DNA of 63,860 nt, filler included, from Perkinsus olseni (GCA_013115125.1; 3 parts of 3 records of this genome joined end to end with filler, not necessarily neighbours in it), one strand, 5' to 3'. Positions 1 to 63,860 are shown, numbered from the whole stretch's first letter. Notes: generated from the letters alone by a model not told the origin. Made by a program: numbers and translations.

Positions 1-332
1 TTGAGTGATACTGAGAACAGTGAGATCACTGCAAGGGAGCAAGAGAGCAAGCGCGATGACTCAGTTCTCACACTGCTCAACAAATTCAGCGCGAATGCGG
101 ATCTCCCAGGAGGAGGGTTGTGTGACCTTTGGACTGTCCAGAGGATCGTCCATAGGAGATAGCGCCAGATTACTGTGTAAATTAACTCTGGGCCGGCAAG
201 ACAATTCTAAAACCCCTTGTTCTCGGTGAGAAGTGAGCGCTGTTCCACTAAACTTACACCATTCGAAAGCTCTACAAATTTCTGATGAGCTCTGAACCCC
301 CCGTATCTTCATGATTCGAAACATTGAGGTCA
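1..332 (+). mobile_element. Possible degenerate Penelope-like retroelement 3' end (GIY-YIG C-terminus plus hammerhead-like core)
   Basis: Frame 1 reads SEITAREQESKR...KFSANADLPGGGLCDLW*, resembling the N-x-D-x-G-x-x-L-x-x-x-W tail of Penelope GIY-YIG endonucleases. CTGATGAG (282-289) and CGAAAC (317-322) follow, but the stems are poor. Confidence 0.25.
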
Positions 333-943
333 GCTCTAGACTACTTTTTTTGACTGGACTGTATCACTGACCGTCGCCTCGACGGTAAAGAGGTACTACT
401 ACTCGTGCTGAGTGGGAAGCGGCACGGTCGTGCCAAGGACACATTGACTTTCGTTGACAACACAGTGTCGCCGTAAGAGGGCTTCATGTGATAGCATGGT
501 GCAAGAAACCTGCTCTCATGACACTCGGCGGCGGCCGATGCGAGTCGCAGCGGAAATTTCAGTCAGTAGGATTTTGATTCTGCTTGGGTATCATCAGAGT
601 ATGCAATGGCTGTGGGTGTGTGTAGCGCTTAAGTGACCACATGCCGTGTTTCGGGTATCTGCAACAGGATTCCTGTTCATGCTACACCGCAAGGTAGCAC
701 CAGAGGGTCTTCATTCAGAAGATGATTCCAACAGTCGCCAATGCGGCATTGGCAATGCCGCTCGGGCTGCCGGATCTCCACTCCCGCTGATGATGCGATA
801 GCTATCTTACATACAGTTGTCCAGGCTGCTACAGTGTGCAGCAATGATCAACACAACCAGCAGAAGTGTATCGTACAACTTTGCATCTTAACATGTCAAC
901 ACCGTGGTACAGCATCACAGAGCCAAGCGGTTGATGGTCCGCC

Positions 944-1402
944 CTAATGGGGCGCGACAGAATGCATGTAAGTCTCCATTGATGCTGTTTGCAACGGTAG
1001 CCTTTGACCCCCTACAAAGACACTTATCGTGTCAAACCTTTCAGGATGAATCTGTATAAAGTCGCCATCGGTGACCTCCAAGAAAGCACACTTAGCACGT
1101 ATCTCTTGCATGAACTCATCATACTCATCATCAAACAGGACTTCGTAATCCTCGTCAGACAACAGCCTCACAGGGAACTCTCTATTCTCCGTGTGAACAC
1201 CGTCACAGACCAACCCAACAGTAACCATCGAATCGCCGTTACTATCCTTGAAGAATTCGTAGATGATATCAACTTCATGGTGCCCGACCTTCCATTTTCG
1301 TCCGTATAGACCGTCAAGCTTCCTCCGACGTTGTCCCCCTCCGAGTGAGATCGCAGCACTTGAGTAGAGTAAGCAACAGATGGCACAGCAGAGGCCGCCC
1401 AT
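944..1402 (-). CDS. Small secreted protein, single exon, two-Cys domain with C-x7-GD[FL] motif
   Basis: ATG at 1402 gives a hydrophobic signal peptide (MGGLCCAICCLLYSSAA). The motif YDEFMQEIRAKCAFLEVTDGDF is shared with the genes at 12485 and 41863. Confidence 0.7.
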   Translation of the reverse strand: MGGLCCAICCLLYSSAAISLGGGQRRRKLDGLYGRKWKVGHHEVDIIYEFFKDSNGDSMVTVGLVCDGVHTENREFPVRLLSDEDYEVLFDDEYDEFMQEIRAKCAFLEVTDGDFIQIHPERFDTISVFVGGQRLPLQTASMETYMHSVAPH

Positions 1403-1996
1403 GACGTCGAGCAACACTAAACTGCCGCGGTAAAATTGCAAAGTCAAGGCAGCCTAAGGCTCATTCCACGATCCTGAGCGGTTCCACCCCTCCACAGTTA
1501 CGTACGTACCCCTCCACTACGTATCAACATCATTTCGATATGGTAGCCAAGGACTCGGGACTATGGCTGGCGGCGGCTCAGTTGCTGGGGCCCAGTTCTA
1601 CGCGCTCACCAAGCGCGTACGCCTCTAGAGTCTTCCATACCCGAGCGGCGGAGAACCCAAAGGAGGCTGATGGCCAATGGCAGTTTCAGCCCTGGCGAGA
1701 CGAACCATCAACACATAGCGAGACGCCCCCTTTGTTTCACAATCACCTTGGAATTCTGTTAATCGCGAACGTCTCGAGCAGGCGAGCGAGAATCGATCAA
1801 TGAGCGGCAGTCAGTGAGTGGGCCGATCATGGGAGTCGGGGATGTGTAACCTATAATGGTGGCTCTGTGCAGAGCGATGGTAGACGGCCTGCTCATCAAC
1901 TACTGCGGCCGACTGGAAACGCCACCAATTAACACTCGAAACAAAGATGACGCCGAATGTGAGAAAGGGAATTTCGAATAACAAATAGGGTGGGGT

Positions 1997-4625
1997 CTAT
2001 CTCCTGACAGGAGTTGTAGTCCGAGCGCCGAAGCCTGAATGCTCTCTACTGAGCCTTCTTATCCTTCGAAGCCACCAATGCGTCGATCTCTCCACGTAGA
2101 TGAGGCTTGTAACCGAAGTGGAAGAGCAACTGATTTCAAAGACACCGCTGATGGAGAGGGCCGTCAACAACAAGAAGAACAACCACAGGAGACTTACATC
2201 TAGCCAAATGAAGAACACCGCGCCGTGGGAGCCTTGAAGGAAGAATGGTCCGGCGGGAGGTGTCTTGTGCTCTAGGTACGCATGAGATAACAATAATGAT
2301 ATCCAGCAGGTGACCAGAGTGGCAAGCACTAAAATCCATTCATCCTTCTGAAGTATGTAAACTGCCACGTAGTACCTTGACGAAACACATCGAGTACTCA
2401 ACGGAGGCTGTAAACGAAGCTGAAAATTCTCCAGAATATGATTATCATATCACGGAGCGTCGTTCATCATTAGATACGCCGCTATCAGTCGGGAACGAAG
2501 GGCTTCTAATAGCGGTCCTCTTAGGCATGCCATTCCCATGCCCCTGGTCAAGATGAAAATCAAGCACCGTGCATGAGTGGACAACTGATGAATGATGTAT
2601 AACGGAAAAGAGCCTCGTCCAGTCCTCGAACCGACAACCACATCGATATTAACCTTCCGTCAAACCACTCGACCATTCCCTTGCATGCTATTACCAAAGG
2701 CCCATGAACGGCATATATAAAATGCCAGCAGGAATCTCCATGAAGAGGTAGCTTATCATGTACACAATATTGATGATGACAGAGAGGTTAACTCCGCTAC
2801 CGTCCACTGGAGGTAGGAAGTTGTTCACCAGAAACAGCAAACAGATATAGTGAACGGGCTCCACGATCTGGGGAAGAAACGTCACGACCTCATCCAGATT
2901 GACGGCCATGCAAAGAGCGAGTACTCACCAGATGAACTATCTCGTTGGGCATGTTCCTGTGATACATTTTGAAGGAGACGAACTCCTTACGCAGGTCGAA
3001 GTAGTCCGCAATCGATTGCATGGGGACTTTGAGGAAAAACTAAATGTTGCTGTCACCAGCACGTTCTTCGAAGCTCTGTACAATGCGCCCTTAAGATCAC
3101 ATGAACGACTATGCCGCCTCACGCTAGCTCAACCTCACCAGAACGACTCGTCGGCGCGCCGGTCCTAGCTTGTCCGCAACTTTCGCTTGAACGGTAGTTG
3201 GCCTGTGAACGCATTGCAATAGTGCTGAGAATGTCTTCGCTACCCTGAGATGGAGGAGAGGCCACACCACGAGTGAAGTAACACCAGCGTAAGCAGCCGC
3301 GGGAAAGCCAGTACTGAACACAACACTGGCAGAGCAGTGGTGTGCAACCAAGGACAGCAGAACAACAATAACGCAAACATGACGACACGCTAGTGGGAGC
3401 CTCGGTCATCGGGGGAGGGTACGGATGACTCGGGCACCTGATAATAAGGTATGCGAGTAAAGATCTCGAGGTATATATACTGAAAAGAATATGGCTAGAT
3501 CACAACAGGCTGTGATATAAATTAGTGTAGTCACGATAAGTTGCAGTGTGCGCCCTACAGGGCGATGGTTCGGGAAGCTTCTCATTGGGAGCAAGGCTGA
3601 GTGGGCTTACTCAAAGGTGTAGTAGACGTCTGAGGTGGCGTCTTGTGGACCATCAGCTCTCCTCCGGAATCATAACCGTCGGACAGCCCTCTCGATCGCT
3701 GTGGTGCAGCGCTTCCGATCGACTTTAACGCCAAAAGCACTTTTTGCCTTTTCCGCACCAATACCGGCAAGGAGGGCTTTCGAGGGTACTCATGCATGCT
3801 ACTTTCTTCGCCAAATTTACGGTATTTCAGAGAGTAAATCGCCGCCGGATTGACCTCGCAGTTGTTCTGCGGGTAGCAAGCGCCTGCCTTCAAGCCACGA
3901 GTAGCATGGGAATGGACACCTTGAGCCAGCTTTGCCGCCTCCCTCTTCGTCACGTGTTTCCAGTTATCCCAGCCTCGTCGCAATCCGCCGGCAAAAGTCT
4001 TGCCGTGCTGGTCATAAGCGAGATGAACACGACGCGCCTTGACACCGGAGGGGTATAGACCATCAACGGAGGTCTCGAGGAAGCTGAGCAGGCAATCCTG
4101 GCCACCACGACAGCCGACCATAACGTACTTCTGAAGACTTCGGAAGCCTCGACCGACGTTGACTGGGAGGAAGATTGAGCACGGCCGTCCCTGTCTATCC
4201 CGCGCCCCGAGAGAGTACCCGAAGGCCTCGAGGAAACATGAGTCAGCACTAAGCATTCCGCTGTTACTCGGGCGGCTGATAACAACGACGAACGTGAGTA
4301 CAAAGACCCGACAAAGGACCTACTCGCTGCCAAGTAGCTTTAGTTTCTCTATTTGGTCGTGTCTGTGGACCGAATGGGCCAGCTGTGCTGCTGTCCTTCG
4401 TGTCTTATGTTTGCCCCAGCTACTGATATTGGAATCAACATTCCACAACTCTTCCGGGACCTGTCATCAAGACCATAGCCTGACGGAGCTTCACAGGGAC
4501 CCGCGAAGGGAGACCACCTGACTAGCGGGGTTGTTGGAGGGCAAGTCCTTCATGTCACCACCCGAAGAAGCGTTGTCGGTCGATAGGCCGAAGGATGCCG
4601 ACAGCGTACCACATCCTACGGACAT
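1997..4625 (-). CDS. Multi-exon polytopic membrane protein, possibly acyltransferase-3 (OpgC/MdoC-like); boundaries approximate
   Basis: Several hydrophobic exon ORFs (3406-3594, 2691-2909, 1997-2401). GSFPLYIIHQ resembles the S-x-P-x-Y-I-x-H-Q motif of Acyl_transf_3 and is followed by TM segments. Confidence 0.35.
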
Positions 4626-4897
4626 CACAAGAAAAGGGAAGGAAAATGGAAAATGTCTTGCACGCATGCACAAGCACTGTACAGCGCAGGATGTTTAGCG
4701 CACGCCCGAAAAGTATAGGGATAATTACAGCTCTATGCTGCCCACGTGACGGTAAGCGTTGTTGACGTCGGTGCTGTCGGCTGTAAGGTCGTTCTATAGA
4801 CCGATTCTGGGACGGTGTTTTACGTGTAAAAATAAATTCCAGAATCGACTCTGAGTCTCAGAATTACCTAACTGAACGGGAGGTGAGGCCAGAGGAG

Positions 4898-5005
4898 AAT
4901 TATGGAGCCCGCTGTACCTTGCAATTATGGAGCCCGCTGTACCTTGCAATTATGGAGCCCGCTGTACCTTGCAATTATGGAGCCCGCTGTACCTCGCAAT
5001 TATGG
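4898..5005. repeat. 25-bp tandem repeat, ~4.3 copies (AATTATGGAGCCCGCTGTACCTTGC)
   Basis: Three identical units from 4898, a fourth with one substitution, then a partial unit. Confidence 0.95.
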
Positions 5006-5104
5006 GCTTGTTGTATCCTGATTGATTCCGCTATCCGCGAAGTGGACGAACCATCCGTCGAACCGAATGAACCGAAGTACATTAATATTTGCCGAACCCC
5101 TTTG

Positions 5105-8100
5105 ATGGGATGTCGTCAGTCATCGTCAGTATCGTATCAAACCGGTATCAAACGCGACAACGACGAAGTGCGAGAAGCGGCACTTCAAGCTGTGGGCGAT
5201 GAAGCCACGCAGTCGCCGGACTTAGGTAGCCACAGCCCATACGACACTTCAGTGACCTCATTGAGGGACCCATTCCGCAGTTACCAGAATCGAGCTCAAA
5301 CTAGCGTGTAGCAAGCTACGACGAACCTCCAACTGCCGAGTAAAAGTATACTTAAAGTCCGGCGCAGAAAAGTACCAGCTGATCGGTAGGGCAGCACGTG
5401 ACGAATAACGTCGATTGAAGGAGGGTGCCTGTCAGGCAAAACAGAGATTCTACCCGATACACAAAACCCGACTTTCGCTCAAGGAATCTTCCTCGACTTC
5501 CTCTTTGAAGTGCAGCAAAAGGTTCGCTTTGAAGTGTAGGGCTGCCTGGTGGCATAGTGGTTACCGATGATACCAATCGGTCCAGCACGAACTAGAAAGA
5601 TTTCCGGCATTAGCCGCCTTATGGACCGCATGGTTTACTGATGATGCAGGCGTCCATGCGACAGGTACCATGTACCTCAGAGTACTGGCAAGTCCCGAGA
5701 AAGTGACTTCCTTGGCCTGGCTGAAATGCACCTTGCTGAGATCGTGACCTGCCCGGGAGGCGTCGTCACACGGGAATTGAAGCACTCTACAAGGCCATCA
5801 GGGAACGGTAGAAATCTGCACAATGCCTATCAACGAGCATGCGAGGTTAGGTGACGTAACCATTATAGCGGAAGAAGTCCAAGGAACCAAACGGACAGTG
5901 AAATTCGACATGCGCTGGTGGGTTCGGCCAGTCGCTCTGAGTTGAGCGAAAGTTGGTACTCAGTACTGGCCTCCCTGGGAAGGGAATATTTTCAAAGCCG
6001 CGGTATTACGTTGTGATATCGCGGGCGATGCCAGCCACTGAGGTAGAGAGATCACGAAGGAAGGGTGTATCTCATGTCGAAGCTAGGCACAGTCAGGAGC
6101 ACCTCTACCTGTTGTCTACAGGACTGAGGTTGTTGAAGATACGTCGGAACCTAGTAAGGCTGAGGGTCTTCACTGGACGGTGGTCGGCACCTTGCTGCTA
6201 CTGCTGGAAATACTTAGCGGCAATGCTTGCCTAAGCTCTCGGAACCACCGACGGGTGGCGCCGTGCAGGCCCAGCAGGCGACCGGATTCGTTCTCCTATC
6301 GGCACGCTTCAGTGTGATGACGTAATCTACTGCAATGGGGCCCTCGCTCCAAGCGACAACAGAGCCTTGCTGCTTTGCTTCCACGGACTGAACGGAATTC
6401 ACTCTATTACCCGTGATCGTACATACCGCACCATCACTTCTTCGTCCTCCTTGCAAGTGTGCACTTTCTCTAGGCTTCGCCACCGCAGAGCTGCCCGTAG
6501 AATCTCTTTGCCGTGGAGACCCGGCCAGGAAGATCGTAAGTGCCTACAGTATCAAGCGGCACCTCTCGGAGTCAGCCAGCTTCTTCCCGCAGTTATTCCA
6601 AATGATGGACAAGAAGGGACCCGACAAGCTCATCGGGAGTGGATCGTGTTCCCTCGCGGACCTTCAGGCAGCCGCAATTGAAGAAGTAATCGGACCACCA
6701 TCCTTTCACTTTATATCGGCCTAATAACTTCTAGGCTCCCGTCGTGGTACAGCTGCTACGATCAGACGACAAGGCCGCTGAGGCGGGAGTGCTCACACTG
6801 GACAACGTTGGTGAGTTGTCGAAGGATGACCCTCATCGTGAGATCGATCGGCCTGGAGCAGTGCCTTCCGCCTCCTCAGAGCTGGTCAAGCACGTGTCCT
6901 TCCTAGAGTACATTGAAGGGGGTTTAGAGATCAACCTTATCGTAAGTATCTGCCCCTCATCATCATGCCAGTACAGGTCCCTTCAGGTAGCAATAGATTT
7001 CACCTTCTCTAATGGTGACCCAAACCACCCCTCTTCGTTGCACTACTATGATCCTCACAGTGCCAACGGTGAGGGCTCAGCGTGAATTCCGCGGTTCAGT
7101 CTTGTTCCGGTCCTCGTCAGATTACGTGATGGCGATCAGGGCTGTCGGGGAGATCCTTGAACACTACGATCAAGGTAAGCGCCGAAGACGTTTTTTGTGA
7201 CGGACTATCCTTCAACCTCAGATAAGAAGTATCCTGTCTACGGTTTCGGCGCCAAGTTGCCCCCGGACTACAGCCATACAAGCCACCTTTTCGCATGCAA
7301 TGTGATGATGACTTTCATGAGCAACTATAATTCCGTGGTCAGGGGGATTACTTCCTCCCTGAAGTCGTGGGCGTAGATGGTATTGTTGATGCTTACCGCA
7401 AGGCCCTTCAAGTGGTCCATTTACACGGCCCTACCATGTTCTCTGAAGTAAATTGTGGCGGAAAAATACCCCCACCGATCACTATGTCGTCATAGATAGT
7501 ACAGCTGGCGTCAGGTTGGGCTGAGCAGTATAGTGTAGGAAAAACGGACGAACAGAAGTGAGCCTGGAGCCCTCCTAGCAGAGGTCCATTGGACGCTCCT
7601 GCCCCCTAGATACTTTATACTGTTGATCCTCACAGATGGAGCCATCGTGGACCTCCAGGCTACTATTGATGCTATCGTAAAATACTTACTTCATGCCGAC
7701 TTCTCGAGTGAAAGCTTAACGACTACAATTTAGTTCAGCTGATGGTTCGTGTGAATACCGCAACTTGCGTACCTTGTGGAGAGGGAGGCGGTGAACGAAC
7801 GCCCGTCTGCACTTAGCCAGCACTGGCACTGTATTTTGAAACACAATGGTTGCAACTACTCGTCTCTCTTACTTGTATCAGGTTGAAGCATCGAAAGCCC
7901 CGTTGTCAATCATCATCGTGGGGGTCGGGGATCAAGACTTCGGGATGATGGTCAGTGCTTTACTTGCTTACCAACTCTTTCGTAACTCCCAGAGCCCCTC
8001 CTCCCAAACCTGCGATAAGTAAACCATTCGGGATGTTGATCCTTTCAGAATGTACTCGACGCCGACGACCACCCTCTAGTATCCTCAATCGACCATTCAA

Positions 8101-10107
8101 CCATGGAAAGAGACATCGTGAGCCCCCACATTTCCAGCAACCGTGAAGTCACGTTCAAGGTACAATTTGTACCGTTCAATGAGTTCAAGGACAAGTCCTA
8201 TACTGAGCTTGCCATGGCCACTCTTGACGAAGTGCCGCGAGAGGTCGTCAACTACTATCACAACAGGTAACCTATCATCATCCCTCTCGAGCACGATCCA
8301 TCCCCAGGAATAAAGTCCTCCCGCGACCTAGACGAGATGCCGCCGATGCTAACGACGGTAGAGGGTCGCAGCAAGCCGATTGCTCCGTGCGGGACGTTTC
8401 CGTCAGACCCCCCTATTGGTGACCCGAGTGTCTTCGAAGCACCCAAGTGCATAGAACAGGACAAACGTCGGACTGTGAGGGTCCTGACCAAGGTATTCAC
8501 TCTCCAATTCCCGAGGAATCAACAGAATCTTTGCAGTGCGGGCTGAGTGCGACGGGAGCTGCGAGGTTGGTTGAAGATTCTCTGCCATGCATAGATGATG
8601 AGTACCTCGCAGTAAGCGTTGAGCACTGATCGATGCAACCTCCCTCCCTCATTCCGTTGTCCATCCCCAGGCGTTGGCCAAGCAGCGACTTCGAGAGGAC
8701 AACGCCGCCGCTGGCGGGCCCTTCTATCAGGTGAGAAGCTACGCCGCCAGTACGATCGATGTCCTCTCGACGACTTTACTACCGATCGCTCACATGCTCG
8801 AGCTGTCCCCATGAAAATTAGCCTCTCATACTTATTGGGTCGATGAGACGATTGCCAACGAGTCCACAAGTACACCGCGACTCTTGACCGTGGTAATGCA
8901 GTTGTCGCTGGCATCACAATAAAGGAAGTGCCTTGAGGGAAGGGCTACTCTTAACCCGACACCCTTCTCCTAGGAATACACTCTTATATGGCCCGGTCGG
9001 GGCGTGGCAAGGGGGAGTCATACTCGGCCGACAGACGTGCTTCTCAGTGTCTCCAAACGCTAAAACAACACAATTTGTCCTTCGCTCACGGCATGAACGT
9101 GTCCGTCCTGAGCAGCAGCGAGTTGTCATCGCCCCTGCCCCAGCAAGGCCCTCCGTCCCCCTCCTCCAAGAGTGGTTTTCGGCGAGCGTGTAAGCCGGCC
9201 CTGTCGACCCATCGGTGTTGTCACCCCTGCCCCTCCCCAGCCGCCGGTTCGAGGATGTCCTTCGTTCGTTCTTCCACTCGAGAAGCATTGTCCGTTCGAG
9301 ACGTCGCCGGCGGCTCTTGGGGTGAGAACGACGGAATCAGCCCGGTGTCTGAGGAGGCCTCTGTCGCCCTTCCCAACGCTTCGGGTAGGCTCCATAGCAG
9401 ACTTCACACCTAGCGTCTTCTTGGCAGCCCCTATGTCTCCTGAGTCCGAAGCTCCCGGCGAAGGTCCACCAGAAGGTACGTTCGCTTGGACGAAATTGTC
9501 CTTGTGGATGAGATCTCGTGGCTGCAGGCGTAGCGAGGCCTGAGCTGCAGAATCAAAGCTCTTCCGGCGGCAGGAGCAGCCGCCGGCGCAGCACTGGTCG
9601 TCGACGAAGCTCGACACAGAGGCGCTCTCGCTCTCATATCTCCAGAAGCAGCACTGGCACCATCGCTGTTCAAGACGCAGTGAGTTCGGAAGAGTCTTCG
9701 CTTTTCGCCTTCCATTCTGGCATCATCGCCTGCTCAGGAGTCGGGCCTTTGCAAGGTGTGCTTCGAGAACGCCACCAATACTGTGCTGCTGCCATGTGAG
9801 TGCCGCCTCCGGACTGCCGTTGAAGAGTATTTACTTGGCATTATCAAAGCATTCTCTCAACTACTTTTCTTTTCAATCTGCACTATGAGCCCAATCTACT
9901 TGTGTTCTATACCCACACCTACTACAACGAGGCAGTTCTAGTATCTTCTCCTCCTGTCCCGGGTACTGACGAGCGAGGTGCTCATTAATTTCAGGTAAGC
10001 ATCAATGCATGTGCCTCGACTGTGCTGCCGGGGTCAAAGACAGCACCGGTAAATGCCCGATTTGTCGTTTAACTATCGACACTGTAATCGACGCTATACA
10101 ATCGTGA
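5105..10107 (+). CDS. Copine-family protein (MGC N-terminus, putative C2 region, vWA/copine domain) with C-terminal C3HC4 RING finger; multi-exon
   Basis: Spliced reading gives copine hallmarks SFLEYIEGGLEINLIVAIDFTFSNGDP, YGFGAK, LHGPT, YFILLILTDG, PLSIIIVGVG and ERDIVQFVPF. The C-terminus is CKVCFENATNTVLLPCKHQCMCLDC...CPICR with TGA at 10105-10107. Joining of copine and RING through the 8300-9700 linker exons is inferred. Confidence 0.8.
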
Positions 10108-11309
10108 TGTATGATACTGCTGCTGCTGCGGGCTATACAATTGCCACTGAAACTGGCTTGCTAACTAGTTTTCTGAGTTCTAGTATGCATATGTCGGTGG
10201 ATGAACGGTCATTACGGTGTGGAGACTTGGTCGTGGTAGAATTAAACTGAGCGATGAGCTACCACAACCCGGTCTACATCTTCCCGCTGGCTAGTTGTAG
10301 ATGGATCGAGCCTGTACTTATCACCCACTAAGCTCAGATTGGTTCCGCTCCAGCGACTAAGGCCGACTACAATAGAACCAGATTTCGGGTCGGAGTATCG
10401 TGGAGCTGTACCACGGTCGCGTCCTTACAGAATTTCGGCCGTAGGATCGGTCAAACTCAGCCCCTCATTGGAACAGGCGCTGCCAATCTGGGATGGCACT
10501 TCTCGCTGTTGGTTCTGCTACTGTCATTCTCGCATGTGATACATTCGCGGCGCTCGTTTAACTTTAAACTGCTCGTGTGGCAGACTCCAGTGAGGGTCGC
10601 TGAGGGGGAAGCCATGAGCATGTCTTTGACGTTGGGTACCCTGGCAGGATGTAGGAAGCTCAGCAAACATGCCAAGCATGCCCCACTGGTGTGTGGTGGG
10701 AATGATGGAACCGAAGATCGAGCCAGTCTCCAGGATATACCTAAAACGCTTCTGATAAACCCGCGTAATCTCGGTCCCAGGTTGAACTCGGGAATGAACT
10801 CAGGTGCTGTGAAAGAGCTGATTCGCGATACCGCGTCGTGTACGTTGAGGTCTGGTCATCCACAGCCAGATGGTCCCGAGTAGTTCACCTGGCTAAGTTC
10901 GCCAGGATCAGCAGTGGGAACTCGGCCAGGATCTCCATGGTGCGCGGAGAGAAGACAGTAGAGGAGCTCGACGGAGCGAAGCCAATCGACCGGATTTTGC
11001 GAGAGCATCACTTGCCGCGGACGAGCGAGACTTCTATCTTTCAAGCGATTTCTATTTCCTTCTGCTACATTCAAGCACAATAATCGATCTGAATGATTCG
11101 AAGGGTCACCGTGGTGAGCTGAACTAGGTGACATTGACTTGCACTTGTTCTGTCCGCCACGGCGTTGCGATGTTCAGAATGCTGATGAATAGGGCATCTT
11201 CAGCCTGGACCGGCAGATTGTGTATGCTCCGGAATAGAGAAGGTTGTTCCGTGGATATTCGCGTTGAAGTCACTCGGCACTCCGTACAAGAGCACAGTGG
11301 TCGGCTACA

Positions 11310-11404
11310 TGTTAACCATTTGGGAACTCAAGTCAATGGTTGAGTGGAATCATCAGATTCTATATACAATAACACTGAAGCGTCAAGCTAAGCTAAGGTT
11401 CCAT
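11310..11404. repeat. Dispersed ~100-bp repeat, copy A
   Basis: TGTTAACCATTTGGGAACTCAAGTC(A/T)ATGGTTGAGTGGAATC...TACAATAACACTGA...AGCTAAG...TTCCAT is shared with 15631-15740. Confidence 0.85.
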
Positions 11405-11472
11405 GCTAGTACAGATGAACAACTACTGTACGCTGCGGCAGAGTCAAGAAGGCCGCATTGAGGCGTCCTCAG

Positions 11473-11844
11473 GTGCTTAATAGGGTCAAAGGTGGTGTCC
11501 CCTACCATTTATATAAACTAATTGTTGATTTGAAGCGACGCAAGTCCTTCAATCAACTTTGTTCGGCCCTCATGCAGTATCTCGATGCTCGCAGGGGCTT
11601 ATTGTAGTGCCGGGTAGGCACAACTTTTGGTTTTCCGCCTCTGTTTTGTACGAGGCCCACCATTGAATATTTGCTGTAAAAAAAAAAATAAATAGCAGCA
11701 GCTGGAGCAAGCGTCGGAGGACTGGCGACTGGGACGGTGACCGCGAGGATGGAGGAAGATGCAGATGAAGTCGGTCGAAGCCTTAGAGTAGGAAGACGTG
11801 ATGACTAATTCATGTATTGCTCGTTATTAAGGAACGTTTCAATC
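11473..11844 (+). mobile_element. 5'-truncated non-LTR retroelement 3' end with 14-bp target site duplication
   Basis: TGAGGCGTCCTCAG at 11459-11472 and 11845-11858. Starts with an ORF tail (VLNRVKGG...LMQYLDARRGLL*). The last ~115 bp are near-identical to 43582-43697. Confidence 0.8.
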
Positions 11845-12484
11845 TGAGGCGTCCTCAGCCCTTCGTCGATCAGAACTGTGTCCTCGATGACAATCAGTGG
11901 GCCACACAGTACTAATGCGTAGCTCATCACGAGGATTGATTGTCTTTACTCCCCCACAGCTAGCTCGCCAAATCAGACCCGGATTATCTACCCCAATGAA
12001 GTTATTGGTCGTCGCCTGACATTCACCTCACGTGATGATGTCTCTATAACCTCTGCCGATCACGAGTAGTCGGGGGCTGCTCCCCGATAGCTGCCCAAGC
12101 AACTCTTGGTAGAGAGTCCCTAGTAGAGACCTTTGAAGTCGACCCGGAGGCGGGAGCCCATTTCTCGAACTCTTCCCTCCTTTTGCTTTACGGCTCGCAC
12201 CGGGTACCAACTTCGCACTTCATCAATGATGGGTGTCCACAACCCGCCGAACCCGCTCGGGTAAGGTTAGAAGCATTTTGGGTGGTTGTGCGAAGCGCGG
12301 CCTGTGAAGTGCTGGAAACTTGCCCCTTAGAACAGCAGGGTAGCCGAATCATCCGACCTCCGATAAGGAGATCTCCACATTAGTACACTAAGTGTCTACG
12401 CAACTCGGCAGGAGATCTACACAACAGCCGTTGATTATCATGGGCCTGGGCCAAGTGTCCGACCACCGGACACCGCCTGGGAGT

Positions 12485-12946
12485 TCATATCACGTTCGTC
12501 CAATTGAACACTACCATGGCGCTCTCTACTGGTGTACCGAGTACACTTGGCACAACACTATCGTTCAGGTACTCTAGTTTCCCAGCCAAGTACGTGAAGT
12601 CGCCCTTTTCCAAACGCAGACGCGGGCACTTCTCACGCACCTCCGCAACGAACGCATCATAGTGGCCGCCGAAGTCGATTTTCCGAACCTTCCATCCGTT
12701 CATGACGTGACCATCCACGTCGATGTGGGCACCAGTTGAACAGACGACATCCACGTAGGCGACAGTCGACCCATCCGCTCTGCCGAGGAGGGCAAGGACG
12801 ATCTCGGCTTCATTCCTGATTGTTGCCTTGTATTCGACCTCGAAGGTCGGGTTGGATGATCCGAGCTTCCCTGAACTAGCGAGGACCGGAGCCAGGACGA
12901 ACAGTCCCCTGAAGAGCGCCGACGATAGGTGTGAAGGTGAGACCAT
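12485..12946 (-). CDS. Small secreted protein, single exon, same two-Cys family as 944-1402
   Basis: Signal peptide-like N-terminus (LFRGLFVLAPVLAS) and motif IDFGGHYDAFVAEVREKCPRLRLEKGDF. Confidence 0.7.
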   Translation of the reverse strand: MVSPSHLSSALFRGLFVLAPVLASSGKLGSSNPTFEVEYKATIRNEAEIVLALLGRADGSTVAYVDVVCSTGAHIDVDGHVMNGWKVRKIDFGGHYDAFVAEVREKCPRLRLEKGDFTYLAGKLEYLNDSVVPSVLGTPVESAMVVFNWTNVI

Positions 12947-13649
12947 CCGACAAGGATGAACTGAAGCGGGACGTCTCCATTCCTATAAGGATATCCTCGA
13001 GCTCGGAACTCGGTCTGCTAATGGAATTAGGACCGCCCGAACGGCATTCTCGAAATGCTCAGACTATTGGACATAAGGGCGGGCGAGATGACGGCATCAG
13101 TGGTGACCTTCGATCCAAGATAGGAGACCACGGGGAACCGCGGGGAAGGGTTGAGGTGTAGCGACCCTGCTGAGTTGTAAACTGTACTTTACGCTAGGCA
13201 TGCACCAACACTAGGAGTAGCCGCCAGTGCCACTGGCCCAGTGGCGGGGTCAGGAGAGGTTTCATCCTTGCTCGTCGTAGAACTTTCGTGAACTGAAGTT
13301 TATATCCTGGTATATTATAGTTGTAACGCGTCACACGGAAGCGCTCCCGAACTCGTGCTAAGCACAGCGCAGAGGGTTGCCTGAAAGCTATACCATTAGC
13401 GCTTCAGCAGAGCTCGGAGGCATTGCTCATGGGCGGGGTGCTGAAGTGGGTGCTAATTGCGGGACAATGTCCCCGGGACACCGCGGCCATCGACCCAGCA
13501 CCGCATTAGAATTTCCATATCGTTCGCTAGAGTATGTTGAACACGCTACCTCTCTGCCACAAACTACTCTCGTTCACTACAAGCCTAGTGTAGTTATGTT
13601 GCGTTCTACCACTACATTCCCTACAGTTCGATACTACACATCATCAGTC

Positions 13650-16600
13650 ATGGACCATCATAACAGACCTTCTACTCCATCTATGACTCTGGGTTCTCTG
13701 AAGGAGAATGATGAGGTTTCTGTAGCCGAGGCCTTGGCCGACGGAGACGAGGCACTCGATTCGGACAGGCAAGAGTCCGCGGCCACAACGTAACGTACTC
13801 TCTCAGAGAGAGTCTCTCTGATGCTCCCTGTCCTTCTGTGGAGTCGACCCCAGCCTCTGCCTTCCATTAACTTAGCGTTGACTTCCAACGCCTCCGGAGC
13901 AGCAATTTTCTAAGTGCGAGCAGTAGCTGCCTTAGCCATCAGCACAGCGAATCTTCTGGGATCACCCCAGCAAAAAGCCGCGATTTTTTAATTTTTGAGT
14001 GGTTTTAGTGAAAATAGTGTCGCTAGTTGGGCCTGTATCCGAGGTCGACTCAGGCAATCCGCAGACAAGGATGCGAGCAGCGAGCCGAGCGCAGTGTCGT
14101 CCGAGGGTCGGAGGCTCCTCAGTAGGTGTCCAACCTGCGGTCTCCTTAGCTGCATGAATCTCTCTCAGTCCAGAGTTCGACCGAACAAAGGGACTCGCAT
14201 GACGACTACGTCTGCCACTTACCACACTTTATTGACCGCCTCCTTCTAGAGCAGTAGTGGAGCATCTAAACCTGACAGCCCGACCCACCAGTACCTCTGG
14301 CAGGTACCTTGAGCGAGAGTTCCTCCTTCGACTACCCTTCATATTCTGGCTACCCATTCTACTCGTATTAGTCACCATGGAGTTCCCCACTGGGATAATG
14401 TCAGCTGCGCCGTGGGAGCGCCATCTGACGCTCCTCCCAGGTTTGAAATTCACAGCAATCTTCGGAATCACCTAGGGCTGGATGATGTGGCTGAAGCCAC
14501 TACCACTGACGCCATATATGACTTTCTGGGTGGCACCTTCCTTCCCGGCGTGGGCGAAATGAACCCCACCGACAGTCAATTCGTTGAAAGCAGCGTTCGT
14601 GACGGTGAGCAGGCAGGTGCTCGTCCACGGCGGCCGTCTTCTCTCCGTTGTTTGTGTATCTATAGTGGGCGCCACTTCGTACCAGACGAAATTCTTTGTC
14701 GAAAGACTCGAGGAGTTGCGTCTTTTACGGTACGCCCGTCAGACCGAGTAGCATTCTATTGGCAGCAATACTGCAAACTTTCTGAGGGACGCTAATGCCT
14801 GTGTCAGGGTTCATCCAGTTGAATCAGAAGAAAAGATACCGCCAAGCAACAGCCCTGACAACATACCCTGTTCTCTACATAGTAGGCCATCTGCCGAGTC
14901 CTCGGGGGCCTATCGAACCGTCCAGGTCCGCGGGCCAGACTCCACCGGCAAATGCGATGACATTGGAGATTTCGGCCGCGCGTAGAAGCACCACCATGTA
15001 CCCTCGCCAAGGCCACCCTCCCCGCAGATATCAGAGCTTCTTCTGGGATTTCTATTACTGCCATCTGCTGCCTGCCAGCCCTGTCGAAGAGAGCGCCTCT
15101 GCGTCTAACACTACGGGAAATACCACGGCCACTGGGTGAGGCTTCTCGGAGACGTCGAGTCCTCTCGGTTACTGGTTTCGTTAGCAGCTTCCGGTGCGGC
15201 GAAGATCCGACCGATTTGCCCGACTTGCTCCAGTGCTTTGACAAGAGCTCCGATGCTGGTCAGAGCTGGACGTTCTCTCATGCGAAGGCAGGTGTCTCGT
15301 CGTAGATACTCTCCCGACTTACCAGTCTAGTTGGCCCGTACAGAACTACATAGCTGAAGTGATGGTGAAGTCCGGTGTCACCAGGCTGGCAGCAGTCGAC
15401 GTGGTGAGCCTCCTCGTCATCTCTGGTTAATTACTGTTTCTTACTGATTATTACTAACTATAATTACTGGTTGTTCTCCTCCTAAGGCTCCCACGACCGA
15501 CCGTATTGAGTTCTACCGAGCCAATGGATGGATAGATGGCTCGGCGTCCGCAGTAGGGACTATCACTACTTTCTACACCCCAGTCGCCGACATCTACACC
15601 TTCGTCTCTGTGAGCTGCGCGAGGGAGGGCTGTTAACCATTTGGGAACTCAAGTCTATGGTTGAGTGGAATCCTGAGAATCTGTTTACAATAACACTGAC
15701 AAAGTCGTCCACTAGCGTCTGAGCTAAGCCGAGCTTCCATAGTTGTGCGCTTGCGCAGCTACAAGGGCGTCCCCGGTCCCACCACTGAAGATGGCAGTCA
15801 GGTGTACTACGAGATCGGCGCTGTTGGACATATTCAAGGCGCCGTGTATTTGAACTCCTTTAAGGACGTCGCTCCCCAATGTGAGGGAAGGTCGTTTGTT
15901 GACTGCCGATGAGACCCCTGTCCAGCGATGTGGCTGGTCGGCATGCTGCTTGCTATCGGACTTACTCTACTGCAGACAGGAATCGACATGTTTCGAGCGT
16001 TCCACCCGGGCTACCTCGCCCGAGGAGTCGGTATGAAGGAGTACCTTCTAGGTGGGTGTAAAGGGCTGCTTTCTCAGCTCAAGGCTCGCCACAGGGATGC
16101 ATGCTGTTCATCTGGGTGGTCCGCCGCCACAGACCAGCCAACCCACCGACAAGAACGGCACCGTCGTCGCCCCAGAAGAGCACACAGTAGGCTTGCGCCC
16201 CTTGTATGAGTGCAACCAGTTGTTAGACCTCGGCCAGTGATGAATATTATGAGGCAGTGCGGAGAAGAAAACGAAACCTTAGACGGTCGGCGGTAACGCC
16301 CTCTCCTCGTCTTTCGAGCAAACTAAGCTCCCTCTCTATCAACAGGTATTCGAGTCCTTGAGTGATCTCTTGGTGCTGTCCACTCTGGTGCTCAAGTTGG
16401 CCGCCTACCTTCCTTCAGTTGGGTTGACGGTAAGGGAAGTGAGCTGGCGAGCAGTCAGTGTCAGTTTATCAGGTGCCCTCTTTCCTTGGCACTCTTGAGT
16501 TCTCTAAAGTGGCCTTGAGTCTACTTAGCTGGGACCCTCATAACGAGACGGGACAGTACTTGACTGAGCTACTCAGGGCGTCACAGATTGAGACGTAGGC

Positions 16601-17784
16601 CTGTTGTCAGGAGAATGGAACATTTTACGTTTTTTCTATCAGATTGGCGGACAGCCTTCGCACGCTGACGATGGTCATCCTATGCCTCTGCTGCAGCCGC
16701 TTCGTTTTCTTCCTGGCCACCCATCCGAGAGTCGCCATCCTCGCTGAGACGGTCAGGTCCGTTTACTCATGCTAGTCTCGCTCAACTGATTTTCCTCGAC
16801 AGGATCGGCTCGGACGATATGTTCCACTTTTTCATCCTTTTTGCAACGCTCTACTCACTTCTCGCCTTCCTCGCTCGCTGGGTTTTCGGCGACTCCCTGG
16901 CCCAGTTCAAAAGCTTCAACGACGCCCTCTATACGCAGGCAGGCCCTTTCCGGTAGCTCTCTGCTCGGTTGAGAATACCCTCAGTTTCAAATGCTCATCG
17001 GAGAGTGGCCCTTCGACGATTTCGACGGGTATGAAAACCAAGGCGTGATGGTCTTCTATATGATTGTGTTTGGAGTCGTTATGTTCTTCATGGTCCTCAA
17101 CTTTTTCCTGGCTATTGTCGTGGACAGCTTCGAGTCAACCAAGCAGGAGATCGAAGAGTAAGGTATCCAATTCTGGGTGTCGACTATGAGAGGTTCGTGA
17201 AGCAGAGCGTTTGATGAACCATGCCTTGGCGACCGGGCTCTGAGGAGAGTTCGATCGTCACTTCAGATAGCCGGAAAACTGCGTTTACGATGGAAAACTC
17301 TCGGGAGGAAAATACCATCGTATCAGGACGAATCCCAACACCAATACGATAGGCAAAGAAACGGTTGGAGAATATATTGATTCAGAATCGAACTCATTTC
17401 ACTGTTACTACTGTAGCAAAGCCGGGGTTGTATCGATAGCATTTGAGAAAGTGCATGAACAGATACAAAGTTGAGGGATCTCTATTCTCTGACGTCTGGC
17501 ACCTTATGGTCCAGTTCGCCATGAGACACGTAGGCCGGCATCCCAGCTCATCAGCAGCCCTCATTGTCAACTCCCCCTCGCAGACGCGGCAATGGCCTTC
17601 CCGAGCACTCTACATCGAGAGGCTCTCAAGGTTCCGAGAAGACGCGGCGCGACAAGTAGGGTATCCTGAGAGGTGGACGCTACCGTCTTGCCCTTAGACT
17701 GGCGCTGCAGTTCAAGACGAGAGCGGCACTGTGGTGCAAACTAGCGAAACTAAGAGGGTGTCGTTGGAGAAGTTCAAAACGTAG
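13650..17784 (+). CDS. Polycystin-2 (PKD2/TRPP)-like cation channel, multi-exon; ends approximate
   Basis: Spliced S4-S6 region RFVFFLATHPRVAILAETVR...DMFHFFILFATLYSLLAFLARWVFG...FKSFNDALYTQFQMLIGEW...FFMVLNFFLAIVVDSF matches the PKD channel pattern. An N-terminal TM is followed by a large loop (DAIYDFL). Confidence 0.8.
15631..15740. repeat. Dispersed ~100-bp repeat, copy B, apparently intronic in the PKD2-like gene
   Basis: Direct similarity to 11310-11404. Confidence 0.85.
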
Positions 17785-18342
17785 GCTGCCTCCGCCAACT
17801 TCTCAACTCTCTGTCGCTATACCTCCCCTCAATTATTCAATAGTTCCTTTACACATGGTTGTCCCTCTATCATATTCATCATCGAGTATTGATATGAATA
17901 TTGGTATCACTTAATAGTTGTTTATCCCTGTAGTGGTTGGCTCGCGTCCTCAGCGTCGCTGAGTCAGCGAAGATACCCTCGTAGTCTGTTTACCAAGGCT
18001 CATGGCAGGTACTTCAACTCGCCCGCTGAGAGGGAGGGGGTTGAGAGTATGTTTCTATACTATCACAGCCACTTCGCACAAGATACGGAAGATTTTCTCC
18101 ATCCTTTGTTCGGCAGATCACAGAGCGTGAAAATCCAGATGGCATCAGCAGTACGACCTAGTCGTCCTCGAAGGGAGAAACTCTCTGTCCACCTACCAGG
18201 TCCAAGATATTGGGTCCTTGGTCACGAGCATAGCAGTTGAGACAGACCAGTTCATGACTGATATCAGAGATCGTGTGGCGATGATCTCGCAGAACAGTAA
18301 GGTTCCGGCTGGCGTTTAATGGCCTAAACTAATGCAGCTCGC

Positions 18343-21300
18343 ATGAGGATGAGATGCGAACATACCGTCGATGCAGAAGCGGCCTTCTTGAGACTTATCT
18401 ACTAGCACCAGCACTGTCATCAGTACCTCACTACAATAACAGGTGCTAATATGGTTACAGAAATCACTAAGGAGAAGCAGGAAAAGGCACGCTTGAAGGC
18501 AGACTTGGCCGTTGCCCTAGAGACGATACGGCATGTGGGTCGCCGTTCGGGAGATGCTTCAAGACTTGACTGCTCCCGCTCAGTTGGAGCAAGAGAACGG
18601 GCAGCTCCGGAAGCGATTGGATGGTGGTGCTGCTGCTGCAGGGGGAGCGGGCGGTGAGCTCTTCTTCGAGTAACAACATCATCTGATACCATTTCTCAGG
18701 GGCGGATAATATCAATGAGATCGTGGACCCGATCGAGAGAAAGTTGGCGGTGTTGGACGGTGTTATCAAGGCGATCAACAAGCAGAGAGCACTCTTTGCT
18801 TCGAGGGTCGCTGGCAATGTGTGGTCTCTCTTCTGGATCTCGCCGTTGAAAGGACAATTCGCCATGACTGACAGGCTGCTCAGTCAGTCGATCTCGGGAC
18901 TTGTTTCTTGCTCTTCCGCTGAACAGCCTGTGTGATTTCGAGAGAGCTCTCAACGATCGTCTCTTACCCAAGTCGATCATCCAATATCATCTTGCGAGCC
19001 TCGCGAAGGTCAGGACTCGACGGCCCTTTCTTAGTTGCCGCTGCCAAAGCACACTCTGGAGGCGATCTCGACAGGCGTCACGTTTGGGGTGGGCTGCTCA
19101 CCATCACTAGAAACAATGATGATCGCTGGACCAGGTGCCTCATCCTGATCAAGGCCTGCCCCCAGCTCTGCCGCCAAGCGTGACGGCGAAACGGCGGCGA
19201 CAGAAGGCCCTTTTGAAGGCGACAAGGAAGGGACAACGGCCGATGCAGCAGAAGAAACCTGTATCGTTATCACCGAAAAGAGTGCTCAGCTTCACTACGA
19301 AGTGACCCAGCTCGGCAGGGATACGTTCAGATGATGGTGCCCGACCGCGCGGAGACAACCTTGCAGAGACCTAGGTCTGCTTCCCCAGTGGGGGGCAGCG
19401 AGTTGGCATCTGGCATTGGACGGGAGACGGCCGAGGTCAAAAGGTAAGGAGAGCTCCTTGCGCGAGGATGGCTAATCGAGTGCTCAGATCGGTCCGTGAG
19501 CCAGAGCGGACAGAGGAAGAGAACATTCCTGAGGGGCTGCCGGACACCACCTCTCGGCAATTTCCTGGCGAAGTCATTCTTTACATCATGTGGTTGACGC
19601 CAACATCAGCATCATTCAGGCGGATGCCGAGGCCCCTATCGAACTACCCCAGAATGATGGCGGCATGGACGAAGAGGGCCCCTACCGCTACCACAGACAG
19701 CGTCGAGATGGTCGTCACGACTACAACCCTGATCGCCGCCTCCGCGCTGGAGAGTGGGTCGGGAGTCCCTACAAGAGCGATAGTCACTATCTGTCTTGAA
19801 TAGAGATACCGCTGTGTTCCTTTTTAGAGCGGACCTCAGCCGTGCAGCAGCCGATGCTCCTATGGAGGTCGTAGATGCGATCGCGGGCTCTACGTGATCG
19901 TTCTTGTTGCAGACCCAATCCGATGGTGAAGAGGCTCATGTTCCTCCAGAGGCTGTTGTTGCGGACCCCGAGTGTATTGGTATCAGACTCCCCTTGACCC
20001 CCGAGGGCTACCACACTCTAATGCAACAGGCGAGGCTTTGCAACCGCTTTGCTCGGCACATCATCGAGAGGGTCAGATATACCGTTTCCAGTGCACAGAG
20101 TTCCAACTGCTTTCCTTCGTGGATAGACTGGCTAACAGCATCAACCTCGACATCATCGACCATGACGCGGCTCATGAAACTGTGATGCCGCAGACAGATG
20201 GTTGCACCTCTATGAGTCGTGTAGATATCGGAACTCTTCGCAAACATGAAGGAACCCGTCCGAGGGGAAGCCAGTCGAAGCTTCGCCCGCCTCCGAGACT
20301 TAGTGACCGATGCCCCATGGACCAAGCGGAAGGGAAAAACGTTTCTCTAGAAAGACGCTGATGTTGCATTCTGAAGGAGAGGGGGCTCGATGCTTGGACG
20401 CAAGAATGGGCAATAAGGTCTTCGCACGTTGAGCCGCTCTGGAGCAGGAGTTTGCAATCTTTATATCGCTGATCCCATCTTGCCCTGATATAAAGCTAAG
20501 CTAGATAAGCGTTGATGATGCGAAAACAATAGGCCAAAGATAGGATCCCAGAGGGCAAAACTCGGGCGCTGTGTTCTCGTGTAGCCAGTCTCTTCACAAG
20601 CTCCCCACGACTCCTCTACACTCTCCGCTTCAGTTTTCCTCACCGCATGCCAGGCATCATCTGCTCCCTGAGTGATCTGGTTGAAGAGCTCGACAACTTC
20701 GTGTGGCTCCACAGGCTGAGTGACGCCCTCGATCAACAACTCCGTTACTCATATCCCGCTCATCTCACCCACAAACTCCTACGCGACTGCCGCTACATGG
20801 CTGGTCACCAGTCCAACAGCGAAGACAGCGAGAATTTCCTCATACGGTGGCTAGAAAATGGAGGGCACCTCACCCAGCGTTGGTCGCCTCCCTTTGTCGG
20901 CGTTCTCCCGTGGCTACTGGATCTACCCGAAGAAGACCGCTTTGGTGTTCTGTCTGGCATGAGTCTGGGCCATATTGATATCCTCATCACCGAGTTCTGC
21001 CGCAAGGAGAGACTCGACGGTTCTGCCACTGCCCGTCTCCGTCACGAGCTTGCTTATGATGCTGCCCCTCATGAGATTTACCGGGTTGTCGGAGCGAACT
21101 CAGGCGGTCCAAATTCGATGGCGGAGAGGCTGTATAGACCGAGCGAGGGCGAGATGGATGACGGCGGGCCGGAACAACAGAGCTTGGACGCTCCCTCCTA
21201 TCGGTCAGTGCAACTGAAGCCCCGTTCTGGGGGGATCGCGAAACCTCCCCGCGCGTACAGGAAGAGGGGCTCGAAGGCGAAGGCTGCCCAGTTCAAGCAG

Positions 21301-21492
21301 GGCTACAACTCCCAAGGGAAAGGCGTCCCCCGGGGGCGATCCTCCTGCCCGCCTCACGGTGTTGAGTTCCGTGTACAGAAGACCAGCGTCGTTGACGATG
21401 GGAGGCTGCTGCTTACTCGAGTAAAGTCCGAAAGCCCCGAACGATGTCCTCGGCGTGTCTGGTGGGAGCGCGTGGATAGTCACAGCAGTTAA
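18343..21492 (+). CDS. Hypothetical multi-exon protein(s) with coiled-coil N-terminal part; start uncertain
   Basis: Chain of + strand ORFs separated by short GT-AG introns, ending in the 281-aa ORF 20647-21492. No family recognised. Confidence 0.4.
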
Positions 21493-22062
21493 TAGGAAAG
21501 GCCGGACATTCTGATCTTCTGTGGAGGCCGCCGATTATGACGAGTGTCCACGCCGATTGAATGAGGATGATTTAGTGCTACATTTGGGTGTTCAACCGTA
21601 TATATTATCTTGTTCGCACCATGCAAGCTTACATGCACAACGCACCGGCGGGAAGTGTATATAACCATTTACTGTTGATTTGTCCCCTTTGTACTGTACA
21701 TTAATTAGGTTAACAGTCGTAAGAAAATGAGTATTTTCGCCTACGAGCTTCTTGCTGTTGTTTTGAGTGCAATGTGGTCTGTGAATCCCCTAGAAAACTA
21801 GGGTCAAACGGTCAAACGTCTGGCTTCGTTTTGAGCTCAATAACAGCAACAACCACAGCATCACCTTCGTACGACAATTCATGTCTGAACCGGCGGTCCT
21901 CCTCATCTTCGCCGCCTTGATCAAGTTGGTGGTAAGTAAAACGCTCTACTTCCCTCGTCAGCTGCATCGCTCCGCTCCTTTCAGATGGAAACAGTTGAAG
22001 GAAAACCAAGATGACCAAATTAGACAGGAGGCCGAGCTTGCCCGACGAGGCTCAGACCAGGG

Positions 22063-22162
22063 NNNNNNNNNNNNNNNNNNNNNNNNNNNNNNNNNNNNNN
22101 NNNNNNTTAATTAATTAANNNNNNNNNNNNNNNNNNNNNNNNNNNNNNNNNNNNNNNNNNNN
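22063..22162. other. Assembly gap with artificial TTAATTAATTAA six-frame-stop linker
   Basis: N44-TTAATTAATTAA-N44, identical in form to 44198-44297. Confidence 0.97.
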
Positions 22163-22399
22163 TCATCGTTGCACTCTGGTCCCTCCTTGGCTATGATAAC
22201 AAGGTCGGCCAAGTGAGATGATGTAGTAGACTGGCTCTCACTGGCTTTCACGTAAGGCGAAATATGAGCGAATGAAACCAAGCTATTGCAGGAACGTCTG
22301 AGCGTCGACCCTAACCACATCGAGCCCCGTTGCATCGAAGAGGGTGATAAAAAAACCACCGTTGGAGTCGAAATCACTGAACTACGGCGAGTGAATATA

Positions 22400-22481
22400 A
22401 TCCAGCGCCAGGATTCGAACCTGGATCTCCCGCTTGTTTAGTGAACGGTGCGAGTGTTCTGACCTTTTAGACTACGCCGGA
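22400..22481 (-). ncRNA. tRNA-like gene (Asp/Glu/Gly-like body) with 16-nt anticodon loop, copy 1
   Basis: Acceptor TCCGGCG/CGCTGGA, A-box-like TAGTCTAAAAGG, anticodon stem CTCGC/GCGGG, T arm CCAGG-TTCGAAT-CCTGG, loop ACCGTTCACTAAACAA. Confidence 0.7.
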
Positions 22482-22628
22482 GTTGCTTATTTGTTTCGAT
22501 CGCGGGGGTCCTCTGGTAACCCCAGCCTTGTGTGTGTCAGTGTAAAGCCCAACGCCGTCGCCGGCTTGATTTGACTTGATGCCGATGTGCTAGGAACTTA
22601 ACGATGAGCTCTCTGTTGCATTATCTAG

Positions 22629-23918
22629 TTAGCCCGAACCCAGCCTTGTCGTGTTAGAAAAAGCGGATGAAGCTACATGGTTCATTTCGGTTCGTGGGTA
22701 GAGGTCCGAGGACAGGATCTTGACGACTGCTTGTGAGTCGGTAAAGTCCCATTCCTCGTCGGCTACGGTGGCAAGAATCCACTGCACAGCTTTGTAGTAA
22801 AGATCTGCGAAGAGGATCTGTGAAGATTTACTGCGCAATCAGTGATGGGTGCATAGGGGGCCAACCTCAAACACCGCGAGTGAACCTACACTCCTTTCCG
22901 TGGGGCCGCCGTAGAGGCGCCTGCTCTTCGATCCAGTATCAGCGGACCGCCCTGAGGGGCGTGTTGTGAGATGGGAGCGCTTGCGTGGCCATTTGTACAA
23001 ACCGCTTTACTCTGCGCAATCGTCGTTATCATCCTGGCCTTCCACCGAGATACAGAGAAGGCCTCTCCATCGCCGCACTGTATCAGTGCGGTCTGGCCCG
23101 CTGTGGGATTCCATCCCTCCGACCCGAAGGACGCGTTCCAGGGCAGCCGTGTCCCCGAGTACCATTGTGTAGCTTGAAATGAGCTGGCCTGTCTTGGCAG
23201 GGAATGAAACACCCGACGATGCTTGCGAGGGTCTTCACGACATCTATATGGACGCACGAAATGAAAGAAGACAGCCGTCGTCGAAAAGTAAGAGATGGGA
23301 GAAGGCCAGACAGATGGACATGTCCCATCTGGCGGCGCTAGGCGAAGTTCTCTCGAAGATCAACGCCGAAGCATGTCTTGGTGGCTGAACTCTTCCGCCG
23401 GTATCAACAGTAGCCAGCTGAGCTGGCCCAGCTCGCTCTGCCCTCCGCTGGTGGTGATCCGAGAATCGCGACCCATTGGTAACTGTAATTAAGGATCTCC
23501 TTTCTGCGGCTCGCACGATAGTCTGTGGGGTCGAACAAATTCACTCCGGCGACAGCGCCATAATATATGACCATGCGCCCACACTGGCGCGTCTTTTCTG
23601 CCGCGGACCAGCACGGCTGAGAAGAGCCATGTCCGTCACTGCTTGCAGACAAACCCACGACTCCATCCAGCACCAGGGAAGGTGACAGGCGGAGTGTCAT
23701 TTGATGTATATACGGCGCTCACAGACTTGAACAGACCTGAACTTTGATGCTCTCAGGAAGGCCAGCATGGAGTTCTTGACCAGGGCTCCTTCAGTTAAGC
23801 ATTCTCGCTCTGGCCTGGATATCGGCACTTCTGTAAGGACACAGCAGTGCGGGAACGCCATCGTTTCTAGGCGTGTAATGCGGCGCCCTTGAGCAGAAGA
23901 CGTAGCTAACTGTACCAT
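22629..23918 (-). CDS. Hypothetical multi-exon protein between the two tRNA-like copies
   Basis: Series of - strand protein-like ORFs with short introns, ending ...ILFADLYYKAVQWILATVADEEWDF...LGSG*. Confidence 0.4.
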
Positions 23919-23972
23919 TAACTGGTCAGTGTATGAAGGACACTTCCAAAGAATTAACGGCGGATAGATACG

Positions 23973-24054
23973 ATCCAGCGCCGGGATTCGAACCTGGATC
24001 TTGCGCTTGCTTAATGAGCGATGCGAGTGTTCTGACCTGTTAGACTACGCCGGA
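23973..24054 (-). ncRNA. tRNA-like gene with 16-nt anticodon loop, copy 2
   Basis: Same 81-nt cloverleaf as 22401-22481 with loop ATCGCTCATTAAGCAA. Anticodon stem and T stem each carry mismatches. Confidence 0.65.
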
Positions 24055-24595
24055 GTTAACTTCTAATACCGATCGTGGGAGTCCTTTCGTAAGACGCTTC
24101 TGCGAGCTAGCGCCAAAGTAACTCTTGTTGGGTCTTTTTCTTCTCGACTTATCACCAGAATCTTCGACTTCTTCCAAGCTCATCCTTGGCGCGCTGTTGA
24201 AGTGGACAAGATTCGCTTCGGTCAGTTCCTTTCCGACCACAAAATTTTCAATTTTCCCGTGCGCCCATCATAATGTCATTTGGGCCCTCGCGAGCGTAAA
24301 TGGGCGTTTGCGTCCCTACCAAGACAGGCCACTGTAAGCAGCTCAGTTTTTCGAAGAATGTTCTCCCCTCTTGCCTTGTCGCGCTTCATTTGCGGTCATC
24401 TGGATAGGACTTCTTGTTCTCCTCTAATCTCACTCAGAGAAGCAACCCAACAGTCAAATCGTCCAGAAAACAAGGGAGTCACCAATCAATCCTGCGGCTA
24501 GGCACAGACGCTAAAATGACGCTTATCGCCACGTGATTATTCTGCGACTTTAAAACGTGAGAGAAAAGGTGATGAGCAGTACAACAAAGGAATAC

Positions 24596-27500
24596 TCAAA
24601 GCTTGGCAGCGTGGATGAGCGTCTCACAGTCAACTTCCCATAGCAAGCTATGGCCAACATCAGGCAGAATGACTCGATCGCTCTCAATCGCCAGGGACAC
24701 CTTCATGTTGGAATACTTACTATCCAGAGCACCCGCGATGAATCGGTCCACCGGGACTTCCGAACAGTCAACACTCCAAGCCTGGCTCATCGCCAACATC
24801 GACTTGGCCCAGCCAGACGGGTTGGCGTCGCCAACTCGGGACGGTAACCACTGGCCGAAGAACTCCTCAGGTCTTCGGGTTGGCAAGTCGGCAAATACCG
24901 AGCCGGAGCCGTACCACTTGGTGAGGAAGAGGCCGAGGTCCAAGTTAGGGGACTCTAATTTCTCCGCCCATGCGCAGTCACTTCGCCAGCGCCTCTCCCT
25001 GATGGCCGGGCCTCCAACGGCTGTGCTGGCAGCGATGACGATAAGCCGGGTGATGTCACCGGGAGCGCGCCTCGCCCATTCTAGAGCTACTCGGCCACCT
25101 TGGGAATACCCACATACTGTTACTGGTTTATTGTTGAACAGGTCTTTGACCAGACCACGCAGGTTGGCGATGGTCGCCGACATGCCGTAGTCGAAGAGAG
25201 TGCTGCCCTCGGAAGCTTGCGAGCTGCCGTGCCCCGGAAGGCTGATCGAGAGAATGTCGTACTTGGCGGTGAGCTCCTCACAGGCCAGCCAGTCGGAGTA
25301 GGACTTGGCGCTTCCCATCCACCCATGCAACAGAACAAGGGGGGCCTTACCAGGACTACCGCCTCGGATGAAACTGATGAGACAAAGAGAGCTTCCGGAG
25401 AGCTGACCCATACTGTAGCGGCTTGCCTCAGCTTGACACCCGGGTGAAGGCGGAGGCTCTCTTCGACCACCTCGCCGACTGCCGCTGTGATCCGACGCCG
25501 AAGGGCAACGTCTTCATCCTGGCTCGTCTTGGGAACCTGAGCACCAGCACAGTTGAGCCATCGTTGACGACTGCTGGAGATCCAGAAATCAAGACTATGG
25601 TAGACCGGGGAGAGATCTTCCCTCCACACCCGATACGAAGGTAGAATGCCCGTATCAGCTCCCCCACTCACAATCTCAGTCAATCCACTGTGATCGAGGC
25701 TTTCAATCATCCCTGCCAAATCATCGACCTTCTTGCTTCCCTCTAGGCCCAGCATCTTAGCCGCTCCCGCAAAGGCCACTTGAGCGTTGGGAGTCCGGAA
25801 ATTCTCGTTGTATGCGACGTCCTCCGCGTATTTTCCGATGGGCACGAACTTGAACATGCTCCCACCGTTGTTGTTGCTAACCACGATCTTAACGGGGGGA
25901 ATCTTCACATCACCGACGATACCACCGCCGTTGAGGTAGTTGGCCAACCTGAGTAAGCGATGGACTCAGTGCGGGGGCTTCGTCCGGGGGGCCGCCTACT
26001 GGACGAGCGAGTTAAGGTCGTGGATAGCGGCTACGTCTCCGATGAGAAGGTTTGTTGCACGACCCAGGCCCACTGCGTATCCAACTGCCGTGCCTGTAAA
26101 AAACAAATGAGGTCGACCTGGCTCACAGTGTAGGATACGCTAAGGTGTCAACAGACCACCCATGAGCTGTCAAATTACTCCTCATCAGGGGAAGCTATGA
26201 CAACAGCGAAGTGTCCGAAAAGTGGTATTGTAAATAAGATATCATGACAGTGGCATTAGGAGACCTCTCTGCTGTTGGCAGAGTTCGAAGGTCTACGCCG
26301 CTCAGCGTGACGGCGGAAGCTGGGTTTCCACGACTGAACAGTCCGTGAGCGAGTGCTCTAACTAATCTTCATTTTTGTTGTAGATCTCCGGCAGGCGACT
26401 CCCCCCCTCTCCCCCCCCCCCACTTATCGTCCCATCGATTCCACTAACACCTCGACTACAGGACACTCGCGGGAGGTGAACTCCAAGGGGGCACTGAGGA
26501 TGAGGAGGACACCATCGTCTCGCAAGTCTTATCGTGGAGCAAACTGCCGCGCCGTTCGGGTGTATCACGTGGCGACACAAGACCCAACACACAAGGGCCC
26601 ATCCATGCACCCGAGCACAGCGGAGCGAAGCGCTTCAAGAACAAGCTCGTAACAAGCCCCCATGGCTCCATCCAGGATACAGGATATGCGTCCTTCACTC
26701 ACGAAAGTGTCGAAATTGCGGCAGCTCATGCTGCTGCTTATGACCATACCCTCCCTCCTCTTCGATGCAAAGTGAGCCAAAGACCGAGTGATATTCGGCT
26801 CAGTACCTACTCCCAACCATTGATAATAGCGATGATCGTTCTAGTGCGGCTGGAAGGCTTCCAAGGAGACGCTCCGTGACGCATGCAGCTATTCAAAATA
26901 TGGTATCAATAGACGACGCACCAACTCCACCCCCACAGCTTACATTCCTCCCCAAGCTCAGCCTGGATCCTCTTCTCCGCCCTACTGCTGATAGCGTGGA
27001 TACGATCCCTCAGCGACCGATTGGTCCTCAGTACCTGCGCGGACTACACGGTGACGAACGTGAACAGAGGAGGCACTGCGGCTCGTACAGCTGGATCCAG
27101 AGTGAGGTCATCGACCATCCGGGCGAACTCCGCGCAGGTCGCATCGACCACAATAGTGCCTGACAACTTCATCCGTACACCCACAGCGACCCATCCAGTG
27201 CAGGAGCAGGTGGATCGTCCCCACTCCTCGTAAGCAAGCCGCCGGGAGTGAACGAGCAAGCATAGTAGTAGCCGTGAAATGGAATGCGAGCCACTAATAC
27301 CAACTTTTTCGGAATTTCCAGCTCATGAAAGGCGACCTGGACCGCTGCCTACCGTTCCAGTCAACATCATGTCTCCGAGGCACGTCCATGACTCTGATGT
27401 GCTCCTTGACCTGCCACAGGTGGACAACTCTCCTGCAGCCTCAAGGCACCCCACTCGACTACCGGTCCCATCTTAGACGACATCCAAGCCTGCACTTGTT

Positions 27501-30500
27501 TCGATATCAATGCCCCACCTAGCCGGATGACTGTGGGGCGACTGAGCTGCAGCATGTCCAACACGGCTTGGGAGGATAGACAGAGGCTTGGCAGACACTC
27601 CCGACGGCACCCTGAAGGAAAATGCTACTCTACACTGCCACACCAAGAGTCATGGCCAACTAATGTCGGACCACATGTTTGATGATAATCCTTACGGAGG
27701 ACCTCTACTGACTATAGGGCTACGCCATCACTTCTCCGATCTATTCCGCTTGGACCGGTATTACTGGATAATTAGAACGTCACTCTTTGATACGATACAT
27801 AACATAACAATATACTTATGATAAGCATGCGTAAAGCATACGAGGACCCGCATGTACACTAGACCTAGGTCATCGATGATACTACTATTATGCACCTAAT
27901 CCAAGCATACAGACTCGACAGCCATAGCGCGATCCCACCCTCCTCCACCAGTGACTGATCATCCCAAGACATCCTCGAGACTCACCACTAACGGCATCAG
28001 CCAAGACAAGGCACTGGAGCTCCTCGGCCATAGCATCAACAGCAGCAGCATCCATAGGGGAGGACAGTGCGCCGACTACCAACACTACTGTACCCGAACC
28101 TGACCACTCACAGTCCCATGCAGCCCGAGGGCGGGGACACTCACTAATCAACTCCCTCACAGCATCGTCTTCAATGGCCCTCCTAGCCGGCCTAGCAACC
28201 CTGGTCAGAGGCTCCGTAGAGCGGAGTTGCCAGCGAGTAAATCGGGAATCTTCCGGTACACGGAAGGCGCTGACCTCGCCATACTGCCCTCCTCGAACCT
28301 ACACCGAAACTCAGCCCGCACCTTCCAAAGGATCGACCCACCGCCCCTCCTTCCGGTGCAAGATTCTCTCGGAACTGCATGTTCATGTGGACCTAAGCCC
28401 GGTACGTTCCACGACGGATCCCTGGTCAGCAGCCCCACTCACCACGCCGCTCTGCTCAAGACACTCGGCCACTGCGTAGTCGACGTCACTCAGGAGCGAT
28501 CGTATTGGGGCCGACTCGCAAGGGGGCGCTATATCACGGGTCCACACTGCGTAGGGCTTGAAGATATCTGTCTGATTCATCGTCTGATTGCTCCTAGAAA
28601 CGGCAACAGAACCGTCACGCGCCACGAAATTTCCCTCCGCGCATACCCAGTATCTCGCAGTTCTGACGGTCTGTCAGCCGTCAGCAGCAGCATTGGCACT
28701 CGGGACTCGTGAGCTTCCGTCACCGCCGGGAGGAGATTCGCCACAGCCGACCCTGAAGGAGGCCGACTCCAGCGTGGATGCAATAGCGCGCGCCCTACCG
28801 CTGGTCACGATGACCGGTGCTGGCAGCCCAGTCGCCTTAGCGTAACCCAGAGCATAGAAGGCTGCGCCACGTTCATCCGTATGGACCTGCAAAAGGTGAA
28901 ACAGAAAATGCTTCGCTCCGCTAAGGCCCCGTAGAGAGCCTAACGTACAACGTGTGTGGCCTGAGGGTGTTGTGTAACGGCTATGGTGAGCGGCGTCGAT
29001 CGGCTCCCCGGACACACGACCTGTGGATCGAGGCCAACCTTGTGGATGCGCGAAGATTCCCGGGAAAACTCACAAAGTGCTTTATACCGAGGCGGACTAG
29101 CTCGTCAACGAAAACGGCACACCAGAAGGTGTTGAAATTAGGGAACTCCATTGGCTCCTTCAGAGCAGGCCGTACACCTATCACAAAATACCAAATCACT
29201 TAACGCTTCGCTCCGCTATAAGCCGCCAGCCTACCATCGGACAGAGTGCCAACGAACTGGCGCATTTTGAGACATATTTCGTTCCACTCATCCTTAGGGA
29301 CAGAGCCCTCGATAAGGCCAGCACCGGCCATCACGTGCACCTGAGCTCACCGGATAAGACCATCAAAACCTGGAACGATATGGTCGTCCACCATTCACAG
29401 TACTGACTAGCAGAGCGAGGACTACGAGCAGGATATCCTCTATTCAGGAGCAGGAGCATTACCTTGGACCCGTGACGACGCTCGACCAGAGCACTTCTTA
29501 GAGACACCGCCAGCTCTCCTCCTCCAGATGACACTACCCCACATGGTGCGGCAAAGAACCCTGCACGCATGCGCACATGATACTACCACGGCCCCAACCC
29601 GAGCTGCTGACCTCGATCGAAAGGCTCTCTCGCCCTAATAAACGTCATGCCGTCCTTAAGAGGCTTGCCACCCACTGCGGGGGTCGGGTGTAGATCTTGT
29701 ACCAACCATTCGACAACATCGTGACCATTGTGCAAGGGCATCTCGTCATCTGATCACAACCATACCATACATCCACCGCATGTAGGGAAGGGTCCTCAAA
29801 GACAGCCTTCCCACGATAGGCGTTGACGTGCAATGTGACCCTCGCGGTCGTCAGACTCCCACGGTCGATCCCTCCTCCTCGACAAAAGCGTAACACTGCC
29901 GAAGGCTCAACAATACCGCGCGGATAATCCCCCAATTCGGTGTAAAGTAGCGTTGGCAAGGTGAAGCTGCAGATCCTCCCCAGCTGCTCACCATCTCTTG
30001 TACTGAGGTCATCCTGCTGATCGGACAGATCCACTGTCGCCTCCAGCATCTGCTTGCAGTGGACCAATTCCTTCAGTCTCAGAAGGTTCACCCCACTCAC
30101 ATGCACCTGCCGGTACCAATATCCCCAATGAGATTCCCTGTATGCGTTGAGAAATGGTAAGTGAGCAAGATTCAATCAACAATAGTAGCTTCTCCAGAGA
30201 GGACCTCCCATCCACCTCCTACATCGTGCGCTCTCCGAGTTAGTATACCCCGGATGTATTTAGTCACCGTACTATGCTCAGTGGTCCGCTTGAGGTCAGC
30301 CTGAGAAGATCCGAAGATTCGCACAGGAAAGATTCACAACACAAAAGGTAGGCCCGAGTGTCCACTGCCACCAAGCCGTCAGAAAGATACAGTCATCCAG
30401 CCACCCTCACCTCATCATTGGAAGTGATCTCCGAGGGCTTCCACGTGCCGGCCACTGCCTCTGTCTCGATGTGACCGCCTTTTACGCGGCATAGCCTCTC

Positions 30501-32665
30501 AGGAGTGATGCACACGAATGCACTCTCGCCACGAGGCGGCTCGATGTAGATCGTCTGTCAAGGATAGCAAAAGGTGAATGAAAAGGAATTACAAGATTGC
30601 AAGATTTCCCTCGAAGGTGGAGCATCAAAAGACCCGGCGAGACCCCTCCCATTTGAATGCAGTCGGTACAAGGATCCTCGAAGACCACCCCAAGTGGACA
30701 CATGATAGAAAACCCGAAAACCGAAAAATTTTCGGCAAAAACTCTGATCGAGAAATAACGGTGATGATGCTGCGGACAACGCAGTGCCAGGCGCCACCTA
30801 CAATATCTTCATCGTTGCGATCAAAACCAGAAAAGGGGAAAGTGAAAAGATTCACAAGTTCGATGGATTCCCGAGAGGCCCTATTACATAGCGCTTAGTG
30901 TCTGGTACCGCCTCTATGACTGTTATGAGCCAATCAATGGGGTCCATCGGGCAAGCACTGTCTTTAAAACTCAGTGTGGAACGAAGGGAAATTACCTAGG
31001 GAGGAGCCGCTGAACAGGAGGTGGCGCGAAGGAACGATCAACCTACAACTTTGTCCAGAGAGCCATTGCGGAATTTAGAAATTGCCGTATTAACTGTATC
31101 AGTGTACCTGACCGGCAGATTGGCGTAGTGGGTGAGCTGCCGGCGGCGGCCCCGAGATGGCTGAGTCTTCGAACCCGCGTTCAATTCGCAGTCGAGACAC
31201 CCCAGTACTACTGTTCAAGTGTATTAGCCGGTATTATATCGGACGCCAAAGGAGGCAGAGGGGCCGGACCGATAGTGAGATCGCTGAGCCTGCATGGCCA
31301 CTTGAAGGAGGCTATCATGGAGAGAGCTGAAAGTGACAGGCGATGAACATCCAGTCCTTGCACGTACAACCCAATCAACTTGAGCTAGGCCGACAGAAGG
31401 TTTCAGAAAGGGCATGACGAGCGGTCCATGACCACCAGTGGCCACCGGATAGTGAACCAAGTGTTCCAGTCCGGAGTACCACCAATCCCTCGTCTCCCTA
31501 ATACTACCATCGTCAGCTTCCCCCATAAGCAGCTTCCCCGTGCAACTGTCATATAGCAGATTCACCGATACCGTGTAAGTGGTATCGGGGAATACACCCG
31601 ATGATGCCACTTCGAGCCGAGGCAGCACCCAATACCTAGTCGATTACAATAGCCCTACCGCGGACTTCCAAAGGCTAGATATTACTCTTGAGAGGGGCCG
31701 CGGAAGAAGTCTCGCCACTCTGCCCCGACTGCCCTGTCCTCATCAAAACGACGCCCTGAAGAAGGGGGACAGCGCTACGGATACTGTTAATTTCACCAAG
31801 TCCGATGAGATCTATACACGCCGCGTGACTGCGTTTGGATCGGACAACTGAGAGGCTCTGTGGAACGGACTGCTGCTTCTCACTTTACAGTCCTTCACTA
31901 CAACTTTGGCGATAGAAAATCTCCATTTTATCGGGGGTTTTCGTCTCGAGGATTATCATAATACGCGTGGAAATTTCAGTTCGTCACATGGTGGTCAGAA
32001 ATGAAGGGAAAAGATACGCAGCCCGCCAACCAACCTCCAATGTAGTGGACTCTATCATCAGTGCCACACAGTAGCATAGCGTCCAGAGAAGAGGCTACAT
32101 AGGCCTGGCCCCAGCCGCCTAGGGCAAACGATCCATCGCGCGCCACGAAAAGGGAACCTGGAGGGAGGGAGAGTGGACGAGGGGAAGGAGATGGACGCTT
32201 ACGTGACTCCCTGCCGAAGCCTTGGAATCTGAGGAGCCTCAGGAAGAGCTTGGGCAGATGCTCGGCACTTTCCACAGGCAAAACAGTAGGGCACTCGATT
32301 CGAAGCACTCCTGAGAGTATCTTGCTATCATGCTAGCATCATACGGGTTAACCTACGACTTACTAGCATGAGTTTCGGATACTTTCGGTGACGAGGACTG
32401 GCCATAGTGCGATATCGCATCCATGACGTGCAGGCAGGCGACCTAAAGACACCCCATGGGGCAACAGAGCGGCTACCTCGTTAAGAGAAGTACCTCCGGA
32501 GAAGGGCAGAAGGGAAGGGTTAAGTGGGGGTCTACAACGTCCGAGCCCCCAAGGGCGGGAGGCGATGTGCTGCAGTCCGACTGACAGTAGGGCATGCCTA
32601 GGAACTGGAAACTGCTCCTCAGCAATGCGGAAAATTCTCTGCGGGTCACTCTGGGGATGTTTCAT
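24596..32665 (-). CDS. PHYLLO-like menaquinone/phylloquinone biosynthesis fusion: isochorismate synthase (MenF) - SEPHCHC synthase (MenD) - SHCHC synthase (MenH); multi-exon, start approximate
   Basis: Men[53 protein letters not shown]. Men[76 protein letters not shown]. Men[34 protein letters not shown]. Ends AKL*. Confidence 0.88.
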
Positions 32666-32691
32666 CCGGCGGTAGGATAGGATTCGAGAAC

Positions 32692-32745
32692 ACCCTGACC
32701 GCGGATCGAACCCGGGACCTTTTGAGTGATAGGGTGAAATGCAGA
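32692..32745 (-). pseudogene. tRNA 3'-half relic abutting MITE-like element 1
   Basis: Minus strand CTATCAC...AAGGTCCCGGGTTCGATCCGCGG (anticodon-loop-like, variable loop, T-loop/B-box). No 5' half. Confidence 0.5.
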
Positions 32746-32747
32746 AA

Positions 32748-33094
32748 CCTAAGGAGAAAGTATATTTTCTAAGGAAGAAATCTCGCTCGCCCGAAAATAC
32801 GCCGGCGCGTCGTGCGGCACGCGCGCGTACAAGACAGCGACTAAAGGTTACTTCGGCTGGTAGGCGTTAAAATAGAAAACCAAGACCTAGTGGAGTACCG
32901 ACCGTAACCCCCGTGAACCCGAAACCCGACTCAGGTCGCCCTTCGGGCGACCCTCACCAAAGACCCGAAGGCTGCGGTGTGTAAGAGGTGGGAGTTACGC
33001 GCGGGAAGCGCCCTTAGGAAGATGCAAAGGCTCCTTAGAAAAATGTCGAGGGCGAGCGAGATTTCTTCCTTAGAAAATATACTTTCTCCTTAGG
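32748..33094. mobile_element. MITE-like element 1, 347 bp, perfect 45-bp terminal inverted repeats
   Basis: 32748-32792 (CCTAAGGAGAAAGTATATTTTCTAAGGAAGAAATCTCGCTCGCCC) is the exact reverse complement of 33050-33094. AAA lies on both flanks (possible TSD). Confidence 0.85.
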
Positions 33095-33122
33095 AAAAAG
33101 ATTTTAATCTGAATGATAGCTT

Positions 33123-33823
33123 GGGGCCTATTTCATAGGACGATTTTCCTTAGGATCCTAAGGGGTTAGGACGCCTTTTTAGGTCTTATGGCTTCCACAT
33201 GGATCGATTCCTAAGCTTAGGACATAAGGGTAGGACATTAGGATCTTAACATTTAGGATTTAGGAATTAGGACGCGGTTATGACATTAGGATAGGCCGTT
33301 AGGACGAATGGATTTCACAGGGCACTTTTCCTAACGTTAGGACACGTTGTTTAGGACAAGATCGTAAAGTACCTCGGGGGGGTACTTGATAGGCATCCTA
33401 ACCGCGGAAATGGTAGCCGTGACACGTCCCGCTCCGCCAGAAGCTCCCTGGTTCTCTCCCGGCACATGTCAAATCTTCGGGAATTTTCTCGTAGGTCCAG
33501 CGCCTGAGGTAGTCAGCAAGGTCTCATCTTCATGGCCCGCGATTTAAGTGTTGTAGCTCGGTAGGTTAAGTAACTCCACTGTCACCCGTGAGGCCGTCGG
33601 TTCGAACCTGGTACATCGCATTTTTCTCCTCTTTTGGTTGGTATGGTAGGTTAGGACGTCTTTAACCTGAGATAAGGACGTCTTTAAAATTAGGATCCTA
33701 CTGTCCTTAAAGGATTTTCATGTGAAACCGCTTGACTCTTTTAAGGACGTCCTAAGGTTAGGATCCTATTTTTAAAGACGTCCTAAATCCTAACCGGTTA
33801 GGATTTCTTGTGAAATAGGCCCC
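33123..33823. mobile_element. MITE-like element 2 (~700 bp, GGGGCCTATTTCA termini; PIF/Harbinger-like) with many TTAGGA/TCCTAA subterminal repeats
   Basis: 13-bp perfect terminal IR GGGGCCTATTTCA/TGAAATAGGCCCC, dense TTAGGA(C/T) motifs in both arms, no ORF. The TSD is imperfect (TTG/CTG if the TIR is taken from GGGCC). Confidence 0.75.
33547..33625 (+). pseudogene. Degenerate tRNA-Asp-like Pol III cassette inside MITE-like element 2
   Basis: A-box TAGCTCGGTAGG (33554-33565), CTGTCAC loop, B-box GGTTCGAACC (33599-33608), T5 run at 33621. Stems are poorly paired. Confidence 0.55.
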
Positions 33824-33865
33824 TGAAAGGTACGCCGGCGCAAAAAAGTCGCGCACGCCCGAATC

Positions 33866-36800
33866 ATGACAGGTCAATCGTGTAGTGGTTCACTGCGTTG
33901 CTTTAGGCCGTACTCTTCTCTGCTCCAGCCCTTAATCTAACGCCAGGATTCTCTCGAGGAACCCTTCATCTTGCCTTGTGGACCTCGACACCTGATTATT
34001 GTTATTGTGGCGTGGACTGGACTTCTCTTCTTAGTAGGGTCTCCCCTGCCCAAGTGGAATGGCAGGCTTATTTCCATCACGATGAATCTTCGGCCCCGTC
34101 TATAGAGACCTCACCCAATCGGCTTTACTCCTCCGCTCCGAGATCAGTAGGGAAGAGGGTGAGCGCCGCGTGCCGAGTAGTGGGTCGAGTCGCTTCGCTG
34201 GTCTGGCTGATTCATACTGGTGGCATTCGATGATGATCACCGCCTTGCCGTACAGTGCCGTGGCCCTCAGCGATCTTTTTGGGCTGCCTTTCAATGATCG
34301 GAGAGCTCGTCAAAGGCCTAGACTACTTCACTTGGGCTGTTCCAGCAGCTGGACCCGTCCGCTCGGCGTTCAGACCGGCCGATCCGTCGACAATGATGAA
34401 CTCAGAGCCGAGTCCATATCCTGATCCGGATAATACGGTGGGCCTTCAATCACCAGGTCTTTAGTTCGACCCTAGCATGTTGTATTTTTCATTCAGGAAG
34501 CTCCTGCAAAGTGTCGTACTGGGCAGTCGGCCCGCGGCGAGGGCCTGCCCTGGGCCCCCTCCGTTCGAACCCTCCACGATGTCTTCACTCACGCCGTCAA
34601 GAGGTAACTTATCGTCCCTATCAATAAGTCAATCACCGTGTCCAACCTCAGCCATCCTAACTCCAAATGCCAAGGCACCAGAGACCTTCTTCGTTTTGTG
34701 GACATGGGCCAACCCTTGCCCGGCAAAGAGTTCGGCAAGACCACATGGCGTAGGTTCATCTAACCCTTCTGATGAAACCTTTATGATAAGCTCAGGTACC
34801 TATCGCCAGGTCAACAGGCGGGTGTTGGCTATTGGAGCGGGCCTGCGTTCACTTGGCAACTGCCCCCAGCCCGATCATGTCACTGACGTGGACTCCTTGG
34901 TAAGTTGCATGCTAGCCCCATAGCAATCGCCATTGGCTTCTCCTCAGACCGGACCTATCTCCCTTGTTATCTTTGAGGACACTTGTGCAGAGTGGATCAC
35001 AGCTGCCCTTGGGGCGTGGTCACAGAGCATGATCGTTACAACGATCTACGGTAGGCTTCCACGGTGGCAGCTTCATGCGTGATGAGTATGGCGGAGTCCA
35101 ACCTCAGGGACCCTGGGTCCGGACGCTGTCGCCCAAGCCTTCGTGGAGGGCCAAGGGACTACTCTTCTATGCAACAGGAAAAACGTAAGCTTCTCGATCG
35201 CTTGTCGGCGCTTCTGTTGACGTCCCTAACTGTCCAGGTAGCTGGGGTCATCGCAGCTCGGGATACGATGCCCTCTTTAAGGCATATCATCTACACTGAT
35301 GAGGGTGTTGATAAGAAGGAAAGGATGAAGCCTCTGCAGTTGGCAGGTGGGCCTAGACGTTCAAGGGAGTCATTCTGGAAGGGTAGCCTCAGATACACAC
35401 GGCATCGAGGTGATCAGATTTGAAGATCTCCTCCGTCGAGGTCAGAGCCTTGTGAAGGAGTATCCACCGGTACCGCCTAAGAAGGACAACATCGCCACCA
35501 TCATGTACACATCAGGTAGGCCGACGGCCGATGGGTCGGCATGCTGCTGTCACCGTCACAGGTACCACTGGCCACCCTAAGGGTGTTGTCATAAGACATC
35601 GCCACGCTGTCTTCGCCATCCGCTCAATACTGCCGCTCGTCCTGGATCGTCTCCCGTCCAACTTCACTCACGTCGCGTAAGACAGCAGCCTCCTTTCAGC
35701 TGCCACAAGGCGTCTCCTCCCAGGTACCTGCCGCTGGCTCATATCTTTGAGTTGGCTGTCCAACTTGGCTGCCTTAGTACTGGTGCCAGCATCGGATTCG
35801 CAGACCCTAGTGGGTTCCCTTGCTCCTGCTGTTGTGGAGGTGTTCCCCTTCTTCAGAGAGCCTCACAGCCACTCTCACCAAGCCTCACGGCGCGTTGGAG
35901 GAGTTCAAGCCCCACATGTTCATCGGAGTCCCTAAGATTTATGACGTTATTATGAAGGGAGCTCTCGCCAAAATCGCAGCGGAGCCACGTAAGGATGTAC
36001 TCTGCTGGCTTTTTGGACCAGTTGCATCGGCTCTTCAGCGACCAAGAGAGGCCTCATCAATGCTGCGTTTGAGTCCAAGGCTAAGGCCATCGAAAGTCAT
36101 ACCCGACGCAGGCGATGTGTCAGACACGAGTTGTCCATCAGGTGGTAGATTTACCCCTATCTTCGACCGTTTGGTATTCTCCAAGTTCAAGGCCCTCCTC
36201 GGCGGCCGCATCAGGTGAGCTCTTCCAACCCATTTATGTGGCTATTAGCTTAATCCGCAGGATCTGCATATCTGGTGGAGGTCCGCTGTCGGGGGATGTC
36301 CAAAGATGGGTCAGAACAGCGTTCGGCTGCGACGTTATCCAAGGCTATGGTCTTACGGAGACCAACGCGAGTGCCACCATTCAACTGTGAGACATTCCCG
36401 ACAGCCGCCAGCGTGAGGTATTGCATCTCTTCAGGATGGGCGATCTCCGAACGGGTGTAGTGGGCCCGCCGATCCCTGGAGTTGAGATCAAACTTCGGTC
36501 GTGCCTTGACGCCAAGGGGGAACCGGAGATCCTGGACCGCCATGGGAAGCCCTACCTTTCGAAGGACACACGAGCAGCCAACGGCAAGCGTGTTCTCGGT
36601 AGGCCCCGCGCCCGGCTGTTGGTGCTAGTACGTATTGGTACGGGAGTTTAGGTCGAGGAGAGGTTCTCATTCGTGGGCCATGTGTAACCAGTGGATACTA
36701 TAAGTTGCCTGAGAAGACTGAGGAAGCGTAAGCCAGGCTGACAAATGTTTAGCGGAGCGAAGCTGACCTTCGCGTAGGTTCAAGTCGAATGGGTGGTTCT

Positions 36801-37666
36801 ATTCTGGTGATGTTGGCCAGTTCCTGGCTGACGGCAGTCTACAGCTGATCGATCGAGTTAAGAACTTGGTAAAGCTACGAGGAGGCGAGTAGGTACCTTC
36901 GCTGCCTTCCTCGTGTAACCTCGTCTACTCTCGTAGTGGTTCGTTGAGCCCAATGGCTTACTCTCGCCATATTGACCGTCCGATGGGAGGCATTCTCTGC
37001 ACAAGTGATGCTGTAGTGTGCTATTGGCAGGTACATCGCCCTCGAGAATATGGAACTAGTGTACGGCAGTTCGGCCTTTGTGGACGCCGTCAATGGTGGC
37101 ATCATGTGCTACGGTGATGGTGAGTGATCATGCTGATGATGAGGGCCCCGCCGTGCTTCCCATCGCAAGAGACGGTGTGGTCAGGTACTCTGGATAGACC
37201 GGTGGCGATGGTGCAAGTGAACAAGGAGAACCTGGTGAACTGGGCTAAGTCCAACAACGTCCAATACAGCAGCTACGAAGAGCTGCTGAGGAAGCCCGAG
37301 GCCAATAAGGCGGTAAGCTCTGTCCGATGGATCGCGTATCTCGTTGGTTGATATCAAGTACCCTAGCTGACTGTATTATTATCATCATTATATATGCCCG
37401 TGTAAACTCCCCTCCTTGCAGGTTCTGGATTCCCTGCGGAAGTGCTGGAAAGTTGGTAAGCTGTCGCCTCTCGAGCAACTGTGTGCTATAGTATTGCTCA
37501 ACGATCCGTGGACGCCGGAGAACAAGTAGGACGCCTGCTGCCTCCCTGCTCACTCCAACCCTCATTTGACAGGTGTTTGACCGCCACCAATAAGCTTTCA
37601 CGTCACGGTATCATCGCAAAGCACGAGGAACTGTTAGAAAATCTGAAGGCGTTCGGACGAGAGTAG
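33866..37666 (+). CDS. Long-chain fatty acyl-CoA synthetase (AMP-binding, LACS/ACSL type), multi-exon; start approximate
   Basis: [98 protein letters not shown]. Confidence 0.9.
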
Positions 37667-39100
37667 GCCACCGTGAGCGACTCCCTCCCATCACCGGTCT
37701 TGGTCTTCCTTCAGTCCATCGATGCCGATGTCGATCCCGACGACCTCGACCTCTTTCTCGAGAGCCAAGCTGTGAGGCTCGCGAGAGGATCGTGGAGGTG
37801 TCTCTTTACGTCGAGCTGGGATTTGTTTCAAGTGGCGGTAATTTCTTAAAGAGAAGGCATTTTTATGACTCCGAGGATCGCTGTTGTGTTCTCATGCTAG
37901 AGTTCCCTGACGACTCGTCAGTGACGAGAGTACGGTCGAAAGTAAGCGTACGCAAGTGGGACAGCTCGGCGGTCACATTCCTCTTGATCGTTTGCATCGT
38001 CGCACTCTAGACACAGAATGACGTTCAAGAGAGGTCTCCGAAGCACAACCGACGAGAACATGGCACATACTGGTTGTATAGTTGCAACGCTCGAGGTTTT
38101 GATATCCGAGGCGAGTCGAATCACGGGGAAAGGAGAGATGACGCAATCGAGGCGTTGTTGAAGGTGCCATTGTGATGAACAAGCCAAAAACCCAAGCAGG
38201 TCTGTCGTTCGCAGTGAACCACTCTTATTCAAGCCACGGCTAAAGCACACGTGAGGTCGTCAAGGGGTAGGGTATAGCGGGAGTCTTTCGTCACGGTCTT
38301 AGTGTTTCCTCGTGTTGTTCCATTCGAAGGCTTCACATCGTATGGTTGTGTTATCACCGTCGCGGCGCCTCGAGGACGGGCAAGTTCATCGTACTGCTAC
38401 ATCACCACGAAAGGGGAGGCCAAAGACGGACAGACTTGTGAGACGTTTGTCACAGTCCTCTCATCGAACGTGAAGATACCAAGTACATCTGTCGGAACGC
38501 ATGGCCCCTGGCTGGCTCATCAAACCACTCGGACGTTTCACCCGCGGTGCACCATGGTTCAGAACTATCGAGCACTCAGCTACTTCCGTCGGGATGAACT
38601 CCACAATATAGTAATGCGTATTGGCCATCGAACTGGAGCCGTATAGAGCGATATACGGGCTCCGAGCACCCAGGACGGGCTCTTCGTAGCTTCATCAGGC
38701 CTACTGGCGATCACCAAGAAAGGAGTCGCCGCGCCCTAGGAGTGCCCGTGTGGCTTCCCCTCTCGATCTGGACTTTGGCAGGGAGTGGTTGATGAGACGT
38801 ACTCACTGACACAGTTGCATGCGCCTCATCTCTCTACCAGGTGATGCTGAAATCTCCCGGAAGATGATCGACGCGGAGCGGCGGGCCATGGCCGAATGCG
38901 TAGGAGGCGGTCACAGCACTGACCAAGATGACCGCGAGTTGGGCCGCGATCCTAGCACTTTTAAGGCGTCGAAACCGCAGTGCTCTCGGACTTCTTAGAG
39001 CTCCTTCTGGCGTCAAAAGCGTCGTTGACTGATCGGACTCGCTAGAACGAGAGGAGCTCGATTTCCGCTTCGAGGATCGCGCCGATTGAGGGTTGTTGAA

Positions 39101-41268
39101 ATGTTCGGTAGGACCCAGCTAGTGTCCTTCAAGGTCTTCTCGCCTGTTGACCGACCTGGCCTAAGGCGAAGCGAGAATATCCTGGAGAAGGCGGAGCTGC
39201 AGTATGTTGGCCCTGTAAGATGCCACTTACATGCCACTACAGCACAACGCGCAATTGAGTACTACGCCTATCGTCATTATTGTTTCCCTGCACCCGACAC
39301 TCCCCGCAATTCTGTTGGTTCGCAACCGGTTTTACCAGATTCGAGGGTGGAAGGAGCAGGCTGATAAGTATGCTAGAAAGCGCCGAAGTGCTGTCGTACA
39401 CCACGAGTACGCTAGAAGCATACGACTTCCGACGGCTTCACCTCGACACACCTATCGCAGACCTCTGCTTTTCAGTTGTGGATTCTCCCCGGCTATAATT
39501 CGCTTTGGAGACGATATTGCTGGTGATGCCTCGGACGCTAGTCAACGATTGTGAGCACCTAACGGGTCGTTCTAGCGCTGGAATCCCTTGTGGCCCAACC
39601 GTGATTCCGCGGATATGTTTCTGAGCGCCAACTCCCTGCCCGGTCGAGTGTGCAGGACACCAAGACCTGTGAGGGTTTCCCGCACAATCTGTATTCCCTC
39701 TAACCGAGGGTGTACTTCAACGGCACCGATATTGCTGCTGTGGCAACCGTGCTAGGGCAGATCGTAGTACATGGCATTTACGTAGTGAGGAAGGTGTGCG
39801 AGGAGGCTTTATCGGTCCCCAACGGTAAAGTGGTTGAGTCTTGGCGAGGTACGAGGATGCTCTCGTCAAGCAAGCCTTGGGGCGACAGCAGCACGAGGAA
39901 CGCAGTCGACGCCGACGTGCGTCCCCGCGAGCTATCCAGAAATCCTTGGAGAGACTCGAGAGACTGTGAGTCACAGAGGGGCCGGTTGCTATACTATAAG
40001 CTGACTTCCTCCACTGGCTTTCCAGCGACAGATAAGGGCTGTTGAAGTGGCTTTCTGGCACGCGACTAGCAGCGGCCGTTCTTAGCTTTCTCCACAACTG
40101 TGAGTTCTAGGTACGAAGATGCTAGACTCCGTAATGTGAAGCATGAGAAAACGAAAGCATCTAGGGAGCTGCAGGCCAGGTCGTTGTCAGAAGTGGACAA
40201 GCTCTCCTCGAAGTCGAGGGATTTGGCGGAACAGCGGAGGGCTAGGGTGTCTGCCAGGGAATGGGTCACACGGCCGAGGTGGGCCCGCCATTAGGTTTCA
40301 CATAATGATAACCTACGGAAACGATTTCCTTGGTCGGCCTCGGGGCGCAATGACTCGAGGCTTCGAGCGACGGGCTAAACCCCGATACTAGAGGAACCCA
40401 GATCTCGGTTGTTGATGGCTTTGCCGCAGTGCATCGCCGCCGTCGGCGGGTCGAACAGAGGAGACCGGAAGAACCGTGCGGGAGAGCCAACAAGCAGCAG
40501 GTCGGAAGATAAATAACTTCCTCAAGCGCAGCGAAGAGGCGTTGGCGGCCCGGGAGGAGCGCACGCGGGCGAAGAAGAAAATGCAAGAGTAGGCCACAGC
40601 CAGGCGTGCTGAGTCTGGAAATGCCTGAGAGCAATCACCAGGTTGATTGAACTCGCTGAGTGCACCTTCCAGCCGAGAACCGCGCTCGACCGAGGCCCCG
40701 ATGATCAGGTTGAATTCTGTTAATTCCCTGTGTTTGTGGTCCTGTATCTCCGGCAGGCTGACGAGATCTGGCGGCGAGGTCTGAGCTCACGGCGATCGAT
40801 GTCGAGGAGGCAGAGTGTGCACGAGAGGCTCTACGCGAAGTGGGTCGTGAGAGGCTGCTGTGTGCCGAACTGCTGCCAGGGGAATTCTGGATAAGGAGAA
40901 GAGAGAGGAAATCCACAAGAACGCGCAGCTTACTCGAGAACGGGAGGAGCTGGCTCGCTGTAAGGGTGGCATTCATCAGGCCATCGTTATCGTACTCCAT
41001 TCATAATCCCTCCGCCGCCGTCGCTAAGCATCTCCGTAAGAGCACCCGGCTATAAATTGAAAGGCCTCTGCCGGTGAACAGCCGACACGCTGCCAGGCAC
41101 GTTCAAGCCACAGATCTCAACCCACCATCGAACGGAGAGTTTCGATTTGAGTTCAGAGAGCGACGCAGCCTCCATCGTCAGCCACTACTCTTCCTCGTCG
41201 ATAGATTCCCTGATAGTAAGGAGCGTGTTTGGAAGCCTCGGCTAGATCGCCTTCCGTCAGGCACTTGA
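39101..41268 (+). CDS. Possible hypothetical multi-exon protein, charged/coiled-coil; poorly defined
   Basis: Charged ORF fragments (e.g. 40100-40294) and GT-AG-like gaps. No family recognised. Confidence 0.25.
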
Positions 41269-41862
41269 GTGCGACGTTAGGAGAATGGTCAACGAGTATG
41301 TTGCGTCGCGTGAGTGAGTAGTCAACGACTCACTCAGCATCGTCCTCACTTGCTTATGGATCTATCAGGACAGCGGCAGTCTAGCAGTCCTTCAGATTAA
41401 GCACGCGTCGGAGGAACTGTGGGAGATGCATGTCCGCCGTTGTTGCCGCTCTAGCTGTGTAGTGTGGTTTTTGGAGCTTCTCACGATTGTAACGATGAGT
41501 TATCGAGTTACCAGTCGTCTTGCAATCGCCACTTAAAACTCGGAACAAGCGAGAAGAAAACATATCCGCATAGCGACCAATAAGTTAATAACATCTCCTC
41601 AATAAGTAGCGTCAGCGACACGAGCCAAACTCGAATCAGAAATTCTGATTCGAAGGTCGTTATTGCTTTCTGGCAAAGAGAGAGAATCTGCGCTGCAGAA
41701 GTTGAAAATATTAGGCTCTAAGAAGAGAACCTTGGACCACCGTAAGTGAAGAGGATGCTGGGAGGTTGATGAGTTCACCGTGACCACACGGCAAGGCTCA
41801 ATTCCGCAGGAGGCAGCAGCCTCCTGAGAACGACGAGTTGAGACGCTGAGAGGGCTCAATCG

Positions 41863-42682
41863 TCAGGTAGAACGTTGCAAGTATCGCCTCTCGTTATCGA
41901 TGTCGGTGTAGATGCCGTCGTCGTAGAACCCCAAGGTTTTGAGATCAGTACCTCTGATATTGAAACAGACTCCACATGTCTGATTGGCCATGTCGAGGAA
42001 GGTGTCGCGACTTCCACCAAAGTCTATCTGGTAGGGTTCACCGGGCTCCTCTCGTGACAACCTGTAAGGCCCTAGGAAAGCTGTGCTGTCACCAGTCCTT
42101 CCATCCGAGCAACTGAGCTCAAGTGAACCCTCCTGGGTGACGTCGAGTAGGAAAAAAGCTCTGAGGCACTCGAATGAGCCAAAAAAGGAGGTGCGGTAAG
42201 TGAGAGCCCTCCCTGAGAGGCAGGGCATACCGAGTGAGCTCCACCTTCTCGCCCTGGAACTGGATCGTACCAGAGTCAGGGGAGTTGACCATCAAGTGTC
42301 CAAGGTCACCCTCGACGAAGTTCAGCGAGGGGCAGGCAGCCTTAGAGCCACCGTAAAGGCGGTCTAATCCCGGAGGCGGGTTGATACCGCTGAGATACCC
42401 GGTAATATCGATATAAAAATCGATGAAGCTCGGCGGAAACTTACTGACAGAAGGGAACTCGAAGGGACCATCCTCAAATGCCTTCTGAGAACACTCTATG
42501 CCGTAGGTCATCTTCCCGTCTCTCGTTATGTTGTAAGTCAACTGCAGAGCGGAGCCTGGATCCAGATAGACATAGGAGCCAGGGTTCGGCATGGTGCCGT
42601 AGAAAGGGTAAAGTCTATCCAGCGGGTCCACCTGGGCACTGCAGACCGATAGAACCGCAGCCGTAAAGAGAAGAGCGATCAT
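41863..42682 (-). CDS. Secreted two-domain member of the two-Cys family, with an apparent 1-nt frameshift near 42205
   Basis: Signal peptide MIALLFTAAVLSVCSA. Domain 1 has KAACPSLNFVEGDL. Domain 2 (IDFGGSRDTF...TCGVCFNIRGTDL) is in another frame starting right after LPLREG. Confidence 0.65.
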
Positions 42683-43577
42683 GGCGCAGTCGGTGAAAGT
42701 ACCACTGAGCAAAGAGGTAATGCAGAGCGTGTGATGTCCCGCTCGCACGCAAGCACATCGTAGATGGAACTGCCTCCATGAATTCCGCAGAGTTGAGTTT
42801 GAACGGCTGCCTCGAGAAGGACATGGCCCATTCGGGTATTCGATAGATCAGGTTATCGCGGTCCATTGGATGCTCAACAGCGTTCCATCCGTCGCTCGCG
42901 TACTGATGACAAGCTATCACCAATGATTCGCTCTCCTCCGTTGTGTCCCCGACAAGCCGCATCACTTCTGCTGCGGTGAGGACAGGGCCACCGCGACACT
43001 TCCGTGGCCAAAGAGTATTCAAAACGATTAGCACTAGCGTCAATAGTTGTGTAGAAGGCCGAAACCTCAAGGATGGATGGGATCGACCCGGGGTAGGTAA
43101 GAGAACCTTGGTGCGTGGAGGATTGTGATTAAAGCGTCGGGTGCGTCAACCAGGCACTGCACCTGGCGCAGTCCACGCCTAAGCTACGCCTGCTTGCTCC
43201 TTTTCTAGCATCGACCACAGGCTGTGGTCCATAGCTGAGATTAGGTGGGGCCCACCTGGTGGGCTATTCTGAATAGAACAGGTTACACGAAAAGCATTCT
43301 CGACGGCAGCTCATGGGCAGCACGAAAATCATCATCAGACCACAAATGTCTCCCGTCTGCCTTCGTGTCGCAGTCCTGCGGGTGAGGATTGATGATGACA
43401 CATAAGCGTCCATGTAGTGCACAGTCTGCAAGCATGTAAGAAGGCCCCCGCTACGCCGTAGTAGTAACTGCGGTGACAATATAGTTACAACTATACGCTA
43501 TGTAGCAGTTACTTGCCAGTACTACTCATCTCTCACACCATCAACATCGCAATTGCCTTCACTGCAAACTAAATGTC

Positions 43578-43694
43578 GACCGGGACGGTGACCGCGAGGA
43601 TGGAGGAAGATGCAGATGAAGTCGGTCGAAGCCTTAGAGCAGGAAGACGTGATGACTAATTCATGTATTGCTCGTTATTAAGGAACGTTTCAAT
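43578..43694 (+). mobile_element. Heavily 5'-truncated copy of the 11473-11844 retroelement with 16-bp TSD
   Basis: CTGCAAACTAAATGTC at 43562-43577 and 43695-43710. One mismatch seen against 11731-11846. Confidence 0.85.
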
Positions 43695-44197
43695 CTGCAA
43701 ACTAAATGTCCCAGATTGGCATCTGGTATCATACTGCGCCTTGCACTCGCGTGCATGGGTATGCGTTGTAGATCACATTTCGCCCGAAATCCTCGAGGAT
43801 GGTTTTACAATTCTTTGCGGCCGGCCTTAAATATCGACACTACACCGAATAACAGTGCAGGCGAGCACATAGCGTGCCGAACGGAAATAGCAGATCCATT
43901 AAGATTAAGGATTCTTGGCTTTATAGAGCTCTTAAATCAAGAGCAGAGCATCAACACTCCAGTGTATCAAGCAGTTACTAGTCCCTACCGACTCTTCCCT
44001 ACCGAGCTCGAATTTCCGGGACGATAACGTCCGATGGTGGCCCACCTTGGCACTGGCACGTGGGTATGAGGGATATTACGAGCAGCCAGGATGAGACAAG
44101 AATCAGAATGACAAGTGGCCGTGGCGTGCGCTTTTGGATCTGTATTAGCGCGCGCCCGAGAACGTTAGTTCTCCACACAGATGCGCACTCAACCTCT

Positions 44198-44297
44198 NNN
44201 NNNNNNNNNNNNNNNNNNNNNNNNNNNNNNNNNNNNNNNNNTTAATTAATTAANNNNNNNNNNNNNNNNNNNNNNNNNNNNNNNNNNNNNNNNNNNN
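44198..44297. other. Assembly gap with artificial TTAATTAATTAA linker
   Basis: N44-TTAATTAATTAA-N44. Confidence 0.97.
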
Positions 44298-45315
44298 AGG
44301 AAGGATGAATGCGGTTCTAGTATTCATGGTCTATGTTTGGAGCAAGGTGCTGGTGCTGATGATTCTATCAACATCAAATCGAAGGTTCTCGAGTCTACGC
44401 TAGAATCGATGCATACTGTGCGCCGAGGTCTCAATCTTTTTGATAGAAAGGTTGATAGAAATCCGATCTGCTTATAAGTCCTGGACCAAGCAGTGGTCCA
44501 CCTTATGCCTAAGAAGAGTATGGAGAAGCTGGACTCGTCTTTTGACTCGAGTAACTCAATTATTCTCGAAGTTGATGGCCTGAATTCCATTGTAAGACTG
44601 GCCACCTCGAGTTCTGGTATCGTCGTGGAGGGGAGTTACTTGGCTACTAAACTAGCTGATACTATTGGTTTGGAGCTGAATTAGTCTTTCGGGAGCTGTT
44701 GCGTGAGTTTTTACTCCAGCAGTGCCCTCGCTTGAAGAAGCAGGATACTGGGTTTGGCGCCTTGGTTAAACAGGCTAGAGATTTATCTTATCGCCACAGG
44801 AGGTTCTTTCGCTACCCCTCGAAGAAGCAGGATACTGAGCTTGGCGCCCTGGTTAAGCCGATTAGAGATATGGGTTCATCCCACAAGAGTTCTTTCGGAG
44901 TTGCAGAATGCTGCACTCAGAATCACTGAGAATTCTCGATGAATAATGAAGTCTGGGACAGTGCCAGGTTCAAGCGCTTCCTCGAGTTGAGGACCTCGAC
45001 CACTGCTAGACTACCAGCTGGAACGAGTTAAAAGCTCAACTTTGACGACGGTTGACCAAAATGTACCGCCGAGAGAAAGTGCTGTAGTAATCGAAGAATC
45101 GATGTCTCTAGGGAATAACAGGGGCGAGAACCACAACGGAGAGGGTATGAGTCGCAGATTCCGCTTTCTGCCACGCACCTAGCGCCCCGGCTAGCTGATG
45201 CATGTAAAGAAGCGTTTGTCCTGCGCGATCGTGGACAATCAAGCATAGTAGGCTAGAGCTTGTATTGCGAAGTGAAGCTATACAAGATTTTTTATTGGTT
45301 TGTGGTCATTACTGC

Positions 45316-46343
45316 TTGGACTATCACGTGAAGTCCTATCGTTGCAACCCAAGGCTCAGTGGGTTGATCATTGTCTATCCATTGGTATTGATTAGTATCA
45401 TCGATTGGTTGCGTTACCCTAGTGGGATGAGTGCTTCCTCTCGCGTCATTGAGAACACTGACATGGAAACCCAAAACGGCTCCTGACACGCTCCCAACCT
45501 GCTAACTTTTCGATGGCCGCCCGTTCCTGTTCTGAGGAAGCCCATACTGTATATCATGTGCGCTTCTTCTCTTTCAGCAGCTGAATCCTGCCCGAAGCAC
45601 TGTCTCCAGCGCAAATTGAAGACTACGACGCGCAACTCCGAGCAGACGAATCACAGTAGCAATAGCATTTCAGTACATGCCAGGAAGAATCAAACGAGTG
45701 CAAGGACATTCACATTGAAGAAAAGTTGAAGGGAATTTGATAAATTGACAAGTTGGACAAATAATTGTGAACTATTGCTTGTGCGGCTGCTGCTGTGGAA
45801 CCACGACCACCACTGGCGACGGTTGAGGTATGGCTACTGGAGGGCCTACCACCGCTGATCGTTCCTGCTTCTGTTCGAGCTCGGATATGGCAGTGTATGC
45901 CAAGTCATGCCGATGGTTGCTCTTCAACTCGTAGGAATGAATCACACCGTATTGTATCATCTCTTGCACAGCTTCTGTGTACGTCTCATTAGTGATGGTG
46001 CTCATCTTCTTGCCGTCTTTAGGGTGGAAGCACAGCCAGCAAGTCCGCATGCATGCCACCAGGTGCGAGCCGAAGGCTAAATATAGAAGGTTAGCTTCTG
46101 AAGGTAGGCAGCGTAGTAGGCGAGGATCATTCCAATACATAATCTGTTCGTATCGCTTCGCGTTGCTGCCACTAATGTAACTATCAATGTAACTGAGAAG
46201 CCAACCACGATAGTCAGCAACTATCAGTTACTGCAATTACTGTTGCTCAGTAGCATCTGTGAAGAACTCACTCGGGAAGGCGTTCTGATTTCCAAGCCAA
46301 AGTTACCGAGAATCGCGACAGAGGCTCCGACGGGCTCACATCC
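45316..46343 (-). pseudogene. 5'-truncated duplicate of the last exons and downstream flank of the giant channel gene
   Basis: Colinear similarity to 52261-53390, including introns. Stop at 45772. Carries an internal deletion and an insertion relative to the parent. Confidence 0.8.
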
Positions 46344-46643
46344 GGAAAAGGTGTGCGGCTGAACCGCTGTTGTTCTTTCTTCTCAGGCCCTCTCGAGCTC
46401 TCCAGAAATTGACACGGAAGAAACGAGGGCGCCAGGATCAAGAGGCCTCAAGAATTCGGACCAGAAATTTTCTGGCAGAAATCGTTGTCAGCATTCTCAT
46501 CTGCTGGGTTTCCATTAATGCAGCTGCACAATGGGCAGTTCACAGCTGATCTGTTCTGATACGACTCGCTGCGGTACGACTCCACCTTAAAGTTTTCTTG
46601 GCGTATGGGAAACTGAAAACTATTTGCCAAGAAATTCGGTATA

Positions 46644-47300
46644 TTGGTTCTTTTAGAGAAAAAGTATATTTTGGGGTGCGATCCAGTCGACTGCCAAGAT
46701 CTACACGGATTATCTGCGTGCTATCAATGCCCTTCCTCTGGGGTTAAGATACTCCTGCGGTACACTCCGTCTAAGGGTTGCGAGGGCAATCGTAAAGCTG
46801 ACCGCGCGAGTGGCGTGCTCCATCCGAGTGGCTCGAAGACCACTCTGATAGCTCGTATAAGGAGGACGTGAAGAAACTTGGCCGCTCCTCCAAGTTCTTC
46901 TACACTCGCTACATCGGTACAGGCTTTCCGCAGGCTGGACCACCACAGTGCCGTCCGAGAGATCGTGTGCGGCCGCAACCAGTTGAGATACTCAAGGTCG
47001 AAAATTGATCATGGCACGGTGTCATGCGCATTCTGTGAGTCGGGTGAAGAAGAGGACTTCTACCACTTTTTATTCCACTGCGAAAACTGGTCACTGCATA
47101 GACGCGAGCTCTCTGACGCCATGGCGTTCCGCGCAACTGCCTGGCTTCCCCCGATGATCTCCTACTAAAGCATAGGGTTCTGGCTCTCCATCTGGAGCGG
47201 TTCTTAAAGTCTACTGGTCGGTTGAAATGTGTAGTTGTGCAAGTGCACAACTACGGCTCCTAAGCCTAGCCTGACGCTAGTTGATGACTTTATCATTGTT
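46644..47300 (+). mobile_element. Non-LTR retrotransposon relic: RNase H C-terminus and CCHC zinc knuckle
   Basis: KILLRYTPSKGCEGNRKADR (cf. WVPxH.GNE.AD), CAFCESGEEEDFYHFLFHC, LERFLKSTGRL. Interrupted by stops and frameshifts. Confidence 0.7.
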
Positions 47301-47779
47301 ATTATTGGCAGAATCTAAGGATTCCACGAAACCATTGACTTGAGTTTCCCGATGGTTAACAAAATGCCACTGAGAATCATCGAAGCAGTCTACTTGCCAT
47401 CTCCTGGGAACAGCATAGGCGGCTATAGGGACCACGTGGTCGTGCCGCTTCTTAGTACTCAGAACAAGAAGGGGTGCGATCGAATAGTATTTTTTGGATT
47501 ATCTGATGAGAAAAACTTCTTATGAGGAATTCACGATACAGAATCGACGAGAGAGACTTACGACTCGAATTTTGGACGCTTCAGAAGGAGCGATATCAAG
47601 TTGACTCTATCAATGATGCCGTATCATATCTCGCACCCATGCTGGGTGGACTTGGACCTGGTCCAATGGACCAGGTTGTGCGGTTGTTACTGACGGGCAG
47701 TGCTCAGGAGGGCTGAGCCAGGTGGTCCAAAGTCACGTTTCAGGTTCGATCCCGGCTAGCGACTATCCTATATGACTTT

Positions 47780-48245
47780 GATGTTACGGTTACCAGGAGT
47801 ATATCAACCGCATGACAATACCAGGATAACTGGGAGCCTCGCAGCTCGGTTCGAACTAGCGTCCGAAGGCAGTGCTTCAAACTACTCGGACACACCGTCG
47901 GTGTCACTCATACCCTCACCGTATGGTCAGACCATACGAAGACTCTTCCCGGTTGCATGTGACGATCTAGCCCAGATCGTCAACCCTATGATATCATCTA
48001 GGCCTTGTGTTTTGTCTTCAGCTCTGTGATTCGCCTTGTGTACAACATAATTTTGTGTCGTCCGATAATAACTATTGCGGGCCGCAACTTGCGGTCGACT
48101 CATTAAATATGATGTTGGGGTTTTCAGCAGCGTCTGTTGAAGATGCATACTAATTATGAGTGCCACATGGTGCCGGGTTGTCCTTGAGGACCTCTTCCCT
48201 AGAAGTCCACTGATGAGCCCTCGCGGCTAGAGACGAAACACGATA
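47780..48245 (+). mobile_element. Possible second degenerate Penelope-like relic
   Basis: PGVYQ...TGSLAARFE resembles GIY-YIG GVY...T.RSL..RF.EH. CTGATGAG...GACGAAAC lies downstream at 48210-48239. Confidence 0.22.
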
Positions 48246-49598
48246 CTAAAGGCTCTCCGATAGTCCCGACAGACTTTTCTTCTCGAATTCTCCCCGACGA
48301 CATATACCGTATATGATATACGACGATTTCGACAGACTCGTGCGCCTACCGACGCCGCCGGCAATTTGGTCACCAGTCAGTCAGTAAAGATTGCTCCCTC
48401 GATGCCGCTCATTGTAAGGACACTGCGCCAGAGGACTAGTAAGAGGGTCAGATCTTATCAACATCATAAGACTCGCTTGGGACCAGTTTCATTGGACTCC
48501 TCATCTGAATATTGTGAACAGTGATATATACAAACGTGCCAAGAAGTTCGGTGTGCCGGTAACCACGGGACAGCAATGCACATGCACTATAACTCAGTAA
48601 AGTGTGGCTTATGGAGACGGGGCTCAAAGAAAGGTAAAACCGGACTCGAGAGGAGTTCGGAAAGAACTGACCTCTTTCAATGCACGTGTTTGTTGGGACG
48701 AACGTACGTATAACGAGCAAAAGCGCACCAAGAGAAAGGTGGGTGCGTAGCAGCGATGGAGGTAGTTGTCACTACAGTGCACACGAAAGGAAGCGAAAGG
48801 GGAGAGGCCCTCCCGTAGAGCACAGTGCACGGATTCACGATTTTACTACGGTGGTCACCACCAGTGGACCACTGGCAGTGGTGACCACTCTGCCTTACGT
48901 AAATTGGTTGTAGGATGATGATTGAGGCTCCGTGCTATGCTTACGTATCGAGGGATGCTGTGCAGAGCCGCGCACAAACGAGAATGTTAGTATGCAATGA
49001 CAGACAATGCTTGTATGCACTATGAGCACTCGGTTGGCTACCCTCTCACTGTTCTCGGACAAGGCACCAGGCTGTTCTCGGGCATGGTGAAGCTTAACCA
49101 CATTCTAGCATTATAGTTAAGAAGAGGGTAGCACAATCAGGACAGTCAGCACAGTGAACGGCGGGCAGTCTTCTTCCAATTGTGACCATTATCTTACACG
49201 CTTCATAGTGGCTCTTTGTTGTCCGCAGCGAGCCCGGCTCATCGCGACAACGGCAAGCGAAGTGCATAAGATCGTGGTAACGTGACGTTACTAACGTCCT
49301 TCGCTCGCACTCGGTGGGTTCCCCGTAGACACCCTTCCGACACATCGCTTCTCTCTTCTGATACTCAAAAGCTTGCAAGGCTCCGAGGCTCCGTGTGCGG
49401 ATCCTGAAGTTTACGCACACTCACAGTGTGAGTCTCACAATGAGTTGTGCGCCCCATGATGGGAGACTTACATCGAGACTCCCACTCATTGAACGCCGTC
49501 GTAGAATATCCTCTTGTTCAAGGGAGACTTCCGCTCGCTACTAGCCACTCTAACTAACCGCCATCGCCAGATGCTGCTCCTGTTGTAGTTATAGACTC

Positions 49599-51428
49599 AT
49601 GAAAGGATTTCAACTCCTCGTTGCTGTCGTAATTGCTCTTGTCCCGGCAGGTGGAGTTCTTGATAAACAGGCCATCGATGAAGCTTTCGAGAAGTTCATC
49701 AGAAAGTAGCAACTGAGCTCGTGAGCGGCGTACTGGGTACTGCGTGGATTCCACACTGGAAAGTCTATGCGACGAATCGTCTCATCGCCCGGCAGTCATA
49801 AGTAGCCCTACAGATACAATAAGAAGTATACCTCTACAGAAGAGCGTGCGAAGCGTCGTGGCTTCTTCGCTGCGACACTCGCGCAGGTCTTTGCTGCCAA
49901 TCAGGAGCGTCTCGATATACTTGGTGAGGAACTTGGGAGCCGCATATGAGAAAGTAGTTGCTGCTTAGTGCACTGCTGTGCGAGTTATTATCACGGGGTA
50001 CCTACTGCCCATTGTTGTTGTCGACGAAGTTGGATTCAGCTGGATCTGCCTCCTACCTCTGCCAGCGTCATCTCGCAGTTTCAGGAAATGGGTCAGACTA
50101 TGTGGCCGGCATAAACTCCTTCGCTGACTTCTCGACGGCAGAGTTCGAAGCGAAAATGCTGTGCGGCTATAATCCATCGATATCAGAGTCATCCTCGCCA
50201 AGGAATCAAAGTGGTACGAATCCTACCGGCTAACCGGTACTGAATCGTAGATGACTAATAGGTACTCATCGCACAGCTCGATGAGCAATGGATAGTCTCA
50301 TCATGTCATTTTCGTGTGTAGGTATCCCGTATACACTCGGCCACACTGAATCGATTAGGCTCCCTGAAACGGTGGACTGGGTTGCCGCTGGAGCGGTTGG
50401 GCCACCAAGAGATCAGCGCACGTGTGGCTGCTGCTACGCCATGCAAGTGGCAAGTGATACCAACGGTTGCGTAGTGCTTAGTTACGCAGCTCGCCTCCCT
50501 ATTCAGCCGTGGCTGAGAGCCATTTCCAGATCCGGACAGGTATCCATCCAATGATACCATTTTCTGTTCAACAACTCGTGGACTGTTCCAAATCAACCGG
50601 CAACAAGTGAGTGCAAAGTTGTGAAATAATGACTATCTAACGGTCTTCAACTGCCTTCCAGAGGCTGCACGAGCGGATCGCAACGCTTCGCATGGACTTA
50701 CGTTAAGTCCAGTGGTATGGTGAAGGAGAGTGTATACCCGTTCATCGCGAAAGACGGGAAGTGCAAAAGCTCTATCGTCGGGTCTGCAGCTAATCAATGC
50801 TTGGCGGTAGGATAGGGATTGCCCTCGGAGCCCACTAGCTTACATCGCTTTCACGATGTTCCTGTCAGCCCGGAGATATTGAAGGGTGGTTTGGTGTTTT
50901 GCCTCGGAGCGACGATGCCCTTATGCACAAGCTAGCCATGTACGGACCAGTCCCCGTCTCTGTTCATGGTTCAAGCGCTCGATTTCGCAACTACCGATTT
51001 GGCGTTATGACACGTAAGCTCATGTCGTTCTCGTGAACTTTCATTAATATCATTCTGCAGCACAAGAGTGCGGAGAAGGAAATCTAAATCACGGAATAAT
51101 AGTTGTCGGGTACGGCAAGACTCCTAAAGGGGTTGAGTAAGTCTTCTTATTTCACAGCGGACTTCCCTTGAGAGGCTTCGCATTGTTCATCCTTGATCAG
51201 GTATTGGAAGGTTATCAATAGCTGGGGTACCTCATGGGGAGATAAGGGCATCGGTTACATCCAACGAAACACTGAAGGATATCCTAGAGGTGCTCAAAGA
51301 TACCCACACACGTAAACATATTCGATATTCGTTCAACTCATTCAGGGCCATGCGGTATCCTCCAAGCCCCAGGACTTGTCCCAGAGCTCAGGAACGATAT
51401 GAAGGCAACAGCTTGTAGAGAGAGATAG
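49599..51428 (+). CDS. Papain-family (C1A, cathepsin L-like) cysteine protease with signal peptide and I29 prodomain, multi-exon
   Basis: MKGFQLLVAVVIALV, AFEKF, EERAKRRGFF, GINSFADFS, VDW...DQRTCGCCYA, SVQQLVDC, LNHGIIVVGYG, YWKVINSWGTSWG, CGI. TAG at 51426-51428. Confidence 0.9.
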
Positions 51429-52720
51429 GGTAGAGGTTGAGAGTCGAACTTGTGAGACATTGAGGATTCTCCGTAGCAGTCCGCACATTGTTCACTTTCT
51501 GCACGCGTGCGCATTTGTCGTGACGCGCTGCCTTTATTTCACTTGTTAACCCGCAAATCCAAATAGTAAGTTGATTCCGTAAAGGGCAATAGCTGATCTT
51601 ACGAAATATGATGAGAGTTAGAGTTCTCCTACCCTTTGGAGACCAACATGGTTTTGAGTTCCGCAGTCGGGGGCGCAAACATCGAACCCAACTTAAGAGT
51701 ACTGAGGTCACACTCAAGCTGAGCCTAAAGGTTTCCTGATGGGTAATTATGAGTTAAAAGCAGGAAGTGATCTGTGTGAACCTGCCAATAACAACACGGC
51801 GTGTTGTTATTGGAAGCTTATTCCGGAGACGCCAGTAAGGGAAGAGACTCTTCCGAAGAGTTGTGTGACGGGCTTGCGACCTCAGTTTCCAGTCAGGAAA
51901 CTGGAAATCCGCGATCAAAGACTGGCTTCTGGAATCGAATAGGAGAGTATGGGAGCCGTGAGTCGGAACTTCTCGTGTACAGGAAGTGGAGTCTCCAAAG
52001 CCTCATTCCGGATTACGGTGGCGGGAGCCGTAGGAAGCTGTGGGGTATCCAGCATCACGCATTCCATTTAATGGAATCCATTACAATCAATGAGCGAGTC
52101 ATTGCTGAGAGTCTCAGCCCGAGACCACGATGACTCAAAAGTTATATGGTAACGCTATTCTGTTCATCGACACCTGGGTCACGAAATGATCTCAACGGCA
52201 CGATCATCTCCTCAGCGTCATCCTCAGTGGCGCATTGTGACGCAATGATAAGGTCGCTGGTTGGACCATCTTTACATGAAGTACTATCGTTGCAACCTAA
52301 GGCTCGGTGAGTTGATCATTATCTACCTATTAGTATGGATTGGTTGTGTTAATCCAGCGGGATGGGTGCTTCTTCTCGCGTCATAGAGAGCATTGACATG
52401 GAAACCCAAAACGGCTCCCAACTTGCTGAGTCTTCAATGGCCGTCTCAACGAGCCCGTCTGTCCCGAGGAAGTGCGTAATCAGCATGCCGTACTGAATAT
52501 CATATGAGCTCCTTCTTCTCTTTGAGCAGCTGAATCCTGCCCGAAGCACTGTCTCCAGCGCAAATTGAAGACTACAACGCGCAACTCCGAGCAGACGGAT
52601 CACAGCAGCAATAGCATGTCAGGACATGCGAGGGAGAATTAAGCGAGTGCAAGGACATTCACATTGAAGAAAAGTTGAAGGGAATTTGATAAATTGACAA
52701 GTTGGACAAATAATTGTGAA

Positions 52721-55700
52721 CTATTGCTTCTGCGGCTGCTGCTGTTGAACCACGACCACTACTGGCGACGGTTGAGGTATGGCTACTGGAGGGCCTACCG
52801 CCGCTGATTGCTCATTCAAATGCTTCTGTTCGAGCTCGGATATGGCAGTGTATGCCAAGTCATATCGATGGTTGCTCTTCAACTCATAGGAATGAATCAC
52901 ACCGGATTGTATCATCTCTTGCACAGCTTCTGTGTACGTCTCATTAGTGATGGTGCTCATCTTCTTGCCGTCTTTAGAGTGGAAGCACAGCCAGCAAGTT
53001 CGCATGCACGCGACCAGGTGGGCACCGAAGACGTAGTAAAAAAGGTAGGCAGCGTAGTAGGCGAGGATCATTCCGATGAGGATGGCCTCGCCAACAGCAG
53101 CCCTTCGGAAGCCATCTTGGATACGAGCCTCGATATACCACTGGAAGGACTCCAAGTCGCCTGTCGGAACTCCGTTGTACATAATCTGCTCGTATCGTTT
53201 CGCATTGCTGCCGCTCATGTAGCGGTCAATGTAACTGAGAAGACAACCACGATGGTCAGTAAGTATCGGTCGGTGCAATTACTGTTGCTCAGTAGCGTCT
53301 GTGAAGAAGTCACTCGGGAAGACGTTTTGATTTCCCAGCCTGAGATGGCGAGAATCGCGACGGGCGGATGCTCCCTAATAGCTCACATCCAGAAGGCGAG
53401 GAGACAGTGCAGCAAGGCAGCCAGTGGGAACAACTTGATGGCACCAATGACCGTTTCTTGCGTGAAGGCTGGTGGCCTTGCGGAGAGTCTGCAACGGTAT
53501 GAATAGTGGAAAGCTACTCAAGCTGTCACCCACCGAAGAAGGCAGACTTTATCGGCCCAGTAGGCGACGAAGCAGTAGAGGGCGCCGATGTACAGCAATA
53601 TTGGCATGCTGGATGAGTACCTGGTGAAACAAAAGTGGCGAGTGGGCGTCTCCCAAGGAAGCTCACATGATAGTGCAGAAAAGGACGTTCATGGTCTGAG
53701 CAAGTCTCAAGGCCAGGTTGAAGTCGGGCAACTTGTAAACTTGGTTCATCGCGTCCTGGCACTCGGTCTGTCAATTAAGATCCATCCTCACGATTATTCA
53801 CCTGCGTCTTCTTCTTTTTCCCGATCAGAGGCATCATGATCAGCTTCACAGCGCCAGCGAACAGTGGCGGCAGAGCAGCCCATGCAATCTGGAGAAGATG
53901 TACTGCTGCGATCTTGGAGACTTTTCTGCGCTTGTGACGATCACACAACCTAGAGCTAGTGCAATTGCCTGTTGTTTCTATCTTTCACAACACTTGAAGG
54001 TTCAAAAGAGACTAGGAAAACGTCGTCGCCGAAGCAGCAGTAATATGCCCAGCCCTACTTGCACCGCAATGGTAATGCTGAGGCCGATACCCACTGCCTT
54101 GTACCAGTTGGACGTGAAATCATCGAAGTCGCCATCACCAATCCTCAAGGTCGTGCCAAACTGGAAATTGGCAGCACTTCGAGCGTCCAGTGGCGCGGTG
54201 ACTGATGTCCTACCACTGGTATGTCTCCCGTCATACCGTGCAGCTGTGCATTCACAAAGAGAATAATCAGCCCTGTGTTGATCCACTGCGCGACGAAGAG
54301 CTTCTTCATAAGGGACATCTCCTTCGTAGTAAACTGAGCATTCCGTCCTCTTGCAAATGGAGGAAAGCAAGTGGGAAGGATAACGAGTGCTCACGGAAGT
54401 GTGCTTCTCCATGTCAACTAAAAAGTAAATGATCGCCTTCAACAGCCAGTTGAGGACAGTCACCGACAACACCGCCACGATTGCCATCACGAACTCGAAG
54501 AGCTGAGATGGAAAAATAAGAAAAACATGAGCCGTGCGGTTCGAACCCACCTTCTGCAACAAATAAGGTTCGCACAGTTTCTGAGCCTCGCCACTGTACG
54601 GCGGGAAAAAGTACCTTCGGATCAACTTCTAGGGCCGAGGGAAGCGCCAAAGGCGTCTACCTAGTGTTGCCGTTGGCGATGTTGAATTGCAGCTGCTGGT
54701 AACAGAAGCACTTGTAGGTCTCGTCCTGTAGAAGGTCATTGTCATCCGGATTCGCCGCCCGGATCTTCTTCACTCGAGCTAGGGAGATAGGTAACTGGAA
54801 ACAAGAGCGAATTCACGCAGTAGCCTCACGTCGCTGGCCCACCGAAATTCCGCAGCGGTCGTCGTCTTCGACCTTCTTCGTAGCAGCCTCGCCTACTCTT
54901 GGCATCTTGCATACGCCGGAGCCGATGTCGTCAGAACCAACAATCTCGCCCGTCGCATCGTAACACTCATAGTTCGAGTTCATCATCACCTGCAGAATTC
55001 CATGGAAGCTCCTCTTTGAAAGATTCCCCATCGAAGCCTACCACATCACAATTGCCAGATGAACACTCTTTAGTGGTCGAGACTGCACTGTACGCAAGTG
55101 ACTTCGCTGCCGAAGGTGCCGGAGTAGTTGTAGTCGTAGTAGCCTCCGCCGCGATTTTGTGCTTCAAAAGGTCAGCATCTTCACCATCAGAAAGTGTGAT
55201 GACCTTGCCGAAGCACCAGCTTGGAAGCAGCGTAACCACGATGGCCTACCTTCATCGCCTTGCAACTGGTCTCGGGTCTTCGGAGGACCACACCAGCGCC
55301 GTCACGGAAAACCTCACTCTCGTCACACGCGAACATCTTTACCTCTGCTACCGCCTGAGTACAGCGGCGCATGAAGAAAAATCTATTTTGACTTGCAGTG
55401 AGGTCGACTCGAGAATATAGATACGAATCGTAGCCAGCTGAAATTGTACCAAATTTCAGCCGCTGTCAGATAATCAATGTAAATATATAATGCGAGCTTA
55501 CTGTCAGAATTTGAGCCTCAAAACTCTAAAAATTGTACAAGTTAAGTCACGCTAGTGCAGTATAATCCACCATGATTCTCAACCGTCTCCTCGGAGACCC
55601 ATCCTGCCGCAACAGCCTACCTTGTCCGTGGGTTGCATGAACTTGATACATTTTACCATCACTGGAGTTGCAAACATCACCCCGAACCAGTCTTTCACCA

Positions 55701-58700
55701 GAGTCACCGGCGCGATAGACTTCTGCGCGGCAGTGGCTGCAGAAGAGGAGGGCACGAGCTCACTCGAAAAGCTGATCCTTTCGCCGCTCACATGATTCCA
55801 TTTCTGTTCTCGCCTGAAGCTGCGCGACGCACTCAGGTTGCGTCTCATCCGACCCGTCAGCACAATCGCGGACTTCATCACAGTAAAAGACATCCTCGAT
55901 ACACTCGCCAGACCCGCACTTGAACTGCGTGTCTTTACAAAGCGCTCCCGGCGCCGGAGTAGCGAAGACGCAGCTGACGAAACTCTGTCGACTATGCACG
56001 AGACATGCAGCCCTACTTTCTTTCATCAGCCGCCAGCGTCTCGCCAGGCTCGATGACCTCACATTCTGGAATCTGGTTGCAAACGAATCTCTCGTCTATG
56101 CAGGTGCCGGTGATCGGACACTTGAACTTTGGCGACAGACACAACTGCTCGATAGCATCGCGGACCTATCGAGCCACGTACGAGCCTGTGCCGGCGACGC
56201 TCCTACTTGCGGGTCGGCGAGGCCTAGGAAGCTCATAGGCGGCAAGTTGGGAACGGAGGCGCTGAGGGAGTTCAGCAGAGTGGTCTGCTTGGAAGTATCC
56301 GAGTTGAGGCTTTCAAGGCTGTCAGCCACGGCAGAGGCTTCAGCAGCCGCAGCGGCCTCGCGCTCGGCCAGCGTACCAGTGGTGGTACCACTCTCGACGG
56401 TAAACTACGAAAGAACAAATGACAACTGCGAAAAGATAACACGGTCACCTCGAAGTTGACGGCACTGCTGCTAGCTCCACTGGATTGGAGCATTCTGGGA
56501 GAGGGCGTTGTACTAGTGGTAGTCCGAGGCTGGACGGCTGCTGTCGGTGCCGGAGTTGTCGTTGCGACCTGTCCATAGAGGTCCACTCCGTGCAGGGTCG
56601 GACGGAACTCACCGAGGTGGACTCAACCATGATAATTCCATTCATCACAATTGAATCCTTATTCATGCTCTCCCTCCCCAGCAGCTCCAGCAGTGCTGCC
56701 TTGAAGCCTCCCTCGAACGCAGCCAAGGCCTCGGGGTCCTCCTTCAACCCTGTGAGGTCGCCGCCGAGCAGGAGCCGCGACATCATCTTTTTCACGGGGT
56801 TCCGCTCTGTCTCGCTTATCAGGCTCTCAGCTGCGGCAAGTCTCTGCAGCCCTCCCTTCGCATCGCAACGCGCCCTCACGGATTCCCACGCAGTGCGGTG
56901 CTCCGCTGTTCCGAGATTCCTCCTCACTGCCGCGCGCTCCTCAAGATTCTTCATGCCCTTTAGCGTCATAGCCTCGCGGAAGGTGTCACAGCTTTCCAAA
57001 GTGGCACGGTCTTCCTGCAGGATACCTCCGAGGTCGTCGAAGCACTCACAAGGCAGGGAGCCGGTGAGAAGGAAAGTCTCGCAGCGCAGAGAAGAATAGC
57101 GAAGGATCTCGGCATCCCTAGCCGTGCATGACTTCGCGCTTTGCATCCTCTGGAAGTTCTCACAGTACTCTCGTCCCCACGACAAGAGAGAATATCCAGA
57201 GGAGATCAGGTCCGGCCTGTATGTCGACCCATCACACTGGAAGGCCTTGGACGCCACCTCGTCGGCAGAAACCCTGTCAGCCACGCAGCACGGGTTCACG
57301 TCGAACGTGCAAGCCTCTCCATACCGCACGAAAAGGAAATCATCAACAACATTAACGTCACACACGGGCAGGTTCCGCAAAGCGTCTTTCTCTTGTCTCA
57401 GGAACACACAGGTCTCATGACTGGCATAAACCTCATCTCCACACTCTTGGCAGCCACCTTGCCGTAGATCCTTAGCGATACAGAGACCCGTCGCCGGACA
57501 CCGCACTTCGCTGTCGAGACACTGGTAGCTGCAGCTCATCTCATCGTCACCGTTGGGGCAGAGCCATTCTCGATCACAGCGCTGGGATGCATCGTAGCAT
57601 CGCCTGTCAGGATCGTTCACACACGCTGTTTGAGTGGAGAGGCAGTTGGTCGCGGAAATGGAGACCTCGACCGCGCCGAAGGTGTCAATTCTATCATGTG
57701 AATCGCAGCCCTCCCGGACTTTCCCATCCGTCCGGATCGACTTGACCCCTCCATAGAGCTGGCTGCCAGCAGCAGCCAGAACCTCCGAGGCAGCCCCAAT
57801 CTGGTCCTTCACACAAGATACTCTCGCAGGTCCGGCACAAGCTCGAAGCTTCAGTTTCACCTTCGCCTGGGTGATCGTCGCCTCGTCTTGTCTCGGCAGT
57901 CCCTTTATCGCGTCCGCTAGATTGTTCGTGCCGCACTCGAATGAGCCATCGCTCGCCGTCCCCGAGGAGGTCGTATCCTGCATCTCTCTGCCGTACACCC
58001 TGTGGCTCGCTAGACGCCTCGGCGGCAGTGTCTCAGGCTCCGAGACTGTTTCTTCACCCTCCTTGAAGGGCGGCATCGTTGTAGACAACGGCATTCCCAC
58101 TGGCCCCACACTCTCGTCAAGATGTAATGGGTCTTCCATCAGTGGCGGTGGTGGGCTCGTCCACACGCCGTAACCAGGCGGAGAACCACCCCCGGGCAGG
58201 GTAGTGATCAGTGGATCCTCCAGGCCTATCGGCGCTGTTCCAGGCAAAACCACTTCCCCAGGCTCCATCGAGGAACCCTCATCGTCTGGGGGACCCTCAA
58301 TTCCGACGAGGAAAACATTCTGGACAGAGTCGCCGAACGCATCGCGGAGGTTCCTCGCGATGCCCTGCACTTGGAAGTATCCCTCAATCTCAAATTCTAT
58401 GCTTCGCGACGTTAAAGTTGCGGTTGGTTGGTAGTCGACCGGGCCGTCCAGGGGACAGACAGGGAGACCTCCACCGTCATCAAACTCGAGTTCTACCAGC
58501 CCTCCGAGAAGCTCGCCGCCATGCTCGCGCATGAGAGCCCGGGCTTCCTCCACCTTCTTCGTCAAGCACTCCATCTGCTGTGCCGTACCACACACGACGA
58601 CTCTCGTTTCGCGGAACTGCCGCTCGCTTGATACCGTCTCTTCAGACACGACCGGGAGCGACTTGAGGCTCTCGGCAAGAGCAGACACCTCACACTCGGA

Positions 58701-61700
58701 CACTTGTAGCCTGCGGGGCAGTCCACTACCGCCGCTCGACGCATCCTCTGCTGTACTTGGCTCGTTTGTCAAACCAGGCAAGACGTCACCAGGGGCCGGT
58801 GATTGATGGTTAGTATCATCCCACTCGGGCGGAGGGGTGTGGAACTCATCATACTGCACAGTCCCTTCCATGGCAGGCACATGAGTGAAGGGCGTGCTGT
58901 GACCTTCCACCTGCATCCGCAGATCCCCAAAGGCCGCTTCGAACGCCGCCGACATCTCCTCGTCGAGGTAGTAGCCGGTCAGAATGATGACGCGGGCGCC
59001 ATCCTGCTGCACAGGAGTTACGTCCGGGATGTCATAATCCCCATCCGGGTGCTCGTCCTCAGGATACGGATAGTAGTTGGGATCCTCGTGGCCGCTGAGA
59101 AGAGGACAGCCTTCCTGCACCCCAGGGGACACCACACGACCACCGGAGAGTCCTCCAAGCAACGAGCCAGCGGGCAGCTCTCGAGACTTGTTGAAAGTGT
59201 GCCGCAGTTGGGATAAGATGCATCTTATCCTCTCAGGGGCACCACAGGCCGTGACGATGTGCTCATTGTGAGCTCGGTTCATCGCTTTCGCCTCGGCCTC
59301 GCTATTGAGACCCAGCCCTTCGATCGCACGAGTCAGAGCGTCCACCGGGCAGTCTCCAGAACCGCTACTCTGGGTCCCAGCTGGCTCTTCCGTCGGGGTC
59401 GTCTCACCCTCAGATTCCTCCTTGGAAGGGTAGAAAGGCTCAGCGTGCGACAGTACATCTTCGCCTGTTACACGTCGGATGACTTCTCCTAGTTCATCAA
59501 TATCATGGTAGCCCCTGAGCACCCAAGAGACGCTCTCCAACGGCTGGTCACCGAACGACGGGGGGATGTCCGGACCATGGGTCACCGGACAGCCCTCTTC
59601 CACTTGTCCCAGCGGCGCGATGAGCTCGACTCCGCCATGCCCGTCCGAGGAGCCCGCAATCAGGTCATGTGCTCCCAAGAGCATCTGCCTGATGCATGCG
59701 ATTCTCCCCTTATCGCCACAAATCGTGACCTCGGCTTTCTTGCGCTCGCCCGCATTCCCAGCGCCCTTAGGAAGAGCTTGCAGGAGATCAGCCAGAGCGT
59801 TCTGGTCACACTGCCCATCAACAGTCCCATCATCGGGCGAGCTGTTCTCTGGGGTGGGATACGCGGTCCCATCGCCCGCCGGCAGAAGACGAGCATCCAT
59901 AAAAACGTCTTCACCAAAGGCCTTGTGCAGCAGGTTCTTTACCACTTCCTCTTCCCAGGACCCAAGCACGACCATCTTGACATTGCTGCTGTCTCCAGTG
60001 AATTCCGGATAGTGATCCCCATCTCCTGGATGATACCCACCCTCATCCTCGTGAGGGCAGCCCTCCTCCGCCGGCCCAGTAATATCAATGCCCTCAAGAC
60101 CCGCGTACAGGTTAGCCGTCGAGGAGTCCCGAAGCATGGCAGCCGCTCGTTCCAGCTGCTTCGTCACACAGTCGCTCCACATGGAACACACCACCACTTC
60201 ATACTCCATGTAAGGCCAGCGAGCCTCCGCCTCGCTCTTCGTGATGATAGCAAGATTCATGAGCGCGTTCTGTAACGCGTTCTCGTCACACTGGGAATTC
60301 TCAGTGTCACCAGTCAAGAGGCGGCGCCCGCCCCCGATGGGCGAGCTTCTCATCCTCGCAAAGTGTCCCATAGCCCCCTCGAAGGCCCTAGCAATAGCCT
60401 CTTCATCCATGTTGCCCCTCACCACGAACTTCTGGCTCATCACACCCTCCGGCCACCCTGGGAAGTCGTCGTAGCCACCCTCGGGAGCACCGCCCGGGCA
60501 CCCATCACGAATGCCCTCAATGACGTTCATTCTTGCAATGCCACCGTACAGTTTCCCACCAGAGTTCACCACGAGGTCCGCTGCACGGCGGAGGCGGTCC
60601 ACAAGGCAGTCCACTTCCTCCGCCGCCACACAGGCCACCACTTTCATGTGCAGCCGCTTGTGAGTTGCTTTGAAGTCATCCTCACTGCCACGATCCAGCC
60701 CTCCCAAAGCACGGCTCAAAGACTCTGCAGTACACTCCGTAGGAGCAGCTTCTCCCTCAGACGAGACTGGAGCCTCCTCGCTATCACGGATATCTTCAAG
60801 GTGACCCTCCACAGCGACAGCGTGCATCCACACGGCCGGACCGAGCCCCAGGTCGAAGGCGTGCTTCACAGCAGCCTGATCCATATACCCTTCAAGCTCG
60901 AACTCGACATGTATCATGTTCATGCTCGGATACTCGATGCTGCCCTCCAAATGGCACCCCTCAGTCAGTGGCGACTCAACAGTCAGGCTGTTAATGCCGC
61001 CCTCACCTCGCAAACCATCGCTTGCGATTTTCAATTGCTCGCTGATGCATTTCATGACAACCTCTGGGCCGCACACAGTAATGCGGACATCAGCAGGCTT
61101 GTAAGCAGCGGCGTCTGTCGGAGACCCCAGCTCTCTGAGGGAATCTAGCAACTCTTTCGCTTGACACTGGAAGTTACTTAAGTCCATCAGCGGCTCATGC
61201 GACGCCATCTCTTCCTTCACAACGTCTTCCGAGGGCTCCCCATAAGTGAATTGACTCTCCATGTGTACGAACGGACCGAAGACCCTCTCCAGGACCCCTC
61301 GGACACCCAGCTGGTCCATCTCTCCCTGTAGCGAAAACGCGAGGTTCATCGGCTGCTCGGCGAAATCCTCCGGAGGATAGGTATAATAATACGTATCATT
61401 GAAACCGGGCATCGGATAGGTTGGATCCCCGGGGTAGGGAGTGTGTTCCCCCGGGTAAGGTTCCTTAACGTCTGACATGGTTGGACAACCGTCCATGACG
61501 CCGTCTTCCACCACGACCTCCTCGATGCCCCCGAAAAGCCCCTGGGAAGCCCGGACGGCCTCGCTGGCGAGCTTAAGCTGCCTCCCAGCGCACTCAATCA
61601 CCTCCGCTGGGCCACAGCCAACGAGCTTAATTTCCGTGAACTTGTCCGTAGGGGCGTTGCCACTGAGACTTGCCAGCGAATCAACAATACCCTTCTCCTC

Positions 61701-63743
61701 ACAAGCCGACATATCCATCTCGAGAGGCTCCATCCCAGCCAGGTGTTGTTCTTCGAAAGCTGCGTCTGTCAAGAGGTGAACGTAGGGGCTCAAGCCTCGC
61801 CTGATTGCGTCCCGGACGACACCCTCATCGATGTGGCCTCTCAGTTTGACCACAATATGCTTGCCATTAAATTCCTCTCCCGTCCCGCCATTCCAGGGCG
61901 TGTCCGTACTTGGCCAGGAGGGCGGGAGCGTCTCATAATATTCGCCCGCCGGCGGAGGTGGCGAGTCATAATATTCGCCCGCCGGCGGAGGTGGTGAGTC
62001 ATGATATTCACCCGTCGGCGGAGGAGGCGAGTTATGATAGTCGCCCGTCGGGGGTGGTGGCGAGTCATGATAGTCGCCCGTCGCGGGTGGTGGCGAGTCA
62101 TGATAGTCGCCCGTCGGGGGTGGTGGCGAGTCATAATATTCGCCCGTCGGGGGTGGTGGCGAGTCATAATATTCTCCCGTCGGGGGTGGTGGCGAGTCAT
62201 GATGTTCGCCCGTCGGCGGCGGTGGCGAATCGTAATATTCGCCCGTCGGCGGAGGAGGTGAGTCGTAATATTCGCCCGTGGGAGGAGGCGGATAATCGTA
62301 AGCTCCATCAATCGGGGGAGTTGATTCAAACTTTTCCTCCAAGGGACGAGTTGACCCCTCCTCTGGTGGTGGCGTACCTTCCTTCACCGTCTCCTGATTC
62401 CGCCTACCCTCTCGGCGCAAGGACCGGGGCAGCGGTCGCCGCCTCTGCCCGTCAAACCCCGGGGACAGACGACGCCTTGTACCCTCACTGCGCTCCTCCG
62501 GCTCGACGCCTGAGCGATAGAAAAACTCAGTGGAGGCAAAAGATTGACCTCAACTAGAGGCTTGAAATTCCCATTGCGGCACATAACTCAAGCTTAGATA
62601 AAGTTTGTTCTTGTACTGAGTTCAAGCTCACGCAAGCTACCAACTTTTCCATTCCTCCCACATAATCGCCGCCCAGCAATCTTACAGGTCTTCGGCGTCC
62701 ACGTCGCACTACTGCACACCGAGAGGTTATTAACAGTGTTGGTTAGTCTATTAAACCCCACGCCATCGACAGCCTCGTGCGTTAACGGGTTCATCACCTT
62801 GATCTCGCCAGTGGAGTCGAACACCTGAGTAGAAAGACGCTGGTTGCTTCCCCTTGTTGGTCACCACAAGACCATAGGTTTAATAGTTACTGGGGCAGTA
62901 ACTACCCCAGTTACCTAAACGACCCGGTAGTTCCAAAGTTCATATTCTTATAGCTTCAAGCTAAGATATTCCGCCAGCACAAAAAATGACGACTCCATAG
63001 CAATTTCATTTTCGCAGTTTATCTTTGGCTGATGGTCGACACGAGACAAACAGCCACATGGCTGAACACATAGACGCGGATCTCCTCTCCACAGCAGTGC
63101 CTCGTACCATGGTCAGGGATAAAGCACTCCACGGGGCGTTCAATACCACACCAAGCGCAGCTCCTGCCTACCTTCGCCACGCCTATCGAGCCGAAGAGGT
63201 TATCTTGGCAATCATCATCAGCGAACATCTGTATGTCGCAGATCTCGAAGCAGCCGTCCCCCTCTGGCTGACTGTAGTTTCCGATGATCCAAATATCTTT
63301 ATTGCCAACCGGCGCCGCTTCCCGAGGTATCCCAGCGACTGAGCAGTAGCGCGACCTCCCCCGTATCCATCACGCTTCAGATTCAGATACTCAAAAGATT
63401 CCATCGCCGTGCCCGACTTACTTTTGGCAATCACCAACAGTATGCACGATATCACAAGAAGAAAGAAGCTGATGCAACATGTGAAGGCTCTCCGCCTGGT
63501 CGCGCTCCGAGGATCGAAGTCGAGATTTTCGCAGTAGATGTTGCTCGGTTCAAACGCTTGCTTCACCACCAGCGCACGGCCTTCGAAACGGAGAACTCGG
63601 GATTGGCACTGAGAAAAAAGGCCATCACACGCGAGGGGCTTTCCGCGGAGAGAAGGGAGATACCACTTAGATGCCGACTCCAACGAGCGTCTCAAAAAAG
63701 CGAAAGATTCTGAAAATCTATAAGTCCGCAATTCCAATACCAC
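52721..63743 (-). CDS. Giant TMC/OSCA(TMEM63)/anoctamin-superfamily membrane protein with ~2,500-aa inserted loop; 5' end probably beyond the window
   Basis: VKQAFEPSNIYCENL followed by a TM (63420-63570). After the insert: VLNWLLKAIIYFLVDMEKH, KKLFVAQWINTGLIILFVNA, GDFDDFTSNWYKAVG, FNLALRLAQ, YWADKVCLLR, PPAF, LHCLLAFWMLGN. The intervening exons I traced are splice-compatible. Confidence 0.75.
57700..61863 (-). repeat. Eight diverged ~140-220-aa protein repeats, each with four conserved Cys
   Basis: Pattern (beta)xGxxD-helix-(F/L)G ... C-x3-(L/I)-x3-(L/I)-x2-L ... C-x4-7-C ... [GA]G[ILV] ... (G)C recurs 8 times in the 1991-aa ORF. Confidence 0.85.
61933..62300 (-). repeat. 33-bp coding tandem repeat, ~11 copies (YYDSPPPPTGE)
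   Basis: Visible directly in the DNA and in the ORF translation. Confidence 0.95.
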
Positions 63744-63860
63744 TACCGAAAACTATTAGTATTAAAATTACTATACCATTCAGAAGTCTATTTGGCGGAT
63801 AGGGTTGCCGTTGCCGTAGCCTATATGGGGGTCGAGGATGATATCATCACATTAGCGAGT

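Follow-up and report, generated by a model that had tools for sequence, protein, structure and literature searches.

The gene on the minus strand at 24596..32665 of the window (the whole 63.9-kb stretch of DNA that was analysed) is probably the Perkinsus olseni homologue of algal PHYLLO. As a single nuclear gene, it would encode a trifunctional enzyme derived from a form with the module order MenF-MenD-MenH-MenC (F-D-H-C), with the C-terminal MenC lost or separated and the protein directed to peroxisomes. In the classical Men pathway, by which the naphthoquinone ring of vitamin K is built, MenF, MenD and MenH catalyse steps 1–3. PHYLLO is usually associated with photosystem I. Perkinsus is a non-photosynthetic parasite whose plastid is only a relic without a genome. 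Database proteins that carry the name Perkinsus olseni are near-identical to those of the window, in line with the non-photosynthetic alveolate source proposed in a preliminary description of this DNA.

Gene model and enzyme modules

Spliced alignment to P0001 and P0002 followed by model assembly gave a gene of 31 exons that runs from an ATG at 32665 to a TGA at 24598–24596, exactly the limits proposed earlier. The CDS of 4281 nt encodes 1426 aa, and its sole stop codon is the terminal one. The introns are 43–374 nt long and conform to GT-AG (29/30) or GC-AG (1/30). The 5' exons were rebuilt from splice phases and then checked against a family profile made from 20 F-D-H-C relatives (1846 positions). 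Residues 56–1418 of the spliced model align with positions 53–1404 of this profile (1135 bits), and the 20 window ORFs matched by the profile all lie on the minus strand, from 32332 to 24599, collinear with positions 85–1404. A spliced alignment of E. coli MenF with loose penalties was over-fitted, giving 22 tiny exons, and was discarded.

Exon 1 (32665-32494) is tentative. It would encode 57 aa, counted from the ORF's first ATG, and is without homology support, as the family-profile alignment begins only at residue 56. Its phase-1 donor at 32494/32493 is compatible with the phase-1 acceptor at 32311/32310. It includes no obvious signal peptide. The Kyte-Doolittle 9-residue mean over residues 1–60 has its maximum of 1.7 at residues 52–60, which span the exon 1/2 junction, and inside the tentative exon 1 the maximum is 1.4 at residues 26–34. 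With regard to a plastid presequence, the hydropathy of this exon includes no clear hydrophobic signal-peptide core.

The MenF module (isochorismate synthase; 29235..32310, minus strand) spans its full length, down to the chorismate-binding part at its C-terminus, and is encoded by exons 2–7 (32310-32203, 32157-32035, 31755-31686, 31635-31368, 31160-31050, 30995-30888) and 8–13 (30554-30411, 30300-30223, 30106-29992, 29749-29612, 29560-29463, 29340-29235). Five of 39 minus-strand ORFs scanned were matched by Pfam families (Chorismate_bind, TPP_enzyme_N and alpha/beta hydrolase), with Chorismate_bind at 30396-30557 and 29586-29753. Isochorismate synthase is the top NCBIfam family for the MenF part, scoring 152 bits with the partial P0001 against a cut-off of 224.75 that is NCBI's bacterial one, and isochorismate synthases are the best PDB matches for that part of P0002. 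At seven sites checked, the protein is identical to E. coli MenF at the aligned K190, E240, E284, A344, R387 and E416, and L255 is conservatively replaced by V, as it is in 6/9 relatives.

MenD (SEPHCHC synthase, ThDP-dependent; 25672..29177, minus strand) follows in exons 14–19 (29177-29074, 29020-28949, 28886-28799, 28752-28647, 28593-28443, 28392-28342), 20–25 (28298-28145, 28099-27986, 27611-27463, 27410-27353, 27159-27089, 27034-26944) and 26–29 (26806-26703, 26493-26424, 26093-26000, 25948-25672). TPP_enzyme_N was found at 28580-28804 and 28677-29069. P0002 exceeds the cut-off of the menD equivalog TIGR00173 (357.4 versus 244.2 bits), and B. subtilis MenD (3.4e-58) and E. coli MenD (~1e-53) are matched in the PDB over the full MenD length. 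The sites S32, R33, E55, R107, Q118, R395, R413, D442, N469 and G471 are all conserved (10/10, a count that excludes position 299, which is Ala in E. coli).

The MenH module (SHCHC synthase, alpha/beta hydrolase; 24599..25373, minus strand) lies in the last exon, exon 31 (25373-24596, including the stop). The alpha/beta hydrolase match extends over 24599-25513 (E 1.9e-15). The best NCBIfam match is TIGR03695 menH_SHCHC (E 1.2e-30), at 106.8 bits below the bacterial cut-off of 208.55, and the best PDB matches are MenH of S. aureus (7.7e-15) and E. coli (1.7e-12). Equivalents of Y85, S86, R90, R124, W147, R168, D210 and H232 are conserved (8/8), which include the Ser-Asp-His triad. The sites checked in the three modules are catalytic and binding positions, and excerpts of PMC2914249 and PMC3097144 describe the roles of EcMenD Glu55, of EcMenH Trp147 and of the Ser-Asp-His triad in MenH.

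MenD homology ends near 25672 and MenH starts at 25373. Between them, exon 30 (25536-25427, 110 nt) encodes a linker of ~37 aa and is followed by a 53-nt GC-AG intron (25426-25374); the linker would be ~82 aa if the 135-nt intron 25671-25537 were retained. Many in-frame donor/acceptor pairs are available, which leaves the exact splice ambiguous, and the database models P0002 and P0121 have a junction identical to that of the spliced model. The MenH start given earlier (~25367) was thus roughly right, and the MenD end (~25490) was somewhat off. The earlier proposal that no MenC lies between MenD and MenH holds at either linker length, since the MenC modules of relatives span 350–470 aa.

The finding of MenF, MenD and MenH in this order in one intron-rich gene, as previously described, is confirmed by Pfam, by the family profile and by the open 31-exon model. 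The frame is open across all exon junctions, and a single transcript and a single polypeptide are predicted. One alternative is that the fusion is an artefact of the gene model, with three adjacent separate genes or a transcript that runs on to unmodelled MenC exons. P0001 and P0002 are both partial and mutually inconsistent, the MenD/MenH junction permits many alternative splice pairs, and the pieces of Guillardia PHYLLO are annotated as separate adjoining genes according to excerpts of PMC9244630. However, the MenF/MenD and MenD/MenH junctions fall in short introns or linkers with no stop, start or intergenic space, the same fusions occur in relatives, and the stop directly follows the last MenH residues. 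A tRNA-like element lies ~540 nt downstream of the gene, MenC-like ORFs are absent both from the 24.6 kb on the downstream side of the gene and from the rest of the window, and an unrelated protein of 1425 aa, P0015, shares the F-D-H layout. An artefact is considered improbable. Further tRNA-like GGTTCGA strings near 32700 and 31170 were not called by ARAGORN or Rfam.

Relatives and the missing MenC

In a FastTree analysis of 94 MenF+MenD regions rooted on E. coli MenF+MenD, the Perkinsus protein is placed in a 16-row clade (support 99) within a 24-row clade (support 100). Both consist of F-D-H-C and F-D forms, including that of Euglena gracilis, and are apart from the green clade with the order F-D-C-H (39 rows, support 99). 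A quick IQ-TREE analysis of 35 rows with the same root gave the same placement (SH-aLRT 99 and 100; green clade 98). The Perkinsus protein is thus nested in the eukaryotic PHYLLO clade. Its branch is long (0.93–1.16 changes per column in these trees), and the closest named relative is a euglenid and not an alveolate, which makes the proposed account of descent less certain.

The preliminary description had taken plant PHYLLO (F-D-C-H) as the comparison. This does not stand, as the closest relatives in both sequence and tree are F-D-H-C forms, and the difference from them is the stop right after MenH. Hence, it is a C-terminal and not an internal MenC that the Perkinsus protein lacks, and a MenD-MenH gap without MenC is ancestral in the lineage, because the closest relatives carry MenC after MenH. 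The protein ends 17 residues past the catalytic His of MenH. A relic intron leading toward MenC from a GTGAGT donor at the stop was considered and rejected, since the bases are CTT TGA GTA and the motif is absent.

MenC was not detected elsewhere in the 63.9-kb window. A profile built from 54 MenC modules, which gave 6.9e-52 with the E. coli MenC control, had a best E of 0.74 over 2098 ORFs, and the 1846-position family profile matched the window only at positions 85–1404. No MR_MLE or MenC_N domain was identified by Pfam in 217 window ORF translations (58 short ORFs not counted), and tblastn of E. coli MenB, MenC and MenE against the window gave chance matches only (E >= 0.13). Pfam analysis of 178 further window ORFs of at least 85 aa revealed only AMP-binding, Peptidase_C1, weak RING finger and LDL-receptor-A domains. 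In all, neither MenC nor MenE, MenB, MenA or MenG was found in the search, which was confined to the window.

These results could also be explained by a relic of a photosynthetic ancestor, in which loss of MenC broke the pathway and left the F-D-H protein without a role or as a supplier of isochorismate only. MenC is absent from the window with no other men gene nearby, and in Perkinsus there is no photosystem I that the pathway could serve. In the titles, abstracts and passages of the literature searched, neither naphthoquinone synthesis nor vitamin-K-type quinones were reported for Perkinsus. Against this explanation, the 4281 nt over 31 exons contain no internal stop or frameshift, and all catalytic and binding sites checked are kept in MenD and MenH, not in MenF alone. 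Allelic or isolate variants of the protein are 96% identical and gap-free (P0002, 96.3% identity to the gene model over 842 aa with no gaps), and the 74% identical fragment P0120 keeps the ThDP motifs of MenD. The non-photosynthetic Euglena longa retains PHYLLO, MenA and MenG and makes hydroxyphylloquinone, as stated in excerpts of PMC7580956. A relic of this kind is considered unlikely.

C-terminal signal and predicted pathway

Direct reading of the sequence revealed Ala-Lys-Leu codons followed by TGA at 24596..24607 (minus strand), and P0001 has the identical C-terminus. This PTS1-type end had not been mentioned in the preliminary description. The tripeptide fits the PTS1 consensus (S/A/C)(K/R/H)(L/M), which appears in excerpts of PMC5755239 alongside a complete complement of peroxins for P. 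olseni. Because -AKL is a canonical PTS1, import into peroxisomes is inferred, the tripeptide alone being no proof of it. Only 4 of the 246 proteins collected have a PTS1-type ending, and among these 246 none of the other PHYLLO-like proteins has one.

A head-to-head AMP-binding neighbour at 34294..37775 (plus strand; 22 exons, 758 aa) encodes a long-chain acyl-CoA synthetase. Spliced alignment showed that 749/758 residues are identical to P0115, named in its source as long-chain-fatty-acid-CoA ligase 3. Its C-terminus is SRAKL followed by TGA, hence also -AKL. Assignment of this neighbour as MenE was rejected, as its best NCBIfam match is long-chain-fatty-acid-CoA ligase (174.9 bits) and TIGR01923 menE gave 98.8 against a cut-off of 330. 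This gene is regarded only as context of the MenF-MenD-MenH gene.

In the proposed biosynthesis, MenF would convert chorismate to isochorismate, MenD with ThDP/Mg2+ would combine isochorismate with 2-oxoglutarate to give SEPHCHC, and MenH would remove pyruvate to give SHCHC. Chorismate is plausibly available to Perkinsus, as an excerpt of PMC3712967 gives an accession for the chorismate synthase of P. marinus. The ancestor would be an F-D-H-C PHYLLO as in Euglena, diatoms and related sequences. Loss or splitting off of MenC (o-succinylbenzoate synthase) would leave a protein that ends at the natural end of MenH, and the new C-terminus -AKL, as a PTS1, would direct it to the peroxisome, where plants run MenE, MenB and DHNAT. 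A separate MenC and the later enzymes would then exist, and a naphthoquinone would be made. We know of no use for SHCHC without MenC, which counts against this explanation. The peroxisomal location of the later vitamin K steps in plants is given in excerpts of PMC6189191.

More tentatively, Perkinsus may still make a vitamin-K-type naphthoquinone, with the first three steps moved to peroxisomes by a shedding of the MenC tail that exposed the PTS1, and with a separate MenC, MenE and MenB located there. The product might have a non-photosynthetic redox role, such as electron transport when oxygen is low in sediment or in the tissue of the host. Alternatively, an active enzyme could make SHCHC, or OSB via a non-homologous or promiscuous dehydratase, for some other product such as a specialised naphthoquinone or a metabolite with a redox or defence function. 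MenF, MenD and MenH are intact in the absence of MenC, a change of location is suggested by the peroxisomal signal, and plants derive many specialised 1,4-naphthoquinones from the Men route (PMC5030760). Yet the window offers no evidence of such a product and no alternative dehydratase was identified, and this purely inferential route has little probability.

If the preferred interpretation, a peroxisome-directed enzyme derived from F-D-H-C PHYLLO, is correct, the retention of vitamin K synthesis would extend from Euglena longa to alveolate parasites, through a PHYLLO derivative that keeps three intact modules and carries a signal for peroxisomes. Such a derivative would also be an example of a multi-enzyme fusion trimmed and re-targeted after the loss of photosynthesis. 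The gene is a concrete means of asking whether such parasites make naphthoquinones; if they do, it would be the first gene-level lead to this synthesis among myzozoan parasites, with a bearing on the still unresolved phylloquinone and menaquinone findings in Plasmodium. To our knowledge, the Men pathway is absent from animals. In principle the enzyme could therefore offer selectivity as a target in a mollusc pathogen that causes commercial losses, although such a use would be premature before the pathway has been demonstrated and found to be essential.

Comparison with known systems

The E. coli menFDHBCE operon (L001) has the menF-menD-menH order of the Perkinsus modules and the catalytic residues in common, but encodes separate proteins, menB and menC follow, and local identities are ~27–33%. 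Plant and green-algal PHYLLO, with the order F-D-C-H (Gross et al. 2006, cited in excerpts of PMC6189191 and PMC9244630), is likewise a multifunctional protein in which early Men enzymes with a bacterial origin are fused, and it too belongs to a lineage with plastids. In contrast to the Perkinsus protein, it carries MenC between MenD and MenH, belongs to a different clade, is plastid-targeted and serves photosystem I. The land-plant models P0104, P0106 and P0109 are D-C-H, with MenF missing or not detected.

Euglena longa offers a precedent, as a protist that has secondarily lost photosynthesis and keeps the early vitamin K pathway, with hydroxyphylloquinone synthesis in a non-photosynthetic plastid. 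It is reported in excerpts of PMC7580956 as the first non-photosynthetic plastid-bearing protist found to keep vitamin K synthesis. According to the same excerpts, its PHYLLO is apparently not plastid-targeted (cytosolic) and, unlike the Perkinsus protein, covers four steps including MenC; MenA and MenG were found in this species and the quinone was measured.

P0015, with 11 member sequences and 5 contigs, also has the F-D-H layout, is of almost equal length (1425 aa) and ends two residues beyond its MenH domain. Its identity to the Perkinsus protein is only 30%, and it is without a PTS1 (C-terminus RLLA). P0015 is sister to the F-D-H-C protein P0007 in another subclade, and the loss of MenC was therefore independent. 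The F-D-H end of P0015 may be genuine, truncation being the possible alternative. Among the best 150 of 19611 matches in a representative-library search there was no further complete F-D-H protein, the only F-D-H match being P0125, a 916-aa fragment.

The F-D-H-C PHYLLO proteins of Euglena gracilis (P0013), the diatom Cyclotella (P0004, P0040), Triparma and many marine eukaryotes (P0007-P0012 among them) share with the Perkinsus protein the MenF-MenD-MenH order, short linkers and a full-length MenF with its catalytic residues. They are 30–42% identical to it over nearly its whole length and fall in a common clade. Their extra MenC of 350–470 aa follows MenH, at the point where the Perkinsus protein stops with -AKL.

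The MenF-MenD-MenH gene and its product

The G+C content of the window is ~52%. When 39 minus-strand ORFs were scanned with Pfam, five gave matches: two to Chorismate_bind, two to TPP_enzyme_N, and the terminal 305-aa ORF to alpha/beta hydrolase. The MenH-bearing ORF at 24599-25513 (-) matches the partial Perkinsus olseni protein FOZ61_006018 (P0001, 1295 aa) with 100% identity across 77% of the ORF, and also FOZ62_022742 (P0002, 842 aa). Proteins of the window are near-identical to P. olseni entries, so that the non-photosynthetic alveolate host assumed in the preliminary description is correct.

P0001 and P0002 were mapped onto the window by protein-to-genome spliced alignment. For the C-terminal half of MenD, P0002 is the more suitable of the two, since it adds exons 26806-26703 and 26493-26424 carrying the SRGVSGIDG motif. 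The same is true of the junction between MenD and MenH; the first MenH strand is skipped in P0001. Many splice pairs are possible at this junction, and the pair adopted is also used by P0002 and a further database model, P0121. The 5' exons, missing from both P0001 and P0002, were derived from splice phases and then tested by alignment of the full model to a family profile built from 20 relatives with the module order F-D-H-C (MenF, MenD, MenH, MenC).

The full MenFDH model includes 31 exons and a CDS of 4281 nt for 1426 aa with one stop, which is terminal. Its ATG at 32665 and stop at 24596 (minus strand) are identical to the limits proposed earlier, and the predicted gene contains all three modules in an open frame, so that the claim of MenF, MenD and MenH in order in one intron-rich gene holds. 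The 30 introns are 43-374 nt long (29 GT-AG and one GC-AG). Residues 56-1418 align to profile positions 53-1404 of 1846 with 1135 bits, and the newly modelled N-terminal MenF region falls inside the aligned part; exon 1 (57 aa) is tentative, without homology support. The protein is deposited solely as a partial 'hypothetical protein'. In P0001, which comes from another assembly, residues 1-200 resemble part of a retroelement (gag zinc-knuckle and aspartic protease) and run straight into mid-MenF. This segment has no counterpart in the 333-nt intron of the window at 30887-30555; probably the gene model was mis-joined, or another haplotype carries a retroelement insertion.

The MenD module scores 357.4 bits with the NCBIfam equivalog TIGR00173 (cut-off 244.2) and aligns over its full length to the structures of B. 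subtilis MenD (3.4e-58) and E. coli MenD (~1e-53). For the MenH module, menH_SHCHC is the top family (E 1.2e-30, under its bacterial cut-off), and S. aureus and E. coli MenH are the top structure matches. Isochorismate synthase is the top NCBIfam family for MenF, which is full length and includes the chorismate-binding C-terminal part. Conserved sites were checked in an alignment of the model, nine relatives and the E. coli proteins of the K-12 men locus. The roles of EcMenD Glu55, the MenH triad and EcMenH Trp147 were taken from passages of two studies (PMC2914249, PMC3097144). All checked sites are kept in MenF (7/7: K190, E240, E284, A344, R387, E416, and L255 replaced by V, as in most of the nine relatives), MenD (10/10) and MenH (8/8).

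Position of MenC and relationship to other PHYLLO proteins

Module order was mapped in 113 stored proteins, with 110 matches to P0001 residues 201-1295 as the source. The order F-D-H-C was found in 32, among them Euglena gracilis, Cyclotella, Triparma and the matches with the highest scores, and F-D-C-H in 35, which belong to the green lineage. Many others, red algae included, are F-D, and only three are F-D-H, namely the two Perkinsus proteins and P0015 (1425 aa). For cryptophyte PHYLLO, the order MenF, MenD, MenH, MenC is mentioned in a passage of PMC9244630. MenC had been described as absent between MenD and MenH, with plant PHYLLO (F-D-C-H) as the point of comparison. The absence stands. 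Because the closest relatives are F-D-H-C, a tight D-H junction is normal for this lineage, and the real peculiarity of the Perkinsus protein is the stop directly after MenH.

A profile of 54 MenC modules gave a best E of 0.74 over all 2098 window ORFs of at least 20 aa (control, E. coli MenC, 6.9e-52). The whole-family profile detected F, D and H exons down to 18 aa in the window, where its positions 1405-1846 found no match.

In a FastTree phylogeny of the F and D regions (94 rows, E. coli outgroup), the window protein fell in a 16-row clade (support 99) nested in a 24-row clade (support 100), both made up of F-D-H-C and F-D proteins, Euglena gracilis included. The green clade (39 rows, support 99) was separate. 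IQ-TREE (LG+G4, 35 rows) was concordant, with SH-aLRT values of 99 and 100; the green clade received 98. P0015 falls in a different subclade from Perkinsus, with an F-D-H-C protein as its sister, so two changes are required to explain the F-D-H state. On the simplest reading, the terminal MenC would have been lost or split off in the Perkinsus lineage, with the caveat that the branch of the window protein is long (0.93-1.16).

P0002 was further compared with 1.84 billion representatives, and 127 new proteins among the best 150 of 19611 matches were classed by layout: 64 D only, 27 F-D, 21 F-D-H-C, seven F-D-C-H, four D-H, three F-D-C, and one F-D-H, which is a fragment. These best 150 added no other complete F-D-H protein. 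The representative matches include MenD-MenH fusions with neither MenF nor MenC (P0167, P0212 and P0243, 811-867 aa). In diatom PHYLLO (P0004 and P0040), a polyketide-cyclase/START-like domain (PF03364, PF10604) follows MenC in the C-terminal ~150 aa. Judged from its domain matches, it would be a fifth module of the diatom F-D-H-C proteins; we know of no earlier description of one after MenC.

C-terminal signals and the divergent LACS gene

The MenFDH protein ends in ...LIHAAKL, 17 residues beyond the catalytic His, followed by TGA. The -AKL tripeptide matches the PTS1 consensus for peroxisome import. No obvious signal peptide was seen at the N-terminus, where exon 1 is tentative. Head-to-head with MenFDH, the start codons ~1.6 kb apart, lies a long-chain acyl-CoA synthetase gene (LACS; 34294-37775 (+), 22 exons, 758 aa), its product identical at 749/758 residues to P. 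olseni 'long-chain-fatty-acid--CoA ligase 3'. This product, too, has the PTS1 -AKL at its C-terminus, and the P. marinus and P. chesapeaki orthologues share that ending. Canonical PTS1 ends occur in only 4/246 stored proteins, the MenFDH protein and the three Perkinsus LACS orthologues. A full peroxin set, Pex5 included, is reported for P. olseni (PMC5755239). The MenFDH protein is thus predicted to be targeted to peroxisomes and, given -AKL on both products, both genes of the pair look peroxisomal.

The AMP-binding neighbour was considered as MenE and rejected, the gene being LACS. No other men genes were found within the window. Between the divergent genes is a perfect 45-nt inverted repeat (32748-32792/33050-33094, 257 nt between arms) that might form a regulatory hairpin or represent a small foldback element. 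Just downstream of the MenFDH stop, a 136-nt direct repeat of 80% identity (22384-22519 and 23957-24092 (-)) holds one element per copy, tRNA-Ala(CGC) at 22400-22481 and a tRNA-like element at 23973-24054 (Rfam tRNA match, 30.7 bits).

Elsewhere, an exon at 50285-50551 (+) encodes the beginning of a cysteine protease domain of the papain family (Peptidase_C1, E 9.6e-06). Pfam matched nothing in an uninterrupted 2034-aa ORF at 56448-62549 (-). Close to its N-terminus are ~13 tandem copies of an 11-residue unit resembling PPPPTGEYYDS, followed by ~ten repeats of a ~130-150-aa module and a Cys-rich tail; the product looks like a large repeat protein that is secreted or on the surface. Just downstream, at 55763-56095 (-), is an LDL-receptor class A exon.

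Predicted function and comparison with known systems

MenF, MenD and MenH convert chorismate to SHCHC. Given these established roles, the MenFDH protein would run steps 1-3 of the pathway. The gene might instead be a decaying relic; the evidence argues against this, as the reading frame is intact, the MenD and MenH sites are conserved, variants are 96% identical without gaps, and a 74%-identical fragment (P0120) retains the motifs.

Members of the PHYLLO family have often lost modules or been split, as in the F-D and D-H-C forms and the plants, which have lost active MenF. The interest of MenFDH lies in its host organism and PTS1. Nothing on a naphthoquinone/Men pathway in Perkinsus was found in the literature searched. 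Vitamin K synthesis without photosynthesis is described for Euglena longa (PMC7580956), and that species is a precedent for such synthesis in a non-photosynthetic organism.
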